A stretch of DNA of 64,000 nucleotides from Minisyncoccota bacterium (lineage in GTDB: Bacteria > Patescibacteriota > Minisyncoccia > Phycocordibacterales > UBA9973). Position 1 is the stretch's first letter; every line of letters begins with the position of its first letter. The notes below the pieces were generated by a model, which was not told the origin of the DNA, ran no database searches, and worked only from the letters and a program-made list of their open reading frames with translations. Below, piece after piece: positions 1 to 64,000 of the stretch. The stretch spans positions 21,107 to 85,106 of the forward strand of contig JBAYHR010000001.1 of the NCBI GenBank assembly GCA_041666045.1, in the 5' to 3' direction. Position numbers and translations under genes: made by a program.

Positions 1-1452
1 TTCAATTTCAATATGGTTGCTCTTGTTGATGGAGTTCCACAAACTCTTTCTCTTAAATCTATTCTTTCAGAATTTATTTCTCATAGAAAAGAAGTTGTGA
101 AGAGACGCTCTCTTTTTGATTTACGTAAAGCAGAGGATAGAGAACATATTTTGCTTGGATTAAAAAAAGCCCTTGATTTTATTGATAAAGTAATAAAAAC
201 AATTCGTGCATCAAAAGATGGTGCTACTGCAAAAATTAATTTGATGAAAGAATTTAAATTCTCTGATCTTCAAGCGGGAGCTATTTTGGAAATGAAGTTG
301 CAAAAACTTGCAGGACTTGAGAGAAAATTAATCGAAGAAGAATTGAAAGAGAAACAAGCTTTCATTAAAGCAATAAAAGAATTGCTGGCTAGTCCAAAGA
401 AAATGTTGAAAGTTATTTCAGATGAGCTTAAAGAAATTGGAGAAAAATATAGAGATGAACGCAGGACAAGAATAGTTAAGGGTGGAATAAAAGAAATTTC
501 TGATGAAGATTTGATTCCAGATAAAGAAACTATGCTTGTATTTACACAAGGCGGATATGTTAAACGCACAGATCCTTCTGAGTATCGTTCACAAAAAAGA
601 GGTGGAGTTGGTGTTGTTGATCTAGAAACAAAAGAAGAAGATTTTGTGACTATGTTAGTGTCTGGTTCTACTCACAATGATTTACTTTTCTTTACCAATT
701 TAGGTAAAGCGTATCAGATAAAAATGTATGATATTCCAGAAGGAAGACGCGCTACAAAAGGCAAGTCAATCATGAATTTCCTTTCTCTTGCTGGTGATGA
801 AAAAGTGACTTCAATATTGCCAATGCCAAAAGAATTGAAAAAGACCCCTATTTCCCTGATGCTTGTTACAAAAAATGGTACTGCAAAGAAAATGTCCGGT
901 GAAAGTTTTAAAGATGTGCGTCGTTCAGGAATTATTGCAATTAGATTAGATAAAGGAGATGAGCTTGCTTCTGCGCTTTTGACAGATAAAGGAGATGAAG
1001 TAATGCTAGCAACTTCTGGTGGACAATCTATAAGATTTAAAGAATCTGATATAAGAGAGATGGGGAGGACAGCAGGGGGTGTGCGTGGAATGAAGCTTGG
1101 CAAAGGTGATCAAGTTATCGGTGTGGATGTAATAAAGAAAGATAAAAAAGATGGATCATTTTTGACGATGAGCGCTAATGGTTTTGGTAAGAAAACTTCT
1201 TTAAAAGAATATAAAGTTCAGAAAAGGGGAGGATCAGGTATTAAAACAGCGAAAGTAACTCCGAAAACTGGCAAACTTATTGTTGCAAAAGTTTTAGCTG
1301 ATGGCGAAGAAGAATTAATTGCAATGTCAAAGAAAGGACAAGTTATAAGAACTGCTTTGAAAGATATTTCTTCTTTAGGAAGACAAACTCAAGGTGTGAC
1401 GATAATGCGTTTACGCGCAGGGGATGGTATTGCATCTCTTACTTGTGTTTAA
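1..1452 (+). CDS. gyrA: DNA gyrase subunit A, C-terminal part (5' end outside window)
   Basis: Frame is open from position 1. Translation matches the GyrA tail and C-terminal beta-pinwheel region (VALVDGVPQTLSLK..., repeated GG-x-G blades). Stop at 1452. Confidence 0.85.
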   Translation, partial: FNFNMVALVDGVPQTLSLKSILSEFISHRKEVVKRRSLFDLRKAEDREHILLGLKKALDFIDKVIKTIRASKDGATAKINLMKEFKFSDLQAGAILEMKLQKLAGLERKLIEEELKEKQAFIKAIKELLASPKKMLKVISDELKEIGEKYRDERRTRIVKGGIKEISDEDLIPDKETMLVFTQGGYVKRTDPSEYRSQKRGGVGVVDLETKEEDFVTMLVSGSTHNDLLFFTNLGKAYQIKMYDIPEGRRATKGKSIMNFLSLAGDEKVTSILPMPKELKKTPISLMLVTKNGTAKKMSGESFKDVRRSGIIAIRLDKGDELASALLTDKGDEVMLATSGGQSIRFKESDIREMGRTAGGVRGMKLGKGDQVIGVDVIKKDKKDGSFLTMSANGFGKKTSLKEYKVQKRGGSGIKTAKVTPKTGKLIVAKVLADGEEELIAMSKKGQVIRTALKDISSLGRQTQGVTIMRLRAGDGIASLTCV

Positions 1453-1474
1453 TTTACAAATTTAATAAATAAAT

Positions 1475-1993
1475 ATGTTCACTGATCCAATTAAAAATTT
1501 AAAACAATTCGGAATAAGAGAAGATATGATTGTGGCTGATTTAGGTGCGGGAACTGGTTTTTATTCCTTAGCTTTAGCACATATGGTTCCACACGGGAAA
1601 GTTTATGCTATTGAAATACAAAAAGATTTTTTAATAACTATAAAAAACAAAATAAAAGAAGCTAGGTTAAAAAATATAGAATGTTTTTTAGGAAATATTG
1701 AAAAAATTGGTGGAACAAAAATAAAAGATGAAGTGATAGATTCAGTTGTTATATCAAATGTGCTTTTTCAAGCAGAAAATAAAGAAAAATTTATCGAAGA
1801 AGCAAAAAGAATATTAAAATCTAACGGGAAAGTTCTCGTGATAGATTGGGCAGATTCTTCTACTTTAGGAATAAATAAAGGATCAATTATTTCTAAAGAT
1901 AAAATAAAGGATATGTTTGAAAAAAAAGGGTTTGTTTATGACAGAGATATTAATGCAGGAGAGCATCATTATGGTATGATATTTAATAAGTAG
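1475..1993 (+). CDS. class I SAM-dependent methyltransferase
   Basis: Glycine-rich SAM-binding motif VADLGAGTGFYSLALA near the N-terminus. 172 aa. Confidence 0.65.
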   Translation: MFTDPIKNLKQFGIREDMIVADLGAGTGFYSLALAHMVPHGKVYAIEIQKDFLITIKNKIKEARLKNIECFLGNIEKIGGTKIKDEVIDSVVISNVLFQAENKEKFIEEAKRILKSNGKVLVIDWADSSTLGINKGSIISKDKIKDMFEKKGFVYDRDINAGEHHYGMIFNK

Positions 1994-2006
1994 AAAGTAA
2001 TAAAAT

Positions 2007-3296
2007 ATGAAAGGAAATTTTCAAACAATAATTATAATTACATTTATAGCCTTAGCGGTTTTTGGTGTTTTGGTTTTTTCTGGAGCTATAAAAATTGGAA
2101 GTGATAATCAATCTGGAGCATTAGGCACTGTTACATTATGGGGGACTGTAAAAGTGGATGTAATTGCATCAGCGCTTGATGATTTTAATCGTGTCAATAA
2201 AACTTTTATTGTGAAGTATGTTCAAAAATATCCAGAAACTTTTGACCAAGATTTACTTGAAGCATTAGCCTCAGGTCAAGGTCCAGATATGTTTTTCTTA
2301 CCTGATAATTTAGTCTTTAATTATAAAAATAAAATTTATCCTATTCCTTATCAAAGTTTGCCTGTTGCAACATTTGAAAATAGTTTTGCTTCAGCTGGAG
2401 AAGTATTTTTGACTTCAAAAGGTGTTTTGGCTTTTCCTATAGCAATTGATCCTATGGTTATGTATTATAACAGAAGCATTCTTGATGCAAATTCTGTTGT
2501 TTATCCTCCAGTATATTGGGACGAATTTATTAATCTTGTTCCAATTTTAACTAAAAAAGATGAAAATAAAAAAATAATAAAAAGTGGAGTTGCAATGGGG
2601 CAATTTTCAAATATTGACCATTCTAAAGATATAATTTCTATTTTATTTATGCAGGCTGGAAATCCAATTATAACTGAAAAAAATGGATATTTTGTTTCTA
2701 CTTTAAATGAAACTGGGAAATATGACTTAGGTTCTATTTTAAAATTCTATACGGATTTTTCTAATCCTCTAAAAGATGTTTATTCTTGGAATAAAGCTAT
2801 GCCTAATTCCAGTGATGTTTTTAGCGCTGATAATTTGGCATTTTATTTTGGATATGCGAGTGAGCTTCAGACTTTAATTAACAAGAATCCGAATCTAAAC
2901 TTTTTACCTGCGCAAATGCCTCAAATTAAAAATGCCAGTTCTAAACTTACTTCTGCTCGTGTTACTGGAATTGCCATTTCTGCTTTTTCTAAAAATTTAA
3001 ATACCGCTTTTACTGCTGCTGGTCTTTTATCAAGTAGTGATTTTGCTTCTAAATTTGCAAATGCTTTGGGTGTTGCTCCTGCCAGACGTGATCTTTTAGC
3101 TATAAAACAAACAGATGCATATTTACCGACTTTTTATTCTTCAGCTTTATATTCAAGAAGTTGGCTTGATCCATCCTCAAATGATACAGATAATATTTTT
3201 CGTGGAATGGTGGAAGGTGTATTGTCAAATAATATGACAGTTGAAAACGCAGTTAGAGATGCCAGTGCCAAGCTTAGTCTTTTATTAGCCAGATAA
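2007..3296 (+). CDS. extracellular solute-binding protein (ABC-type, family 1-like) with N-terminal membrane anchor
   Basis: N-terminal hydrophobic helix. Size and motifs resemble sugar-type periplasmic binding proteins. No cognate permease is adjacent. Confidence 0.45.
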   Translation: MKGNFQTIIIITFIALAVFGVLVFSGAIKIGSDNQSGALGTVTLWGTVKVDVIASALDDFNRVNKTFIVKYVQKYPETFDQDLLEALASGQGPDMFFLPDNLVFNYKNKIYPIPYQSLPVATFENSFASAGEVFLTSKGVLAFPIAIDPMVMYYNRSILDANSVVYPPVYWDEFINLVPILTKKDENKKIIKSGVAMGQFSNIDHSKDIISILFMQAGNPIITEKNGYFVSTLNETGKYDLGSILKFYTDFSNPLKDVYSWNKAMPNSSDVFSADNLAFYFGYASELQTLINKNPNLNFLPAQMPQIKNASSKLTSARVTGIAISAFSKNLNTAFTAAGLLSSSDFASKFANALGVAPARRDLLAIKQTDAYLPTFYSSALYSRSWLDPSSNDTDNIFRGMVEGVLSNNMTVENAVRDASAKLSLLLAR

Positions 3297-3302
3297 TCAA
3301 TT

Positions 3303-4343
3303 ATGAAAAAAATAACAAAATTTTTAATTTTCTTTTCAATATTAAGTATTTTTCTTTTGCCTAGTATTTCTTTTGCTCAAACTACATCTACTCTCACCAC
3401 TTCAGATCTCACAGCAACTTCCGTTACATTAAATGCAACTGGGTTAACTCCTAATCAAATATATAAATTTAAAATTAATGGAGCTTCTGGTTTAATTGAA
3501 CAGCAATTTACAGCAGATTCTACTGGTACGGGTAAGGTTTCTTTTGGATCTCCGAATTTTCATTTAGAAGTATATAGTGATTTTATTGCTTCGGTAAATG
3601 AATATAATCCTAATACAGGGATTTCATCAAATGCTATTGCCACTTTAAATTTTAAAACATTAGGAGTAAATCTTATTGTATCAGATATTACAAAAAATTC
3701 TGTTACTTTAAACGCAACTGGGTTAACTCCTTCTAGATTACATAAATTTGAAATTGTTGGAGCTTCTGGTTCTCCTACGCAAGAAGTTACAGCGGATGTT
3801 GATAGTAAGGCTAAGGTTACTTTTAATAATTTAGTTTCAGGACATAGTTATGCTGCTAGAGTATATCTTGTAGGATCTGAGACAATTGCCAGAGGTTATT
3901 TTGAGGTTTATTTTACAACATTAGCTTCAGATATTACTCCAATCCCAAACTCGAACCCAAATCCAGATCCCAATCAAAATTCAAGTTCAGACATAACTCT
4001 ATCATCTGGAAATACAAGTTCTGGCGGTGGTAGCAATTTAATTCCTTGTGGGACAACAGCTAATCCTACAGCTTGTGGATTTAATGATTTAATGAAATTA
4101 ATAAATAATGTGGTTAATTTTATTCTTTTTGATATGGTTGTGCCTATTGCGGCTATAATGTTCGCTTATGCTGGTATTCTCCTTATATTTTCTGGTGGTG
4201 ATACTTCCAAGAGATCTAAAGCAAAAAGTATATTTATCAATGTTGCCATAGGATTTATTATTGCAATCGCAGCTTGGCTTATAGTTGAATTTATATTGAA
4301 TCTATTAGGCTATGATAAGACTTGGGATTGGTTTGGCTTTTAA
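3303..4343 (+). CDS. secreted protein with two ~110-aa tandem Ig/FN3-like repeats and a C-terminal pilin-like two-TM domain
   Basis: Signal peptide ending SFAQ. Internal duplication (SVTLNATGLTP...GASG occurs twice). C-terminal hydrophobic-charged-hydrophobic domain is shared with the four downstream small ORFs. Confidence 0.55.
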   Translation: MKKITKFLIFFSILSIFLLPSISFAQTTSTLTTSDLTATSVTLNATGLTPNQIYKFKINGASGLIEQQFTADSTGTGKVSFGSPNFHLEVYSDFIASVNEYNPNTGISSNAIATLNFKTLGVNLIVSDITKNSVTLNATGLTPSRLHKFEIVGASGSPTQEVTADVDSKAKVTFNNLVSGHSYAARVYLVGSETIARGYFEVYFTTLASDITPIPNSNPNPDPNQNSSSDITLSSGNTSSGGGSNLIPCGTTANPTACGFNDLMKLINNVVNFILFDMVVPIAAIMFAYAGILLIFSGGDTSKRSKAKSIFINVAIGFIIAIAAWLIVEFILNLLGYDKTWDWFGF

Positions 4344-4432
4344 AATAGTGTATAATTGATATACTTGTCCCGTTAGAAATTTAATAAGCGGGAGAATAAA
4401 ATAATATGAAAAAAATTAAAATTTCTAATGGG

Positions 4433-4843
4433 ATGAAATTCATTAAGAAAAATCTTTTTGCAATAATTTTATCAATCATTGTTATTTCTGTGCCAATTTT
4501 ATCTTTTGCGCAGAATGGTACAAATGCAATTGGAACAGGAAATGGCACAAATGCTACGGGAACAGGTGGTCTTTCCTCAACGATTGTTAACCCAATAGGA
4601 GTTACAAGCATAACTGGCTTAATTAAAACAATTCTACAAGCTGTCATAAAACTAGGAATACCAATTGTTGCGTTGGCAATAATTTATTGCGGTTTTCTTT
4701 TTGTGAAAGCCTTGGGAAAACCTGAGGAATTAAAAAAAGCAAAAGACGCTTTATTATACACAGTTATAGGCGCGGCAATTTTACTGGGTGCTTGGACGAT
4801 CGCCCAGCTTATATCAGATACAGTTTTAGAAATAGCTAAATAA
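4433..4843 (+). CDS. small secreted/membrane pilin-like protein, paralog 2 (T4SS-pilin/VirB2-TrbC-like architecture)
   Basis: Start chosen at the ATG directly after the conserved hairpin arm; the track ORF starts at 4406. Signal peptide ends SFAQ. C-terminal IPIVALAIIYCGFLFVKALGKPEELKKAKD...ILLGAWTI forms a two-TM hairpin. Confidence 0.5.
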   Translation: MKFIKKNLFAIILSIIVISVPILSFAQNGTNAIGTGNGTNATGTGGLSSTIVNPIGVTSITGLIKTILQAVIKLGIPIVALAIIYCGFLFVKALGKPEELKKAKDALLYTVIGAAILLGAWTIAQLISDTVLEIAK

Positions 4844-4848
4844 AATTT

Positions 4849-5253
4849 ATGAAGATAAATAAAATAAAATATTTTGCATTTGTTATAGTTATGTTTTCTT
4901 TTTTATATATGCCAAGTATTTCTTTGGCTCAACAACAACCTGAACAATCTAGTTCAAGGGGTGTTTTATGCAGTTTAGTTTCAAGTCCAAAATTGGGAGA
5001 TTTATTAGGTTATATTACTTGTATTATTAGCAAGTCTGTAATTCCTTTAATTTTTGCTTTAGCTATTGCTTCTTTTATTTGGGGAGTTGTGCAGTATGTA
5101 ATAAATAATGATGATGAAGCAAAAAAAGCAAAAGGCAAGATGTTTATGATCTGGGGAATTATAGCTTTGACAGTGATGGTTTCTGTTTGGGGATTGGTAA
5201 GTATTTTGGGAAATACTTTTGGAATTCTTAATGTAATACCGCAACTTAAATAG
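4849..5253 (+). CDS. small secreted/membrane pilin-like protein, paralog 3
   Basis: Signal peptide ends SLAQQ. C-terminal WGVVQYVINNDDEAKKAKGKMFMIWGIIALTVMVSVWGLV motif. Confidence 0.5.
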   Translation: MKINKIKYFAFVIVMFSFLYMPSISLAQQQPEQSSSRGVLCSLVSSPKLGDLLGYITCIISKSVIPLIFALAIASFIWGVVQYVINNDDEAKKAKGKMFMIWGIIALTVMVSVWGLVSILGNTFGILNVIPQLK

Positions 5254-5372
5254 TAATCCACATAGGTGTGATTTTGTCTTATCTTTATGGTATAATACAA
5301 AAAGCTTAATAAATTTAGGCAAATTATTATTAGTTTTAAGGTCGCTCAATTATTATTAATTATTAAAAAAAT

Positions 5373-5747
5373 ATGAAAAATAAATTAGCTATTTTATCTG
5401 GTTTTGGATTAGTTTTTGCTCCATTATTAGCTTTTGCTCAACAATCAAATGGTTGTGTCAATGCAATACCTGGAACAATACAAAAGGTAATCTGTACAAT
5501 AGGAAATATTTTAGATACTGTTATTCCAGTTCTTATTGTTTTAGGAATCGTATATTTTGTTTGGGGAGTTGTTCAGTATGTAATGGCTTCTGAAGAAGAG
5601 GCAAAGAAAGTAGGAAGAGAAAGAATGATATATGGTATTATTGGTTTAGTTGTTATTGTAGGTATGTGGGGTCTTGTTGGTATTGTTACTAATACTTTCA
5701 ATTTGTCTGGTACTACAACATATACTATTCCAACAAGTCCTTTCTAG
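5373..5747 (+). CDS. small secreted/membrane pilin-like protein, paralog 4
   Basis: Signal peptide ends AFAQQ. C-terminal WGVVQYVMASEEEAKKVGRERMIYGIIGLVVIVGMWGLV motif. Extended -10 TGGTATAAT upstream. Confidence 0.5.
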   Translation: MKNKLAILSGFGLVFAPLLAFAQQSNGCVNAIPGTIQKVICTIGNILDTVIPVLIVLGIVYFVWGVVQYVMASEEEAKKVGRERMIYGIIGLVVIVGMWGLVGIVTNTFNLSGTTTYTIPTSPF

Positions 5748-5753
5748 TAATAT

Positions 5754-6095
5754 ATGGATTTATTTTTTACAAATATTGCTTACGCGAGCGTAGATTCTGT
5801 TATATCAAAGATTAATACGCTTATAATAAATCCGCTCATTATTTTGCTTTTTGCTTTAGCATTAATGTATTTTCTTTATGGTGTATTTGAATTTCTTTCA
5901 AATGGAGATAATGAAGAAAAAAAGACAACTGGCAAGAAGCATATGATTTGGGGTATTGTTGGACTTACTGTTATGATGGGTGTTTGGTTTATTCTTGGAG
6001 TGATTTTAGATACTTTCAATATAACCGGAATAAATCCTCAGGAGGGAACTGTTCAATTAGATGAATATAATCCTTCATATCCGCAAGTAAAATAA
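5754..6095 (+). CDS. small membrane pilin-like protein, paralog 5
   Basis: Same C-terminal motif: NGDNEEKKTTGKKHMIWGIVGLTVMMGVWFILGV. Confidence 0.45.
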   Translation: MDLFFTNIAYASVDSVISKINTLIINPLIILLFALALMYFLYGVFEFLSNGDNEEKKTTGKKHMIWGIVGLTVMMGVWFILGVILDTFNITGINPQEGTVQLDEYNPSYPQVK

Positions 6096-6101
6096 TAAAA
6101 A

Positions 6102-6148
6102 ATGAAATAGGAATTAAAAAAAGCGATTCGTTAAAAACGAATCGCTTT
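6102..6148. terminator. bidirectional intrinsic terminator between convergent genes
   Basis: aaaaagcgattcgttaaaaacgaatcgctttttgtttt: perfect GC-containing hairpin with T-runs on both sides. Confidence 0.6.
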
Positions 6149-6169
6149 TTGTTTTACCACTTTAGGTAA

Positions 6170-6637
6170 TTAATAAATTTGATACCAATAGAAAATAATT
6201 TTATCTATACCTTCCGGATAAATTAGATAATTTCCTGCTGGCATTAGTGCCCAATCTTTTATTTTTGAGTTGTGTTCAGGTTTTTCGTTACAAATGAAAA
6301 ACCTAGATGGATCCGATTCTAATACATATTTTCCGTTACCTGGACCAATAATTCGTGTATTAGTTTTAGTAGGATCAAGATAAGCTCTTACTGGTTTATC
6401 CATTGTCGCTACCTCTTTTCCGCTCATTGGGTAAGCTACGAATAAATTTGAGAATGAAGTGTTTTCAGTTTTATTTGAGTTCTTGTTTGTTTGTTTTATT
6501 AGACTAAATATATCATTGCGATATATTAACAATAAAACAAGTGCAACAATTAAAACTACCCAAATTAGTAATTTACTAAATTTCAAGCCAAATAACAATA
6601 TAAAAGGCATACCTAAAATTTTTAATAACTTAATCAT
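6170..6637 (-). CDS. membrane protein, possible NfeD-like partner of the upstream SPFH protein
   Basis: N-terminal TM then soluble C-terminal domain. Strong SD aaggagga precedes the ATG. Translationally coupled to the SPFH gene. Confidence 0.3.
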   Translation of the reverse strand: MIKLLKILGMPFILLFGLKFSKLLIWVVLIVALVLLLIYRNDIFSLIKQTNKNSNKTENTSFSNLFVAYPMSGKEVATMDKPVRAYLDPTKTNTRIIGPGNGKYVLESDPSRFFICNEKPEHNSKIKDWALMPAGNYLIYPEGIDKIIFYWYQIY

Positions 6638-6653
6638 AATTGTTCCTCCTTTT

Positions 6654-7688
6654 TTATTTAGTTTGTGCGTTTACCATTGGTACTACAGGTGAAGCTCCAG
6701 TTCCATAAGAAAGAAGATGGGTTTTAGATACCTGTTCAAGATTTGCAAAACTAGAGATATTTTCAACTCCAATTATTTTTGAAATCTCTTCAAGATATTT
6801 CTTTATGCCTTCTCCTTCAGCTTGTTTTGCTAGAGCCATCTTTTGGGCGAAAAGAATTTTAGCATTTCCATCAAGTTCAGCTATTTTTTGAGCCATTTGA
6901 GCTTTTTGAAAATCTTCATCACCTTCTTCCCCTTTACTTAAGTCATAAAATTTCATTTCTATTAAATCTGCTCTTAAATGAAATTTATTTTCAATAATCT
7001 TATTTGTTTCTTCAATTACATTTTTAACAAAAGGAGAATCTGGGTCGGATTTGTTAGTTGTATTGCGAAAATCACTATAAGAAAGAAGTTTACATTGTTC
7101 TTGAATTGCTCCAGCAAAACCAGTTTCAGCTTGTGCAAGGATAATACCATCAGGTTTTATTTTAAAAATTACCTGAATAATGTTTAAAACTTCAAAAGTT
7201 ACTAGAAAGACTAAGTCAATTTTGGATCCGTCGTTTAATTCTACTCTAAGGATTTCAATTGCATGAGTATAAACTCTTTTAAAATAATCAAGTTTTTCAT
7301 TTTTTTTAATTATTTCATAACTAATTTGTTCTCCTTTTACTCCCTTAGCTTTTTTTTCTGTATACTCATTCCATTCTGAAGAAAATTGGTAAATATTTTT
7401 AATTGGTGTTATACCAAAAAAAATAATTCCAAATTCTTTAAATAAAGATCCATTTTTTTTAGGATTAATTGCTTTTACAAGTTCACCATTATTGTTGTAG
7501 TAAAGTCCTTTCATATTAGATAAAACTTCAACAACATTTTCTTCTTTCATTACGAGTTTTCCTTGTTCATTTCCAAGACGGGTGAAATGTGTGTTCCTTT
7601 TTGCTAGATTTTTCATCCCGATAATAATACAAGCTGAAAGTAGTGATATTAAAATTACACTACCTAAAATGATTAAAAAAATTGTCAT
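6654..7688 (-). CDS. SPFH/band-7 (flotillin/stomatin-like) membrane protein
   Basis: N-terminal TM. Core resembles the SPFH fold. C-terminal alanine/glutamate-rich coiled region AQMAQKIAELDGNAKILFAQKMALAKQAEGEG. Confidence 0.45.
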   Translation of the reverse strand: MTIFLIILGSVILISLLSACIIIGMKNLAKRNTHFTRLGNEQGKLVMKEENVVEVLSNMKGLYYNNNGELVKAINPKKNGSLFKEFGIIFFGITPIKNIYQFSSEWNEYTEKKAKGVKGEQISYEIIKKNEKLDYFKRVYTHAIEILRVELNDGSKIDLVFLVTFEVLNIIQVIFKIKPDGIILAQAETGFAGAIQEQCKLLSYSDFRNTTNKSDPDSPFVKNVIEETNKIIENKFHLRADLIEMKFYDLSKGEEGDEDFQKAQMAQKIAELDGNAKILFAQKMALAKQAEGEGIKKYLEEISKIIGVENISSFANLEQVSKTHLLSYGTGASPVVPMVNAQTK

Positions 7689-7823
7689 AATTTGGTTCCT
7701 CCATTTTTAGTTATTAATTTAAATAATTTGTTTATTTTAAAGGCTACAAAAATTAAATAGGGAAGTAGCCACTCAAATAAACAAACTATTTAAACTTATT
7801 TTCAAATAACTTTTTACTCGTAA

Positions 7824-7852
7824 AGTATAGCATATAGAATCTAAAAAGTCAA
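7824..7852 (-). promoter_or_regulatory. sigma70-type promoter TTGACT-N17-TATACT for the SPFH gene
   Basis: Minus-strand sequence TTGACTTTTTAGATTCTATATGCTATACT, immediately after a terminator hairpin. Near-identical copy at 8842-8870. Confidence 0.5.
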
Positions 7853-7928
7853 CCTTATTTGGTAATGTGTACACACATTAAGCATAAAAAATACCTCAGA
7901 ATCTATAAAGATCTGAGGTATTAAATAT

Positions 7929-8738
7929 TTAATTTCTGTGTCCATAGTAACTGTTGTTACCATTTCCACTAGAATGGTTATTGCTGTATCCATTACCATG
8001 ATTATGGCTACAATTTCCACCATAATGGTTTGAATAAGAACTTGCCCCGAATGGAGCTGTTACAACTTTTTGAATACTATAACCACCATATCGTTGATAG
8101 TTGTTGCGATAATAAATTGGTGGATCTGGTATAAAAACTGCACCAGTTCTAACTGTAACTTGTTTTCCGTAAACAATGTTTTCTTGTTGGTAGTTTTGAT
8201 TGTTAATAGAATTATTTTCATTAACGTAAACTTTCCCAACATTGTCATTGTTTACATTTGCATTAGTTTCTTGTTTGGGTATTTTTATTTTTTCAACTCT
8301 TGTTACGGGTACTGCGAGAATATTTCCGCATTTACTTCTTATTATAATAATTGAAAATGTTCCAATTCTGAAGACCCATGCAAACTCACTACCAGTAGGA
8401 TTTTTATGCCCGATGCTTTGGACAATTTTTTTAGTTTTAGGATCCCATCCAGAATTCATATAACCACCTTCTTCTAAATAAACTTCTTCAAGATAAAGAT
8501 GATTAAAGATTTCATTTATTCTAGTATTAGAAACTTTAAATATTGTATCTTTTAATCCAGCATTTATGTTTTCAATAAGAGAATTTCTGAATGCGAAACC
8601 TTTTGCAGTTTCTTGGAAAGCTAATTCTTTTAATTCTTCTTTTGAAGGAGAATTATATTTTGGAAAAATAGCTTGTACTTGTCCAAAAGAGCTGAGCTCG
8701 ATCCCAAAAAGGAGAGCAAAAATAATTAAATTTTTCAT
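7929..8738 (-). CDS. secreted protein with G/N/Y/H/S-rich C-terminal tail
   Basis: Signal peptide MKNLIIFALLFGIELSSFGQVQA. C-terminal low-complexity HNHGNGYSNNHSSGNGNNSYYGHRN. Confidence 0.4.
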   Translation of the reverse strand: MKNLIIFALLFGIELSSFGQVQAIFPKYNSPSKEELKELAFQETAKGFAFRNSLIENINAGLKDTIFKVSNTRINEIFNHLYLEEVYLEEGGYMNSGWDPKTKKIVQSIGHKNPTGSEFAWVFRIGTFSIIIIRSKCGNILAVPVTRVEKIKIPKQETNANVNNDNVGKVYVNENNSINNQNYQQENIVYGKQVTVRTGAVFIPDPPIYYRNNYQRYGGYSIQKVVTAPFGASSYSNHYGGNCSHNHGNGYSNNHSSGNGNNSYYGHRN

Positions 8739-8841
8739 ATTTTTTAGGTTTTAATTTGTTTACTTTAAAAGCCAAAATTTAGCATCTAAAATAAACAAAC
8801 TAAAACTTAATATTTTTCAAACAACTTATTTATCTGCCTAA

Positions 8842-8870
8842 AGTATATCACATAGAAACTAAAAAGTCAA
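8842..8870 (-). promoter_or_regulatory. sigma70-type promoter TTGACT-N17-TATACT overlapping a terminator hairpin
   Basis: Minus-strand sequence TTGACTTTTTAGTTTCTATGTGATATACT. The hairpin aaaaagtcaacccttttggttgacttttt (8861-8889) terminates the upstream gene. Confidence 0.5.
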
Positions 8871-8911
8871 CCCTTTTGGTTGACTTTTTAGTGTTAATTA
8901 TAAGATTGTTT

Positions 8912-9661
8912 TTATTCGTGTTTTAATGGTGTTTCTTTATATTTTTCATCTTTTTTGTAAGCTTTCCTGAATAATATAACTCCTAAGAAAACTAAGACTA
9001 AAAGCATAAGCCATTGAATGAAACTTTTTGGCATAAATCCATTGTCACCGAATATTGCATTAGCTGCGAGATTACTATTGTTCTTTTCTCTGTCGTTAAA
9101 GGTTATAGAATTTGAAGTACCTCCACCTGGAGCAGGGTTAAATACGGTTATGGTAATTGGCTTACCACTGGATAAATCTTCTTTTGTTAAATCCATTGTA
9201 AGGATAGTAGACTTAAAACGATTAACTCCATTTATCTTTTCGTAGACATAATTAGTAGTTCTATTTTCACCATTTACTCTGCCTATTGATCCAACTATGA
9301 ACTTTGATCCAGTGACAGTGATAGTTATTACTTCAGTATTTGCGGGTGCTTTGGAAGGGGATATTTGAGAAATAGTAGGTACAGGATTAAGGTATGTTTG
9401 AGTATTTGTGTTTGTATTGTTTGTATTATTGTTTGTATTATTGTTTGTATTATTGTTTGTATTATTATTGTTCGTATTGTTTGTATTATTATTGTTTGTA
9501 TTTGGAGAAATATGATTATAATCATTTGGATCAAAAGTACTTCCTGAATTAACTGTAACAGTACAATTAGTACAAGCAAAAGCTGGTAATGCAAAAGAAA
9601 ACCCAAAAATAAAGACTAAAATTGCGGGAAGGGATATTAAGTTTTTATTTATTTTATTCAT
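8912..9661 (-). CDS. surface-anchored secreted protein with Asn/Thr-rich tandem repeat and C-terminal TM anchor
   Basis: Real start is the MNKINKNL methionine at 9661. The track ORF extends to 9775 only by running through tRNA-Leu. Signal peptide present. NNTNNN repeat is encoded by a 12-nt tandem DNA repeat. C-terminal hydrophobic anchor followed by KKDEKYKE. Confidence 0.5.
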   Translation of the reverse strand: MNKINKNLISLPAILVFIFGFSFALPAFACTNCTVTVNSGSTFDPNDYNHISPNTNNNNTNNTNNNNTNNNTNNNTNNNTNNTNTNTQTYLNPVPTISQISPSKAPANTEVITITVTGSKFIVGSIGRVNGENRTTNYVYEKINGVNRFKSTILTMDLTKEDLSSGKPITITVFNPAPGGGTSNSITFNDREKNNSNLAANAIFGDNGFMPKSFIQWLMLLVLVFLGVILFRKAYKKDEKYKETPLKHE

Positions 9662-9667
9662 ACTGGT

Positions 9668-9696
9668 ATGATAGCATGTTTGAAAATAAATGTCAA
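9668..9696 (-). promoter_or_regulatory. strong promoter TTGACA-N17-TGCTATCAT, leaderless or near-leaderless
   Basis: Minus-strand sequence ACACTTGACATTTATTTTCAAACATGCTATCATACCAGTA followed directly by ATG. Member of a three-copy module; see 17498-17526 and 18296-18325. Confidence 0.55.
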
Positions 9697-9699
9697 GTG

Positions 9700-9781
9700 T
9701 GCTGGAGGAGGGACTCGAACCCTCAAGCCTTGCGGCACTAGTTCCTAAGACTAGCGCGTATACCAATTCCGCCACTCCAGC
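9700..9781 (-). tRNA. tRNA-Leu (anticodon TAG)
   Basis: Manual cloverleaf: acceptor GCTGGAG/CTCCAGC, anticodon stem CTAGT/ACTAG, loop CTTAGGA, long variable arm, T-loop TTCGAGT. Confidence 0.85.
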
Positions 9782-9832
9782 ATATTAAAATATTTAAGTT
9801 AAAAAATTTAAATAATAAAATTTTTTAACTTG

Positions 9833-9906
9833 TGCGCCCTGAAGGGATCGAACCTTCGACCTTATCCTTAAGAGGGATCTGCTCTACCAGCTGAGCTAAG
9901 GGCGCA
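9833..9906 (-). tRNA. tRNA-Lys (anticodon CTT)
   Basis: Acceptor GCGCCCT/AGGGCGC, D-arm GCTC-AGCTGGTA-GAGC, anticodon loop CTCTTAA, T-loop TTCGATC. Confidence 0.85.
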
Positions 9907-9924
9907 TAATATTATTTAATTTTG

Positions 9925-10006
9925 TGCCCGGAGTGGGAATCGAACCCACATCCCTTGCGAGACACGATTTTAAGTCGTGCGCGTATACCAGTTCCGCCAT
10001 CCGGGC
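9925..10006 (-). tRNA. tRNA-Leu (anticodon TAA)
   Basis: Acceptor GCCCGGA/TCCGGGC, anticodon stem CACGA/TCGTG, loop CTTAAAA, long variable arm, T-loop TTCGATT. Confidence 0.85.
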
Positions 10007-10047
10007 ATTGCAGAAGATTTATGTATTATAACAAAAAATCTTCTTTG

Positions 10048-10119
10048 AGGCCTGGGCCGGAATTGAACCGGCGTATATTCCTTTTGCAGAGGAATGCCTT
10101 ACCACTTGGCTACCAGGCC
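10048..10119 (-). tRNA. tRNA-Cys (anticodon GCA)
   Basis: Acceptor GGCCTGG/CCAGGCC with discriminator U, anticodon stem TTCCT/AGGAA, loop CTGCAAA, T-loop TTCAATT. Confidence 0.8.
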
Positions 10120-10159
10120 GATATTTATCTAACTAAAACCACTTCATCTATTAATTCAA

Positions 10160-10225
10160 GGTCTGCGCAGAGGAATGACATATTATAACTTCGCTACGCT
10201 CATGCCACTTGGCTACCAGGCCGTG
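10160..10225 (-). pseudogene. truncated duplicate of the tRNA-Cys 5' half (tRNA-like remnant)
   Basis: 19 nt identical to the tRNA-Cys 5' end (GGCCTGGTAGCCAAGTGG), plus the anticodon-stem fragment TTCCTCTGC. The T-arm and acceptor 3' strand are missing. Confidence 0.35.
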
Positions 10226-10233
10226 TTTTTATA

Positions 10234-10557
10234 TTACTTTTCTCTAAGCAATTCGTCAATTTTTTGTCTGTTCTTTTCTCCTTTGTCTATTTCTATATCA
10301 ATAAATGGAATTATTTTTATTTCCATATTCTTTTTAAGAAATTCTCTTAATTCTTTTCTTTTGCGTTTTGCAAAATCTAGCGCAGTGTGTTCTTTTGAGT
10401 CGGGAAGTACTGTTATAAAAATTGTCGCGCGTTTTAAATCTGGTGATGTTGAACAAGAGGTGACTGTGATTAAAGAAGTTCTATTGTTTTCTCGTCCTAA
10501 AAATTGAGCTGAAAGCTCTTTTACCAAATTTCCTATTTTTTCATTTCTTTGCGTCAT
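10234..10557 (-). CDS. rbfA: ribosome-binding factor A
   Basis: 107 aa. Motif LITVTSCSTSPDLKRATIFITVL matches the RbfA KH-like core. Conserved position downstream of infB. Confidence 0.8.
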   Translation of the reverse strand: MTQRNEKIGNLVKELSAQFLGRENNRTSLITVTSCSTSPDLKRATIFITVLPDSKEHTALDFAKRKRKELREFLKKNMEIKIIPFIDIEIDKGEKNRQKIDELLREK

Positions 10558-10560
10558 TTT

Positions 10561-12060
10561 TTATTTTTGTGTAATTGAAAAAGATTCAAGAACATCTCCA
10601 GCTACAATTTCTATTTTTGATTCAACCATAGCACCAAATTCAGATCCTTCTTCAACTGTGCTTGTTTTTGCTTTACTTTTTTCCAAATTTACTATTTTAC
10701 CTTTTCCTATTTCAAATTCTCTTCGCATTATTTTAACAGTTTCACCAAATGATATATTTCCTTCAATAACTTTTCCTCCAACTATTTGCCTGTCTTTTGT
10801 TCTACTGAAAGCTTTTATTATTTTTGCTCTTCCTTTTATTTCTGTAGTTTCAATTCTTGGTCTTCTTTTTTCCATTTCTTCAGCTAGCCATTCAGTCATT
10901 TTATAAATAATATCAAAGAAGGAAATCGTTATACCTCTTTTTTGTGCCAGTTCTGTCACACTGTTGTCAGATTTAACATTGAATCCAATAACAATAGCAT
11001 CTTCACATGAAGCAACGGATTTTATGTCTGATTCTGAAACAGGGCCTACTCCTTTTTGGACAATTCTAAATTCAGCATTTTCATCTTTTATTTTATTGAT
11101 TTCTTTTTCAATTGCTTCTATGGATCCCCAAACATCAGCTTTTAATACTATTGGAATTATTTTTTTATTTGTTTCTTTTGAAATTTCTTCACATAATGTT
11201 TCCTTTTTTATATTTTCAGCGTATTCTAAAGCTTCATTCTTTTTTGCAAAGGATTTAAATTCTGCTCCTATTTTAGGCATTTTATCAAAACCCACAAGAC
11301 GAATAGGGGAAGAGAAACTCGCTTCATTTATCATTTTTCCTAAAAAATTTTCAATTATTCTTGTAGAACAAATGGCATCTTCTACCGCGATGGTCATTCC
11401 TTTTTTGATTGATCCATTTTTTATTAAAAGTGTTGCCTGGATTCCACGTTTTGGATCTAAATTTGTTTCTATAACAAGACCTGAAGCATTTTCGTTTATG
11501 TTTCCAGTGAAATTTTCCATTTCAGCTAGAATTAAAATTAATGACAATAAACTATCCACACCAGTTCCATTTTTTGCAGAAATTTCTGTGAAAGGTATTT
11601 TGCCTCCATAATTTTCTAAATAAATTTCATTCTCAGCCAATTCTTGTTTTGTTTTCTCAACATTTGCTCCTGGTTTATCTATTTTATTAATTGCAACAAC
11701 ATATGGAATATTACTTTCTATTATTGTTTTATATGCTTCAATTGTTTGAGGTTTTACTCCATCTTCAGCAGAAACAACTAAGATGGCAATATCTGCAATT
11801 TTAGCTCCGCGTTCTCTCATTTTTGAAAAAGCTTCATGTCCTGGAGTATCTAGAAAAGTTATTTTTTTATCTTTTCCATTTTCATCTTTATGTACAACTT
11901 CATAGGCTGAAATATGTTGAGTGATACCTCCGGCTTCACGATCCACAATATTTGTCTTTCTTATGTAATCAAGAAGAGTTGATTTTCCATGGTCAATATG
12001 ACCCATTACTACTACAACAGGGGGACGCTCAATATTTGTTTGTTCATTTTTTTTATCCAT
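10561..12060 (-). CDS. infB: translation initiation factor IF-2 (short form)
   Basis: G-domain [29 protein letters not shown]. 499 aa, lacking the long N-terminal extension. Confidence 0.9.
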
Positions 12061-12065
12061 TTTTA

Positions 12066-12524
12066 TTATTTTACCGTTGCTTTTTTGATTGCTTCTTTTT
12101 CTTCGTTTGTTAATTCATAGTTTGATTTTCCATTTTTAATAGGTTTTGCGAATATGCTCATTCTTTCTCGAGAGTATAAGCTTGAGATTACAACACCATC
12201 TTCCTCTTCATTTAACATTCCAATTGCAAAACTTTGATTACTGCCTTGGTCAGGGAATGGGTTGAAACGAATTGTTTCAAGTCCTCTAATACTCTTTTTT
12301 AATTTTTGATTTATTGTAGTTATCTCTTTTTCTGCTTTTTCTTTTGCTTGTTTTAATTTGGCAATGTCATTTTCTAATACAATGATAGTATCTTCTAAAT
12401 CTTTAGCTTTTTTACCAATAAAAAATCTTTTTAAACGCTTTTCTGTTTTTATAACCCAAATAACGCCAATTAGAATGGTTATTCCATACAAAATAAAAAA
12501 AGCGATTTCGAGCTTTGTATTCAT
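12066..12524 (-). CDS. DUF4446-like membrane protein
   Basis: N-terminal TM, coiled-coil, then RFNPFPDQGSNQSFAIGMLNEEEDGVVISSLYSRERMSIFAKP, which resembles the DUF4446 family. Confidence 0.4.
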   Translation of the reverse strand: MNTKLEIAFFILYGITILIGVIWVIKTEKRLKRFFIGKKAKDLEDTIIVLENDIAKLKQAKEKAEKEITTINQKLKKSIRGLETIRFNPFPDQGSNQSFAIGMLNEEEDGVVISSLYSRERMSIFAKPIKNGKSNYELTNEEKEAIKKATVK

Positions 12525-12548
12525 ACAATTTCAATATATACTATTTTT

Positions 12549-13703
12549 ATGAAGAAATCAAAGAAAATTTATTTAGATTATGCTTCAAGCGCTTCAGTAG
12601 ATTCTGCAAATCCGGGTGCAATACATGAATTGGGAATAAAAGAAAAAAGTAAATTAGAAAATGCTAGAAAAAATGTAGCAGATGTTTTAGGCGCGCATTC
12701 TGATGAAATAGTTTTTACATCAGGGGCTACTGAAAGTAATAATTTAGCTTTAATGGGAGTAATAGAAAAAATATCTCAAACATTTTTTCCTCATATTATT
12801 ATAACAAACATAGAACATGCTTCAGTGCTTGAAGTTTGTAAACATTTAGAAAAAACAAAACAAGCTGAAGTGACTTATGTGCCAGTTGAAGAAAATGGAA
12901 TAGTTGATCCTAAGAAAATTAAGAAAGCTATAAAAAAAAATACTATTTTAGTTTCTGTAATGTATGCTAATAATGAAATTGGAACAATACAACCAATAGG
13001 AGAAATTGCAAAAGAAATTAGATATTTTAGAAAACATAAAACGTCAATCTTTCCTTTGTTTCATACAGATGCTACACAGGCTATAAACTATTTGCTAATA
13101 AAAGTTGAGAAGCTTGGAATTGATTTAATGTCTTTTAATGGAGCAAAAATTTATGGGTCAAAAGGTGTTGGAGTTTTGTATGTAAAAAGAAAAACACCAA
13201 TTAGTTCTATTATGTTTGGAGGAAATCAAGAGTTTGGATTAAGACCGGGGACAGAAAATGTGGCTGGAGTTGTTGCATTAAAAGATGCTTTACAAGTTGT
13301 AGAAAAAATAAAAGAAAAAGAAGTAAAGCGTCTTACAAAACTTAGAGATTATTTTTTAGATCAATTAAACTATTCTAAAATTCTAACGAATTATAGAATA
13401 GTTTTGAATGGCGATTTAAAAAATAGATTACCTAATAATATAAATATCACAATTCCTAAAATTCCCAGCGATCTTCTGGTTTTAGAACTTTCGGCTCGCG
13501 GAATTTATATTTCTGAAAAAAGCGCTTGTAAATCAGGTGATGGGAAAGCTTCAGGTGTTATAAAAGCAATTAATCCAAATGGAAATGAAAATGATGGATC
13601 TTTAAGATTTTCGTTGGGGAGACAAACAAAAAAGACAGATATTGATTATACGATTAAGTCTTTAAAAGATATTTTGAAAAAATTAAAAAAATGGTATGAT
13701 TAG
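12549..13703 (+). CDS. cysteine desulfurase (class V aminotransferase, NifS/IscS-like)
   Basis: PLP-lysine region SFNGAKIYGSKGVGVLYV. Conserved active-site loop SEKSACKSGDG. Confidence 0.8.
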   Translation: MKKSKKIYLDYASSASVDSANPGAIHELGIKEKSKLENARKNVADVLGAHSDEIVFTSGATESNNLALMGVIEKISQTFFPHIIITNIEHASVLEVCKHLEKTKQAEVTYVPVEENGIVDPKKIKKAIKKNTILVSVMYANNEIGTIQPIGEIAKEIRYFRKHKTSIFPLFHTDATQAINYLLIKVEKLGIDLMSFNGAKIYGSKGVGVLYVKRKTPISSIMFGGNQEFGLRPGTENVAGVVALKDALQVVEKIKEKEVKRLTKLRDYFLDQLNYSKILTNYRIVLNGDLKNRLPNNINITIPKIPSDLLVLELSARGIYISEKSACKSGDGKASGVIKAINPNGNENDGSLRFSLGRQTKKTDIDYTIKSLKDILKKLKKWYD

Positions 13704-13710
13704 GGTATGG

Positions 13711-13832
13711 ATCCCGTTAGAAGTCTCTCAGTTAATTGAAGTTGCGGGAAGTACCATAAAGAATATATTTCTATAGTCGTTATTAATAAATTAACTACGG
13801 AAATCTAAAGATTTCCTACTTCTAACGGGATG
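13711..13832 (+). promoter_or_regulatory. 5' leader hairpin element, variant copy (CCCGTTAGAAGT ... ACTTCTAACGGG-ATG)
   Basis: 12-bp inverted repeat separated by about 90 nt. The 3' arm ends at ATG 13830. ATGGAT flanks both arms. Confidence 0.5.
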
Positions 13833-14378
13833 GATTTAAAAGAACTAAACAAATCACAGCTTATATTATTAGCAATATTATTAAGTTTTGTAACTTCTAT
13901 TGCTACAGGGATAACAACTGTGACATTAATGCAACAAGCTCCTTCGTCAGTGACTGTGCCTATTAATCGTATTATTAGACAGACTGTTGAAAAAATTGTT
14001 CCAGTAGATACTGTATCTAATAATCAAATTTTATCGGAAGATCAAAAAAAATTACTTGAAGAATTGAAAGCAATTAAACCACTAACTGTAAGTTTATTTT
14101 TGAAAGGAGAAAAAGAAGATAAAATTCTCGGAACAGGATTATTTTTAGGTGACAATAAAGTTGTTATAGCATCTCTTATTGAACCACCAAAAGAAGGTGA
14201 GCAGTATGTAGTTAAAAGTGTTTTAGGTGAACAAAAGGTATCAAAGGTAACACAAGAAAAAGATTTTACCATTATTGAATTAATTGAAGTTGATACTGTT
14301 CCTGTTGTTGATACTACTATTTCAACTACTGACACAACGACAGACATTATAGTTCCACCAGTTGTTCCAACACCATAA
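13830..14378 (+). CDS. membrane-anchored protein with Thr/Val/Pro-rich C-terminus
   Basis: N-terminal TM LILLAILLSFVTSIATGITTV. C-terminal low-complexity TTISTTDTTTDIIVPPVVPTP. Confidence 0.4.
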   Translation: MDLKELNKSQLILLAILLSFVTSIATGITTVTLMQQAPSSVTVPINRIIRQTVEKIVPVDTVSNNQILSEDQKKLLEELKAIKPLTVSLFLKGEKEDKILGTGLFLGDNKVVIASLIEPPKEGEQYVVKSVLGEQKVSKVTQEKDFTIIELIEVDTVPVVDTTISTTDTTTDIIVPPVVPTP

Positions 14379-14413
14379 AAATAATTTTCATTCGTAATTG
14401 ATAATTTTAATTT

Positions 14414-17107
14414 ATGCCACCATTAAATAGATTTACAACTAAAGCTAAAGATGCAATTAAGAAAGCTCACGAGCTTGCTATTGAACGTGGACAGAACCAT
14501 GTTTCTTCTTCACATTTACTTGCATCACTCTTGCTTCAAGAAGAGAGTATGGTGAATTCTATTTTAGATAGATTGGAAATAGATACAATGCTCTTAACTG
14601 ATTCAGTTTTAGAATCAATTGAATTGCCAGAATCACAGAGCACTCTTTCTCCTTCATATCAGATTTATTTGAATCCTGATTTGGCGCAAGTGATAGAACA
14701 TTCTGCAAAATTAGCAGAATATTTAAAAGATGATTTTGTTTCAACAGAACATCTTTTTGTAGCAATGCTTGAAGTTACTGGTGAAGCGCGAGAGATTTTA
14801 GCGCGATTTAAAATTCATAAAGATCTTGTAATGAAAGTTTTAGAAGAACTTCGCAGTCAAAATATTACAGATGTTTCTGAACCAAAAAAATTTCGTTTAC
14901 TTTCTAAATATACTCGCAATTTAACTAAATTAGCTAAAGAAGATAAATTAGATCCAGTAATAGGACGTGATAATGAAATTATGCGTATTATGCAGATCCT
15001 TTCTCGTAGAACGAAGAATAATCCTATTTTAATAGGTGAGGCCGGTACTGGTAAAACAGCCGTTGTTGAAGGATTAGCGCAAAGAATAGCAAAAAATGAA
15101 GTTTCAGAATCTTTAAAAGAGAAAGAATTAGTATCACTAGATTTAGGTTCTCTTATAGCTGGTACTAAATATCGTGGAGAATTTGAAGAAAGATTAAAAG
15201 GTATTATGAAAGAAATTGAAAGAGCTGATGGAAAGGTGATTCTTTTTATTGATGAAATTCACACTATCGTTGGAGCAGGTGGAGCAGAAGGAACTATGGA
15301 TGCTTCAAATATGTTAAAACCAGCGCTTGCTCGTGGAGAATTACGCGCGATAGGTGCGACAACTTTAAGAGAATATCAAAAACATATTGAAAAAGACCCA
15401 GCGCTTGCTCGTCGTTTTCAACCTGTTTATATAGATGAACCATCTCCAGAAGATGCTATTGCAATTTTACGAGGACTTAAAGAAAGATATGAACTTTTCC
15501 ATGGTGTGCGTATTACAGATGATGCAATAGTTTCTGCTGTGAATCTTTCTATTCGTTATATTACAAATAGATTTTTACCAGATAAAGCTGTGGATCTAAT
15601 AGATGAGGCTTCTTCGTCTTTGAAAATTGCTCTTGAAAATAAACCTCCAGTGTTAGAAGATGCGCATAGAAAAATAATGCGTCTTGAAATTGAAAAAGAA
15701 GCATTAAAAAAAGAAAGCGAAGAAAATAAAAAAGCTAAAATACGAGTAAGAGAAATAGATAAAGAAATAGGTAATCTCCGTGAAAAAACGAAGGAACTTG
15801 AACTTAAATGGAAAAATGAGAGAGAGATAGTGCTTGAAATTCGTTCTATTAAAAAAGAACTTGAGACTATGCGTCTTGAAGCAGAAAATGCAGAAGCTCG
15901 CGCTGATCTTTCTCGCGTGGCAGAGATTCGTTATGGGAAAATTCCTACTCTTAAAAAAGAACTTGAGACGAAACTTTTACGTTTGAAAAAATTACAAAAA
16001 TCTCGAAGAATTTTAAAAGAAGAAATTACCGCAGAAGATATTGCAGAAGTTGTAGCTCGTTGGACAGGAATTCCTCTTACAAAAATGTTAGAAGGTGAGC
16101 GTGAAAAATTAGAAAGAATGGAAGATGAATTAAATAAACGTGTTGTTGGGCAAAATAATGCAATAAAAAGAGTGGCAGATGTTATTCGTCGTTCACGCGC
16201 TGGTATTTCAGATCCAAATAGACCAATAGGTTCTTTTATCTTTTTAGGGCCAACAGGTGTTGGTAAAACAGAGCTTACTAAAGCATTGAGTCAATTTATG
16301 TTCAATGATGATAGAGCTCTTATTAGAGTAGATATGTCTGAATATATGGAGAAACATTCTGTTTCAAAACTTATCGGTTCACCTCCAGGATATGTTGGTT
16401 ATGATGAATCTGGACAACTTACAGAATCTATCAGGCATCGTCCTTATGCTGTGGTTTTGTTTGATGAAGTTGAAAAAGCTCATCCAGAAGTTTTCAATAT
16501 GCTTTTACAACTTTTAGATGAAGGAAGATTGACTGATGGAAAAGGAAGAGTGGTTAATTTTAAAAATACGATAATTATTCTTACTTCAAACATTGGTTCA
16601 CAATTCGTAGAAAAAATGGAATCAATTGGTTTTTCAAATAATTCTGACAAACAAGATTATGGAAATATGAAAGAAAAAGTTTTAGAAGCGATGAAAGATA
16701 ATTTCCGCCCAGAATTCTTAAATCGTCTTGATGAAATTATTGTTTTTGATGTTCTATCAGAAGAAGCTATTAAAGAAATAGTTAATTTGAGAGTGAAGGT
16801 TGTAAAAGATAGACTTCAGACAAAAGAAATTGATTTTAAAATTTCTGATGAAGCTTTGTCGTATTTAGCAAAAGAAGGATACAATCCACACTATGGAGCA
16901 AGACCACTAAATCGTCTAATTCAAAATAAGATTTTAAACCAAGTTGCTTCTTATATAATTTCAAATGGAGTAAAAGCAGGGGATACTGTTGTTGTAACAG
17001 TGAAAAATAATGAGCTTTTAATTGAAACAAAAAAAGGCCATGTCAAAGGACAGGCAGGGAAAATAAAAAGTAATTTTGTTGCTAAAAAATTAACTAGAAA
17101 ATATTAA
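14414..17107 (+). CDS. clpB: ATP-dependent chaperone ClpB
   Basis: 897 aa. N-domain, two AAA+ modules ([15 protein letters not shown]; [14 protein letters not shown]) and a middle coiled-coil domain. Confidence 0.9.
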
Positions 17108-17120
17108 TTTTATAGAAATA

Positions 17121-17150
17121 AAAAGTCATCTTTGTGAGATGACTTTTTGG
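17121..17150 (+). terminator. intrinsic terminator after clpB
   Basis: aaaagtcatctttgtgagatgactttttgg hairpin followed by a T-run. Confidence 0.6.
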
Positions 17151-17167
17151 TAAAAACTAAAGTTAAT

Positions 17168-17380
17168 TTATTCGCTAGCTATTGGATTTAAAACAATACC
17201 AGCAAGGCCACTAAAATCAATTTTTTTGATACTCTTTTTTAGTTCTATTCTGTTTTTTGCTTTAAAACATAAATAAGAACCTTTTCCTTTTTGTCCACGA
17301 GCAAGGATATTTTCATCAAAATCAATACCATACTGAAAAGCTTTTGATACTGTGGTGATTTTTAAATAAAACGTTTTCAT
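17168..17380 (-). CDS. small hypothetical protein (70 aa)
   Basis: ORF with a long conserved leader shared with the 17620-18174 gene. No recognisable domain. Confidence 0.3.
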   Translation of the reverse strand: MKTFYLKITTVSKAFQYGIDFDENILARGQKGKGSYLCFKAKNRIELKKSIKKIDFSGLAGIVLNPIASE

Positions 17381-17497
17381 ATTAATAATTTTTAAGTTAA
17401 TAAATTTATTTTAGGTCGTCTTAACTTCCTTAAAGAAACTAAGACGACCAAATAAATAATTAATTAAAAATTACAGTCAAAGAACTACCATTGCTTG

Positions 17498-17526
17498 ATG
17501 ATAGCATGTTTATATTAGTTTGTCAA
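17498..17526 (-). promoter_or_regulatory. strong promoter TTGACA-N17-TGCTATCAT (copy 2 of 3)
   Basis: Minus-strand sequence GCACAAATTGACAAACTAATATAAACATGCTATCAT, followed by the conserved TAGTTCTTTGA leader motif. Confidence 0.5.
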
Positions 17527-17582
17527 TTTGTGCAACGTCTGGGACGAAGTCGGAACCGTGATTTTAGAGAGGAAATAAAAAA

Positions 17583-17612
17583 ACCACTTGATTAATCAAG
17601 CGGTTTTTAAAA
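17583..17612. terminator. bidirectional hairpin terminator
   Basis: aaaccacttgattaatcaagcggttttt with flanking A/T runs. Follows the stop of the 17620-18174 gene. Confidence 0.5.
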
Positions 17613-17619
17613 AAGTTTT

Positions 17620-18174
17620 TTATAAATCTATAAGACTAGCAATAACACTAATCCATTTATTGTCTGGGACAAATTCCTTTTGTATTCTATATGCTTCATA
17701 TTTTATTAAAGAACGAAACATATTACTTACTACAAATAATTCAATGTTTGAATCTTTATTTTCATTACTAATAAGTTTTTTGGCAATTAACCATAAAATG
17801 CTTATAGCTTCATCAACCATAGATTCATGACCTGAAACACCTGCACAAAAAGTTCCTGAGGGTGTTTTAATTGCAAAGGCACCGGGATATTGTTCTAAAT
17901 CATTGTTTTCAAAATTTTTGGAACGTATTGCATTTTTTTGTAACGTTTGGGTTACTTTTTTGCATGCAAAATGTAGATATTTGAAATCTTTTTCTGCTGG
18001 GACTGTTCCAATTTTTTCGGTAATTAGTGTGTTTTTTTTAGGATTATAATAAGCTAGATAAAATCCTTCACACATTGGTTTAGGATTATTAGGTAAATTC
18101 TCAAGTGCTTGTTGTAAATAAACCAAAAATGAATTCATCAAGGGATGTGCCTTGGAAGAAAATTTATTGTTCAT
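17620..18174 (-). CDS. hypothetical protein (184 aa)
   Basis: ORF with a strong upstream promoter. Contains CAGVSGHES. No confident family assignment. Confidence 0.45.
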   Translation of the reverse strand: MNNKFSSKAHPLMNSFLVYLQQALENLPNNPKPMCEGFYLAYYNPKKNTLITEKIGTVPAEKDFKYLHFACKKVTQTLQKNAIRSKNFENNDLEQYPGAFAIKTPSGTFCAGVSGHESMVDEAISILWLIAKKLISNENKDSNIELFVVSNMFRSLIKYEAYRIQKEFVPDNKWISVIASLIDL

Positions 18175-18295
18175 AATTTTAAAGATTTAAGTTTAACAAT
18201 ATAATTAGATTATTTTTATTCCCAAATTTTAGAAACAAAAATAATCTAATTAATGCAAACCTAAAATTCAAATATCAAAGAACTATCACTGTTTA

Positions 18296-18325
18296 ATGAT
18301 AGCATGTTTATATTTTTTTTGTCAA
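18296..18325 (-). promoter_or_regulatory. strong promoter TTGACA-N18-TGCTATCAT (copy 3 of 3)
   Basis: Minus-strand sequence CACAATTGACAAAAAAAATATAAACATGCTATCAT, directly 3' of tRNA-Tyr. Followed by the GATAGTTCTTTGA leader motif. Confidence 0.5.
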
Positions 18326-18328
18326 TTG

Positions 18329-18411
18329 TGCGCCGGGTAGGATTTGAACCTACGTAGCCCGAAGGCGACAGATTTACAGTCTGTTGTAATTGACCACTCT
18401 ACCACCGGCGC
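18329..18411 (-). tRNA. tRNA-Tyr (anticodon GTA)
   Basis: Acceptor GCGCCGG/CCGGCGC, anticodon stem ACAGA/TCTGT, loop CTGTAAA, long variable arm, T-loop TTCAAAT. Confidence 0.8.
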
Positions 18412-18569
18412 ATAGATATAAATTACCATAAAATATATTTTTTTGCACCTTTAATTATAACAATATATTACATTTAAAAAATAAGATCAATATTTTTTGC
18501 TTACAAATTATGGTGGTGATTATGATGATGATTAAAATAAAAAAAATCGCGATTTCTCGCGATTTAATG

Positions 18570-19109
18570 TTATAGTTTTTGAATTATAAATTTATCCTCC
18601 GGTGTAAATGGAGGGATAGTGTATCTTAGTTGATAACTATCTATTCTAATGGTGTTACTTTTGTCTTTTTTTAAAATAATTCCTTTGGATTTACACTCGT
18701 CACCCTCTTTTGGGGGAATGGGTTCTGAAGCTATTTTTAGTTCTTCAAATGTAATTCCTTGTTTTTTTAATGCCATTGGCAAAAAAATTCCAGTTGCTTT
18801 TGGGGCCAACAGTAATTCTTTTTTGTTTAGCAATAAAATAAATTCACCAAAAGACATTCCATTTTCAACACCAATCTCTTTTCCGATTGTTTCCCATAAA
18901 TTTAGTTTTTCAGGAAGATCATCACACAGTCTTGTTAGATTTGTATAACGTAAAGAAAAATCAATACAGGAAACATTTGAAAGTTCTTGATATTTTTGCC
19001 ATTCAATTTTTTTATTAAAACCAAATGCATAATTGGTAAAATCCTCAAATAGAGGTTCTAAAAAACTATCCATAAATAAAAGTGGTTTAAAACAAATAAT
19101 TTTTTTCAT
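18570..19109 (-). CDS. hypothetical protein (179 aa)
   Basis: ORF with promoter TTGACA-N16-TACTAT upstream and a 9-bp perfect hairpin terminator (aaatcgcga/tcgcgattt) downstream. Confidence 0.4.
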   Translation of the reverse strand: MKKIICFKPLLFMDSFLEPLFEDFTNYAFGFNKKIEWQKYQELSNVSCIDFSLRYTNLTRLCDDLPEKLNLWETIGKEIGVENGMSFGEFILLLNKKELLLAPKATGIFLPMALKKQGITFEELKIASEPIPPKEGDECKSKGIILKKDKSNTIRIDSYQLRYTIPPFTPEDKFIIQKL

Positions 19110-19304
19110 AAGTTTTTATTTTTTAAAGGTTAAAATTAATTTAACGGGGAGTATCCCCAACAAGTTCTGTAATATAGTAGCAGAAAAAATTATTTTGTCA
19201 AATTTTTTATAAAAAAGTTGTTATTTTTAAAAAAGTATGATATGATATGTTTACTTAATAAAGCCTTTCGGCTTTTTTTGTTTAATTAACAATAAATTAA
19301 AATT

Positions 19305-21119
19305 ATGGAGATTAGAAATATAGCTATTATTGCGCACGTGGACCACGGTAAGACTACTCTAACCGATGCTTTAATGAAGCAAAATGGTGGTTTGCAAGAC
19401 GAAGGAATATCAATGGATTCAAACGCTCTAGAAAAAGAGCGTGGTATTACTATATATTCTAAAAATACTTCTATTAATTATAAAGATACTAAGATAAATA
19501 TAGTGGACACTCCAGGACACGCTGATTTCGGTTCTGAAGTAGAACGTGTTTTAAGAGCTATTGATTCTGTGCTTTTACTAGTTGATGCTGTAGAAGGTCC
19601 TATGCCTCAGACTAGATTTGTTCTAAAAAAGTCATTAGAGCTAGGTATTAAGCCTATAGTAGTAATAAATAAAATAGATAAACCAGCAGCAAACCCAAAC
19701 AGAGTACATGAAGAAGTTTTGGAATTATTTTTTGAACTTGGAGCAAACGAAGAACAAGCAAACTTTAAAACAGTTTTTGCAATAGGAAGACAAGGCATAG
19801 CAAAGAAAAATCTTTCTGATGAATCTTCAGATTTATCACCACTACTTGATGTTATTTTAGAAAATGTGAAACCTGCTTCAGGAAGAGAAGATGAAAAAAT
19901 GTCTGCGCAAGTTTTTAATCTTGGTTATGATAATTTTTTGGGTAGAATGGCTGTTGCAAGAATTTATTCCGGAAAGATTAATTCTGGGAGTCAGATTTTT
20001 GTAAAAAATGATGAAGGTACACGAACAGGTAAAATAACAAAACTTTTTAGTTTCGAAGGAATAAATAGAAAAGAAGTTTCTAGCGCTACATCTGGTGATA
20101 TAATTTTACTTGCCGGAATTCCAGATATTTATATTGGAGAAACTTTATGTGAAGATCAAAGTGTAGAGGCAATGCCACATATTGCGATAGATGAACCCAC
20201 TATATCTTTAAATTTTTTAGTTAATGATTCTCCATTTGCAGGCAAAGAAGGAAAATTTGTTACATCAAGACAAATAAAAGAAAGATTAGAAAAAGAATTA
20301 GAAATAAATGTTGGGCTTAAAGTTGATTTCTCTCCAGATCAAGGAGAGAAAAATATGGGTCCAAGTTTTTTTAAAGTTTATGGAAGAGGAGAATTGCATA
20401 TAGCTATTCTTTTAGAAAATATGAGAAGAGAAGGATTTGAGATGCAAGTGTCTCAACCTGAAGTTATTATAAAAGAAGAAAATGGAATTCAAACAGAACC
20501 TTTTGAAGAATTAGTGATAGATGTTCCTGTAGAATCTTCTGGAGCAGTTATAGAAAAAATTGGTAAGCGTAGAGGTATTATGAAAGACATGGTTGAAAAA
20601 GAAGGTATAGTTAGAATTATTTTTGATATACCAACTCGTGGACTTTTGGGATATAGAAGTGAATTTATAATAGATACGAAAGGGGAAGGTATAATGTCTT
20701 CACGTGTAACTGGTTTTAAAGAACATGCGGGAGAAATAAAGAAAAAAGAGTATGGATCTATGACCTCTATGGTTTCTGGTAAAGCAGTTGCTTTTTCGCT
20801 TGCAAATTTACAAGAACGTGGTATACTCTATATAGAGCATGGAACAGAAGTATATGAAGGAATGGTTATAGGTAATGTTTTGAAAGGAGAAGAGATGTCG
20901 GTAAATCCCACAAAAGGCAAGCAACTTACCAATATGCGAGCATCGGGTACTGATGAAGCTTTATTTTTAAAGCCTGCTTTCATTTTAAGCATAGAACGTG
21001 GGCTTGAAGTTATGAATGAAGACGAGTATTTAGAGATTACTCCAAAGAGCGTTCGGCTTAGAAAAAAGTATTTAACAGAGCTTGATAGGACAAAAGCAAA
21101 CAGAGGAGGTAAAAATTAA
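19305..21119 (+). CDS. typA: translational GTPase TypA/BipA
   Basis: [30 protein letters not shown]. 604 aa with EF-G-like domains. Confidence 0.9.
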
Positions 21120-21208
21120 CGTATATTCATTTGACATCAAGTTAAGTACATGTATAATTAAGAAAGCAATATAAATTTATCATTAATAGAATTTTTATAA
21201 ATTAGTTT

Positions 21209-22237
21209 ATGTCAACAATTTCATTTAAACCAAAACAAGTTACAAAGAAAATAACATCACATCTTCATGATCGTGCGTCTGATGTTATTATGAATCGTTT
21301 TGGCTTGACTGCTGATTCTAAGAAAAAAACTCTTGAAGAGATTGGAAAAAAATATTCTATTACAAGAGAGCGTGTAAGACAAATAGAAGATGCAGCCTTA
21401 AATTTAATAAAAAAGTCTGAAGCTTTTAAATCTGAAAAGGCTACTTTTGATGAGATTGAAAAATTAATACATTCCTTAGGTTCAATTGTTGCAGAGCATG
21501 AACTTCTTGCTCATGTATCAAAAGATAAAGCAACTCAAAATCACATTCATTTTTATTTAGTATTAGGAGATTCTTTTAAAAAGCATAAAGAAGATGAAAA
21601 TTTTCATACTCGTTGGAGTGTTGATGATGAAATGGCATCCAAGGTTCATGATTCTCTTAAGAAACTTTATTCTGGATTAAAAGATGAAGATCTTGTTCCT
21701 GAAAGTGAAATGATTAAAAAGTTTTTTGATCAAATGAAAGATGTTTCTGATGAATATAGAAATGAGGAAATTGCTCGCAGATGGCTTGCTATGTCAAAAT
21801 CTGTTTCTAAAAATCCATTAGGAGAATGGGGAAAATCTACATCACCAAATGTGCATACGCGTGGAGTTAAAGATTATGCATTTTTAGTTATGAGACGTCA
21901 TGGTTCCCCTATGCATTTTAGAGAAGTAGCAGATGCTATTACTAAAACTTTTGGAAGAAAAACTCATTATGCAACTTGTCACAATGAACTTATAAAAGAT
22001 TCAAGATTTGTTCTTGTTGGACGCGGATTATATGCGCTTGCTGAATGGGGATATAAGACTGGTATTGCTCGTGAAGTTATTAGTGATATTTTAAAAAAAG
22101 AAGGTCCTCTTTCAAAAGAAAATGTTGTTGAGAAAGTAATGAAAGAAAGGTATTTTAAGAAAAATACTATTTTAGTTAATATTCAAAATCCAAAGTATTT
22201 TAAAAAGAATAAAAACGGTCTTTATACTTTAGCTTAA
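21209..22237 (+). CDS. sigma-70 region-4 HTH domain protein with unknown C-terminal domain
   Basis: N-terminal KKTLEEIGKKYSITRERVRQIEDAALNLIKK is a region-4-like HTH. Promoter TTGACA-N16-TATAAT upstream. Confidence 0.5.
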   Translation: MSTISFKPKQVTKKITSHLHDRASDVIMNRFGLTADSKKKTLEEIGKKYSITRERVRQIEDAALNLIKKSEAFKSEKATFDEIEKLIHSLGSIVAEHELLAHVSKDKATQNHIHFYLVLGDSFKKHKEDENFHTRWSVDDEMASKVHDSLKKLYSGLKDEDLVPESEMIKKFFDQMKDVSDEYRNEEIARRWLAMSKSVSKNPLGEWGKSTSPNVHTRGVKDYAFLVMRRHGSPMHFREVADAITKTFGRKTHYATCHNELIKDSRFVLVGRGLYALAEWGYKTGIAREVISDILKKEGPLSKENVVEKVMKERYFKKNTILVNIQNPKYFKKNKNGLYTLA

Positions 22238-22252
22238 ATTTTTTATTTAAAT

Positions 22253-22387
22253 ATGAAAAGAAATAGAGGTGTTGTTCATATTTTTCTAGTTATTATAGGG
22301 ATTGTAATAGTATTAGTTATTTTAGGTTTTTTCAATTCTGTTGAAAGAAATTGGAATACAATAATTCCATCTAATTTAAAAAAGTGA
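22253..22387 (+). CDS. possible small single-TM protein (44 aa)
   Basis: MKRNRGVVHIFLVIIGIVIVLVILGFF... Not in the ORF track because it is under 60 aa. Confidence 0.25.
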   Translation: MKRNRGVVHIFLVIIGIVIVLVILGFFNSVERNWNTIIPSNLKK

Positions 22388-22439
22388 TATATCCACAAAT
22401 TACTTTGTTTTGTTGCCATTTTGTATTAAAATATAAGCT

Positions 22440-23768
22440 ATGGTTGATTCAATAGCTTATTTTATTTACAATGCTGTCTCGTTTTTTATATCTGGATTGT
22501 TTTTTCTTTTTTCTACGCCTTGGCTTTTATGGCTTTGGTCTTTAATAGGCACGGTGTTGCTTGGTTATATTGCATGGAAACTTTGGATGCATTATATACG
22601 GCAGAATTTTATTTCTGGCATTGATTGGGTTTTGCTTGAAATTATTCCACCTAGAGATGTTTTGCGTTCACCAAAAGCAATGGAACTTTTTATTACCAAT
22701 GGTCTTTATCATTTTAGTAATAAAGGTGGAAGAGAAACATATTGGCAGGGAGCAGTTTGGTTTTGGTTTTCTTTAGAAATAGTTTCTATTGAAGGACAAG
22801 TGCATTTTTATCTTCGTACGCCATCTCGTTTAAAAGAATATATTGAAACTCAAATGTATGCGCAATATCCTCAAGCTCAAGTGAAAGTAGTTGATGATTA
22901 CACTTTGGCTGTTGATGAGATTACTCCAAAGAGTGCTTGGAATCTTTATGGATGTGAATTTGGATTAGAAAAACCTGAAGCATATCCTGTTAAAACTTAT
23001 ATTGATTATGGACTAGATAAGGATCCAAAAGAAGAATTTAAAGTTGATCCAATCTCTCCAGTAGTAGAGCTTTTTGGTTCACTTCAAAAAGGGGAACAAA
23101 TGTGGTTGCAAATAGTTATTACTCCATCTAAAAAAGAATATAAAACCAAAGGCACTTATTTTGGGCATCATAATTGGATAGAAGAAGCGCAATTAGAAAT
23201 AAAAAAATTATTAAAACCTTTTACTGCTGAAAAAGATGAAGGAGCTAGAATAGAAATTCGTGTTCCAGATTTTTATAAAAAACCAGTGGAAGGAATAACT
23301 GCAAAGATGTCAAAACTTGGTTTTGATACCGGAATTAGAGTTTGTTATGTTGCAAAAAAAGAAGCATTTAAAGTAAACAGCAGAAGAAATTTACGTCTTA
23401 TTTTTCGCCAATATCAAAATTCTTATTCAAATGGTTTTAAACGCATTAATGGCACACAAGCAGACGCATATAGTGGGTATTTTATCGCTTCTCCTAAAAC
23501 AATTATGATGCTTGCGAATAGAATGCTTCATGAGTATAGAAATCGTACTTTTTTTCATCCACCGTTACGACACAAACTTTTTAATAAACATAATATTTTT
23601 TGGCCTCTTTCTATGTGGTTTAAACCCTATTTTCATTCTGAAACTTTTGTTTTAAATACAGAAGAATTAGCAACAATTTGGCATTTCCCTGGTCAGATAT
23701 TGAAAGTTCCTACTTTGGAACGCATAGAGTCAAAAGAAGCCGCTCCACCTACAAATTTGCCTATTTAA
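22440..23768 (+). CDS. membrane protein of unknown function (442 aa)
   Basis: Two N-terminal TM helices, then a large soluble domain. No family recognised. Confidence 0.5.
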   Translation: MVDSIAYFIYNAVSFFISGLFFLFSTPWLLWLWSLIGTVLLGYIAWKLWMHYIRQNFISGIDWVLLEIIPPRDVLRSPKAMELFITNGLYHFSNKGGRETYWQGAVWFWFSLEIVSIEGQVHFYLRTPSRLKEYIETQMYAQYPQAQVKVVDDYTLAVDEITPKSAWNLYGCEFGLEKPEAYPVKTYIDYGLDKDPKEEFKVDPISPVVELFGSLQKGEQMWLQIVITPSKKEYKTKGTYFGHHNWIEEAQLEIKKLLKPFTAEKDEGARIEIRVPDFYKKPVEGITAKMSKLGFDTGIRVCYVAKKEAFKVNSRRNLRLIFRQYQNSYSNGFKRINGTQADAYSGYFIASPKTIMMLANRMLHEYRNRTFFHPPLRHKLFNKHNIFWPLSMWFKPYFHSETFVLNTEELATIWHFPGQILKVPTLERIESKEAAPPTNLPI

Positions 23769-23769
23769 C

Positions 23770-24714
23770 TTGCTTATGGAAAACTTTTCTTCTTCAAATG
23801 AGGTAATTAGTCTTATTGATAATTTGCCTAAAAATAGTTCTTTTAAAAAAATAATTATTTTTTCTGCTGTTAGTTTGATTGTTTTTATTTCTCTTTTTTA
23901 TTTTCTATTTTTAAGCGCGCCATTAAGTTTTCCTAAAGGGAAAATAATAAATATAGAGGAGGGTACAAGTCTCAGGCACATATCTGGTGATTTTAAAACA
24001 AATAAGATAATTCGTTCAAGAATTGCTTTTGAATTTTTTGTGATAATTTACGGTGGAGAAAAACATTTAGTGTTGGGAGATTATTTATTTGAAGGTAAAT
24101 TACCAGTTTTTGAAGTTGCAAGAATTGTTTCAAGAGGTGAACATAATTTAGCTCCAGTTAAAGTGACTATTCCAGAAGGTTTTAATGTTGTTGATATTGC
24201 GGAATCTTTTTCTGTAAGATTGTCATCTTTTAACAAAGATAAATTTCTTTTAGAAGCGAAACCAAAAGAAGGATATCTTTTCCCCGATACTTATTTTTTC
24301 TTTACCGATTCAAACGAGGAGGATGTTTTAAAATATATGAGTGATAATTTTAATAAAAAAACAGCTGATATTTTTTCTGTCTCTTTAAGTAGATCTAAAA
24401 AAGATATTATAATTATGGCATCTATAATAGAGAAAGAAGCAAAAGGAGATTCTGACAGAGAAATTATTTCAGGAATTTTATGGAATAGAATTTCAAAAGG
24501 AATGCCACTTCAAGTGGATGTGGCTCCTGATACTTATAAAACAAAAGGTTTGCCAGACAGTCCAATTTGTAACCCAGGTCTCGAAGCAATAAAAGCGGCT
24601 ATTTATCCAAAGAGTTCAAATTATTTTTATTATTTACATGATAAAAATGGCATAATACATTATGCTAAGACTTTTGAAGAACATAAACAAAATAAATTTA
24701 AATACTTAAAATAG
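23770..24714 (+). CDS. mltG: endolytic murein transglycosylase MltG (YceG-like)
   Basis: N-terminal TM. C-terminal LQVDVAPDTYKTKGLPDSPICNPGLEAIKAA matches the YceG catalytic region. Confidence 0.65.
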   Translation: MLMENFSSSNEVISLIDNLPKNSSFKKIIIFSAVSLIVFISLFYFLFLSAPLSFPKGKIINIEEGTSLRHISGDFKTNKIIRSRIAFEFFVIIYGGEKHLVLGDYLFEGKLPVFEVARIVSRGEHNLAPVKVTIPEGFNVVDIAESFSVRLSSFNKDKFLLEAKPKEGYLFPDTYFFFTDSNEEDVLKYMSDNFNKKTADIFSVSLSRSKKDIIIMASIIEKEAKGDSDREIISGILWNRISKGMPLQVDVAPDTYKTKGLPDSPICNPGLEAIKAAIYPKSSNYFYYLHDKNGIIHYAKTFEEHKQNKFKYLK

Positions 24715-24716
24715 GA

Positions 24717-24826
24717 CTTGTCCCGTACTAAATTTTTGATTAAGTACTATAATTATAAAATATGATTAGAAAGATAAAAATAAATGAAAATTATTAATAA
24801 AAATTTAAAATTTTAGTACTGGGATG
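24717..24826 (+). promoter_or_regulatory. 5' leader hairpin element (CTTGTCCCGTACTAAATTT ... TTTTAGTACTGGG-ATG)
   Basis: Inverted repeat with one G-U pair. The 3' arm abuts ATG 24824. Confidence 0.5.
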
Positions 24827-25369
24827 AGAAAACATAATTTAGCTTTTATAGATATAGAAACAACAGGGCTTAACATGATAGAACATGAAATTATTGAAAT
24901 TGGTGGAGTTATTGCAGATCAGAAATTAAACATATTAGAAGAATTTGAATTAAAAATAAAACCTGAGCATATTGAAAATGCTGACAAGACCGCTCTTAAG
25001 ATAAATCATTACAATAAAAAAGATTGGGAAATCGGATATACATTAAAAGATGCTTTTGAAATTTTTTCTCTAAAAGTTAAAGATTGCATTATGGTTGGGC
25101 AAAATATTTGTTTTGATGCGGGATTTTTGGAATATAATTTAGAAAAATTAAAATTGCCTAGCACTATGCATTATCATAAATTAGATACGATATCTATTGC
25201 TTGGGCGAAACTTCACAGAGAGCCAGATTTGGACCATTTTTCTTTACGAGAAATGTGTAAGCGTTTTGGTATAGAAAATAAAAATCCACATAGTGCGCTA
25301 TCAGACGCCCGCGCAACTTTTGAGCTTTACAAAAAGCTTATGTCTCTATATAATCAAAATATCTTTTAA
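24824..25369 (+). CDS. DEDD-family 3'-5' exonuclease (DnaQ-like)
   Basis: Exo I motif LAFIDIETTGL, Exo II CIMVGQNICFDAGFL, Exo III HSALSDARATFELY. Confidence 0.7.
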   Translation: MRKHNLAFIDIETTGLNMIEHEIIEIGGVIADQKLNILEEFELKIKPEHIENADKTALKINHYNKKDWEIGYTLKDAFEIFSLKVKDCIMVGQNICFDAGFLEYNLEKLKLPSTMHYHKLDTISIAWAKLHREPDLDHFSLREMCKRFGIENKNPHSALSDARATFELYKKLMSLYNQNIF

Positions 25370-25402
25370 AAACCGCACATAATTTTCTGCTGAAAATTTG
25401 CT

Positions 25403-26698
25403 ATGCTAGGCCCGTCGGCCTGCGCAATGCTTTTTAAAAGATATTTTGATTCTATGATTAAAAGTATAAAGAAAAAATTAGCTTGCGGTGAGCAAAGTCG
25501 AACCGTTTTTGTTGGAATGTCAGGAGGTGTGGATTCGAGTGTGTCTGCAGCACTTCTTAAAAAACAAGGATATGATGTCGTTGGTGTTTTTATTCGTACT
25601 TGGCATCCAGATTTTTTAAAATGTAACGAAGAAGAAGAGCGTCGCGACGCTATGCGCGTCGCGACGCATTTAAACATTCCTTTTCTTACTTTTGACCTTG
25701 AAGATGTCTATAAAAAAGAAGTGGCAGATTATATGATTTCTGAATACAAAGCTGGCAGAACGCCAAATCCTGATGTTATGTGTAATAAAGAAGTGAAGTT
25801 TGGTGCATTTCTTAAAAAAGCTATTTCAATGGGTGCTGATTTTGTGGCTACTGGGCATTATGCTCAAATTACAAATCACATAGCACATAACATAAAACAT
25901 AAAAAACAAAAAATAAAATATAAAAATGTTACGTGTTATGAGTTATGCGTCTCCTGTGATAAATCAAAAGATCAAGCTTATTTTCTTTGGACTCTAAAAC
26001 AAGAACAACTTTCTAAAATTCTTTTTCCAGTGGGACATTTAAATAAAACAGAAGTTCGTAAATTAGCAAAGAAATTTAAATTACCAGTTGCAGAAAAGAA
26101 AGATAGTCAGGGGATTTGTTTTTTAGGAGCAGTAGATTTAAAAGATTTTTTGAAACATTATATAAAAGAAAAAAGAGGCGAGGTAATCCTCGTTCCGAGC
26201 GAAGTCGAGGAAAAGAAAAAAAATAATGTGATAGGTTGGCATACAGGAGTAGTTTTTCATACACTCGGTGAACGTCATGGTTTTACTATTACTAAAAAAA
26301 GTCCTAATGACGGGGCATATTATGTTGTTGGAAAAGATATTAAGAAAAATATTTTATATGTTTCGCAGAACAGAAATTTTACCCCCTCCTTAGTTAAGGA
26401 GGGGGTTGGGGGTGGTAATTCAAAAAATCACCACCTCGCCCTAAAGGGCACTCCTCCTCAAAAAGGAGGAGAAGAAATTAAATTAAAAAACATAAATTGG
26501 ATTTCTGGAGTTCCAAAAGAAAGTAAAAGTTATAAAGTACAGATTCGTTATCATGGAGAATTTTTGCCTTGTAAAATTAAAATCACTGGGAAAAGTACAG
26601 CTGAAGTTATTTTTCAAAAACCAGTGTTAGTAGCTTCTGGTCAATCTTGTGTTTTCTATGATAAAGATATTTGTTTAGGTGGGGGAGTTGTTATATAA
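25403..26698 (+). CDS. mnmA: tRNA-specific 2-thiouridylase MnmA carrying in-frame insertions
   Basis: PP-loop VFVGMSGGVDSSVSAALL, KDQAYFLW, C-terminal barrel. Likely true start at 25454 (MIKSIKKK). Extra segments include the 26382-26471 repeat element. Confidence 0.8.
   Translation: MLGPSACAMLFKRYFDSMIKSIKKKLACGEQSRTVFVGMSGGVDSSVSAALLKKQGYDVVGVFIRTWHPDFLKCNEEEERRDAMRVATHLNIPFLTFDLEDVYKKEVADYMISEYKAGRTPNPDVMCNKEVKFGAFLKKAISMGADFVATGHYAQITNHIAHNIKHKKQKIKYKNVTCYELCVSCDKSKDQAYFLWTLKQEQLSKILFPVGHLNKTEVRKLAKKFKLPVAEKKDSQGICFLGAVDLKDFLKHYIKEKRGEVILVPSEVEEKKKNNVIGWHTGVVFHTLGERHGFTITKKSPNDGAYYVVGKDIKKNILYVSQNRNFTPSLVKEGVGGGNSKNHHLALKGTPPQKGGEEIKLKNINWISGVPKESKSYKVQIRYHGEFLPCKIKITGKSTAEVIFQKPVLVASGQSCVFYDKDICLGGGVVI
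26382..26471 (+). repeat. GC-rich palindromic element inserted in frame in mnmA (copy A)
   Basis: cccctccttagttaaggaggg ... ctcctcaaaaaggaggag. About 95% identical to the reverse complement of 43406-43493. Encodes KEGVGGGNSKNHHLALKGTPPQKGG. Confidence 0.7.
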
Positions 26699-26803
26699 AT
26701 TTTTATAATATTACTTTAGATACTTTACTTTTAAGTTATTTGTGGTATTCTTTTGATAGATAACGATATTGTTATTTATAACTAAATTAAAGGAGGACAA
26801 ACC

Positions 26804-27574
26804 ATGAACAATGGAACAGAATCTGAAAAAACGAGCTTGCAAGATAGAATGCAACAACTCGGAATGCTTGCTGGATTTATCGTAGATTTTCTAGCAACTA
26901 TTTTATCTTATGAACAGGTGAAATACTGGCTTGAACACAAAACCGAGCTAAAGAAAAAATTGCGTGAAGTTTTTTCAATTGTAGATGAGTATGCTAGTAT
27001 CCGCGAAGAATGGCAGAAATTTTACAAAAATCATTTCGGCTGGGATGTAGATTTTAGCCAAGTGATTATTCCTGCTATTCCGACAAATGGGAAATGGAGA
27101 TTGCTTTTTATTTCAAAAGGAATGACGCTGAATTTTGCTTTTAAGATTTGTGAAAAACTTTTTGTAAGTTCGAAGTATTATGATGATTTAGATAAAGCAA
27201 TTTCTAAAAACATTCGTAACACAAGCAGTCACTATGCAGTATGGGTTCGCGATGAAGTTGAACCAGATGCTGAAACTTTAGGAAAATCTACTCGTCAAGC
27301 TGACCCTGATATGAAAATTGGTATTACATTACTTGAAAGAATTATTTTTGAAATTAAGTATTTTACTGAAACAGGGAATCATCTTGATGTTAAAGGAGTT
27401 ACTTTTTGTTCCGGTTCTCGCGATTCCGATGGTGATGTGCCGAGCACGTACTTGGACGACGATGGCGAGTTCGAGGTGCACTGTCACTTTTTGGACGATT
27501 CCTACTCGGACTATGGTATCCGTTCAGTAGTTGAATTAGATGTCATTGTTGGCAGACGTTTACCACCAGAATAA
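26804..27574 (+). CDS. hypothetical protein with GC-rich acidic C-terminal tail
   Basis: Strong SD aaaggagga. Last ~150 nt are about 50% GC, far above the local background. Confidence 0.5.
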   Translation: MNNGTESEKTSLQDRMQQLGMLAGFIVDFLATILSYEQVKYWLEHKTELKKKLREVFSIVDEYASIREEWQKFYKNHFGWDVDFSQVIIPAIPTNGKWRLLFISKGMTLNFAFKICEKLFVSSKYYDDLDKAISKNIRNTSSHYAVWVRDEVEPDAETLGKSTRQADPDMKIGITLLERIIFEIKYFTETGNHLDVKGVTFCSGSRDSDGDVPSTYLDDDGEFEVHCHFLDDSYSDYGIRSVVELDVIVGRRLPPE

Positions 27575-27675
27575 TTTTAAAAAAAAGTATAGAAATAGAG
27601 GACCTATGTTTACGAAAGTAAATATGGGTCTTTTTTTATTTGTATAAATCATTAGTACAAGTTATAATATAAACA

Positions 27676-27747
27676 CTTGTCCCGTTAGAAATTCGACTGA
27701 CGTGGAATAAGTATAAGAATTATTAATTTAAAATTTCTAATGGGATG
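27676..27747 (+). promoter_or_regulatory. 5' leader hairpin element (ACTTGTCCCGTTAGAAATT ... AAATTTCTAATGGG-ATG)
   Basis: 13-bp stem, about 37-nt loop. TATAAT box 6 nt upstream of the 5' arm. The 3' arm abuts ATG 27745. Near-identical to 31089-31160. Confidence 0.55.
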
Positions 27748-28209
27748 ACACAATTTTTTACACAAAATAGTGAAGTGATTATAAGATTAGCAGTAGCAAT
27801 TGGTTTAGGTATGTTGATTGGCGCTGAGCGTCTTTTAGTGCATAAAGAAGCTGGTATGAAAACGCACGCTCTTGTTTCTATGGGTTCAGCTCTTTTCATT
27901 ATTATTTCCGAATACTTAGCAATAAAATATTCAGGGTTGAGCGGTTTTAATCCTGCGATGATAGCGTCAAATATAATAGTTGGTATTGGATTTTTGGGAG
28001 CCGGTTCTATAATATTTCAAGGTTCTCGTTTAAGCGGGCTTACGACCGCTAGCGGTCTTTGGGTGACAGCTGGTATTGGTATGGCAGCTGGTTTTGGACT
28101 TCTTGGTCTCGCTGTTATTTCCACTGTTTTAGTGCTTCTTATTTTTATAATTATGAATATTTTTGAAAAGCCAATTAAAAGAATTTCTGGAGACGACTTA
28201 CATCAGTAA
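27745..28209 (+). CDS. MgtC/SapB family membrane protein
   Basis: IIRLAVAIGLGMLIGAERLLVHKEAGMKTHALVSMGSALF matches the MgtC N-terminal domain. Confidence 0.7.
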   Translation: MTQFFTQNSEVIIRLAVAIGLGMLIGAERLLVHKEAGMKTHALVSMGSALFIIISEYLAIKYSGLSGFNPAMIASNIIVGIGFLGAGSIIFQGSRLSGLTTASGLWVTAGIGMAAGFGLLGLAVISTVLVLLIFIIMNIFEKPIKRISGDDLHQ

Positions 28210-28229
28210 AATATTTAATTTCATATTGT

Positions 28230-29879
28230 ATGCAATCTAATGAAATAAGAGAGAAGTTTTTAAAATTTTTTGAATCAAAAGGACATAAAATAATGCCTTC
28301 TTCTTCGCTTGTTCCAGAGAATGATCCATCTGTGCTTTTTACGACGGCAGGGATGCAACAATTTAAAAAATATTATTTAGATCCAAGTTTAGCTGATAAA
28401 GAATTAGGAAGTAAAAATATCACAACAGTTCAAAAATGTGTTCGCACAGGAGATATTGATGAAGTTGGAGACAATACACACAATACTTTTTTTGAAATGC
28501 TCGGTAATTTTTCTTTTGGTGGATATGGAAGAAGAGAAGCTATTACATATGCATATGAATTTATTACAAAAGAAATGAATTTGGAAATTTCTTATGTGAC
28601 AGTTTATCAAGGGAGTGAAAATGTTCCAAAAGACGAAGAGTCAAAAAACATTTGGCAAGAACTTGGTTTGAAAGATATTAAAGAAGAAGGAGCTGATGTG
28701 TTTTGGGGTCCGACTGGAGATTCTGGTCCTTGTGGCCCAACGACTGAAATATATTGCAAAAATGCATCTGGTGAAGATGTAGAGATTTGGAATATAGTTT
28801 TTAATGAATATTTTTGTGATGGATCAAGAGAGCAATTAGATAAAGGTGAAGCAAAATTAGAAAAACTTTCAATTCTTGGAGTTGATACAGGAATGGGATT
28901 AGAAAGATTGGTTATGACAGTTCAAAAAAAAGAAAGTATATACAGTACAGATTTATTTAATAATGAAAAAACAAAAGAAGAAAGAATTATTGCGGATCAC
29001 ATTAGAGCATCTTTGTTTATGATTTCAGATGGAGTGTTGGCTTCAAATACAGGAAGAGGATATATTTTACGTCGTCTGATTCGTCGCGCTGTGAGATTTT
29101 CAAAAGATCCTAGTGAACTAGAAAAAATAATTGAAAGAAATAAAAAGCTTTATAATGGAGTTTATAAATTAGATGATAATGGTGAAATAAATAAAGAAGA
29201 AAATAAATTTAGAGAAACTTTAGAAAAGGGTATGAAAGAATTTGAAAAAGGGGTAGATCCATTTGTTCTTTTTACTACTTATGGTTTTCCAATAGAATTT
29301 ACATTAGAACTTGCAAAAGAAAATGGAATAAAGATAGATATCGAAGATTTTAATAAAAAAATGGAAGAACATCAAAAACTTTCTCAGACAGCTTCCGCTG
29401 GCATGTTTAAGGGAGGGCTTGCTAGTCATAGTGAAAAATCTACAAAACTTCATACAGCACATCATCTACTTTTAGCTGCTTTAAAGAATGTAGTTAGTCC
29501 TGAAATTAAACAAAAGGGAAGTAATATTACAGACGAGCGTTTGAGGATAGATTTTTCTTTTGATAGAAAATTAACAGATGAAGAAAAGAAAAAAGTGGAA
29601 GATTTAGTAAATGAAAAGATAAAAGCTGGTCTTGATGTTGTAAAAAAAGAAATGCCGTTAGAAGAAGCTAAGAAAATAGGGGCAGAAATGGAATTCGGAA
29701 CTAAATATCCTGATATTGTTTCTGTGTATATGGTGTTTGATAAAAATGGAGATGCTTTTTCTAAGGAATTTTGTGGTGGTCCACATGTTGCCAATACTAG
29801 TGAATTAGGAACTTTTAAAATACAAAAAGAAGAAGCAAGTTCTCAAGGTGTTCGCAGAATAAAAGCTATACTGATATAG
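28230..29879 (+). CDS. alaS: alanine--tRNA ligase, short form (catalytic and editing domains, no C-Ala domain)
   Basis: N-terminal FLKFFESKGHKIMPSSSLVPENDPSVLFTTAGM. Editing motifs HTAHHLL and CGGPHV. Only 549 aa. Confidence 0.8.
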   Translation: MQSNEIREKFLKFFESKGHKIMPSSSLVPENDPSVLFTTAGMQQFKKYYLDPSLADKELGSKNITTVQKCVRTGDIDEVGDNTHNTFFEMLGNFSFGGYGRREAITYAYEFITKEMNLEISYVTVYQGSENVPKDEESKNIWQELGLKDIKEEGADVFWGPTGDSGPCGPTTEIYCKNASGEDVEIWNIVFNEYFCDGSREQLDKGEAKLEKLSILGVDTGMGLERLVMTVQKKESIYSTDLFNNEKTKEERIIADHIRASLFMISDGVLASNTGRGYILRRLIRRAVRFSKDPSELEKIIERNKKLYNGVYKLDDNGEINKEENKFRETLEKGMKEFEKGVDPFVLFTTYGFPIEFTLELAKENGIKIDIEDFNKKMEEHQKLSQTASAGMFKGGLASHSEKSTKLHTAHHLLLAALKNVVSPEIKQKGSNITDERLRIDFSFDRKLTDEEKKKVEDLVNEKIKAGLDVVKKEMPLEEAKKIGAEMEFGTKYPDIVSVYMVFDKNGDAFSKEFCGGPHVANTSELGTFKIQKEEASSQGVRRIKAILI

Positions 29880-29903
29880 TTTTCTTTGTGATATAATTAA
29901 ATC

Positions 29904-31085
29904 ATGGGGATTTTTTCAAAAGATAAAAAGAAAAAAGATCTTACTCTAATATTTGATATTGGTTCATCTTCTGTTGGCGGAGCGCTTTGTTATATTGAAA
30001 ATTCTGGTACTCCAAAAATAATTTATTCTATTCGTGAGCCAATCTCAATTCAAAATGAAGTTAGTTTTGATACATTATTATCTTCAATAATGAAATCTCT
30101 TGATATTGTGGCAAATAAAATTTGTACGATGGGTTTTGGAAAACCCGATAAAATTTTTTGTTTTCTTTCGTCTTTATTATATGGTTCACAAACTAGAACC
30201 ATTAAATTAGAGAAAAATAATTCTTTTATTTTTACTTTAAAAATTGCTGATAGTCTTATTAAAAAAGAGATAAGTCTTTTTGAAGAAGAACGTTTAATAA
30301 AACATATTCATTCTAATGAGCAAATTAGACCGATTGAATTAAAAAATATGAAAACTATGCTCAATGGTTATGCCGTTGATAAACCTTTAGATAAAAAAAT
30401 TAAAGAAATTGAAATGAATGTTTTTATTTCAATGAGTTCAGATGAAATACTTAAAAAAATAGAATATACAATAGGTAAATATTTTAATCCTAAAGATATA
30501 AAATTTTCTTCTTTTCTGATGGCATTTTTTACTGTAATTCGTGATATGTTTGCATACCATGAAAGTTTCCTTTTAGTTGATATTGATGGGGAAATTACTG
30601 ATATTTCAATAATAAAAAATGATGTATTGTGTGAGTCAATTTCTTTTCCTAATGGACTTAATTTTATAACACGTGGAGTTGCAAATTTTTTAAATTTATC
30701 ACTAGATGAAGCAAAGTCGCTTATCTCTCTTTATAAAGATGATTATATGGAAGAGCAAATAAAAAAGAAATTTGATCCAGTGATAAATAAATTAAAAGAA
30801 GAATGGCTGAAAAAATTTCAAGAATCTTTATTTAATATTTCAAATAATATTTCTATTCCATTAAATATTTTTTTAATAAGCGATAAAGACTTTTTAGATT
30901 TTTTTACAAAAATAATTAAAACTGAAGAGTTTAATCAATATGCTTTAACTCAATCAAAATTCAAAATAACTTCTTTAAACACAAAAGAACTTCACGGCAT
31001 AGCAACTTTTAAGGAAAATATATATCGTGATCCTTTTCTTACTATTGAATCTATTTACATTAATCGTCTTTCTGATAAAATATAG
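29904..31085 (+). CDS. actin-like ATPase domain protein (FtsA/PilM-like)
   Basis: Phosphate-1 LIFDIGSSSVGGAL and phosphate-2-like LLVDIDGEITDISI. 393 aa. Confidence 0.4.
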   Translation: MGIFSKDKKKKDLTLIFDIGSSSVGGALCYIENSGTPKIIYSIREPISIQNEVSFDTLLSSIMKSLDIVANKICTMGFGKPDKIFCFLSSLLYGSQTRTIKLEKNNSFIFTLKIADSLIKKEISLFEEERLIKHIHSNEQIRPIELKNMKTMLNGYAVDKPLDKKIKEIEMNVFISMSSDEILKKIEYTIGKYFNPKDIKFSSFLMAFFTVIRDMFAYHESFLLVDIDGEITDISIIKNDVLCESISFPNGLNFITRGVANFLNLSLDEAKSLISLYKDDYMEEQIKKKFDPVINKLKEEWLKKFQESLFNISNNISIPLNIFLISDKDFLDFFTKIIKTEEFNQYALTQSKFKITSLNTKELHGIATFKENIYRDPFLTIESIYINRLSDKI

Positions 31086-31088
31086 TTA

Positions 31089-31160
31089 CTTGTCCCGTTA
31101 GAAATTCGACTGACGGGCAATAAAGATAAAATTATTAATATTTAAATTTCTAATGGGATG
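31089..31160 (+). promoter_or_regulatory. 5' leader hairpin element (ACTTGTCCCGTTAGAAATT ... AAATTTCTAATGGG-ATG)
   Basis: Same stem as 27676-27747. Loop begins with the shared CGACTGACG motif. The 3' arm abuts ATG 31158. Confidence 0.55.
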
Positions 31161-32444
31161 TCAAAAAATTTACTTCAAGATATAATAAAAGTTAAATATG
31201 TAAAAAAGGAGAAAGAGGAAGTTCCACAAAGGATTGAACGTCCGGAATCTCGTATTTTTTCTCGTCCAAAATTTTCTGAACCAGAATTTACTGAAGAAGA
31301 GGATAATAAAAAACCGCGTTATTCTTTATGGATTGTAGCTTTGGTTTCAATTGTATTTCTTTTTTTTGCAATTTCCTTTTTATTTTCTGGAGCAAAAATC
31401 ACAATTAATCCTAAAACAAAAGATATTTCTTTGAATCAAAACTTTTCTGCGGTGAAAGATTCTAACAATAGCGATACTTTATCTTTTGATTTAGTGGCTA
31501 TTTCTGGTGAAGAAAATAAGATAGTTCAAGTAGATGAAGAAAAAGATTTATTGGTAAAAGCAGAAGGTATTGTTGTAATTTATAATGCTTTTAATTCTTC
31601 TTCTCAAACTCTTGATATAGATACACGTTTAGAAGGATCAAATGGAAAAATTTACAAAACTAAAGAAAAGATAAAAGTTCCAGGCATGACAAAAGATGGT
31701 AAACCAGGTTCTGTTGAAGTTGGCATATATGGGGTAGAAGCTGGGGAAGAATACAATAGTACTCCGCTTGATTTTAAAATTTTTGGTTTTAAGGGAAGTT
31801 CTAAGTATGATAAGTTTTATGCAAGATCAAAGGGAGAAATAATTGGGGGTATTATTGGTAAATTTTATCAAATTTCTGATACTGAAAAAGTAGCAGTTGT
31901 GAATGAATTAAAAGATACACTTAAAACAAAACTTTTAGAAAAAATAAACGATCAAATTCCAAATGGCTTTGTATTATTTAAAGATGCTGTATTTCTTAAT
32001 ATAAATAATGAAAATCAAAGTTTTGTTTCTAAAGATAATCAAGTGCCTGTCAATATAAAAGGCACGCTTTACGGTTTTTTATTTAATGGAGAAAAATTAA
32101 CAAAGAAAATTATTGAAACTGATGTTGAAGATTATGATGGCAGTGATGTTTACATATCTAATCTTAGTAATTTAATATTTTCTATTTCAGGTGGAGAAAT
32201 TGCCTCATTTAAAGATGTAAAAAATATTGATTTTAATTTATCTGGTACTGCTAAAATCGTTTGGAATTTTGATGGAGAAAAACTTATTACAGATCTTTTA
32301 GGAAAGAAAAAGAAAGATTTTAATCAAATTTTAACGCTATATTCCAATATAGAGTCTGCAGATTTAGTAATTAAACCTGCTTGGAAAAATTCTTTTCCTG
32401 ATAAAAGTAAAGATATAAAAATTATAGTGAATTATCCTAATTAA
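31158..32444 (+). CDS. membrane-anchored protein of unknown function (428 aa)
   Basis: Single TM near residue 60, then a large extracytoplasmic domain. Follows the FtsA-like gene. Confidence 0.45.
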   Translation: MSKNLLQDIIKVKYVKKEKEEVPQRIERPESRIFSRPKFSEPEFTEEEDNKKPRYSLWIVALVSIVFLFFAISFLFSGAKITINPKTKDISLNQNFSAVKDSNNSDTLSFDLVAISGEENKIVQVDEEKDLLVKAEGIVVIYNAFNSSSQTLDIDTRLEGSNGKIYKTKEKIKVPGMTKDGKPGSVEVGIYGVEAGEEYNSTPLDFKIFGFKGSSKYDKFYARSKGEIIGGIIGKFYQISDTEKVAVVNELKDTLKTKLLEKINDQIPNGFVLFKDAVFLNINNENQSFVSKDNQVPVNIKGTLYGFLFNGEKLTKKIIETDVEDYDGSDVYISNLSNLIFSISGGEIASFKDVKNIDFNLSGTAKIVWNFDGEKLITDLLGKKKKDFNQILTLYSNIESADLVIKPAWKNSFPDKSKDIKIIVNYPN

Positions 32445-32500
32445 TTTTCCACTTTTATATTTGACTTTATATTTAATTTTGTTAGAATTATTAAATCCAA

Positions 32501-32770
32501 ATGAGTGATCTGAAAAATGAAAAAATTTTAACAGCACATGGTTTTATAACTGAAGCCTTGCCCAGTACTTTGTTTAGAGTAAAGATATCTGCCCGAAATG
32601 CTTCGCATAGCGATGCAGGCGGGGAAGACAAAGTGGAAGGTGAGAAAGAAATCCTTGCTTACCTTTCAGGTAAAATGCGAATGCATAGGATTAAGGTTTT
32701 AATTGGAGATTCTGTTGAAGTGGTTTTAGATCCCTATGGTGGAAAAGGAAGAATAGTTAAAAGGTTGTAA
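32501..32770 (+). CDS. infA: translation initiation factor IF-1 with an ~18-aa in-frame insertion
   Basis: S1 domain LPSTLFRV...LSGKMRMHRIKVLIGDSVEV...GKGRIV. Extra SARNASHSDAGGEDKVEGEK is absent from canonical 72-aa IF-1. Confidence 0.85.
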   Translation: MSDLKNEKILTAHGFITEALPSTLFRVKISARNASHSDAGGEDKVEGEKEILAYLSGKMRMHRIKVLIGDSVEVVLDPYGGKGRIVKRL

Positions 32771-32882
32771 TTTTTTTAATAATGGTGTATCATAGTAATT
32801 ACGGTTTTTAAAAAATGAAAAAGATTGAAAAATAAGGGTTTCCCCCTTGTTTTTATCTTGTTTTGAATAAAAATGTATTTTT

Positions 32883-32993
32883 ATGAAAATTAAATCAGCA
32901 GTAAAAAAAATTTGTGATAATTGTAAAATAGTAAAACGCCAAAGGCATTTGCGAGTAATTTGTTCTAACCCAAAACATAAGCAAAAACAATAA
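32883..32993 (+). CDS. rpmJ: 50S ribosomal protein L36
   Basis: [36 protein letters not shown]. Zinc-ribbon CxxC...C...H pattern. Missed by the track because it is only 36 aa. Confidence 0.8.
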
Positions 32994-32996
32994 TTT

Positions 32997-33377
32997 ATGA
33001 GAATTCTTGGAATAACAGTACCAAATGAAAAGAGACTTGAGATTGGATTAACATGCCTTTATGGTATTGGCGTTTCTTCTGCTCGTAAGATTTTAGATCA
33101 AGTTGGAATTGATCATGGTAAAAAAGCAAAAGATCTAACTGATGCTGAAGAAAATAAAATTCGTGCAATAGTTGAAGGAATGACGATAGAGGGAAATTTA
33201 AAAAGAGAAGTTTCTGCAAATATTAAAAGATTGAAAGATATAAAATCTCACAGAGGTGTTCGTCACATGAAGAGATTACCAGTAAGAGGTCAAAGAACTA
33301 AAACAAATTCAAGAACAGTTAGAGGAAATGTTAGAAAAACAATGGCATCAGGTAAAAGAAAAGAAAGTAAAACATAG
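32997..33377 (+). CDS. rpsM: 30S ribosomal protein S13
   Basis: MRILGITVPNEKRLEIGLTCLYGIG... Confidence 0.9.
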   Translation: MRILGITVPNEKRLEIGLTCLYGIGVSSARKILDQVGIDHGKKAKDLTDAEENKIRAIVEGMTIEGNLKREVSANIKRLKDIKSHRGVRHMKRLPVRGQRTKTNSRTVRGNVRKTMASGKRKESKT

Positions 33378-33410
33378 TTCGACAAGCTCACTATAAATAA
33401 ATTAATTAAA

Positions 33411-33842
33411 ATGGGAAAAACAAAAATTACAACAGAATCAAATACAGAAACACCAAAAGAAGAAAAGGTGGTACAAACAAAAACTTCAAAGAAGAAAATA
33501 ATTTCCGGTGTTTTGCATGTTGATGCAACTTTTAATAATACCAAAGTTCTCTTTTCTGATAAATTAGGTAATTCATTATTTTGGTCAAGTTCCGGTTCTT
33601 TGGGTTTTAAGGGTGCAAAAAAAGGAACTCCATTTGCAGCATCTAAAGTTGGCGATATTATTGGAAGTAAAGCAGAAATACTTGGAGTAAAAGATTCAGA
33701 TGTTGTAGTACGAGGAGTTGGATCTGGACGTGAACCAGCAATTAGAGCATTTATGGCTCATGGCATAGAAATTACTTCTATCAAAGACGCTACACCAGTA
33801 CCACATAATGGACCAAAAGCTAAGAAGCCAAGACGTGTATAA
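33411..33842 (+). CDS. rpsK: 30S ribosomal protein S11
   Basis: GVLHVDATFNNTKVLFSD...VRGVGSGREPAIRA. Confidence 0.9.
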   Translation: MGKTKITTESNTETPKEEKVVQTKTSKKKIISGVLHVDATFNNTKVLFSDKLGNSLFWSSSGSLGFKGAKKGTPFAASKVGDIIGSKAEILGVKDSDVVVRGVGSGREPAIRAFMAHGIEITSIKDATPVPHNGPKAKKPRRV

Positions 33843-33868
33843 AAGTTTACAAATAAAATAAATTAACA

Positions 33869-34474
33869 ATGATATCAAAACCAAAATTTAAAATTTGCAG
33901 AAGATTAGGACCAGGAGTTTATGACAAATGTCAAACTTCTAAGTTTTCTTCTGCTTCTGGAAAATTTGCTGGACCCGGAGCGCGTCGCCCAAAGGCTCTT
34001 TCTGAATATGGAGCTCAACTTGTTGAAAAACAGAAAATTCGTTTTTCTTATGGAATAACTGAACGTCAACTTTCAAATTATGTTAAAAAAGCTTCACATA
34101 TAAAAGGAGCTGGAACTGCAGAAAAATTTTATGAAGAACTTGAATCTCGTCTTGATAATGTAATTTATAGAATGGGACTTGGAAATAGCAGACGCGCAAC
34201 AAGACAAATGGTTTCCCATGGACATTTTATTGTTAATGATCACAAAGTTACTATTCCTTCATACGAAGTGAAAGTTGGGGATGTAATAAAAATACGTGAA
34301 GGATCTAAGACTAAGAAAATTTTTGAAAATTTAGTTGAGAAAGTTAAGGATTATAATCCTCCAGCATGGGTTTCATTTGATGCAGTTAAGATGGAGGGAA
34401 AAGTTTTAGCTAAACCAAAAAATACAGAGATATTTCTTGATTTGAATGCTGTGCTTGAGTTCTATAGTCGTTAA
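33869..34474 (+). CDS. rpsD: 30S ribosomal protein S4
   Basis: RQMVSHGHFIVNDHKVTIPSYEVKVGDVIKI is the S4 domain. Confidence 0.9.
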   Translation: MISKPKFKICRRLGPGVYDKCQTSKFSSASGKFAGPGARRPKALSEYGAQLVEKQKIRFSYGITERQLSNYVKKASHIKGAGTAEKFYEELESRLDNVIYRMGLGNSRRATRQMVSHGHFIVNDHKVTIPSYEVKVGDVIKIREGSKTKKIFENLVEKVKDYNPPAWVSFDAVKMEGKVLAKPKNTEIFLDLNAVLEFYSR

Positions 34475-34526
34475 TTTTTTTTGAATTTGTTTTTATTATT
34501 AACTTTTAAAATTTTTATAAAAAAAT

Positions 34527-35516
34527 ATGCCTGAATATAAAATAATTATGCCTTCTAAACCACGTGTTGTTTTAGAAGAAGGAAATAAGGGAGTATTTGA
34601 AATAGACGGTTTGTATCCTGGATATGGCCATACGTTAGGAAATAGCTTAAGAAGAATTATTCTTTCTTCTTTGCCGGGCGCTAGTATTACATCTATAAAA
34701 ATTGATGGTGTTTCTCATGAATTTTCAACAATGGAAGGAGTTAAAGAAGATGTAATAGTAATAATTTTAAATTTGAAAAAAGCTCGTTTTAAAATGTTGT
34801 CTGATGAATCTCAGGTAGTTACTTTATCAATAAAAGGACCAAAAGATGTTACAGCTGGAGATATAAAGACTGGTGGACAAGTAGAAATTTTAAATCCAGA
34901 TCTTCACATAGCTTCTGTTACAGGTAAAGTTAATTTAAATATTGAAATGACAATAGAGAAAGGTTTAGGTTTCATTGCAAAAGAAGTTTTGCAAAAAGAA
35001 AAAGTAGACGTAGGCACAATTAATGTTGATGCTATTTTTACTCCTATTCGTAGAGTTTCTTATGAAGTAGAAAATATGCGTGTTGGTGACAAAACGAACC
35101 ATAATCGCTTAAGAATTTCTATTGAAACAGATGGAACGTTAACTCCTCGTGAGGCTCTTTCAAAATGTATTGAAATAATGATAAATCAACTTAAAGCTAT
35201 TATTGATTTTAAGGAACCAGAGGAAGAAATTAAAATACCTGCCCGCAATGCTTCGCATGGCGATGTAGGTGGGGAAAAGTCTGACTCTGAAGATAAAAAA
35301 GGAGATGATTTTACTGATGTATTAAAAACTAGAACAGATAGTCTAGATCTTTCTACAAGAACCTTAAATGCCTTAACTGCTGCAAATATCAGAACACTTG
35401 GAGGTCTTGCAAGAAAAAAGAGAGAAGATTTGCTTGAAGTAGAAGGTATTGGAGAAAAAGGAATAACAGAAATAAAGAAAGTATTAAGTAAATTTGGATT
35501 AAACCTTAAGGAATAA
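34527..35516 (+). CDS. rpoA: DNA-directed RNA polymerase alpha subunit with in-frame insertion in the interdomain linker
   Basis: NTD and CTD (HhH TRTLNALTAANIRTLG) recognisable. The linker contains PARNASHGDVGGEKSDSEDKKG, whose DNA matches the infA insert. Confidence 0.9.
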   Translation: MPEYKIIMPSKPRVVLEEGNKGVFEIDGLYPGYGHTLGNSLRRIILSSLPGASITSIKIDGVSHEFSTMEGVKEDVIVIILNLKKARFKMLSDESQVVTLSIKGPKDVTAGDIKTGGQVEILNPDLHIASVTGKVNLNIEMTIEKGLGFIAKEVLQKEKVDVGTINVDAIFTPIRRVSYEVENMRVGDKTNHNRLRISIETDGTLTPREALSKCIEIMINQLKAIIDFKEPEEEIKIPARNASHGDVGGEKSDSEDKKGDDFTDVLKTRTDSLDLSTRTLNALTAANIRTLGGLARKKREDLLEVEGIGEKGITEIKKVLSKFGLNLKE

Positions 35517-35549
35517 ATTACTAGAATCTAGCAACTAGAACCTAATTAT

Positions 35550-35903
35550 ATGAGACACCATAATAGTAAAAGAAAATTTGGAAGAGAAAAAAATGAAAGA
35601 AAAGCCTTGCTTAATTCTTTGGCGCTTAATTTGATCATACGTGAAAAAATTAAAACAACAGAACCAAAAGCAAAAGAATTAAAACCTTTTATTGAAAAAC
35701 TTGTAACTCGTGCAAAAAAGGGAGATTTAGCTACACGTAGAACAGTTATATCCAAACTTTCAAATCGCAGTCGTGAAGTTAAAAAGCTCTTTGAGGTGAT
35801 AGCACCAAAGTATGCTGACAAAAAAGGAGGATATACAAGAGTTTTGAAATTAGGAGCAAGAAAGTCTGATGGAGCAAAGATGGCAATAATAGAATTTGTG
35901 TAA
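35550..35903 (+). CDS. rplQ: 50S ribosomal protein L17
   Basis: MRHHNSKRKFGREKNERKALLNSLA... Confidence 0.9.
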   Translation: MRHHNSKRKFGREKNERKALLNSLALNLIIREKIKTTEPKAKELKPFIEKLVTRAKKGDLATRRTVISKLSNRSREVKKLFEVIAPKYADKKGGYTRVLKLGARKSDGAKMAIIEFV

Positions 35904-35933
35904 TTTTAATAAATGATTTAGTATCAAATATAT

Positions 35934-36290
35934 ATGAAAAAGACAGAAGACAAAGTAATAGATGCAAGTGGAAGAACTCTGGGAAGAGTGGCTAGTGAAG
36001 TAGCTACAATTTTGATGGGTAAAAATAAGCCTACATTCGAAAGACATGCTTATACCGGCTTTCCAGTTAAGGTTGTAAATGCTTCAAAACTTCGCATAAC
36101 AGCTAAAAAATTAGAAAGTATATATCACCAAAGATATTCAGGAATGAGAGGAGGTTTGCGTACTTTTAAAGGTACAGAAACAGCAGAAAAGAAAGGATTG
36201 AAAGAATTAATAAAACTTGCAACTTTCCAAATGCTTCCTGATAATAAAATAAGAAGAGAAATGATGAAGCATTTAAAAATAGAAGATTAA
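35934..36290 (+). CDS. rplM: 50S ribosomal protein L13 (short)
   Basis: VIDASGRTLGRVASEVATILMGKNKPTF... Synteny with rpsI. Confidence 0.75.
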   Translation: MKKTEDKVIDASGRTLGRVASEVATILMGKNKPTFERHAYTGFPVKVVNASKLRITAKKLESIYHQRYSGMRGGLRTFKGTETAEKKGLKELIKLATFQMLPDNKIRREMMKHLKIED

Positions 36291-36307
36291 AATTTATTTA
36301 TATAATT

Positions 36308-36730
36308 ATGGCAGAAAAAAAATCAACAGAAAAATATATTGAGGCAATAGGTAGAAGAAAAACTTCAACTGCGAGAGTTCGTATTACTGAATCTTCAAAA
36401 GCAAGTTTTACTGTAAATGGTAAAGATGCAAAAGATTATTTTCAAACAGAAGATGAACGTCGTTTGATTCAAGATCCTATGGTTAAAGGTTTAACTACTG
36501 GTAAGACAGCTGTAAAATGGAGTATTGAAGTTAAAGTTTCTGGTGGAGGAATTCATTCTCAAGCAGAAGCTGTACGTCATGGACTTTCTCGTGCTTTAGT
36601 TGTGCATGATGCAGAACTTCGTGGAAAATTAAAAACATTAGGATTCTTAAAGCGTGATCCAAGATCAAAAGAACGTAGAAAATTTGGACTTAAGAAAGCA
36701 AGAAAGGCCCCACAATGGAGTAAACGATAA
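36308..36730 (+). CDS. rpsI: 30S ribosomal protein S9
   Basis: GGGIHSQAEAVRHGLSRAL...RRKFGLKKARKAPQWSKR. Confidence 0.9.
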   Translation: MAEKKSTEKYIEAIGRRKTSTARVRITESSKASFTVNGKDAKDYFQTEDERRLIQDPMVKGLTTGKTAVKWSIEVKVSGGGIHSQAEAVRHGLSRALVVHDAELRGKLKTLGFLKRDPRSKERRKFGLKKARKAPQWSKR

Positions 36731-36822
36731 TTGATTATCGTTTACTGAGGTCCGCGAAGCGGAATTACCGATGTGAGTGTAAGCGAACAGGTAATAACGG
36801 GCCAAAACGTTAATTTCAAAAA

Positions 36823-36846
36823 CCCCCGAAAGGGGGTTTTTATTTT
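36823..36846 (+). terminator. intrinsic terminator
   Basis: aaaaacccccgaaagggggttttt followed by a T-run. Confidence 0.7.
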
Positions 36847-36870
36847 ATAAATTTGTGTTAAAATAAGTTC

Positions 36871-37485
36871 ATGAGTGATGAAGAAATAAAAAAATCTGAA
36901 AATATAGAAGAAATTCCTGTTTCTCCTGAAGAAGTTGATTCTGAGGTTGTAGAATTTGAATTTAATGATGATGGGGAAGAGGATTTAAAGAAGACCCTAA
37001 AGAAACTTAGAGCTGATTTAAAAGTTTGTAGAAAAGAAAAGGAAGAGTATTTAACTGGTTGGCAGAAAGAGCGAGCAGAATTTGCTAATTATAAAAAACA
37101 AGAAGAAGACAGAAAAGCAAACTTTTCGGAAGGCTTGCGAGAAAGAATACTTTCAAGATTTCTTACTGTTATAGATAGTTTCAATATGGCTTTTGCAAAT
37201 AAAGAAGGCTGGGAAAAAGTTGATGAAAATTGGCGTAAGGGTGTGGAATATATTTATACGCAGATGAATAATATTTTTGAAGAATATGGAGTAAAACCAG
37301 TAGGAGAAATAGGGGAATCTTTTGATCCAAGCATGCATGAATCAATAGAAATGGTACCAACTGATAAAAAACAAGATGATCATAAAGTTTCTCAAGTGGT
37401 TCAAAAAGGTTACAAATTAGGCGATCGCATTATTCGTCCAGCTAGGGTGAATATATTTGAATATAATGAATCAGCAGGAAAGTAG
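36871..37485 (+). CDS. grpE: nucleotide exchange factor GrpE
   Basis: Coiled-coil N-terminus. C-terminal GESFDPSMHESIEMVP...GDRIIRPARV. Confidence 0.8.
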   Translation: MSDEEIKKSENIEEIPVSPEEVDSEVVEFEFNDDGEEDLKKTLKKLRADLKVCRKEKEEYLTGWQKERAEFANYKKQEEDRKANFSEGLRERILSRFLTVIDSFNMAFANKEGWEKVDENWRKGVEYIYTQMNNIFEEYGVKPVGEIGESFDPSMHESIEMVPTDKKQDDHKVSQVVQKGYKLGDRIIRPARVNIFEYNESAGK

Positions 37486-39124
37486 AAATTGTGAACACTG
37501 TAATCAAAAATTCTCAATATCTGAGGGTGAATTATCTTTATATAAAAAAGTTGGTATTGAACTGCCAACAATATGTTTCTTTTGTAGAGTAAAACAACAT
37601 TTATCTTTTTGGATGTTTGGAAAATTTAGAAAAGGGAAGTCGGATCTTTCGGGAGAAAGTTTGATTACAGTTTTACCAGAGAAAAATAGATATCCTATTT
37701 ACACATTGCATGAATGGCACAGTGACGCGTGGGACGCTATGGATTATGGTCAAGATTATGATTCATCAAAATCATTTTTTACTCAATTACAAGAACTTCA
37801 AGAAAAAGTTCCTCATTCTCATCAAAATGGTGCTAAAAATACAAATTGTGATTGGTGCGATGATGTATGGAATTCAAAGAATTGTTATTTATCACGTTCT
37901 ATGGAAACGTGTGAAGATTTATATTATTCATACAGAAATTTATGGGTGAAAAATTCAATTGATGTATCAGTTTGTTTTTATTCAGAGAAATGTTTTGATT
38001 GCGTAAATTGTTATAATTCTTACAAATTATTTTATTCTAGGAATTCCAAAGATTGCATTGATTCATATTTTTTACAGGATTGCAGAAATTGTCAGAATTG
38101 TTTTATGTGTTGGAATCTCAGGGGTAAATCATATTGTATAGAAAATATTCAATACACCAGGGAAGAATATTTAGAAAAATTAAAAACTTTTAAGCTTCAT
38201 TCGTATAATTCAATTCAGAAATATAAAAGACAGTTAGACAAAATAGCTCAAAACGAAGTAGTTCACAGAGAAAATTTTAATCTCAAAACTTATAATTCTG
38301 ATGGAGACAATTTAACTAACACAAAAGACTGCTACAATTGCTTTACAATTAATGATTCTGAAGATAGCTATAATTGTATTAGGGGAATGAAACAAAAATC
38401 AGATATTGATACTAATGGTTGTTGGTATTCTGAATTATTAGGCAATTGCAGTTGTTGTCTAAACAGTTATGCAGAAAAATATAGCGTGTGGTCTTCGTCT
38501 AGATATTCTGAGTATTTAGATTTATGCATAGAATGTGAATATTGTTTTGGTTGCGTAGGTTTAAAAAAGAAAAAATATTGTATTTTAAATAAACAATATG
38601 AGAAAGTTGAATATGAAAAACTTCGTGAACAAATTATTTCAGATATGAAAAAGCAAGGTGAATATGGCAAGTTTTTGCCTTATTCTATGTCCGCCGGACC
38701 ATTCAATTTTTCTACTAGTTTTTTGTATTTTCCAGATGTTAAAAAAGAAGATATTTTGAAACTTGGTGGTTATTGGGAAGATATCAACGAAAGCCACATA
38801 GATGGAATGCCCACAAGTGAATTACCTGATTCTATAAATGACGTATCCGATGATATTTGCTCTAAGGCTCTTATTTGTCCTGCCACTGGTTGGCGTTTTA
38901 ATATCGCTCAAAATGAGCTTTCTTTTTATAGAGAAAACAATATTCCATTACCGAGATATCATTTTGATGTACGAATAAAAGATAATATGAAATATACAAC
39001 TGTTTTACAAGCTTATCCTTATAAATGTTTTTATTGTAAAAAAGATATAAATGCATATTATCCACCAGAATGGGAATATAAAAAAATAGCTTGCGAAGAA
39101 TGTTATAAACAAAATATAAGTTAA
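37457..39124 (+). CDS. large cysteine-rich protein, paralog A (zinc-ribbon-like termini, internal duplication)
   Basis: 555 aa with dense CxxC / CxNCxNCFxC motifs. Two internal copies of C..CFGCV.L....YCI.NKQY.KEEY. N- and C-terminal E.EL.FY.....LP..C..C modules. Confidence 0.5.
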   Translation: MNIMNQQESRNCEHCNQKFSISEGELSLYKKVGIELPTICFFCRVKQHLSFWMFGKFRKGKSDLSGESLITVLPEKNRYPIYTLHEWHSDAWDAMDYGQDYDSSKSFFTQLQELQEKVPHSHQNGAKNTNCDWCDDVWNSKNCYLSRSMETCEDLYYSYRNLWVKNSIDVSVCFYSEKCFDCVNCYNSYKLFYSRNSKDCIDSYFLQDCRNCQNCFMCWNLRGKSYCIENIQYTREEYLEKLKTFKLHSYNSIQKYKRQLDKIAQNEVVHRENFNLKTYNSDGDNLTNTKDCYNCFTINDSEDSYNCIRGMKQKSDIDTNGCWYSELLGNCSCCLNSYAEKYSVWSSSRYSEYLDLCIECEYCFGCVGLKKKKYCILNKQYEKVEYEKLREQIISDMKKQGEYGKFLPYSMSAGPFNFSTSFLYFPDVKKEDILKLGGYWEDINESHIDGMPTSELPDSINDVSDDICSKALICPATGWRFNIAQNELSFYRENNIPLPRYHFDVRIKDNMKYTTVLQAYPYKCFYCKKDINAYYPPEWEYKKIACEECYKQNIS

Positions 39125-39165
39125 TACATATATACGCTATAGCGTATATATGTAAATTAAAAAAA

Positions 39166-40950
39166 ATGAGCAAAAACAATGAAAAAAGAATATGCCAAAA
39201 CTGTAAAAAAGATTTTGTTATAGAACAAGAAGATTTTAACTTTTATGAAAAAATAAAAGTCCCAGCACCAACTTGGTGCCCAGAGTGTAGGTTAATAAGA
39301 AGATTAGCTTATCGTGAATCTAGACCTTTGTATAAAGATATTTGTGATAAATGTGGGGAGGAAATTATAAGTATTTTTGCAGAAAATTCTGAAATTATAG
39401 TTTATTGTAGTTCCTGTTGGTGGGGAGATAGCTGGGATGCAATGGATTATGGAAAAGATTATGATTTTTCTAGACCTTTCTTTGAACAATTTTATGAATT
39501 ACAAAAATTAGTACCTCGTGAAGCTACTGGTCAAAAAAATTCTGAAAATTGTCAATATTCCAATGGTGATGTTCGTTGTAAAAACTGTACTTTAACTTTT
39601 GATTGTCTTGAGGCTATTAATTGTTATAATTCTCAAATTGCCATATTTTCTAAAGATTCAATAGATTCAGATAGCGTTATGAATGCTGATCATACTTATG
39701 ATAATTTGTGTTCAAATGGTATTTATAATACAAAATTTATTTATTATTCTGATGAATGTCTTGATTGCTCTTTTCTTTTTTATTGCTTAGGGTGTACAAA
39801 TTGTTTTGGTTGTGTAAATTTAAGAAATCAAAAATATTGTATTTGGAATAAACAATACACAAAAGAAGAATATAAAAAAGAAATTGAGAAATGGGATTTG
39901 GGTAGTTATAAAACTATACAAAAAGCAAAGGAAAAATTTATGGAACTTTATTATAAAATTCCAAGGCGTTTTGCTTTTATAACAAATTCCATTAATGTTA
40001 CTGGAGAAGATATTATAAATAGTAAAAATTGCAAAAATTGTTTTTTTACTAGGCATGGAGTAGAAAATTGTAAATATATTTTTTCATGTGGTTTGCTCTT
40101 AAAAGATAGTTATGACGCTACTTTTGGAGGAGATAAATCAGAAATATTTTATGAAACAAATGGCGGAATGCAATCCCAAAGATGTTTTTTTAGTCGTGCA
40201 CCTAATGGTTCTAAGGACATAGAATATTCCGATAGAGTTTTTAACTGTTCTAATTTATTTGGTTGCGTAAATTTGAGAAATAAAAGTCATTGTATTTTTA
40301 ATAAGCAATATACTAAAGAAAAATATTTTGAAATGGTAGAAAAAATAAAAAGGCAAATGAATGAAATGCCATACATTGATAGAATGGGCAGAATTTATAA
40401 ATATGGAGAATTTTTTCCTAGTGAGTTGTCCCTATGGGCATATAATAAAAGCTGGGGACATGAATTTTTTCCATTAAACAAAGAAGATATTTTAAAAAGA
40501 GGATTTAATTGGCAGGACGACCCCAAAAGAGATTATGAAATAACTATTAAATCAAAAGATTTACCTGATCATATTAATGATGTTTCAGATGATATTTTAG
40601 ATGAAGTAATAGAATGTGAACATAATGGAAAAGATTGTAATCAGCAATGCACTACAGCTTTTAGGATTTTACCGAATGAATTGCAATTTTACAGGCAGAT
40701 GAATTTAGCTTTACCAAGGTTATGTCCAAATTGTCGCCACTATGAACGAATTAAAAAAACAAACCCACCAAAACTTTGGCATAGAAAGTGTATGTGTAAT
40801 GGCGTAGAATCAAGCAATAAGGAATATAAAAATACTATTAAACATTTTCATGGAGATAAACCATGTTCCAATGAATTTGAAACTGCTATAAGTGATGAAA
40901 GAAAAGAGATAGTGTATTGTAAAGAATGTTATCAAGCTGAATTTATATGA
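39166..40950 (+). CDS. large cysteine-rich protein, paralog B
   Basis: 594 aa. Same architecture as 37457-39124: CTNCFGCVNLRNQKYCIWNKQYTKEEY and CSNLFGCVNLRNKSHCIFNKQYTKEKY. Confidence 0.5.
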   Translation: MSKNNEKRICQNCKKDFVIEQEDFNFYEKIKVPAPTWCPECRLIRRLAYRESRPLYKDICDKCGEEIISIFAENSEIIVYCSSCWWGDSWDAMDYGKDYDFSRPFFEQFYELQKLVPREATGQKNSENCQYSNGDVRCKNCTLTFDCLEAINCYNSQIAIFSKDSIDSDSVMNADHTYDNLCSNGIYNTKFIYYSDECLDCSFLFYCLGCTNCFGCVNLRNQKYCIWNKQYTKEEYKKEIEKWDLGSYKTIQKAKEKFMELYYKIPRRFAFITNSINVTGEDIINSKNCKNCFFTRHGVENCKYIFSCGLLLKDSYDATFGGDKSEIFYETNGGMQSQRCFFSRAPNGSKDIEYSDRVFNCSNLFGCVNLRNKSHCIFNKQYTKEKYFEMVEKIKRQMNEMPYIDRMGRIYKYGEFFPSELSLWAYNKSWGHEFFPLNKEDILKRGFNWQDDPKRDYEITIKSKDLPDHINDVSDDILDEVIECEHNGKDCNQQCTTAFRILPNELQFYRQMNLALPRLCPNCRHYERIKKTNPPKLWHRKCMCNGVESSNKEYKNTIKHFHGDKPCSNEFETAISDERKEIVYCKECYQAEFI

Positions 40951-41118
40951 ATAAATTAAAACTAAAATTAGAATCATTAAAATATTTAATTCCAATATTG
41001 TTAAAAACAATCAAATTTCGTATTGTAGTATTTTTTCATAAGATTTTTAAATAGTAATATTTAATTTAATGTGGTATAATAAAGATGAGGCATAAAAATT
41101 GTCTTATTTTTATTTTAT

Positions 41119-42900
41119 ATGGAAAAAGAAAAAGAATATACAAATTTGCACCGAGGCTTGGTGCTTAAATATTTTTGGCAAGTTATTAAGAAATTTAAAG
41201 TTTCGTTTTTTGCTGTTATTTTTCTTACCATAATTGCTTCAAGTCTTGATGTTTATATACCACTCCAATATTTGAAATTGTGGAATGTTTTAAGTAAAAA
41301 TGATTTTACTTTTATAAATACTGCACAATCAATTATACTTTTAATTTTAACTTTAAATCTTACCCGTTGGGTTATTCGTAGATCTAGTACTTTTTTAAAT
41401 GTATATTTTGAAGCTGGGGTTATGGCTGGACTTCGTGAGCAAGCTTTTTCATACATGATAGGGCACTCACATTCATTTTTTACAAATAATTTTGGAGGGT
41501 CATTAACTCAAAAAATAAATAAATATGCTAGAGCATTTGAAAAATTAACTGACAGAATAGTGTCTGATTTATTACCGCTTATTGTTCGAGGAATTGGAAC
41601 AGTTATTGCTGTTTATACTTTGCTTCCAAAATATTCTTTAATTTTAGGAATATTTTGTATTGTATTTTTATTGACTGTTTTTATTTTTACTCGTTATAAA
41701 CTTAAATATGATATTGCAGCATCTATGGCAGACACTAAAACCACAGGAGCTATATCAGACTCTATTGGTAATCATTCTTCAATACAATTATTTACTGGTC
41801 ATGAATATGAAAAAGAACGTGTTGGTGGTGTTATACAAAAGCAAAGAAAAGCTTCTCTTTTAAATTGGTATTTATGGGAAACGCTTGCTTTAATTGAAAG
41901 TTTTTATTCTATAGTGATTGAATTTATTATTTTCTGGATTGCTCTTGGAGATTGGAAACTTGGCATTATAGGCTTGCCTGTAATGGTATTACTGCAAAGT
42001 TATATTATTCGTCTATTGGAGAATTTATGGAATTTTGCTGGTTTTGTTCGCGCTTTTTATGAAGCTTTTGCTGATGCAGAAGAAATGGCAGTTATTTTAA
42101 ATACACCTTATGAAATTGTTGATAATTCTAAAAAAGTTGTTAAAAACGTAAAGGGAGACGTTGTTTTTGATAATATTACTTATGTATATAAGAATAATAA
42201 TGTTAAAGTATTTGATAATTTTTCATTAAAAATTTCTTCAGGACAGAAGATAGCAATTGTTGGTTTTTCTGGAGCAGGAAAGACGACTTTTGTTCGTTTA
42301 TTGATGAGATTATTTAATCTTACTTCTGGAAAGATTTTAATTGATGATATTGATATAAATAGTATTAGTCAGAAAAATCTTAGAGAGCAGATTGCTTTTG
42401 TGCCTCAAGACCCAGTACTTTTTCATCGTACTTTAATGGAAAATATTCGTTATGGTAAACGTGATGCGACAGACGAAGAAGTATTAAAAGCTAGCTCTCT
42501 TGCGCACTGTGATGAATTTATTAAATTTTTACCGAAAGGTTATGAAACTTATGTTGGTGAAAGAGGAGTAAAATTATCTGGCGGGGAACGTCAGCGTGTA
42601 GCTATAGCTCGTGCAATTTTAAAAAATGCACCAATACTTATTTTAGATGAAGCGACGTCATCGTTAGATTCTCATTCAGAATCTTTAATTCAAGATGCTT
42701 TTAAGAAATTGATGAAAGATAAAACGACAATTGTTATTGCTCATAGACTTTCAACTATTAAAGAAATGGATAGAATTATTGTTATTGAAAATGGAAAAAT
42801 TATTGAAGATGGTACTCATGTTAAACTCACAAATAAAAAAAGCGGACTTTATAAAAAACTTTGGGATCTACAAGCCGGAGGATTTAAAAAAGAAATTTAA
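41119..42900 (+). CDS. ABC exporter, fused permease and ATP-binding protein (MsbA-like)
   Basis: Six-TM N-terminal half. Walker A GFSGAGKTT, signature LSGGERQRVAIARA, Walker B ILILDEAT. Extended -10 TGGTATAAT upstream. Confidence 0.85.
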   Translation: MEKEKEYTNLHRGLVLKYFWQVIKKFKVSFFAVIFLTIIASSLDVYIPLQYLKLWNVLSKNDFTFINTAQSIILLILTLNLTRWVIRRSSTFLNVYFEAGVMAGLREQAFSYMIGHSHSFFTNNFGGSLTQKINKYARAFEKLTDRIVSDLLPLIVRGIGTVIAVYTLLPKYSLILGIFCIVFLLTVFIFTRYKLKYDIAASMADTKTTGAISDSIGNHSSIQLFTGHEYEKERVGGVIQKQRKASLLNWYLWETLALIESFYSIVIEFIIFWIALGDWKLGIIGLPVMVLLQSYIIRLLENLWNFAGFVRAFYEAFADAEEMAVILNTPYEIVDNSKKVVKNVKGDVVFDNITYVYKNNNVKVFDNFSLKISSGQKIAIVGFSGAGKTTFVRLLMRLFNLTSGKILIDDIDINSISQKNLREQIAFVPQDPVLFHRTLMENIRYGKRDATDEEVLKASSLAHCDEFIKFLPKGYETYVGERGVKLSGGERQRVAIARAILKNAPILILDEATSSLDSHSESLIQDAFKKLMKDKTTIVIAHRLSTIKEMDRIIVIENGKIIEDGTHVKLTNKKSGLYKKLWDLQAGGFKKEI

Positions 42901-42977
42901 AACATAAAAAATCTAATTATCAAAAGTTTTCTGGCGAACAAAACGAAGCCAGTGTTCGCAGGCGAAAACTTTTATAA

Positions 42978-43595
42978 TTATATTTTTTTAACATTTTCTA
43001 AAAATGCTTTATTTGTTTCTGGGTCAAGTTTATCTGTAACTATTATCATAAGTTCTGTGGAGAGCTCAAGATCTTTTTTGATATTTGTAAATAAGTTTTC
43101 ATAAGGAAAAGGTGAGACCCAAACAGTATTTTTTATACAAACAAAATTTGCTTTCTTTAAAAGATAACGCAATGATTCTCTTTCTGATTTTCTTTCTTCT
43201 GGAAGGTCTAGAATTATAATTCTCCAAAATCCATCCCAAGTAGTTGAGACTAGGGCATCTTCACCTTCGAGTTTTATGCAGTTTAATTTAGATTTTCCTT
43301 TTTTAGTTATTTTCAAATAGTCTTGATTATCCGAATGAACCATTTCAGCGCAACCTGATTCTATTAGATTTTTAACAGAACGGGTTATTGCGTAACCAGT
43401 TTTATCTCCTCCTTTTTGAGGAGGAGTGCCCTTTAGGGCGAGATGGTGATTTTTTGAATTACCACCCCCAACCCCCTCCTTATTAAGGAGGGGAGTTTTA
43501 TTCTCCATTTTTTTATTTAATTCACCAATAGAAATAGCTGGCTTTTCAGCTAATACTTTTAAAATAACCTTTTGTATATTAGGTTTTTTAAACAT
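42978..43595 (-). CDS. PaaX-like winged-helix regulator family protein carrying an in-frame repeat insertion
   Basis: C-terminal W.GFWRIIILDLPEERKSERESLRYLLKKANFVCIKNTVWVSPFP resembles the PaaX C-domain. Start set at MFKK, which follows the TGCTATAAT box. The track ORF begins at 43631. Confidence 0.45.
   Translation of the reverse strand: MFKKPNIQKVILKVLAEKPAISIGELNKKMENKTPLLNKEGVGGGNSKNHHLALKGTPPQKGGDKTGYAITRSVKNLIESGCAEMVHSDNQDYLKITKKGKSKLNCIKLEGEDALVSTTWDGFWRIIILDLPEERKSERESLRYLLKKANFVCIKNTVWVSPFPYENLFTNIKKDLELSTELMIIVTDKLDPETNKAFLENVKKI
43406..43493 (-). repeat. GC-rich palindromic element inserted in frame (copy B)
   Basis: Reverse complement matches 26382-26471 apart from about 4 substitutions. 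Same reading frame and peptide KEGVGGGNSKNHHLALKGTPPQKGG. Confidence 0.7.
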
Positions 43596-43741
43596 AATAT
43601 AAATTATAGCAAATATTAGTAATTTTAACAACTATTTCGCGACCACGAAATACTTGTCAAAAAATTAGGCTTAGTATATAATAGGGCTATTAATTATTAA
43701 CCCTGATTATCGGGTCAGGAAATTTAAATAAAATATATATT

Positions 43742-45658
43742 ATGTCAAAAATATTAGGTATAGACTTAGGTACAACAAATTCGGCTTTTGCTGTAATAGA
43801 AGGTGGAGAGCCAAAGATTTTAGAAAACTCTGAGGGGATGCGCACGACTCCTTCGATAGTAGCAGAATCAAAAACAAAAGATCGTATCTTTGGAATTTTA
43901 GCAAAACGTCAAAGTGTGACAAATCCCAAAAATACAATTTTTCAAATTAAAAGATTTATTGGTCATACATTTGATGAACCGGGTGTTCAGAAAGATATTC
44001 AGACAATTCCTTTTGAAACAAGAAAATCTGAAAATGGTGGAATTGAAATAAAAATGGGAGATAAATTTTATCGTCCAGAAGAAATCTCTGCTATGATTTT
44101 GCAAAAAATTAAAGCAGACGCAGAAGCACGAATTGGAGAAAAAATAACAGAAGCTGTGATAACAGTCCCTGCATATTTTAATGATTCACAAAGACAAGCT
44201 ACAAAAGATGCTGGAAGAATCGCAGGTCTTGATGTAAAAAGAATTATAAACGAACCTACTGCAGCAGCTCTTGCATATGGATTTAATAAAAATAAAAATG
44301 AAAAAATAGCAGTGTTTGATTTCGGAGGAGGAACATTTGACGTGTCTATTCTTGAAGTTGGTGATGATGTTGTGGAAGTAAAATCTACAGATGGTGACTC
44401 TCATTTAGGAGGAAAAGATATTGATCAAAAAATTATGAATTGGTTGGCTGAAGGTTTCCAAAAAGAAAATGGTATTGATTTAAGGAAGGATCCATTGGCT
44501 CGTCAACGTTTAGATGACGCAGCAGAAAAATCAAAAATAGAACTTTCAACAGCTGTTGAAAGTGAAATAAACATTCCATTCATTACATCAAGTGATGCAG
44601 GTCCACTTCACCTTGTACGCACAATGAAGCGTGCAGAGTTGGAAGAAATTTGTAGAGAATTTGTTGATCGCGCAATGAGTATTACAAAAAGAGCTATGGA
44701 AGCTTCGCCTTTTAAAATAAATGAAATAAACGAGGTTATATTAGTTGGAGGACAGACAAGAATGCCTATGATTCAAAAGGCAGCTGAAGATTTCTTTGGA
44801 AAGAAACCACATATTGGCGTGAATCCAGATGAAGTTGTAGCGCTTGGTGCTGCAGTGCAAGCTGGAGTATTGCAAGGAGATGTTAAGGATATTCTTCTTT
44901 TGGATGTTATACCACTTTCTTTAGGTATTGAAACATTAGGAGGAGTTGCAACTAAATTAGTTGAAAGAAATACAACTATCCCTAGTTCTAAATCACAAAT
45001 ATTCTCAACTGCAGCAGATAATCAAACTTCAGTAGAAATTCATATCGTTCAAGGTGAACGTCCTATGGCATCTGACAATAAATCTCTCGGAAGATTTATA
45101 TTAGACGGAGTTCCACCATCTCCTCGTGGTATGCCTCAAGTAGAAGTGACTTTTGATGTTGATGCAAATGGAATTTTAAATGTTAAAGCATTAGAGAAAT
45201 CTTCTGGTAAAGTTCAATCAATTAGAATTGAGGCAAGTTCTGGTCTTAAGGAAGAAGATATCAAAAAAATGCAAGCTGATGCAGAAATTCATGCTGAAGA
45301 AGATAAAAAGAAAAGAGAAGTTGCTGATATAAGAAATACTGCTGAGATGACTTTGTATACAGCAGAAAAAGCATTGAAAGATAATGAAACAAAAATTCCT
45401 GAGGAATTAAAAAATGAAGTTAATAATAAAATAACTGCATTACGCACAGTGAAAGATGGTGTTGATGTAGAAGCAATTAAAAAAGCTATGGAAGAACTTT
45501 CTTCTGAAATGTCTAAGATCGGGGAAGCTCTTTCTAAAGCATCACAAAATACACAAAATGAAGCTTCAGCCGGAGAAACCAAAGAAGAGGATAATGTACG
45601 AGATGCAGAATTTAAAGAAGGGGAAAATCCTGAATCTGGGGAGGTAAAAAAAGAATAA
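43742..45658 (+). CDS. dnaK: molecular chaperone DnaK
   Basis: [26 protein letters not shown]. 638 aa. Promoter TTGTCA-N17-TATAAT upstream. No CIRCE inverted repeat seen. Confidence 0.95.
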
Positions 45659-45664
45659 TTTAAT

Positions 45665-45692
45665 TTACTAAAAAGCCCACTTTTGGGCTTTT
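45665..45692 (+). terminator. intrinsic terminator after dnaK
   Basis: aaaaagcccacttttgggctttttag. Confidence 0.7.
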
Positions 45693-45725
45693 TAGTTTAA
45701 TATATATTTGGTATAATTTAAAAAT

Positions 45726-47846
45726 ATGGAATTGTCAGAAATACCTAAAAATAAAGATCTCACATACCTTGGGCTTACCACATTTCGTGATAAAAATAGA
45801 CTTTTTGGCATAAAGCGCAAAGATAGACGTCAGCATGTTTATGTTCTTGGAAAATCAGGTACAGGTAAATCTGTGCTTATGTTTAATATGGTTATTCAGA
45901 ATGTTGTAAATGGCGATGGTGTTTGTGTTGTAGATCCTCACGGTGAACTTGTGGAAGCAGTATTGTCTGCTATTCCACCACATAGATTAAAAGATGTTGT
46001 TTATTTTAATCCTGCTGATACAGATTACCACATTGGTTTTAATGTTTTAGAACTTGCTGATCCTAAATATAAACATTTAGTTGCATCAGGTCTCATGGGA
46101 ATTTTCACAAAGATTTGGGCAAATGCTTGGTCTGCTCGTATGGAATATATTTTAAACAATGCAATTTTAGCCTTACTTGATACTCCCGGGACGACACTTC
46201 TTGGTATCCCTAGAATGTTAGTGGACAAAGATTACAGACAGAAAATTATTTCAAATTTGAAAGATCCTGTTATTAAAGCTTTTTGGGTTCACGAATATGA
46301 AGCTTGGCAAGATAAATTCAGAAATGAAGCTATCGCGCCTATTCAGAATAAAGTTGGACAATTTCTTTCCAGTTCAATAATTCGTAATGTTGTTGGTCAA
46401 TCTATAAGTACAATAAATATTTTTGACATAATGAATGAGGGAAAGATTTTCCTTGTGAATGTTTCAAAGGGACGTATTGGTGAAGACAATTCTGCATTAT
46501 TAGGAGGAATGTTAATTACGAAAATTCAGCTTGCCGCTATGGAGCGCGTGCGTATTCCAGAAGATGACAGAAAAGATTTTTATTTATATGTTGACGAATT
46601 TCAAAACTTTGTTACTGATTCTTTTGCAAGTATTTTGTCAGAAGCTAGAAAATACAGATTGAATCTTACTGTTGCCCATCAATACACCGCTCAGCTTGTT
46701 TCAGACAAAAGTTCCAGCGTGCGTGATGCGGTTTTTGGAAACGTTGGAACAATGATAATTTTTCGTTGTGGCGCCGATGATGCTGATTTTTTAGAAAAAG
46801 AATTTGATCCTGAATTTACTCCGCAAGATATTGTAAATTTGCCAAACTATAAAGTTTATTTAAAACTTATGATAGATGGTGTAACATCAAGGCCATTTTC
46901 CGCAAAAACTTTGCCTCCGATGGTGAAGTCGGGAAATAAAGAAATAGAAAATGAAGTTATTAGATCTTCTCGGGCTCTTTATTGCAAATCAAAAGAAGTT
47001 GTTGAAAGAGAAATCAATAATTGGTCTGGAATGTCCATTGGAAATGAAAACGAGACAGGTAATATGGAGAAATTTAGCGCCAAATGTTCAATTTGTTTTA
47101 GTGATACTTTTGTTCCATTTAAACCAGAACCAGGAAGGCCAGTTTATTGTAGAGATTGTATAGCTAAAATGAAATCAGGGGAATTGAAACCGTTAAAAGG
47201 TTCAATGAAACAAATTTCTTATGATGAAACTAAATTTTTCAAACCTTTGGCTGATTTGGGTATAGAATTTCAACAAAAGGATACTTTAAGCAGTAAGCCC
47301 GAAGAAGAAAGATATTCTGAAAGAGTTAATAAACAAATTGCACATAATCAGGTTAATAAAAGTGGAAATAATAAACCAGGGATTTTTTCAGCAATTAAAA
47401 AGGTATTTACACCGCCTTTTGCAAGAGACAGGTTTAATAAAAATATTCCACCAAAACATATTCGTTCTGGCGAGGAAAATTTAGCATTAAGAGATATTTT
47501 AAACAAAACTCTTTCAGAAAATAAAGTTTTTGAAAATAAAAAAGAAGAGGTTAAGGAGATTGAAGAAGTAAAAAAAGAAACACCAGCACCGATTTCTTTA
47601 AATGAATTGGGAAATTCAAAACCTGCAACTCAATCAAAATTGAAAGATAGATCTGCAAGTAATGAAAAAATGAATAATTTAAAAAATTTAATTTCAGAAA
47701 AAACAAAAGAACAAGAAAAGCAAAAAGAAGAAAAAGTTGAAATAAAAAAAGAGCCAGAAATTAAAAAAGAGGAAAAGCCCACTATTCCACAAAAAGAGAA
47801 AGTGAAAGAAGTACCAGAAGACGTTTTAAGAAAAATTTTAGAATAA
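45726..47846 (+). CDS. FtsK/HerA-superfamily P-loop ATPase (DUF87 / VirD4-TraG-like) with zinc ribbon and K/E-rich tail
   Basis: Walker A VLGKSGTGKS, Walker [12 protein letters not shown], sensor [14 protein letters not shown]. CxxC...CxxC ribbon (CSICF...CRDC). Long lysine/glutamate-rich C-terminus. Confidence 0.6.
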   Translation: MELSEIPKNKDLTYLGLTTFRDKNRLFGIKRKDRRQHVYVLGKSGTGKSVLMFNMVIQNVVNGDGVCVVDPHGELVEAVLSAIPPHRLKDVVYFNPADTDYHIGFNVLELADPKYKHLVASGLMGIFTKIWANAWSARMEYILNNAILALLDTPGTTLLGIPRMLVDKDYRQKIISNLKDPVIKAFWVHEYEAWQDKFRNEAIAPIQNKVGQFLSSSIIRNVVGQSISTINIFDIMNEGKIFLVNVSKGRIGEDNSALLGGMLITKIQLAAMERVRIPEDDRKDFYLYVDEFQNFVTDSFASILSEARKYRLNLTVAHQYTAQLVSDKSSSVRDAVFGNVGTMIIFRCGADDADFLEKEFDPEFTPQDIVNLPNYKVYLKLMIDGVTSRPFSAKTLPPMVKSGNKEIENEVIRSSRALYCKSKEVVEREINNWSGMSIGNENETGNMEKFSAKCSICFSDTFVPFKPEPGRPVYCRDCIAKMKSGELKPLKGSMKQISYDETKFFKPLADLGIEFQQKDTLSSKPEEERYSERVNKQIAHNQVNKSGNNKPGIFSAIKKVFTPPFARDRFNKNIPPKHIRSGEENLALRDILNKTLSENKVFENKKEEVKEIEEVKKETPAPISLNELGNSKPATQSKLKDRSASNEKMNNLKNLISEKTKEQEKQKEEKVEIKKEPEIKKEEKPTIPQKEKVKEVPEDVLRKILE

Positions 47847-47866
47847 TATTAACCTTTTATTTAACA

Positions 47867-48106
47867 ATGACAGCTATTTTAATAATTGTAATAATTTCAT
47901 CTGTTTTAATAATTCGTTTTTTAGGTTCTACTGTATTTTTTTGGTGTATTCCAATTGCAATATTGGGGGTGCTTATTGCTTTTTTCTATCCAATTTTTAG
48001 AGATGAAGGTTGGGTTCCAGATGCTTCAAAACTGCCAAAGAAAATTTGGAAAAGATATTTAAAATGGGAATCAAAATTTTTCAAATGGCTAGATCGTTAT
48101 TTTTAG
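47867..48106 (+). CDS. small two-TM membrane protein
   Basis: 79 aa. Hydrophobic helices IIVIISSVLIIRFL and IPIAILGVLIAFF. Sandwiched between the ATPase paralogs. Confidence 0.35.
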   Translation: MTAILIIVIISSVLIIRFLGSTVFFWCIPIAILGVLIAFFYPIFRDEGWVPDASKLPKKIWKRYLKWESKFFKWLDRYF

Positions 48107-48154
48107 ATTATGATGGAGAATAAGTTGAAATTATAGTAAAATAGGCAAATATAT

Positions 48155-49684
48155 ATGGCAAAGACGAATCGGGTTCAGATAATCAAATATGCTCCGCCTC
48201 CACCAGAATTACCTGTTTTTGGAAAGGTAAAACCAGAAGAGGTTTCTTTTATTGGGCGTACGAATTATGTCGCTGCTCTTGAAGAAAAGAAGTTTATTTT
48301 CGGTATAAAGCGTGTTGACCGCCGAAGGCACCTTTATATTATTGGAAAGTCTGGCGTTGGTAAGACCAAGCTTCTTGAGCTTATGATTAGACAAGATGTT
48401 ACATATGGCCATGGTATGTGTTTAATTGACCCACATGGTGATGTTATTGATGCAATGCTGGATTATATACCTAAAGAGCGTATTGAAGATGTTTGCATTA
48501 TAGATCCTTCAGATGTTGATTTCCCAGCTTCTTTCAACCCTTTGGCAAATGTTGATCCAATGTTTAAATTTCAATTGACTCAAGGTTTGATTGAAGTTCT
48601 ACAAAAACAATTCGGGGCAAATTGGACTCCAAGACTTGAGCACGTTTTTCGTTTTACATGTTTAGCCTTACTTGATTATCCTCATGCGACAATGCGCGGA
48701 ATGATATCAATGCTTACAGATAGAAATTATAGACAGAAAGTTGTTGAATATATTACAGATGATATGGTTAAAAGATTCTTCGCAATCGAATTCGCGGATT
48801 GGTCTGAAAAATTTGATACAGACGCCATTATTCCGCTTGTAAATAAACTCGGACAATTTTTGTCTGATCCTTTGCTTCGTAATATTTTCGGACAAAAACA
48901 AAATAAAATAGATATTAGCAAATTGATGAATGAGCAGAAAATAATTTTTATTAATTTATCTAAGGGACGTATCGGTGAGGAAAATTCGTCTTTCTTTGGT
49001 TCAATGTTTTTAACAAAAATAAAACAAGCTGGAATGGAACGTGCTGCTATTCCTGAAAATGAGCGCAATGATTTTTATCTGTATGTAGACGAGTTCCAAA
49101 ATATAGTTACTCAAACATTTGAAAATATTTTGTCAGAAGCTAGAAAATATGGTTTGAATTTAACTGTTGCTCATCAATACGTAGGACAGATTTTACCAAA
49201 AGTTCATCAAGCTGTGTTAGGAAACGTGGGTAGTGTTATTACTTTCCGTGTTGGAGGAGAAGATGCTGTAAAATTAAAACCAGAATTTGCTCCAATATTC
49301 GAAGTTAAAGATATGATCAACTTAGCTGTTGGTGAAATTTATGTCAAGATGACAATTGATGGAGAATCTTACGATCCATTTTCTGCTGAAACTTTAAGAG
49401 TTTTACCGCCAACGCATCCATCATATAAAAAAGAAATTATTGAAGCTTCTCGTAAAAAATATTCAATTTCAAAAGATGACGCACAAAAGCTTATTTCAGA
49501 AGAAGAAGCAACGATTATAAGAAGTGCTGAAGAAAAAGCAATTATAGAAGGAAAAGCAAAAAGGAAAGCGAAAGAAAATAAGAAAGAAATAGAAGAAACA
49601 GATGAAGAAGAAGAAATAGAAGAAGAGAAAGAAAAAATAGTACAAAAAATAAAAAAAGATGGCGAATCTGAGCCAATGATTTAA
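48155..49684 (+). CDS. FtsK/HerA-superfamily P-loop ATPase, paralog of 45726-47846
   Basis: [38 protein letters not shown]-rich tail. About 40% identical to the upstream paralog by eye. Confidence 0.6.
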
Positions 49685-49694
49685 TTTTAAATAT

Positions 49695-50342
49695 ATGAGT
49701 AAAGATTATTACAACATTTTAGGTGTGAAAAAAGATGCTTCTAAAGACGAAATAAAGAAGGCTTTTTATAAATTGGCGCATAAATATCATCCCGATAAAA
49801 AAGGCGGAGATGAAGTTAAATTTAAAGAAGTAAATGAAGCTTATCAAACTCTTTCTGATGATTCTAAGCGTTCAAAATATGATCAATTTGGATCAGGTTT
49901 TGAAAATATGCAAGGAGGACAAGGAGGTTATCAACAAGGTGGATTTGGTGGTTTTGATTTTTCTGGCTTTCAGAATGGAGGAGCTGAATTTGATTTTGGA
50001 AACTTAAATGATATTTTCTCAGATTTTTTTGGAGGTGGAAGGGGTGGCTTTAGAGCACGAACTCCTCGTGGACGGGATTTCCAAACTGAAATTCAAGTTT
50101 CTTTTATAGATTCTATTTTAGGAACAGAGAAAAAAATAATTATAACTGGGCATAAAGAAATAACAATTAAAATACCAGCAGGTATTCGCAGTGGTGAAAG
50201 TCTTAAAATGACAGGTTATGGAGAGACAGTTAAAAATGGAAAAGCAGGGGATTTGTATATAAAAATAAATGTAAAAATGCCAACTAAGATTTCTAAAAGA
50301 GCCCACGAGCTCTTAGAAGAACTCAAAAAAGAGGGGATTTAA
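49695..50342 (+). CDS. dnaJ: DnaJ-like co-chaperone lacking the CxxCxGxG zinc-finger domain
   Basis: J-domain DYYNILGV...HKYHPDK, G/F-rich linker, C-terminal peptide-binding fragment. Only 215 aa. Confidence 0.75.
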
Positions 50343-50499
50343 TCAAAAATATCCTTATTTATAAGGGTAAAAAAGCTTGACTTTTGTATTTTAATATGCT
50401 ACCATTAAAAGGTATTTTAGATCTTTGATATTGGTTTTTATTGGTGACTAGAGAAGGTTTATAAAAATCTTTTGTAGTCACCAATTAAACTTAATTATT

Positions 50500-50754
50500 A
50501 TGGAAACAAATCAAATTTTAATGATTTTAATTTGCGGGATGCTTTGGATTATTTCAGGGTTATTTACCGCATTTTTGATGGTTTTTTCAGATCTTAAATC
50601 AAATGAACTTGTAACAAATTTTACAGAACGATGGATTTTGGATAAAAAATATCCTTTTTATTCAGTATGTCTTTTGATTATTATTGGTCCAATTTCATTA
50701 TTTTTAGGAATTTTAATTCTTATTTTTTTTATTGATAATATTGCAAGAAAGTAA
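50500..50754 (+). CDS. small membrane protein
   Basis: 84 aa with two hydrophobic helices. Followed by the terminator aaaagctgagtttttaactcagcttttttt. Confidence 0.35.
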   Translation: METNQILMILICGMLWIISGLFTAFLMVFSDLKSNELVTNFTERWILDKKYPFYSVCLLIIIGPISLFLGILILIFFIDNIARK

Positions 50755-50841
50755 GAATATAAAAAATTTTTTTTAAAAGCTGAGTTTTTAACTCAGCTTT
50801 TTTTATTTACTTATTTTAATATTTCTTGCTATGATTAATAA

Positions 50842-51426
50842 ATGCTTCCGGAAAAAATTATTTATATTGGAGTTGCAGTTAATCTTTTGTTTACTTTTTG
50901 GTATATAAAAAGTATTTTTCGTGGTGGCACTCGACCAAATATGGTTTCTTGGATTATTTGGTCCTTGGCGCCTTTTGTAGCTGTATTTTTAGGTTATAAA
51001 GCCGGAGGAGGAATTTCACTTTTGGGTGCTTTTATGTCTGGGTTTACTCCACTTTTAGTTTTTATTTTCTGTTTATTTAAAAAAGATTGTTTTTGGAAGA
51101 TAGGGTTGCTAGATATTTTTTGTGGGGTTTTATCAATTTTTGCCCTTGTTTTTTATATATTAACAAATAATTTATGGATATCAGTTCTTTTCGCTATTGC
51201 GAGTGATTTATTGGCATTTTTACCTACTTTTATAAAAACATGGAAATATCCTGAAACAGAAAATAGTTTCGTGTATTTAGGTGGAATTTTCAATAATATA
51301 ATAGCATTACTTATTATTAAAGATTGGTCTTTTACAGTATATTCTTTTAGTTTTTATATAGTTATTGCAAGTACTTTAGAAATTTTCTTTATTTACCGCA
51401 AGAGAATTTTTAAGAAAGCAATTTAG
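50842..51426 (+). CDS. polytopic membrane protein
   Basis: 194 aa with 5-6 predicted TM helices. Confidence 0.4.
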   Translation: MLPEKIIYIGVAVNLLFTFWYIKSIFRGGTRPNMVSWIIWSLAPFVAVFLGYKAGGGISLLGAFMSGFTPLLVFIFCLFKKDCFWKIGLLDIFCGVLSIFALVFYILTNNLWISVLFAIASDLLAFLPTFIKTWKYPETENSFVYLGGIFNNIIALLIIKDWSFTVYSFSFYIVIASTLEIFFIYRKRIFKKAI

Positions 51427-52369
51427 TTTTGAATTTATTTGCCATTATTTTATAGCAAATTGAGGCTGCGCCAAATTCTGTCAGAACACAATCTTTTTGG
51501 GGAGATACTTCTACTATATCCACACCGATGACATTTTTTGCTTCTATAATTTTTTCTATCAAATCTAAACCATATTTCCATTTAAGGCCTCCTTGGACAG
51601 GTGTTCCAGTGCCTGGCATACAGGAAGGATCAAATCCATCAACGTCGATAGTCAAATAAACTTTTTTTGTTTTTATTGATGAAATTATTTCACTTATTTC
51701 TGGAGGATTTTTAGTTTTTTTAGTCCATTCAAATACACTAATTGTTTTTTTATTTGCTTGCCAATATTCATATTCATTTTTTGAAAAAGTACGAATACCA
51801 ACTTGAACTAAATTAAAACCTAATTCATGTGGTCTACGCATTGCGCAAGAATGTGCATATTTTGTAGGGTGAGAACTATAATCACTATTGTCATCACGCA
51901 AATCTTGATGAGCATCTATTTGCACTATAGTTATATCTTTTGGATTTTCTTTTTTTGAAATTGCATCAAATGCGCCGATGGATACCGTATGTTCACCACC
52001 AAGCATAATGATAAATTTATTATCATTAAATGACTTTGTATATTCTTCAGATATTTTTTTAATAGCTTTTTCTGGAGAAAGTTTTTTTATATTAGTAATT
52101 TCTTTATGATATGTTTTTAGTTTTTTTGCTGGCTCACAAAGAAAATTAATATCAAAAAGTTCTAGATTGTTATTCAAACAATCCAATATTTTTTTAGGTG
52201 CTTTTGAAGTACCACCCATAAAAGAAACACCTTTTTCATAAGGAGCACTTAATATCACCACATCAGCCTCTTTTAAATTTTTTGTGTTTATAACTGTATC
52301 TATCATAAAAATGATATTTGTTAGCAATAGAATTAATGATACTAAATAAAGCTTCTTTTTGCAAAACAA
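51410..52369 (-). CDS. arginase/agmatinase-family ureohydrolase
   Basis: Mn-binding motifs GGEHTVS, QIDAHQDLRDD, IDVDGFDPSCMPGTGTPVQGG. N-terminal signal/TM. Confidence 0.7.
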   Translation of the reverse strand: MFCKKKLYLVSLILLLTNIIFMIDTVINTKNLKEADVVILSAPYEKGVSFMGGTSKAPKKILDCLNNNLELFDINFLCEPAKKLKTYHKEITNIKKLSPEKAIKKISEEYTKSFNDNKFIIMLGGEHTVSIGAFDAISKKENPKDITIVQIDAHQDLRDDNSDYSSHPTKYAHSCAMRRPHELGFNLVQVGIRTFSKNEYEYWQANKKTISVFEWTKKTKNPPEISEIISSIKTKKVYLTIDVDGFDPSCMPGTGTPVQGGLKWKYGLDLIEKIIEAKNVIGVDIVEVSPQKDCVLTEFGAASICYKIMANKFKTKLLS

Positions 52370-53648
52370 TTGTTGTATAATGGTTCCTATGAAATATGAT
52401 ATAAAAAATATAGATTTAGCAGAACAAGGTTTGAAGAAGATTAAATGGGCTTCTAATGATATGCCAGTATTAGATGGAATATCAAAAGATTTTAAAAAAA
52501 GAAAACCTTTTAAAAATAATACAATTGGTGCGTGTTTACACGTGACAGCAGAGACAGCGAATTTAATGATTGCTTTAAAGGAAGGTGGCGCGAATGCGGT
52601 ATTGTGCGCTTCGAATCCTATGTCTACTCAAGACGATGTAGCTGCTGCTCTTGTTAAATTTTATAAAATTCCAGTTTTTGCAAAAAAAGGAGAAAATAAT
52701 AAAGAATATTTTTCACACATAAATGCAGTGCTTGATTCAAATCCAGATATTACTATGGATGACGGAGCTGATTTAGTTTCTTTGCTTCATAGTGAAAGAC
52801 CAAAACAATTAGGGAAAATAAAAGGAGGGACAGAAGAGACGACAACGGGAGTAACAAGATTAAAATCAATGGCAAAAGAAGGCGCTTTGTTGTTTCCAGT
52901 GATTGCGGTGAATGATTCAATGACAAAACATTTTTTTGATAATAGATATGGCACAGGACAATCTACTTTAGATGGAATTATTCGCGCGACAAATAAACTT
53001 ATTGCCGGATCAGTTTTTGTCGTGGCTGGTTATGGATGGTGTGGAAAAGGTCTTGCTATGCGAGCACGTGGAATGGGTGCGAATGTTATTGTCACAGAAA
53101 TAGATCCTATTAAAGCTATCGAAGCATCTATGGATGGTTTTCGTGTGATGCCTATGAGTAAAGCTTCTAAAGAAGCAGATTTTATTTGCACTGTTACTGG
53201 TAATATAAGTGTGGTAAACGAAGATACTTTTAAAAATATGAAAAATGGATGCATCATTTCAAATTCAGGACACTTTGATGTTGAAATTGATTTGATAGCT
53301 TTACAAAAAATAACAAAACAAAAAAAGACATTAAGAGATTTCGTTGAAGAATATACGCTTAAAGATGGTAGATCTATTTTTGTTTTAGCCGGTGGACGCT
53401 TGGTAAATCTTGGAAGTGCTGAAGGACATCCAGCTTCTGTGATGGATATGAGTTTTGCGAATCAGGCTTTAGCAGGAGAATTTATTTTGAAAAATTACAA
53501 AACATTATCTAAAGATGTGCATGTTTTGCCAGAAGATTTAGATAGAAAAATCGCAGCTTTAAAACTGGATAGTTTTGGGATAAAAATAGACAGCTTATCT
53601 ACTCGTCAGAAAGAATATATTTCTGGATGGCGTGAAGGGACAAAATAA
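52359..53648 (+). CDS. ahcY: adenosylhomocysteinase
   Basis: HVTAETANLMIALKEGGANAV. NAD-binding GYGWCGKGLAMRARGMGANVIVTEIDP. Probable true start a few codons downstream (MKYDIKN). Confidence 0.85.
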   Translation: MQNNCCIMVPMKYDIKNIDLAEQGLKKIKWASNDMPVLDGISKDFKKRKPFKNNTIGACLHVTAETANLMIALKEGGANAVLCASNPMSTQDDVAAALVKFYKIPVFAKKGENNKEYFSHINAVLDSNPDITMDDGADLVSLLHSERPKQLGKIKGGTEETTTGVTRLKSMAKEGALLFPVIAVNDSMTKHFFDNRYGTGQSTLDGIIRATNKLIAGSVFVVAGYGWCGKGLAMRARGMGANVIVTEIDPIKAIEASMDGFRVMPMSKASKEADFICTVTGNISVVNEDTFKNMKNGCIISNSGHFDVEIDLIALQKITKQKKTLRDFVEEYTLKDGRSIFVLAGGRLVNLGSAEGHPASVMDMSFANQALAGEFILKNYKTLSKDVHVLPEDLDRKIAALKLDSFGIKIDSLSTRQKEYISGWREGTK

Positions 53649-53653
53649 ACTTT

Positions 53654-54514
53654 ATGAACAAAAAAGGGGAAATTATTGTCATAGGTTCTATTGTTCGTGA
53701 TATTGTAGAATTAACAAATGGAAAGAAAAAAGAGTTTTTAGGAGGAACAGGAGCTAATATTTCTTATGGGCTTGGGGTTTTAGGATTAAATCCAACACTT
53801 ATTTCTGTTGTAGGAAAAGATTTTAGTAAAAAAATTAAAGAATATTTTAAAAAAAATAAAATTAACTTGAACATCTTTAAAGATAAAAAAGAAGATACAG
53901 CTGTCTTTTCTGTTATTAAAAAAACAAAAGGCAAAGATATTGAAATATGGAAACCTAATGTTTTTAATAAAATTGAAAAATTATCATTATCTTATTTTTT
54001 AAATAAAAAAGAGCTTGAAAAAGTTAATATTATTATATTTTCTCCCGGAACTCCAATAAGTACACATTTACATTTAAAACAATTTTATGAAAAAGGAAAT
54101 AAAGATGCTGTTGTTATATTTGATCCAGGACAGATGACAAATATGTATACAAAAAAGCAATTTACAGAATGCTTGAAGTTTTCAGATATTTTAATTTTAA
54201 ATGAATTAGAATTTAAACAAGCTGAAAAAATTATAAAAAAGAAAATTTTGGAAAGTTTTAAAGATAAAATAATAATCAAAACACTTGGACATAAAGGAAG
54301 CGCAATTTATAAAAATAAAGAGGTATTTAATATACCTATTGTAAAGCCGAAAAAGGTTGTCAGTGCTGTTGGCGCAGGAGATGCATACAGAGCTGGACTT
54401 ATTTTTGGTATTTTAAATAAAATGAGTTTAGAAGAATCTTGTAAACTAGGCGCAAAACTAGCTTCTAAGAATGTTGAATTTTTAGGTTGCCAACAATATG
54501 ATTTTTCGTTATGA
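53654..54514 (+). CDS. PfkB-family carbohydrate/nucleoside kinase (likely adenosine kinase)
   Basis: C-terminal VSAVGAGDAYRAGLIFGIL anion-hole motif. Between ahcY and metK. Confidence 0.65.
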   Translation: MNKKGEIIVIGSIVRDIVELTNGKKKEFLGGTGANISYGLGVLGLNPTLISVVGKDFSKKIKEYFKKNKINLNIFKDKKEDTAVFSVIKKTKGKDIEIWKPNVFNKIEKLSLSYFLNKKELEKVNIIIFSPGTPISTHLHLKQFYEKGNKDAVVIFDPGQMTNMYTKKQFTECLKFSDILILNELEFKQAEKIIKKKILESFKDKIIIKTLGHKGSAIYKNKEVFNIPIVKPKKVVSAVGAGDAYRAGLIFGILNKMSLEESCKLGAKLASKNVEFLGCQQYDFSL

Positions 54515-54550
54515 TGATACAAGTTTAATTTATTAATTTAATTTTTTTTT

Positions 54551-55615
54551 ATGTTCTATAAACACAACAATAATTATACAGTTGAAAGTGTGACATCTGG
54601 ACATCCAGATAAAGTTTGCGATCAGATTTCAGATGCGATATTAGACGCATGTTTAAAACAAGATTCTAAAAGTAGAGTAGCGGTAGAAACATTTGGTGGA
54701 CATGGAAAGCTTATAATAGGAGGGGAAGTCACATCAACTGCAAAAGTTGATTATGCTCAAATAGCTCGGGATGTTTATAAAGAAATTGGTTATGATGAAA
54801 ATTTAGAAATTATTGTTAATGTTGTTACACAATCTCCAGATATTGCTATGGGTGTGGATACTGGAGGAGCAGGAGATCAAGGAATAATGTATGGTTATGC
54901 TACAGATGAGACAAAAGAATTTTTGCCTAAAGGAGTTGTGTTGGCGCACAAGCTAGCTTCTGGTTTAGAAAAATCAAGAAAGAGTGGTGAAATAAAATGG
55001 CTTCGTCCAGATGGAAAAACTCAAGTGACTTATTCAAATGGTGAGCTTCAAACAGTTTTAGTAAGTACACAACATGCGAAAGAAATATCTCAAGAAGAAA
55101 TTAAAAAAGAAATAACAGAAAAAATTATTAATCCTTTACTTTCTGAAGAAGAAAAAAAGACTGTTAAAATTTTAGTGAATCCTACAGGATTGTTCGTTCA
55201 AGGAGGATTCGAGGCTGATACAGGTTTAACTGGAAGAAAATTGATGGTGGATACTTATGGAGGTTTGATTCCTCATGGAGGCGGATGTTTCTCTGGAAAA
55301 GATTCTACGAAAGTGGATCGTTCTGCTGCATATATGGCTCGTTTTGCTGCGAAGAATTTAGTAGCCGCAGGTTATGGGAAAGAATGTTTAGTGAGTGTTG
55401 CTTATGCTATAGGTATGGCTGAACCTTTAATGATAGAAGCGATAAATGAAAAAGGGGAAGATCTTGCAGAAATAGTAAAAAAGAATTTTGATTTTCGTCC
55501 AAAATCTATAATAGAACGTTTAGGTTTACAAAATCCTATTTTTCAGCAAACTGCAGCTTATGGGCATTTTGGTGAGAGTAACTTGCCTTGGGAAAAAATT
55601 GAGAAAATAAACTAG
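54551..55615 (+). CDS. metK: S-adenosylmethionine synthetase
   Basis: ESVTSGHPDKVCDQISDAILDA, GGGCFSGKD. Confidence 0.85.
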   Translation: MFYKHNNNYTVESVTSGHPDKVCDQISDAILDACLKQDSKSRVAVETFGGHGKLIIGGEVTSTAKVDYAQIARDVYKEIGYDENLEIIVNVVTQSPDIAMGVDTGGAGDQGIMYGYATDETKEFLPKGVVLAHKLASGLEKSRKSGEIKWLRPDGKTQVTYSNGELQTVLVSTQHAKEISQEEIKKEITEKIINPLLSEEEKKTVKILVNPTGLFVQGGFEADTGLTGRKLMVDTYGGLIPHGGGCFSGKDSTKVDRSAAYMARFAAKNLVAAGYGKECLVSVAYAIGMAEPLMIEAINEKGEDLAEIVKKNFDFRPKSIIERLGLQNPIFQQTAAYGHFGESNLPWEKIEKIN

Positions 55616-55639
55616 ATTATTGTGTTATAATTTATCTAT

Positions 55640-56560
55640 ATGACATGGTTTTTTTTAGCGCTAGTTGCTCCATTTTTATGGGGAATAGTAAATATTGCTG
55701 ATAAATATTTAGTTTCTAAATATTCAGAAAAAGAAAAGGAACGTAGTTCTGGGGGGCTAGTTTTATTTTCTAGTTTAATTGGTATTTTTATCGCTATTTT
55801 AATATGGGCTTTTTCTTCTGATGTGTCTCATATTCCAATTTTAGACAAATTACTTTTGATGCTTACTGGGGTCATTACTATTGTATGGATTATTTTATAT
55901 TTATTTACTCTTGAGACAGAAGATATATCGACAGTCGTTCCATGGTTTTTAACTGTGCCAATATTTGGTTATGTTTTAGGATATATATTTTTAGGTGAGA
56001 CACTTTCTGGTCAACAAATCATAGGATCTTTTGTAACGTTGTTTGGTGTATTTTTAATTTCTTCAGATTTTTCTGAAGAAGGGAAGAAATTTAAATGGAG
56101 ACCAGTTATTTATATGATGGTTGCTTGTTTTTTAGTAGCAATTTCTGGAATTTTATTTAAATATGTGACAGTTGAAAATAATTTTTGGATATCATCTTTT
56201 TGGGAATATGTAGGTCTTGGACTTACTGGTATGATTATATTTTTATTTATTCCAAAATATAGAAGAGAATTTATGCATATGAACAGGGCAGGGGGTAAGA
56301 AGATTTTTTTTGTTAATATTGCAAGTGAACTTATGACAATATCTGGGAATCTTTTAACAAATTTTGCCTTGCTTTTAGCTCCTGTATCTATGGTGTATCT
56401 TGTAGGAAGTTTCCAGCCAGCAATAGTTTTATTCTTAACAATTTTATGCACAAGTTTCTTGCCACACATTGCAAAAGAAAATATGGACAAATATGCAATT
56501 TTTCCTAAAATAGCTGCTGTTGGAATCATGATTATCGGAAGTATTATATTGTTTATGTAA
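55640..56560 (+). CDS. EamA/DMT-family transporter
   Basis: Ten predicted TM helices in two repeated halves. Confidence 0.6.
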   Translation: MTWFFLALVAPFLWGIVNIADKYLVSKYSEKEKERSSGGLVLFSSLIGIFIAILIWAFSSDVSHIPILDKLLLMLTGVITIVWIILYLFTLETEDISTVVPWFLTVPIFGYVLGYIFLGETLSGQQIIGSFVTLFGVFLISSDFSEEGKKFKWRPVIYMMVACFLVAISGILFKYVTVENNFWISSFWEYVGLGLTGMIIFLFIPKYRREFMHMNRAGGKKIFFVNIASELMTISGNLLTNFALLLAPVSMVYLVGSFQPAIVLFLTILCTSFLPHIAKENMDKYAIFPKIAAVGIMIIGSIILFM

Positions 56561-56565
56561 AATTT

Positions 56566-56676
56566 ATGATAAAAGCAATTGCCTTTGATTATGGTGGAGT
56601 TATAGAAATAGAAGAAGGAGACTCAATACAAGAAATTAAGAGAAGAATTATTAGAGATATTGTAATAAAATTATGA
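56566..56676 (+). pseudogene. possible HAD-hydrolase N-terminal remnant (36 aa)
   Basis: MIKAIAFDYGGVIEIEE resembles HAD motif I, with the nucleophile Asp degenerate. Overlaps the next start. Confidence 0.2.
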
Positions 56677-56915
56677 AAAAAGTTTTTACAGAAATAGGTA
56701 TTGGAAATGATACATTTTTTTCGACAGAATTTGAAGAAGAAAATTCTGAATATAGAATTTCAAAATTTATTTTGCCAAATAAAATAACTGGATTTTACTT
56801 TCGTTTTTGGTTATTCAAAAAAGTTTTCATTTTATCTTCAAATAAGGGTTTTGAAATAGTTAGAAAAGATAGAAATAGATTAAAAATATTATTTGGAATA
56901 AGCGGAAAAACTTAA
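56673..56915 (+). CDS. hypothetical protein (80 aa)
   Basis: ORF followed by a hairpin terminator at about 56985-57025. Confidence 0.3.
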   Translation: MKKVFTEIGIGNDTFFSTEFEEENSEYRISKFILPNKITGFYFRFWLFKKVFILSSNKGFEIVRKDRNRLKILFGISGKT

Positions 56916-57041
56916 AATTTATGAGAAGTTAAATTGAACCATCAAAAAAAATTACAAGAATCGTTATTGCGAACTAAAAAAGGTAGATTTATATTATAAA
57001 TCTGCCTTTTATTTTTAATTTATTTCACAAACAAAGTAAAC

Positions 57042-58091
57042 TTATTTACCCCAAATAATTTCTAAAATTTCTTTTCTTAATTTATCAATTAATTGAGGCG
57101 ATTCCCTTGAGGGATGTACTCTGTTAGTTAATAATATAAAGTACGTATTATCGTCTGGATAAATCCACATACTAGTACCAGTGAAACCATAATGACCATA
57201 TATAGTTTTACTGTCTTCAGTGAAAATATTCCATGCAATTCCTCTAGACTCATTAAGCCCTTCGGTAGAATTAACTAATGATGCTTTTATTGATTTACAC
57301 TCTAAAATCTTTTGGTTTTTAAAGTTTCCGCAAGAAAGTATCATTTGACAAAAGTTGCTTAAATCCTCACTATTAGAGAAAACCCCAGCATGACCAGCTA
57401 TACCACCCAACCAATCTGCATTTTCATCATGAACAACGCCACGCTTACAAAAAGTTAGATCATTGTTACATTCGGTTGAAGCTATTTTTGTAGTAATGTA
57501 GTCAGGTGGAATAAACATTGTATTATTCATTCCTAAGGGTTGCCATATGTTTTTCGTAACATATTGACTTAAAGTCATACTAGTGATTTGTTCTATAATA
57601 AAACCCAATAATATAAAGGGTCTATTACTATATACAACTTTTTCTCCAGTAATATAATCAGTATCAGCATTAAGAATACCAGATAAAATATCTTCTTTCT
57701 TGCTACCATACTGTTTTAGATAAGTTTTTGCTTGCAATCCTGATGTATGGGTTAAAAGGTGTTTGATAGTTATTTGGCCAACAGTGGAATTTACCACTCC
57801 TGGAAAAAATTTTTCTAATTTATCATCAAAACTCAATAATCCCAAATCAATTAATTTAATTACACTTGGCCAAGTAGCGATAATTTTTGTCATTGAAGCA
57901 ATGTCAAATATAGTATCAAGTTCCATAACTTCCTTTCCGTTTTCTTTTGGAAATTGTTTTTTATAGCCAAAAGCACGGTGTAACAAAATTTGATCTCCTC
58001 TTCCTACCTTAATTACAGCACCAGATATACCATCTTTTTCAACGGCATTTTTTACCACTTCAACAATTTTTTCAATTTTCTCTGATTTCAT
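57042..58091 (-). CDS. serine hydrolase, beta-lactamase/DD-peptidase family
   Basis: SxxK FDIASMTK, YxN YSNRPF, HAG-type box GHAGV. Confidence 0.7.
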   Translation of the reverse strand: MKSEKIEKIVEVVKNAVEKDGISGAVIKVGRGDQILLHRAFGYKKQFPKENGKEVMELDTIFDIASMTKIIATWPSVIKLIDLGLLSFDDKLEKFFPGVVNSTVGQITIKHLLTHTSGLQAKTYLKQYGSKKEDILSGILNADTDYITGEKVVYSNRPFILLGFIIEQITSMTLSQYVTKNIWQPLGMNNTMFIPPDYITTKIASTECNNDLTFCKRGVVHDENADWLGGIAGHAGVFSNSEDLSNFCQMILSCGNFKNQKILECKSIKASLVNSTEGLNESRGIAWNIFTEDSKTIYGHYGFTGTSMWIYPDDNTYFILLTNRVHPSRESPQLIDKLRKEILEIIWGK

Positions 58092-58101
58092 TTTTTTAAT
58101 T

Positions 58102-59070
58102 TTACAATGTTATTTCTGAAGAACCATCTAAATATAGTTTCCCGATAATGGAGCCATTCTTATTAACAAATGGTACCCAAAAATCGTTTCTAGTACTCAC
58201 CATCTGGTTTGGAAAATAATTTTCTGCAAAAATTTTACAAATGCGATGAACAACTTCTGCTGTAACATGCCTTCCGTCTTCTTGCCAAATCTTAAAGTTT
58301 CTTTCAACAAAGGACTGCACAATTTCATAAGATGGAAAATATATCACATTTTTATAAATCTCACAAACCTTCTGTATCGCAGCATGTAATAATGATTTGG
58401 AAAGATTGTTCGCAACTCTAATGTCTAAACCAGAAGCCGTGTATTTTAATGGTACAGGCGAAAGGGTTAAAAAAAAGATCATATCATCTCTTATGTATTT
58501 TCTTGTGAGATCAATAATTTCACTCAATGAAAAAATCGTTTCATCATAAGAGGCAAATTTATTACACCATTTATCCTCTCCTTCCATTAAGGCTCTCAAT
58601 GGGACTTGATTAAGTATAATTGATTCATTGTATTTATCAAACCATACTTCTGACAACCCTAGTGTAATCAAGATAGAATTACAAGAAAATAAAGACTCTT
58701 TGGCTATCTGATCAAATTCAAGATTTTTTTCCGTAAGCAATTGAATGGATGCTTCTTTAATACAACTTCTCCACGGATCACAATAAATTATCTTTTTATT
58801 ACGATGTTCCGTTACTATGCCTTGTTTCCAATCTAAGTTACCAAGTAATCGTTTGAACTCAGAATTTATTGAAAAAGAATTATACAATATATCCCAAGGT
58901 TGATTAAGACAAGAAATATTATTATGCAATAACCATCTTGAAAAATTTCTAGAAAAACAGCTTCCCATCGTTACCATCTTTTTAGGATCAATGCATGTAT
59001 TTATATGTATTGATTTATTAATCTTAGGTTCAATATCTATCCCCCAAGAATCAGTAAATATTTTTCTCAT
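58102..59070 (-). CDS. GSCFA-family protein
   Basis: N-terminal MGSCFSRNF, the motif that names the GSCFA family. 322 aa. Confidence 0.4.
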   Translation of the reverse strand: MRKIFTDSWGIDIEPKINKSIHINTCIDPKKMVTMGSCFSRNFSRWLLHNNISCLNQPWDILYNSFSINSEFKRLLGNLDWKQGIVTEHRNKKIIYCDPWRSCIKEASIQLLTEKNLEFDQIAKESLFSCNSILITLGLSEVWFDKYNESIILNQVPLRALMEGEDKWCNKFASYDETIFSLSEIIDLTRKYIRDDMIFFLTLSPVPLKYTASGLDIRVANNLSKSLLHAAIQKVCEIYKNVIYFPSYEIVQSFVERNFKIWQEDGRHVTAEVVHRICKIFAENYFPNQMVSTRNDFWVPFVNKNGSIIGKLYLDGSSEITL

Positions 59071-59072
59071 TT

Positions 59073-60374
59073 TTATGAATTTTTAATTTCTATAGAAATT
59101 CCAAGCTTTTGAAAATCATTAACAATATTTTCATAACCCCGAAATATTTGTTGACAATTTTCCAAAATAGCTACTCCACGTCTTCCAACTGCTCCAATTA
59201 TAGCAGCAGCCCCAGCACGAATATCAGGAACTTTAACATTTAATGATTTTTTTATCATATTATGTTTTCCAGATATCTGCGTTAGTTGTCCTATCCCTGA
59301 TATTTTATATCCCATTTCATCTAAAATAGAAACATGAGATAGTCTTTTGTCATAGACAGTATCAAAAATTGTTGTAACTCCAGGAAAACAACATAGAGCA
59401 GCAGCAACCACAGGTCCAACATCTGTCGGTAACCCAGGCCATGGTTCGCACATTAAATAACCAGGATGCCGAAGATCTTTTTGATTAACCCTTATCCTAA
59501 TACCAGGTTCCGTATTTTCATAAAAAACTCCTAAATTTTTTAAAAGTTTTTTCATAAAAAGTGGGATACGATGTACATCTTGAAATACAATGTCTGCCTT
59601 ACCGCAAGCAATTCCTGCACAAACATAGGTAGTTATAATTGTATAATCATATGGCACATTTACCTGAATATTCTTATGTGCATTTTCTGTTTTAGTTGCT
59701 GGACCTAGATAAATTGATCTACCAGTTTGCACAATTTTTCTATTATCAACTGATCTGAGTAAATCAACCAGGGTCTGTACAGCTGGTTCTAAAGCGCAAT
59801 TGTTTAGAATCATTGTATTGTTATATATCAATGAAGCAATCAGCGCATGACAGGTTACACCAACACTCTGACCAAAATTAGTAGAGCAGTCAAATTCAAT
59901 CTGCTGAGGAATTTTTTCTAAAGTAAAAGTGAACAATTGATCTACTTGATTTAAATTTCCTCCAAACGCAAAAAGAAGTTCTAAATGTTTCCCTATTGGA
60001 CGGTTAGTAAAATTACAACCACCAACATTTGAGAAAAAGCTGACCGAACCATACTTAAGCATACATGCTGAAGTTAGACAGATACTTCCCCTAATATGAG
60101 ATATTTTAGTTAGATCAATTTTATTATTATGATCAATTACTAAAGTTTCAAAATAACCATCTTCGGATTTAAAGTCAAAATTTAAACTTTTGTTAAGCCA
60201 TGCTTTTAAGCTTTGCACATCTTCACATTTAGCCAAATTTCTAATCCTTAAATTATTTGTCATCATAGTTGAAGCGAGAAGTAGATGAACTGAGGCAATC
60301 TTATCGCCATACCCATTTACTAATCCTGAAAAAGACAGAGTCTTTTCACTTTTAATTTCTAGTACTTTATCCAT
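59073..60374 (-). CDS. enolpyruvyl transferase family protein (MurA-like)
   Basis: Length and two-domain pattern. C-terminal DIRAGAAAIIGAVGRRGVAILENCQQIFRGYENIVNDFQKLG resembles the MurA tail. Confidence 0.5.
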   Translation of the reverse strand: MDKVLEIKSEKTLSFSGLVNGYGDKIASVHLLLASTMMTNNLRIRNLAKCEDVQSLKAWLNKSLNFDFKSEDGYFETLVIDHNNKIDLTKISHIRGSICLTSACMLKYGSVSFFSNVGGCNFTNRPIGKHLELLFAFGGNLNQVDQLFTFTLEKIPQQIEFDCSTNFGQSVGVTCHALIASLIYNNTMILNNCALEPAVQTLVDLLRSVDNRKIVQTGRSIYLGPATKTENAHKNIQVNVPYDYTIITTYVCAGIACGKADIVFQDVHRIPLFMKKLLKNLGVFYENTEPGIRIRVNQKDLRHPGYLMCEPWPGLPTDVGPVVAAALCCFPGVTTIFDTVYDKRLSHVSILDEMGYKISGIGQLTQISGKHNMIKKSLNVKVPDIRAGAAAIIGAVGRRGVAILENCQQIFRGYENIVNDFQKLGISIEIKNS

Positions 60375-60640
60375 AATTTACAGTATTTTTTTTATCAATG
60401 AGCAATATTACTCACTCAAAGAGTACCATACTTGGTAATAAAATACAATAGCTGTTTTTTCTTAAATTAAAAGAATTTTTTTTTTTTAATATTTTTATTT
60501 TTTATGTTATAATAAATTTATGCTACCAGAATTTCCAAAAATGAAATCCATAGAACTTTCAGACAGGGAAGATGTGGAAAAAATAACTAAAAAATATCCT
60601 CCATATTTAATATGTTTTATTTTTATGTTATAATGACTCT

Positions 60641-61081
60641 ATGGAAGAAGAAGTAATAAAAAAAGAAGAAAAAGGTCATAATATTTTTTTATATATAATG
60701 TTAGCAGGGTGTCTTATTACAATAATCACTTCTTTTTATTTTTTTTATTTTAAAAAGGATTATGATTTTTTTGTAGAAACAGAATGTAATTCTGAAACAG
60801 AAACTTGTTTTTATCGTGATTGTGAAAATGAACCTGATATATGTCCGCCAAATAGTTTTTCTTATTACAATCAATACACTATTTCTGCTAATGATTTTAA
60901 ATATTGTGGCAATAATGAAGATTGCACAGAGGCTTGTGCTACTGGTCTTATAAATTGTGAAAAAGTAGAATGTACTGAGGTGGATATAGCTGATGGTATA
61001 TGTTTAGAACCTATTTTAAATACTGAAAATATAGAAATTACAGAAGATAATATTGAAAATATTGATAATTTAGAGAATTAA
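60641..61081 (+). CDS. small acidic cysteine-rich membrane-anchored protein
   Basis: N-terminal TM then about 14 Cys in 100 aa (CNSETETCFYRDCENEPDICPP...). Confidence 0.4.
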   Translation: MEEEVIKKEEKGHNIFLYIMLAGCLITIITSFYFFYFKKDYDFFVETECNSETETCFYRDCENEPDICPPNSFSYYNQYTISANDFKYCGNNEDCTEACATGLINCEKVECTEVDIADGICLEPILNTENIEITEDNIENIDNLEN

Positions 61082-61084
61082 CTA

Positions 61085-61103
61085 CTTGTCCCGTACTAAA
61101 TTT
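61085..61103 (+). promoter_or_regulatory. orphan 5' arm of the leader hairpin element (CTTGTCCCGTACTAAATTT)
   Basis: Identical to the 5' arm at 24717-24735. No complementary 3' arm found before ATG 61160. Confidence 0.35.
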
Positions 61104-61159
61104 TTGAATAAAAACATTACGATTAAATATAATTAGAAAAAAATGAATAAATATTATTA

Positions 61160-62404
61160 ATGAAAATAAATAATGAAAAAATAAATACTGACCCTGTTGT
61201 TCCTGAGAGTGTTCTTAATATGTATAAAATTGATGGGCAAGAAAATGTTTACTACGAACATTATGTAAAGAGTAAGAGACTTTTTGAATCTAAAATTGAT
61301 CATTCTGAAATTTGCAAAGAAGACGAGTCTTTAATAATAAAGACTAGAAATGAAATTTTAAGACAACCTAAGGATCAAATTATTTTTTATATTATAAGAG
61401 CATTAGAAAATAGTAATATTGAAATACAAAGAATTGGAGCCTCTTTAATAAAAAATGTGCCAAAAGAACAAAGAAAAGATTTGAGTATTCTAGTTTACAA
61501 AAAAGTCATCGACGACTTAAATAACAAAAATATACAAATACAAAGAATAGCAATGAATATGATTCAGTTTATTCCAGAAGATAAACAGGAACAACTAAGG
61601 GAAATTGTTTTGGAAAAGATTATTGATGCATTTAATTCCAGTAATGTGGATGAATGGAGAATTATGGCAAAAAAAATTAATTTTGCACCAAATAGAGAGC
61701 AAGATAATTTGCACGAAATTGTCTACGGAAAAGTAATTGATGCACTTAACCAAGATGATTTAAGAATTCAAAGATTGGCCGCTGTTATGGTACGATATGC
61801 GCCTACCACCAAGCAAGTTGAATTAGAAAATCTTGTTAAAGATAAATTTGAATTGGCCAAGAGAGAAGGAAAATCTAAAGAAATTATAGAGTCACCTCTA
61901 TATATGAAAAGTGAGGAAGGTAGAAATTCAACTTTTTCCCGTGAGATTTTTTCAAAAACGGGTTCTGAAACTACATTATTACTTGGAAAACAATTTAGAG
62001 ATAATTTAATTTTTAGACACATAGAAGAGTCATCTTTTTTAGCATGGAAAAATGCATATGAAAGTCACATTAATTGGCTAAAAGCTGGTTTTGATTATGT
62101 ACCCATCGAACCAATGTATTCATTTCATTATGATCATAATAATAAATTAGTTAATGTTGCATCTGGTGTTTTGGATATAAATCTAGAAGAATGGTATGCA
62201 TTTTCAGGCAATACTTTTAAAAACGACTTAGACAAACAAAAAAATAAAATTCTTGATGTATTAACAGGTTTAAGTATAAATCATGGTCATCCAAATGATT
62301 CAAACTTCTGTTTGCGTTTTTATAGAGATAAAAAAGGAAAGGTTGATATTAATAAAATTCCAAAAATCTATTTGATAGATTTTGATAAAGCTACAAAGCA
62401 ATAA
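61160..62404 (+). CDS. alpha-helical repeat protein (HEAT/ARM-like ~36-aa repeats)
   Basis: Four or five repeats of IQRI(A)..MI...P..Q..L...V..K.ID.LN. Confidence 0.45.
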   Translation: MKINNEKINTDPVVPESVLNMYKIDGQENVYYEHYVKSKRLFESKIDHSEICKEDESLIIKTRNEILRQPKDQIIFYIIRALENSNIEIQRIGASLIKNVPKEQRKDLSILVYKKVIDDLNNKNIQIQRIAMNMIQFIPEDKQEQLREIVLEKIIDAFNSSNVDEWRIMAKKINFAPNREQDNLHEIVYGKVIDALNQDDLRIQRLAAVMVRYAPTTKQVELENLVKDKFELAKREGKSKEIIESPLYMKSEEGRNSTFSREIFSKTGSETTLLLGKQFRDNLIFRHIEESSFLAWKNAYESHINWLKAGFDYVPIEPMYSFHYDHNNKLVNVASGVLDINLEEWYAFSGNTFKNDLDKQKNKILDVLTGLSINHGHPNDSNFCLRFYRDKKGKVDINKIPKIYLIDFDKATKQ

Positions 62405-62468
62405 GTTTTTTTATTTATATAAACCTTAAAATATTTGTTATTGTTATATTTTATGTTATTATATTTTT

Positions 62469-63032
62469 ATGACTAAATATATTTTTGACTTTGATGATGT
62501 GTTATTTTTTAATACAGAGAAATTTAAAAAACATATGTATAAGTGTTTCGAGGAGATTGGAGTTCAATATGATACAGTAAAAAAATACTATAGGATTGAA
62601 AAAGAAAAAGGTTGGGTTCTTCATAATTTAGTCGCTTCAGTTTTGAAAGGCGAAAACTTGAATTTAATCAGTAAAGAGGAATTAACCGAAAAAATAATGG
62701 GAGAATGCAAAAATTTTATTAATAAAGAACTTATTGATCAAATAAAGCAATTGGAGACGGAAAATTGCTACATGGTTACTCATGGTGTAAAAGAATATCA
62801 GCTTGAAAAGATAAATAGAACTGGACTTAAACCACTTTTTACTCAAATATTTATTGTTCAAGATACAAAAAAAGGGCCAGTGGAAATGATCTGTGAACAG
62901 TTTAAGGATAATGAAGTTGTTTTTATTGACGATAAGGAAAAAAGATTTGCGGACTTAGATTTTGTAAAATATACAAATTTACGAAAAGTGCTATATGTTG
63001 GACCAAAAAGTATAGCTGAAATTTTTCAATAA
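62469..63032 (+). CDS. HAD-superfamily hydrolase
   Basis: Motif I YIFDFDDVLF near the N-terminus. C-terminal FIDDKEKRF resembles motif IV. Confidence 0.6.
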   Translation: MTKYIFDFDDVLFFNTEKFKKHMYKCFEEIGVQYDTVKKYYRIEKEKGWVLHNLVASVLKGENLNLISKEELTEKIMGECKNFINKELIDQIKQLETENCYMVTHGVKEYQLEKINRTGLKPLFTQIFIVQDTKKGPVEMICEQFKDNEVVFIDDKEKRFADLDFVKYTNLRKVLYVGPKSIAEIFQ

Positions 63033-63040
63033 AGATAAAT

Positions 63041-64000
63041 ATGGAAAAATTCGACAAATTGATACCATTAGATAAATCTTGGCTTACAAGAGTTGGGGTT
63101 TTAGATATCATTAATAATTATACTGATATTGAAAAATTTATTGATAGTCAAGAAGATACAAATGATGATATTTTAGCTATTAAAAATGCAAGCACAGCGT
63201 GGCGGAACAATCAGCGAATAGATGTTGGAGAGTCAGCGACATTATACAGGCTTCTTAAATTTGCATCATGGAAATTTAAGATTAGTAAGACTTTTATTAA
63301 AAAAGGAAGTTTAAAAGATAGAAAAATTACTGATAATCCAAATATTGTAAATTTTAATCAAACTAAACTTTTAAAGCTTGATAATGGAACAACTCAATGG
63401 GCTACTGCCACAGTGATCTGTGGAGATAAAGAAAGATTAACTAATCCGCCATTAAAATTAAAAGAAACGTATAATGCAGTTGAGCATTGGAAAATACGAC
63501 GTAAAAAAGGTTTATGTTGGGAGCCAAAATATGATGAGTCAATTGAAAAACAAATCAAAGCTTTTTTAGATTTGTTAAATAATAAAGAAATAAATTATAC
63601 ACCTCTATGTTCAGACGATTATTGCTTTGCCAGAGTTTTTAATTTTATAAATAAAGAGAATGGAGAAAAATTTTGGCCAAGTTTGATTGGACATGAAACT
63701 AATAGAATAGAAGAAATGGAGTATGCTATAAAGGATGCTGAAGAAACTGGTAACATAACCTCAAAAGATCACAGAGTCATACAAGCACTTGCAATGTGGG
63801 GAGTAGCTAATAATAAAAAGCTTATTTTTGAAAATCCTAACTCTGTAAATAAATCATGGCCCCAATTTTGGAATTTTTTAATATTGGTTAAAAAAAAGAA
63901 AGGTAATTATATATATGACAATAGGATAAATAAACCTAGTCAAAAATACGAAAAATTATCTGATAAAAAAATCATTAATTTAATTTCTAACGAAGTTAAA
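63041..64000 (+). CDS. hypothetical protein (3' end outside window)
   Basis: Open frame of 320 codons from ATG 63041 to the window end. No stop. Absent from the supplied track. Confidence 0.4.
   Translation, partial: MEKFDKLIPLDKSWLTRVGVLDIINNYTDIEKFIDSQEDTNDDILAIKNASTAWRNNQRIDVGESATLYRLLKFASWKFKISKTFIKKGSLKDRKITDNPNIVNFNQTKLLKLDNGTTQWATATVICGDKERLTNPPLKLKETYNAVEHWKIRRKKGLCWEPKYDESIEKQIKAFLDLLNNKEINYTPLCSDDYCFARVFNFINKENGEKFWPSLIGHETNRIEEMEYAIKDAEETGNITSKDHRVIQALAMWGVANNKKLIFENPNSVNKSWPQFWNFLILVKKKKGNYIYDNRINKPSQKYEKLSDKKIINLISNEVK

Follow-up and report, generated by a model that had tools for sequence, protein, structure and literature searches.

Why should two universal genes of one bacterium carry, in frame, the same short stretch of DNA? 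The question is raised by infA and rpoA in a 64,000-nucleotide stretch of a Minisyncoccota genome (hereafter, the window), for which the initial annotation, made from the sequence alone, had claimed a single nucleotide element shared by both genes, GC-rich against an AT-rich background and not attributable to convergence. The shared element and its composition were borne out. A degenerate 38-mer with up to 3 mismatches allowed matched these two sites and no others in the window, gave 0 matches in 100 dinucleotide-preserving shuffles of it, and a relaxed search for the termini found no third copy there; both segments have a GC content of 64%, against ~30% for the window. Chance cannot account for the two copies. 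They are identical at 31 of 36 nucleotides over the true unit (34 of 39 over the coordinates used earlier), and both are read in frame as ARNASH(S/G)D(A/V)GG. The consensus of the 36-nt unit, CCTGCCCGCAATGCTTCGCATAGCGATGCAGGCGGG, is a GC-rich quasi-palindrome (Table 1).

Table 1. Window copies of the 36-nt unit and the genes in which they lie.
Feature	Coordinates	Strand	Description
Family-A hairpin mini-element	32588..32623	+	Inside infA; TCTGCCCGAAATGCTTCGCATAGCGATGCAGGCGGG; 2 differences from consensus; in frame as SARNASHSDAGG, IF-1 residues 30-41
Family-A hairpin mini-element	35238..35273	+	Inside rpoA; CCTGCCCGCAATGCTTCGCATGGCGATGTAGGTGGG; 3 differences from consensus; in frame as PARNASHGDVGG, RpoA residues 238-249
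Host gene infA (IF-1, 89 aa)	32501..32770	+	PF01176 on all homologues; PDB IF-1 matches
Host gene rpoA (RNA polymerase alpha subunit, 329 aa)	34527..35516	+	Pfam domains

The extent of the unit was given by relatives that lack it. IF-1 homologues sort into length classes, and nine proteins of 77 aa (P0032, P0038, P0041, P0047-P0050, P0067 and P0068), 94-100% identical to the window IF-1, lack in the alignment exactly the 12 residues SARNASHSDAGG. At the DNA level, infA of a Logan assembly (L124, SRR22388057), 96.6% identical to the window infA over 234 nt, lacks exactly TCTGCCCGAAATGCTTCGCATAGCGATGCAGGCGGG, with the gap between ...GTAAAGATA and GAAGAYAAAG.... In this pair the boundaries of the insert cannot be shifted by a single base and no base is duplicated, so that the unit measures 36 nt and not the 39 nt (32588-32626 and 35238-35276) proposed previously; the extent of the rpoA copy is set by analogy. 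The peptide described before, ARNASH(S/G)D(A/V)GGE, therefore holds through GG, but its trailing GAA (E) belongs to the host gene. Two further loci (L125 and L126, 85% nucleotide identity) are empty at the infA site, with the same exact gap of 36 nt, and also in rpoA, where their RpoA reads ...EEEVKV followed directly by EKKVVNEDKDEDKKGDDF and that of the window reads ...EEEIKI, then PARNASHGDVGG, then EKSDSEDKKGDDF. This 36-nt filled/empty polymorphism in infA, the empty rpoA of close relatives and more than 130 further copies elsewhere rule out convergence.

Relatives lacking the inserts at high identity had been expected to betray an assembly chimera. Such relatives exist, but we read them as the empty side of a polymorphism, because many independently assembled relatives hold the same insert, progressively diverged. 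An artefact of assembly, binning or sequencing (a chimera or a contaminant oligonucleotide) would fit the near-identical relatives without inserts; its probability is next to nil, given that the same site is filled in independent NCBI, JGI, ENA and Logan assemblies, including a single-cell genome and long reads, that the insert diverges in step with its host gene, that its length is always a multiple of 3 and always in frame, and that neither the PLSDB plasmids nor the INPHARED phages contain a match to the 36-mer.

The window infA is the sole filled member of its near-identical "HGF" IF-1 group, which, as judged from these sequences, points to a separate gain at the KI/ED codon boundary, the one used in the "RGV" group. 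Most RpoA homologues are without the window's rpoA copy, and three (P0121, P0122 and P0135) have diverged copies at the same linker site. In another locus with a 90% identical IF-1 (L133), rpoA (7074-8022) is called as two overlapping ORFs, probably through a frameshift in a long-read assembly.

Both inserts lie in presumably flexible parts of their proteins. The IF-1 insert had been expected in the loop between strands β1 and β2. In an AlphaFold2 model of the window IF-1 (47-sequence alignment, mean pLDDT 78), the strands span residues 10-20, 24-29, 49-55, 71-76 and 82-88, one helix spans 57-61, and the insert falls instead in the predicted β2-β3 loop of the OB fold, where pLDDT drops below 50 (residues 35-45). 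Thermus IF-1, in solved 30S complexes, has at the same place a short turn (...FRVKL-DSGPE-ILAY...). The RpoA insert falls in the inter-domain linker, since the Pfam domains RNA_pol_L/RNA_pol_A_bac extend to residue 222 and RNA_pol_A_CTD begins at 263, and this linker is of variable length among homologues. The IF-1 loop and the RpoA linker thus appear to be places tolerant of extra flexible residues, and we infer that neither IF-1 nor RpoA draws any function from its insert, which would be selfish DNA that the host tolerates. An insert-derived tryptic peptide to be expected on translation would be NASHSDAGGEDK.

Of the 36 positions of the unit, 24 are self-complementary. It folds end to end into a hairpin whose terminal stem of 6 bp is followed by 3 bp and 4 bp, each set off by a mismatch, and by a 6-nt loop (predicted -19 kcal/mol, z = -3.2); the infA and rpoA copies both fold as hairpins. 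Read from the sequence, five of the six frames are stop-free; a TAG closes the sixth, except in the common A22G variant, which lacks it. Across 131 sampled copies there is no target-site duplication (nor in the L124 filled/empty pair), no continuation of the stem into the flanks and no conserved target tetranucleotide, the flank profile showing a weak A/GA junction preference and nothing else. An all-against-all comparison of 600-nt flanks matched only orthologous genes and revealed no larger surrounding element. A permissive Rfam scan of 32300-35600 returned chance-level matches, the best one over the element being RAGATH-13 (E = 9). Selection on the hairpin after insertion is not supported, as 29 stem-position substitutions keep pairing and 30 break it.

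A short, non-coding unit with inverted-repeat-like ends resembles a conventional MITE, that is, a deletion derivative of a DDE-transposase insertion sequence. MITEs, however, combine terminal inverted repeats with a target-site duplication and span 70-300 bp (PMC3733652), whereas this unit has 36 nt and, as it leaves no duplication, falls outside that class; the sampled loci also contain no longer parent with the same ends. We see only a very faint prospect that this explanation is right.

The unit is widespread, with near-identical copies in genes of hundreds of uncultured bacteria that belong to two distant phyla or more. The 23-nt core AATGCTTCGCATNGCGATGNAGG, used as query against contigs with one genome per species, matched at least 119 genome contigs, and among the matches listed the core nearly always lies within a sharply bounded CCTGCCCGC-core-CGGG, with unrelated flanks. 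The CPR hosts among these listed matches include Davies-, Woese-, Gottesman-, Levy-, Roizman-, Collier-, Nomura-, Moran-, Staskawicz-, Buchanan-, Giovannoni-, Nealson- and Dojkabacteria, together with MAGs labelled Saccharibacteria; the non-CPR hosts listed include Verrucomicrobiota and Kiritimatiellia with 54-62% GC, including a 4.18-Mb closed chromosome. A few loci are labelled Gammaproteobacteria or Bdellovibrionales, labels that come from automatically named assemblies. In 933 kb around the listed matches, 83, 28, 13, 6 and 1 copies differ from the 36-mer consensus at 0, 1, 2, 3 and 4 positions, respectively, and none at 5-8, a spectrum biased to intact copies because the search demanded a core match. 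About two thirds of the sampled copies (~65%) are thus the consensus itself, at unrelated sites in more than 100 species, and low-GC loci (61/96) do not differ from high-GC loci (22/33) in their proportion of perfect copies. IMG/VR yielded 4 contigs, 2 with true copies and 2 with core matches without the termini. A protein search for carriers worldwide with a tandem peptide query gave 197 candidates and was uninformative, and the literature searched held no match to the DNA strings, to the peptides in four frames or to a description of RPE, REP or RAYT in CPR.

Units of 30-39 nt that have the same termini, CCTGCCCG...CAGGCGGG, but other interiors make up a superfamily with this one, and every subfamily folds as an end-to-end hairpin. 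Subfamily B, CCTGCCCGCCCTCACGAT(A/G)GTT(C/T)GGGAGCAGGCGGG, encodes PARPHD(S/G)(S/L)GAGG (PARPHDGSGAGG) and was found in 47 copies at 33 distinct sites in a scan of metagenome contigs. Subfamilies A and B occur together on one contig (L074), and in L132 one unit is nested within another in reverse orientation. We also observed composite arrangements: in the GAPDH gene of L071 (~5,600-5,720, minus strand) a family-A copy is followed 9 nt on by a different 36-nt palindromic unit, CCCGCCTCGCCCGACGAGCGTGCGAGTCGAGGCGGG (PASPDERASRGG), so that two mini-insertions adjoin in one loop, and a LigD-phosphoesterase-like ORF of L098 bears two pairs of abutting tandem copies (3560-3631 and 3890-3961), one pair matching the consensus and the other a T16A/A26T variant.

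The same gene positions have been used repeatedly. Of the 120 nearest IF-1 clusters, an A-like insert is present in at least 39, a B-like one in 17 and a decayed remnant in ~10 more, and the loop is short and empty in 16. Subfamily B sits at the same KI/ED boundary of infA in L129 and L131, and copies occupy other positions of the same IF-1 loop in P0042/L130, P0097 and P0119. In SecA, an A copy (L066) and a B copy (L135) both follow ...YVVK, and L043 has a further A copy 183 nt away; P0147 and P0174 have independent copies in the RpoA linker, nearer the C-terminal domain, and rpsI has received independent insertions too, at different positions in the gene. Across CPR, the unit is hosted by core genes of translation, transcription, secretion and energy metabolism, which encode IF-1, RpoA, S9, SecA, GAPDH, ATP synthase and TrpRS. 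At orthologous IF-1 sites the insert peptide diverges fast (PARNATHSDVSG, SVRNTSHDDASG, LSGNASQSNMGG), with the remaining IF-1 75-100% conserved. Neither peptide nor hairpin is kept up in inserted copies, and the many perfect copies must therefore be recent and come from a sequence-constrained source.

These data bear on the possibility that the insertions are ancient and now immobile, their patchiness being due to vertical inheritance with precise deletions or to filled alleles having spread through uptake of DNA with homologous recombination. Diverged copies are indeed present at the same site in many relatives of IF-1 and RpoA, which shows long vertical persistence, and CPR bacteria are thought to take up DNA. 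We nevertheless regard this scenario as improbable: consensus copies at unrelated sites in so many species do not fit it, nor does the lone filled window infA in an otherwise empty near-identical clade; lineages differ in the position occupied within the same loop or linker, and recombination is unable to put the unit into unrelated genes.

Use of the reading frame is strongly biased. In CPR loci with ORFs called, 61 of the 70 coding copies are in sense and in the one frame that gives PARNASHSDAGG, and 26 copies are intergenic; high-GC loci have 9 copies in the PARNASHSDAGG frame, 9 in other frames and 15 between genes. For subfamily B the bias is complete, with all 47 copies (33/33 sites) in sense and in the equivalent frame and 0 intergenic. 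Our calculation gives the frame-0 peptide, which begins with Pro-Ala and ends with Gly-Gly, a hydrophilic mean hydropathy of ~-1.1. Hydrophobic or Cys-containing peptides come from the sense +1 frame and from two antisense frames; the antisense frame RLHRYAKHCGQ is hydrophilic as well, yet rare. A replication-strand bias was also considered and is weak. Non-coding copies have an orientation bias of only ~2:1, whether flanking genes or GC skew is taken as the reference; frame use is therefore most simply ascribed to selection on the peptide, although the frame bias together with the lack of intergenic subfamily-B copies may need more than that.

One could go further and take PARNASHSDAGG for a selected functional module, such as a modification or cleavage site, with the nucleotide likeness secondary. 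We give very little credence to this idea, which has the strong preference for one reading frame in its favour, because synonymous positions are identical across phyla, roughly one quarter to one half of the copies lie outside coding sequence or are read in another frame, nothing relates the host proteins to one another or the places that the unit occupies in them, the peptide decays fast at orthologous sites where the host protein is conserved, and naturally empty alleles presumably function normally.

The opposite proposal, that the 36 nt are a mini-intron cut from the RNA so that the peptide is never made, draws on the strong hairpin and on several copies located in tRNA-like sequence or beside rRNA. 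RNA removal needs no open frame, however, and genic copies are nearly all in one stop-free sense frame; older copies change by whole codons and evolve as peptide; and deleting the element in silico restores no tRNA, with no match to an Rfam family either. An excised sequence is thus highly improbable. The tRNA-associated copies deserve a description of their own: five copies (L016 3653-3808, L057 3150-3274, L086, L087 and L116) lie in sequence resembling the 5' part of a tRNA (acceptor and D arm), an intact tRNA gene is present 25-90 nt downstream in each case, and in L016 and L057 the tRNA fragment and the element are tandemly duplicated. A tRNA intron was specifically rejected for these five, whose tRNAs are not restored by removing the element and stand intact downstream.

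We therefore consider it very likely that the window segments are copies of a non-autonomous mobile DNA mini-element tolerated within essential genes. The unit enters DNA as a clean 36-nt block, with neither a target-site duplication nor a flanking signature, and then decays as unconstrained loop sequence. We ascribe its survival within essential genes to its length of exactly 12 codons, its five stop-free frames and its hydrophilic Pro-Ala...Gly-Gly sense peptide, which sits in disordered loops, linkers and termini, here the IF-1 β2-β3 loop and the RpoA linker.

As the unit has no coding capacity, its mobilisation must depend on an enzyme acting in trans. By analogy with a mechanism demonstrated for IS200/IS605 and suggested for REP/RAYT, this could be a structure-specific enzyme of the HUH/Y1 type (RAYT or IS200/IS605-type) working on the single-stranded hairpin, an option that we put forward tentatively, as somewhat less than an even chance. 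A search for IS200/RAYT-like genes gave no match in ~1 Mb of neighbourhoods, a weak test given its approximate TnpA/RAYT queries; a Pfam scan of 20 window proteins likewise revealed no transposase, and clustering of 947 ORFs yielded neither a transposase nor any gene family recurring beside the copies. The ~2:1 strand bias is weaker than expected of IS200/IS605-type insertion, and the lack of a target tetranucleotide and an identical consensus across phyla also speak against this route. REP/RAYT systems are usually lineage-specific, and one consensus across phyla is atypical of them.

It is rather unlikely, but worth stating, that the units form an undescribed class of coding-adapted mobile hairpins, a 12-codon superfamily with one master sequence across phyla, whose insertion is targeted or coupled to transcribed or translated sense strands by an enzyme new to transposition. 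Sense-strand targeting would explain the near-exclusive use of sense frame 0 (every site, in subfamily B) and the use of the same infA and SecA codon boundaries by different subfamilies. Small GIY-YIG nucleases are a candidate for that enzyme, as a lead. Stand-alone small GIY-YIG genes (PF01541) were observed within 65 nt of a copy in three loci (L057 3336-3680, L101 3318-3593 and L115 57-368). In the sampled loci 3 of 6 GIY-YIG genes and 2 of 5 23S-IVS four-helix-bundle genes are near intergenic copies, proximities that are a lead and not evidence, because the numbers are small and both gene types favour intergenic DNA.

How does the element compare with known ones? The initial annotation called it RPE-like. 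RPEs are palindromic non-autonomous repeats found in frame in unrelated, often essential genes (Ogata et al. 2000; summarised in PMC10969869 and PMC3733652), with a conserved peptide compatible with the host protein fold and further copies in non-coding DNA (PMC10969869, PMC3733652); they measure ~100-150 bp (~150 bp in PMC10969869), form families RPE-1 to RPE-10 and are confined to Rickettsia. Our unit is likewise palindromic and in frame, with a conserved peptide in protein genes, but it has 36 nt, is hosted by Patescibacteria and Verrucomicrobiota and, as far as tested (Rfam and literature), shares no sequence with RPEs. It is an analogue of RPEs, not a member: the likeness holds for its behaviour, and its size and shape are nearer a single REP hairpin, in hosts that are not limited to one genus.

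REPs are GC-rich imperfect stem-loops of 20-40 bp in high copy, with subfamilies defined by stem or loop (PMC3733652). Some lie inside genes, in loops or linkers, and their mobilisation in trans by RAYT, which leaves no duplication, has been hypothesised (PMC3733652); intragenic REPs of the verrucomicrobium Opitutus terrae and Rickettsia RPE-4 and RPE-6 have been described (Di Nocera et al. 2013, PMC3733652). The unit, a GC-rich stem-loop of 36 nt in at least 131 copies, resembles them. Unlike REPs, it has no unpaired GTAG (GYAG) or CGTC tag, its internal GCAG (unit positions 28-31) being base-paired in the stem; head-to-head dimers and BIMEs give way to units that mostly stand singly; the copies in CPR genomes are mostly intragenic rather than extragenic; and one consensus spans phyla instead of a species or genus. 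The approximate queries used on the ~1 Mb of neighbourhoods gave no RAYT match. Insertion without target duplication, dependence on a DNA hairpin and the possibility of seamless excision recall IS200/IS605 elements and their miniature derivatives. Such elements require two different hairpins, one at the left end and one at the right, insert 3' of a conserved tetra- or pentanucleotide and show strong strand bias, whereas the unit is a single hairpin with no target motif and a bias of ~2:1. CRISPR repeats differ in that the copies of the unit are solitary or directly abutting, with no spacers, and no Rfam CRISPR family covers the element; self-splicing introns and inteins differ in that 36 nt or 12 aa are too short, no Rfam family matches and the loop is unstructured in the model. 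The unit is REP/RPE-like in behaviour yet a member of neither group.

Further repeats and genes of the window were recorded alongside. A second in-frame element of ~90 nt occurs at 26383-26477 (plus strand) and 43400-43494 (minus strand), 96% identical over 83 nt, in an mnmA-like gene (ORF 25403-26698) and a gene with a PaaX/Cas2-like domain (ORF 42978-43631); it is in sense in both, encodes KEGVGGGNSKNHHLALKGTPPQKGG(E/D), forms three short hairpins and is probably what the initial annotation meant by a first family. A repeat finder also returned a 107-nt direct-repeat family with three copies of 64-77% identity (4351-4457, 27663-27769 and 31076-31182). TraG/VirD4-like type IV coupling-protein ATPases are encoded by two neighbouring genes (45726-47846 and 48155-49684), of which the first also has a treble-clef zinc finger, and two paralogous Cys-rich genes are found downstream of grpE (37457-39124, without a Pfam match, and 39166-40950), with homologues recurring in the same position in L013, L017, L037, L041 and L053.

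Until now, selfish DNA within essential genes was an oddity known from Rickettsia and a few genomes rich in REPs. The enzyme that moves one 36-nt hairpin without a footprint, and the cause of the sequence constancy across phyla, can now be addressed by experiment, and filled and empty sites offer a marker for the strain-level population genetics of uncultured lineages. The unit is also a simple and recurrent means by which conserved proteins gain insertions in loops and linkers, which bears on alignments, phylogenomic markers and structure prediction for CPR. Few known genomes are smaller or more compact than those of CPR, and ultra-compact genomes can host active mobile DNA when the element is translatable.

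Follow-up and report, generated by a model that had tools for sequence, protein, structure and literature searches.

In a 64,000-nucleotide stretch of DNA from an ultra-small bacterium of the Patescibacteria (Minisyncoccota; the window), dnaK and dnaJ are separated by two ATPase genes, termed A and B here, with a small ORF between them. A sequence-only reading had described the ATPases as inserted there, and had linked them to a T4SS-pilin-like array or, alternatively, to a HerA-type defence or repair module. The arrangement raises the questions of which family the ATPases belong to, whether they were acquired, which genes accompany them and what they might act on. The features needed to follow the argument are listed below.

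21209-22237, + strand: c1, with Sigma70_r4 and HARE-HTH domains (Pfam), conserved neighbour 5' of X
22440-23768, + strand: X, 442 aa, two N-terminal TM helices and PF26449 (precomputed Pfam)
36871-37485, + strand: grpE (Pfam GrpE, E 4e-39), overlapping the start of Cys570a
37466-39124, + strand: Cys570a, 36 Cys, zinc ribbons and β-solenoid, tblastn match to the Cys570 protein of related locus L004
39166-40950, + strand: Cys570b, 594 aa, 39 Cys, paralogue of Cys570a
43742-45658, + strand: dnaK (Hsp70; Pfam HSP70, E 2.6e-239), directly 5' of A
45670-45694, + strand: hairpin in the dnaK-A intergenic region, read from sequence (inverted repeat I15)
45708-45716, + strand: extended -10 element TGGTATAAT, read from sequence, 9 nt 5' of the ATG of A
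45726-47846, + strand: ATPase A, 706 aa, A-type coupling-protein-like ATPase (ORF and Pfam)
47067-47174, + strand: zinc ribbon of A, aa 448-483, CxxC-x17-CxxC (zf_Tbcl_2/TIGR04272)
47867-48106, + strand: 79-aa ORF with two predicted TM helices, in a variable slot between A and B
48155-49684, + strand: ATPase B, 509 aa, B-type coupling-protein-like ATPase (ORF and Pfam)
49695-50342, + strand: short dnaJ, 215 aa, beginning 10 nt past B

Family of the two ATPases

A and B are paralogues with 44% identity across 448 aa (E 6e-135). Their Walker A motifs are GKSGTGKS (aa 42-49 of A) and GKSGVGKT (aa 64-71 of B), the Walker A and Walker B motifs are intact in both, and no TM segment or membrane domain of their own is predicted in either. 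Both proteins exceed the gathering cut-offs of Pfam TrwB_AAD_bind, DUF87, T4SS-DNA_transf and TraG-D_C, and neither matches the FtsK_SpoIIIE, FtsK α or FtsK γ domains. Profile comparison with PDB sequences ranks TrwB (5e-9) before DotL (5.8e-5) and HerA (7.6e-5). A Foldseek search with the AF2 core model of B, which is confident in part only (mean pLDDT 63.8; aa 332-413 below 50), gives DotL, Cagβ and TrwB as best matches at about 1e-6 and HerA at 1.9e-4. Sequence and model thus concur in placing A and B among VirD4/TrwB/DotL-type coupling-protein homologues and not with HerA or FtsK. Motors of this type ordinarily pass DNA or proteins to conjugation machines. The earlier description of two adjacent paralogous FtsK/HerA/VirD4-like ATPases therefore holds and can be narrowed to the VirD4/TraG/TrwB type. 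Scores against the NCBIfam TraD/VirD4 equivalogs are only 20-51 bits for cut-offs of 250-647, and weak NCBIfam matches to the DNA-translocating ATPase CedD were also found.

The K/E-rich tails and the CxxC...CxxC zinc ribbon noted in the sequence-only reading were both borne out. After the core of A (~aa 1-440) comes a long C-terminal extension that contains short motifs kept in orthologues, a stretch rich in K and E and, at the end, the peptide EVPEDVLRKILE. The CxxC pairs lie at aa 454 and 475, in a region that matches zf_Tbcl_2 (1.3e-10) and TIGR04272 (8.7e-12), both over cut-off. The combined K and E content is 31% in the C-terminal 264 aa of A and 58% in the C-terminal 45 aa of B. The tail of B is acidic and ends in the conserved peptide E-P-M-I, and 36 of 41 B-type proteins end in [E/A]-P-[LMI]-[IVL].

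The 79-aa ORF had been read as a two-TM protein, and it does contain two strongly hydrophobic 19-residue windows. Homologues occupy the same slot in related loci L005 (80% identity) and L010 (62%). It was not found in most other related loci examined, and elsewhere the space between A and B is either empty or taken by Cys570 genes, an ArsR-type HTH gene or others. Judged by this conservation, it is a genuine gene limited to a narrow lineage.

Spread and inheritance of the pair

B has >8,000 homologues, the closest of them with 83-97% identity, and the ATPase family comprises 5,425 clusters (50% identity) at E<=1e-30. All of the 80 best species-representative loci (80/80) are titled Patescibacteria or unclassified MAG. 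A few family members stand under other taxon labels, which are probably errors. An A clade (n=62 sequences) can be separated from a B clade across classes. The order dnaK-A-…-B-dnaJ was found again in eight related loci of Nomurabacteria-like relatives, and dnaJ lies 3' of B, directly or past Cys570 genes, in 13. Across the same genome pairs identity is 87-93% for B, 87-91% for the A core and 71-75% for DnaK. These comparisons show that A and B are anciently diverged, Patescibacteria-wide and chromosomally inherited paralogues, and that purifying selection on the two genes is very strong.

This bears directly on whether the pair is left over from a conjugative or mobile element that once inserted between the two chaperone genes. 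The usual dnaK-dnaJ pair is indeed interrupted, as had been claimed, and the relatives of this family are typical of mobile elements. However, the same arrangement recurs in many relatives, from species to family depth, and strong selection acts on both genes. GC content at the A-B locus (0.315-0.345) falls within the range of the rest of the window (0.26-0.345), and no tRNA, integrase or flanking direct repeats were found at the locus. A recent mobile-element insertion is refuted by the conserved order, the normal composition and the lack of these hallmarks, and the remnant reading as a whole is scarcely credible. The gene order behind the word "inserted" therefore stands, while the acquired module that it implies is unsupported, as the arrangement is vertically conserved and the two ATPase cores have changed less than DnaK. 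An element domesticated long ago, at the root of the Patescibacteria, would be compatible with the explanation preferred below.

The suggestion of a HerA-type (or otherwise ATPase-based) module serving anti-phage defence or DNA repair fares little better. HerA/DUF87 ATPases (HerA-NurA in repair, HerA-Sir2 and HerA-DUF4297 in defence) belong to the same superfamily and are ring ATPases, and DUF87, the HerA central domain, is over cut-off in A and B. PADLOC returned partial mad8 matches (about 1e-12) and weak matches to HerA models, the gene content of the A-B slot varies, and relatives of the family also occur on plasmids and viral-labelled contigs. Against this, HerA is a poorer match than coupling proteins in both sequence and fold, no HAS-barrel match was obtained, and the PADLOC matches are partial and confined to the P-loop. 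No NurA, Sir2, DUF4297, methylase, nuclease or other defence partner was found. The family is also near-universal and vertically conserved, whereas defence genes are typically patchy and fast-evolving. A defence or repair module is thus largely refuted by the worse HerA match, the missing partner genes and the slow evolution, and is very improbable.

Conserved partners

Comparison of 85 related loci, which are the best-scoring matches and not a random sample, revealed recurrent neighbours. The partners X, Cys570, c1 and grpE had no place in the sequence-only reading.

X consists of two N-terminal TM helices followed by a ~380-aa domain (PF26449), and 3,051 X homologues carry PF26449.1. The copy in the window was found by tblastn with X proteins of other classes (E 1e-42 to 1e-52). 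In 31 of 62 A loci the X gene lies immediately 5' of the A-type ATPase, and in other lineages X forms the N-terminal part of 19 fused ATPases, nine A-type and ten B-type. An alignment of X against the N-terminal regions of fused ATPases places the C-terminus of X, EELATIWHFP…APPTNLPI, at the point where X and ATPase join in the fused relatives, and the N-terminal motif of B matches this X-to-ATPase junction. X is presumed to be the membrane anchor of A.

The gene c1 accompanies X in 30 of 39 X-bearing loci. In the window, c1-X spans 21209-23768 with mltG directly 3' of X. The c1 orthologue SEML1_0294 of Ca. Southlakia epibionticum is essential and adjoins the X-fused ATPase SEML1_0293, which is dispensable in laboratory co-culture. 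This dispensability argues against a core housekeeping role of the ATPase, at least in Saccharibacteria.

Cys570 is a family of ~570-aa cysteine-rich zinc-ribbon/β-solenoid proteins with four to five zinc ribbons. Cys570a, which likely starts at the ATG at 37466, is 34% identical to the Cys570 of L004 (E 4e-77, tblastn). All 7,819 homologues are annotated 'hypothetical' and none carries a Pfam domain; no Pfam or NCBIfam family matched Cys570. The AF2 model of Cys570b (pLDDT 84.7, pTM 0.86) had no PDB or BFVD structural match at E<0.001, and the protein no PDB sequence match. A Cys570 gene is present in 32 of 40 B loci and 2 of 45 non-B loci (Fisher p 1.4e-13, for loci that are not phylogenetically independent), and B-type ATPases are flanked by one to nine copies. 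The two non-B loci with Cys570 both hold B fragments. Orthologues are ~71% identical, about as conserved as DnaK. The zinc ribbon of A and the one at the C-terminus of Cys570 are homologous (hhalign probability 96%, E 3.7e-9), and such a ribbon occurs in 45 of 62 A-type proteins. Zinc binding by this type of ribbon domain has been demonstrated in small proteins of Methanosarcina (PMC12704099). Cys570 proteins look cytoplasmic and are zinc-rich, so that a role in binding nucleic acid or as an adaptor suits them no less than that of a translocated client. Taken together, the old conserved pair, X and Cys570 point to a cellular machine not described so far, and away from a mobile insertion.

Relation to the T4SS

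The pilin-like array at 3303-6095 is real and consists of five tandem genes with Pfam T4SS_pilin domains (VirB2-like). The proposed apparatus built on it was not upheld, as no VirB4, VirB6 or relaxase gene was found in the window or any of the 85 related loci. No mobile-element genes are linked to the ATPases either. In the gene neighbourhoods compared, neither A nor B is linked to T4SS, relaxase or mobile-element genes.

A and B could still be the true coupling proteins of the Patescibacteria T4SS, which comprises VirB4/VirB6 and VirB2-like pilins and would be encoded elsewhere, and deliver DNA or effector proteins to the host cell by way of its channel. Their coupling-protein-like fold and Pfam families agree with this, the VirB2-like array shares the window, and X could provide the missing membrane domain. 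In addition, T4CP genes are often encoded far from virB4, and the Patescibacteria T4SS locus has no recognisable coupling protein. However, a census found T4CP-like genes in 2,918 of 3,035 Patescibacteria genomes (n=5,713 homologues), making them commoner than VirB4 (2,417/3,035), and only 148 of the 5,713 lie near virB4 (PMC12102498). The conserved partners are X, c1 and Cys570 instead of T4SS genes (0/85 loci), and the NCBIfam TraD/VirD4 equivalogs are far under cut-off. Ca. S. epibionticum requires its T4SS and the T4SS pilins but can dispense with SEML1_0293. A coupling role in the T4SS is therefore considered unlikely.

A membrane-tethered machine and its client

The preferred explanation is a T4SS-independent, membrane-tethered translocase or remodelling machine whose client may be protein or nucleic acid. 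Based on gene neighbourhood, gene fusion and analogy, this reading is given about an even chance of being correct. The A and B ATPases would form ring motors, as TrwB does, and X would tether the A ring to the cytoplasmic membrane, so that X and A rebuild the coupling-protein "TMD + NBD/AAD" layout from two polypeptides. The long disordered tail of A, the acidic tail of B and the matching C-terminal zinc ribbon of Cys570 may serve as docking elements, through the ribbon and several conserved short motifs in A and the E-P-(L/M/I)-(I/V/L) end peptide in B. There is precedent in DotL, whose tail scaffolds adaptors, and in TraD, whose C-terminal peptide docks on TraM. ATP hydrolysis would then translocate or remodel a macromolecular client independently of a VirB4-based T4SS, with DnaK/DnaJ/GrpE keeping Cys570 clients competent. 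Proteins, namely the Cys570 family, are favoured as clients or adaptors, and a nucleic-acid substrate is a close second; DNA or RNA would be just as consistent with the ribbon and charged tail of A and with the DNA-binding c1.

A rival proposal is that A and B are DNA (or RNA) translocases, with c1 and the zinc-ribbon proteins recognising nucleic acid. Possible roles are uptake after ComEC, T4SS-free DNA export or transfer (Streptomyces TraB-like) or a septum-associated role. TrwB, the closest solved relative, is a DNA-dependent ATPase. The ribbon and highly charged tail of A, the Sigma70_r4 and HARE-HTH DNA-binding domains of c1 upstream, the four to five ribbons of Cys570 and the weak CedD matches all agree with such a function. 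A-type genes are also often near genes for cell division and the envelope, such as divIC and ftsW-murG-mraY, and mltG follows X in the window. Conversely, no linked nuclease, relaxase, recombinase or competence gene was found. The gene c1 is essential but its ATPase neighbour is dispensable, so that c1 may be no more than a transcription factor. Replacement of FtsK is excluded, since a canonical essential FtsK is present in Patescibacteria and coexists with an ATPase homologue in a cultured Saccharibacterium. The proposal also leaves the Cys570 paralogue arrays and the interleaving with chaperone operons unexplained. It is considered unlikely.

Chaperone genes and operon signals

In the Nomurabacteria-like clade of the window the gene set is interleaved with grpE, dnaK and dnaJ, and grpE and the two Cys570 genes are part of the same neighbourhood as dnaK-A-B-dnaJ. 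The dnaJ product has a J domain, a G/F region and part of the C-terminal domain; Pfam found no zinc-finger domain in its 215 aa. Gaps between genes are 10-67 nt. The best promoter-like site lies 5' of dnaK (43654-43682), a terminator-like hairpin 5' of grpE (36818-36841) and a strong terminator-like hairpin only past a small ORF 3' of dnaJ. The dnaK-A hairpin has the arms AAAAAGCCCA-cttt-TGGGCTTTTT, and no Shine-Dalgarno sequence was read 5' of A. We infer that this hairpin and the -10 element may be an attenuator plus a promoter of A's own.

Chaperone linkage is limited to one clade plus a single other locus, L040, where a second, independent juxtaposition reads dnaK-dnaJ-c1-X-A. The compact genomes of Patescibacteria keep their gene order strongly, so that a position beside dnaK/dnaJ/grpE, secDF or cell-envelope genes may have no functional meaning.

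Comparison with known systems

Like T4CPs (VirD4/TraG/TraD/TrwB/DotL/Cagβ), A and B have an FtsK/HerA-superfamily NBD with an inserted all-α domain; T4CPs share their TrwB_AAD_bind, T4SS-DNA_transf and TraG-D_C families and are their best PDB sequence and structure matches. Their extended C-termini, which carry putative docking peptides, are reminiscent of the tail of DotL and the TraM-binding peptide of TraD. They differ in lacking a TM domain, their anchor being a separate or fused protein with the ~380-aa PF26449 domain that is absent from T4CPs, and in having no link to virB4, relaxase or oriT-type functions. Unlike T4CPs they are chromosomal, near-universal in one phylum, divided into two deeply separated paralogues and better conserved than DnaK, and they fall far short of the equivalog cut-offs.

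A and B belong to the same family as the orphan Patescibacteria T4CP homologues of Quiñonero-Coronel et al. 2025, who found these mostly far from virB4 and raised exaptation as a possibility (PMC12102498). A literature search including that paper found no description of the division into A and B paralogues, of PF26449 as a separate or fused anchor, of the Cys570 arrays, of conserved peptides at the C-termini or of the grpE/dnaK/dnaJ interleaving. Orphan T4CP homologues are already in the literature; as far as this search reached, their partners are not.

Type VII EccC offers an analogy only, being an FtsK-like ATPase beside paralogue arrays that share a conserved C-terminal element. The shared superfamily is the only homology. 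Neither Esx/WXG proteins nor components of a membrane channel were found, and the Cys570 proteins are large and zinc-rich, with no secretion signal. FtsK/SpoIIIE and Streptomyces TraB resemble the A/B system as membrane-tethered motors of the same superfamily. A and B lack the FtsK Pfam domains and, in a cultured Patescibacterium, coexist with the canonical essential FtsK. By analogy with the FtsK γ domain, c1 is a possible separate DNA-recognition element.

Gene Order and Expression Signals at the dnaK-dnaJ Locus

The window comes from a low-GC (~0.30) genome of the Patescibacteria (CPR), and one of its proteins matches a "Candidatus Paceibacterota" MAG protein at 100% identity. The sequence-only reading had placed two ATPase genes and a small ORF between dnaK and dnaJ, and all five genes were confirmed. 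With grpE and two members of a ~570-aa zinc-ribbon/β-solenoid family (Cys570) further upstream, the genes are as follows.

Genes of the chaperone/ATPase region
36871-37485, grpE
37466-39124, Cys570a, start overlapping the end of grpE
39166-40950, Cys570b
43742-45658, + strand, dnaK
45726-47846, + strand, ATPase A, 706 aa
47867-48106, + strand, 79-aa ORF (s79)
48155-49684, + strand, ATPase B, 509 aa
49695-50342, + strand, dnaJ, short form

The order is grpE-Cys570a-Cys570b-ABC exporter-PaaX_M(-)-dnaK-A-s79-B-dnaJ, and thus grpE, dnaK, and dnaJ are all interleaved with the ATPase/Cys570 system. Gaps along dnaK, A, s79, B, and dnaJ are 67, 20, 48, and 10 nt.

The best promoter-like site in the 36-51 kb region (11/12 matches) lies just 5' of dnaK, at 43654-43682. 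Strong terminator-like hairpins are found at 36818-36841, 5' of grpE, and at 50775-50801, 3' of an 84-aa ORF beyond dnaJ, with none anywhere from A to dnaJ. As these terminators lie outside the A-to-dnaJ span, dnaJ is probably co-transcribed with A and B. A terminator-like hairpin with a T-run directly follows dnaK (45670-45694; AAAAAGCCCA-cttt-TGGGCTTTTT), and the region 45670-45716 also holds an extended -10 element, TGGTATAAT, 9 nt ahead of the ATG of A, with no Shine-Dalgarno sequence. Judged from these signals, the hairpin and TGGTATAAT could act as an attenuator plus promoter giving a near-leaderless mRNA for A, and dnaK may be partly insulated from transcription of A, B, and dnaJ.

Several neighbouring genes vary or recur among relatives (numbered L loci). 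The dnaJ product has 215-219 aa in the window, L004, L007, L010, and L011, where it consists of a J domain, a G/F region, and a partial C-terminal domain and has no CXXCXGXG zinc-finger domain. In the sister genomes L001, L002, L006, L008, L009, and L085, the gene at this position is a full-length dnaJ (361-372 aa). A PaaX_M (Cas2-like domain) gene at 42978-43631, on the - strand and divergent from dnaK, is conserved in L001, L004, L006, L010, and L011. As no hrcA is seen at the locus, its product may be the regulator of the chaperone/ATPase unit. An ABC exporter (ABC_membrane and ABC_tran) at 41119-42900 lies beside or between Cys570 genes in the window, L001, and L008. The gene for a full-length ClpB disaggregase lies at 14414-17107, 27 kb upstream, hence the genome has a complete Hsp70-ClpB bi-chaperone system besides the ATPase pair.

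The ATPases Are Coupling-Protein Homologues

A and B are 44% identical across 448 aa (E 6e-135), in agreement with their proposed paralogy, and the Walker A and Walker B motifs read from the sequence are intact in both. The K/E-rich C-terminal tails of both proteins also hold, as does the CxxC-x17-CxxC zinc ribbon of A, which spans aa 448-483 and scores above cut-off with both zf_Tbcl_2 and TIGR04272. Zinc binding by this type of domain has been demonstrated in small proteins of Methanosarcina (PMC12704099).

The VirD4/TraG-like assignment proved right by Pfam, PDB profile, and Foldseek. Pfam matches include TrwB_AAD_bind (A 40.1, B 31.1 bits; cut-off 20.5), T4SS-DNA_transf (A 25.9, B 27.4 bits; cut-off 20.1), and TraG-D_C (A 26.0, B 22.2 bits; cut-off 22). 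DUF87, the HerA central domain, is also matched (A 39.9, B 27.0 bits; cut-off 23.2), by a model that overlaps the families of type IV coupling proteins (T4CPs) too. Against PDB sequences the family profile ranks TrwB first (E 5e-9), followed by DotL (5.8e-5) and HerA (7.6e-5). In the AF2 model of B, pLDDT averages 63.8, with aa 70-320 confident, including a helical insert at ~aa 135-245 that forms an all-α domain within the nucleotide-binding domain (NBD), and aa 332-413 poor. Foldseek with this model retrieves DotL (6sz9_A, E 5.8e-7), Cagβ (8dol) and TrwB (1e9s; both ~1e-6), and HerA (1.9e-4), at TM-scores of only 0.34-0.47 and with the C-terminal half of the NBD poorly modelled. From the sequence and fold rankings it follows that A and B are homologues of T4CPs and not HerA, FtsK, or VirB4 proteins. 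They fall within the patescibacterial orphan T4CP-like family, whose members are at least ~45% identical to them in the core and share conserved motifs including FGIKRxDRRRH and SEARKYxLxLTxAHQY (alignments A2 and A4).

The other families were rejected individually. HerA lies below T4CPs in the profile search (7.6e-5 vs. 5e-9) and in Foldseek, and Pfam finds no HAS-barrel or HerA_C in A or B. An FtsK/SpoIIIE identity was dismissed as Pfam detects no FtsK_SpoIIIE motor, γ domain, or 4TM region in either protein. For VirB4/TraC, AAA_10 reaches 20.0 bits in A only, below the cut-off of 27.5, and NCBIfam VirB4/TraC/TrbE models score 14-20 bits against cut-offs of 567-1020. A and B also miss the curated NCBIfam cut-offs for TraD/VirD4/CD1115 (250-647), their best scores being 39.7-51.3 bits.

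The pair departs from classical T4CPs in its membrane anchoring. T4CPs carry an N-terminal transmembrane (TM) domain on a single chain, whereas here two TM helices reside on the separately encoded X, a PF26449 membrane protein and presumed anchor of A, which other lineages encode as a fusion with the ATPase. Neither A nor B has a hydrophobic 19-residue window or a TM domain, and Walker A begins at aa 42 in A and aa 64 in B.

An Old, Constrained Pair

The sequence-only reading suggested an inserted translocation apparatus or, equally, a HerA-type defence or repair module, and this is not borne out. Nomurabacteria contig L001 has the same succession of PaaX_M-like(-), dnaK, A, B, dnaJ, and a ~190-aa protein without a Pfam match. 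The same dnaK-to-dnaJ order with extra genes between A and B is seen in L004, L005, L006, L009, L010, L011, and L085, and B precedes dnaJ, directly or beyond Cys570 genes, at 13 loci. The slot between A and B is empty in L001. It holds the 79-aa ORF, which encodes two strongly hydrophobic segments, in the window, L005, and L010 (followed by a Cys570 gene in the latter two). In other relatives the slot contains a Cys570 gene or two, in some cases along with an ArsR-type HTH gene and further genes.

Across the same genome pairs, identity to the window protein is 87-93% for B and 87-91% for the A core, compared with 71-75% for DnaK and 58-78% for DnaJ; both ATPase cores therefore evolve more slowly than Hsp70 within the clade. 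Around A and B there is no tRNA, flanking repeat, or integrase, and GC is normal. A mobile element was ruled out on the lack of a nearby tRNA and flanking repeats and on this normal GC. No NurA, Sir2, DUF4297, or other effector adjoins the pair, the neighbours being chaperones, Cys570, the ABC exporter, and housekeeping genes. PADLOC gives the ATPases partial mad8 and HerA P-loop matches only, and nothing for neighbouring genes. The PADLOC result, the core conservation, and the lack of tRNA and flanking repeats mean that defence, repair, and recent insertion are essentially excluded. It is firmly supported that A and B are a vertically inherited, coupling-protein-derived ATPase pair under strong constraint, belonging to a conserved set with X, Cys570, and c1, a gene encoding Sigma70_r4 and HARE-HTH domains.

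The Family across Patescibacteria

An exhaustive HMMER scan recovered 5,425 clusters (50% identity) at E ≤ 1e-30, in three architectures: a short B-like form of 440-510 aa, an A-like form with a C-terminal extension of 200-490 aa and frequently a ribbon, and a form with an N-terminal extension of 280-440 aa. Loci were scanned with the 10-sequence alignment A2, the 27-sequence alignment A1 being too divergent. Among GTDB species representatives, the best 80 loci are titled as Nomura-, Staskawicz-, Uhr-, Abawaca-, Peri-/Peregrini-, Davies-, Buchanan-, Doudna-, Moran-, Portnoy-, Falkow-, and Kerfeldbacteria and others, a few of these titles probably being unreliable. The main comparison used 85 loci, which are best-scoring matches and phylogenetically clustered, with ORFs called by a simple script. 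CPR genomes are compact and syntenic, making guilt-by-association weaker than usual. Clustering of the ATPase cores separates an A clade (n=62) from a B clade (n=40), and since this division spans lineages the duplication is old.

The ATPase family is already known as orphan T4CP homologues of Patescibacteria. A census counted 5,713 VirD4-type homologues in 2,918 of 3,035 genomes (96%, ~two per genome), only 148 of them near virB4, with VirB4 present in only 2,417 genomes; its authors raised exaptation as a possibility, described no partners, and left the function unstated (PMC12102498). A search for literature linking Patescibacteria T4CPs with DnaK, cysteine-rich/zinc-ribbon proteins, or DUF87 turned up nothing but the 2025 census and a review of T4SSs. 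To the extent searched, what is new is the division into two paralogues, the anchor in its split and fused forms, the association with Cys570, the docking peptides, and the interleaving with chaperone operons.

The Membrane Partner X and Its Neighbour c1

In the window, X and c1 lie far from the ATPases.

Genes of the X locus
21209-22237, c1
22440-23768, X, 22 kb upstream of A

X proteins have ~430-470 aa with N-terminal TM helices and 3,051 homologues. The family is assigned by precomputed Pfam to PF26449, an accession for which no mentioning paper was found, and is matched by no local Pfam or NCBIfam model. Neither the X nor the Cys570 profile finds relatives among PDB sequences.

X lies directly 5' of an A-type ATPase in 31 of 62 loci, and in 9 A-type and 10 B-type ATPases the N-terminal extension consists of the X domain, which provides a gene-fusion (Rosetta-stone) link. 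The C-terminal motif of X, EELAxxxHFP…APPxNLP, corresponds to the fusion junction, the second half of which is kept at the N-terminus of B. In the clade of the window, the ATPase genes have apparently relocated to dnaK from a position behind X.

Usually c1 precedes X, and secD-secF often precedes c1-X. A Sec-linked role for this secDF-c1-X-ATPase string was considered and set aside; the string is left as context because neighbours in compact genomes are mostly unrelated housekeeping genes. Elsewhere, A-type genes neighbour nrdRDG, topA, murG-ftsW-mraY, divIC, alaS, mnmA, and efp. In the window, mltG/yceG begins 1 nt 3' of X (23768-23770), and in other classes (L047, L051, L063, and others) divIC, a glycosyltransferase, and a D-Ala-D-Ala carboxypeptidase often come after the A-type gene, or murG-ftsW-mraY is close by. 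X and A-type genes thus occupy a recurrent cell-envelope and division neighbourhood.

The Cys570 Family

Cys570 proteins have ~550-600 aa and 36-39 cysteines, and those of the window match no local Pfam or NCBIfam model. More than 7,800 homologues are all annotated as hypothetical, and a Pfam domain is assigned to none of them. B-type ATPases are flanked by tandem Cys570 genes (one to nine copies) in 32 of 40 loci. Of the 45 loci in which no B was called, only 2 contain Cys570, and both hold B fragments (Fisher p 1.4e-13, the loci not being independent). Very large arrays occur in Staskawiczbacteria L021, with nine fragments or copies around a single B, and Abawacabacteria L028, with seven on both strands. 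For Cys570a, the ATG at 37466 (MNQQESRNCEHC…) is a more likely start than the TTG at 37457, and the resulting 20-nt overlap with grpE suggests that the two genes are translationally coupled.

The AF2 model of Cys570b (pLDDT 84.7, pTM 0.86) places terminal zinc ribbons around a β-solenoid-like centre. It retrieves nothing below E = 1 in the PDB or below 0.006 in BFVD, its sole resemblances being a vague similarity to left-handed β-helices and isolated matches to zinc ribbons. The C-terminal ribbon is homologous to that of A (hhalign probability 96%, E 3.7e-9), and the N-terminal ribbon is duplicated near the C-terminus (hhalign probability 99.2%). Orthologues of Cys570b are ~71% identical across the genome pairs compared for DnaK. 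The protein is about as conserved as DnaK and therefore shows no arms-race signature.

Tail Peptides as Candidate Docking Elements

In 36 of 41 B-type proteins, covering several classes, an acidic stretch leads into a terminal (E/A)-P-(L/M/I)-(I/V/L)-COOH. In the clade of the window, the otherwise disordered A-type tails contain the conserved short motifs FFKPLADLGIEF, KPGIFGAIKKVF, ENLALREVLNK, PISLNxLK, and DRSAS…MNKLKDLIS and end in EVPEDVLRKILE. Coupling-protein tails bind partners: that of DotL is a scaffold for adaptors, and the C-terminal peptide of TraD docks in TraM. By analogy, the tails and zinc ribbons of A, B, and Cys570 may be docking elements.

A Cultured Relative and a Possible Link to Type IV Secretion

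Data for Ca. Southlakia epibionticum ML1, a cultured Saccharibacterium, were taken from the supplementary tables of Wang et al. 2023 (PMC10633639). SEML1_0294 (Sigma70_r4 and HARE-HTH) is the c1 orthologue and is essential; the adjoining SEML1_0293 (921 aa, TrwB_AAD_bind at 402-719) takes many transposon insertions (NE/NE/NE) (PMC10633639). The layout and gene order of SEML1_0293 match the X-fused A-type proteins of L044-L046, with orthology drawn from annotation only. SEML1_0096 is a canonical FtsK with motor, γ, and 4TM domains and is essential (PMC10633639). The coexistence of this essential FtsK with the family rules out FtsK replacement.

A further explanation is that A and B are remote coupling proteins of a T4SS. 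The pilin-like array proposed at 3303-6095 is indeed real, a tandem run of five genes that each match Pfam T4SS_pilin (VirB2-like). Its first gene also has an fn3 domain, and the array matches those described for the essential Patescibacteria T4SS. In ML1, the essential T4SS locus SEML1_0006-0019 is without a recognisable coupling protein (PMC10633639). As SEML1_0293 is non-essential, the A-type member is not required there for the essential T4SS function in laboratory co-culture. No T4SS or relaxase gene occurs near A and B in the window or among the 85 related loci, and in the window the pilin array is the sole T4SS component, with no ATPase of VirB4 size. Service to a distant T4SS is judged unlikely.

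Proposed Function

A, B, X, and Cys570 are tentatively proposed to be an unrecognised transport or remodelling machine, near-universal in Patescibacteria, which derives from a domesticated coupling protein, is independent of a T4SS, and is co-expressed with the Hsp70 system in one clade. Confidence in this proposal as a whole is less than even. In such a machine the ATPases would form ring motors, X would tether A to the membrane, and ATP would drive translocation or remodelling of macromolecules without a T4SS. The analysis leans toward proteins, those of the Cys570 family, as clients or adaptors aided by DnaK/DnaJ/GrpE, because grpE, dnaK, and dnaJ are all interspersed with its genes, chaperone genes independently adjoin the system again in L040 (dnaK-dnaJ-c1-X-A), and Cys570 arrays track B. 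A nucleic-acid substrate is nearly as likely in view of the zinc ribbons, the charge of the tails, and the DNA-binding domains of the neighbour c1.

A large part of bacterial diversity belongs to the Patescibacteria, in which most conserved genes specific to the lineage lack an assigned function. Here, a loose end of the census becomes a defined, testable system, with two deep paralogues, housekeeping-grade constraint, a split or fused anchor, Cys570, docking peptides, and a chaperone link. The cultured Saccharibacterium is genetically tractable and has a c1 / X-fused-ATPase pair and Tn-seq data, making the hypotheses directly testable. If proteins or nucleic acids are moved without a T4SS, this would be a new case in which core cell biology has domesticated a component of conjugation, and the machine could be a missing piece in how ultra-small episymbionts handle proteins or nucleic acids at the membrane.

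Relatives outside Patescibacterial Chromosomes

Further relatives include an orphan gene of Sulfitobacter (37% identity) and genes on 24-28 kb Bacillus plasmids (27%), in uninformative contexts. Five IMG/VR contigs labelled viral (L086-L090; GC 34-60%) encode tail-less A-type ATPases 46-54% identical to A, the L086 copy being 69% identical to a CPR A-type. Their context is uninformative, with neighbours unlike CPR housekeeping genes, which suggests either that genes pass between CPR chromosomes and mobile or viral elements or that the contigs are mislabelled. The Bacillus plasmids are non-mobilizable, and one from Bacillus subtilis (L107; CP025942.1, 6135-8770) encodes a 696-aa 'ATPase' with 27% identity to B. 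Its N-terminus coincides with or follows an X-like segment (E 3.7e-7), and hence the X and ATPase module also occurs outside Patescibacteria.
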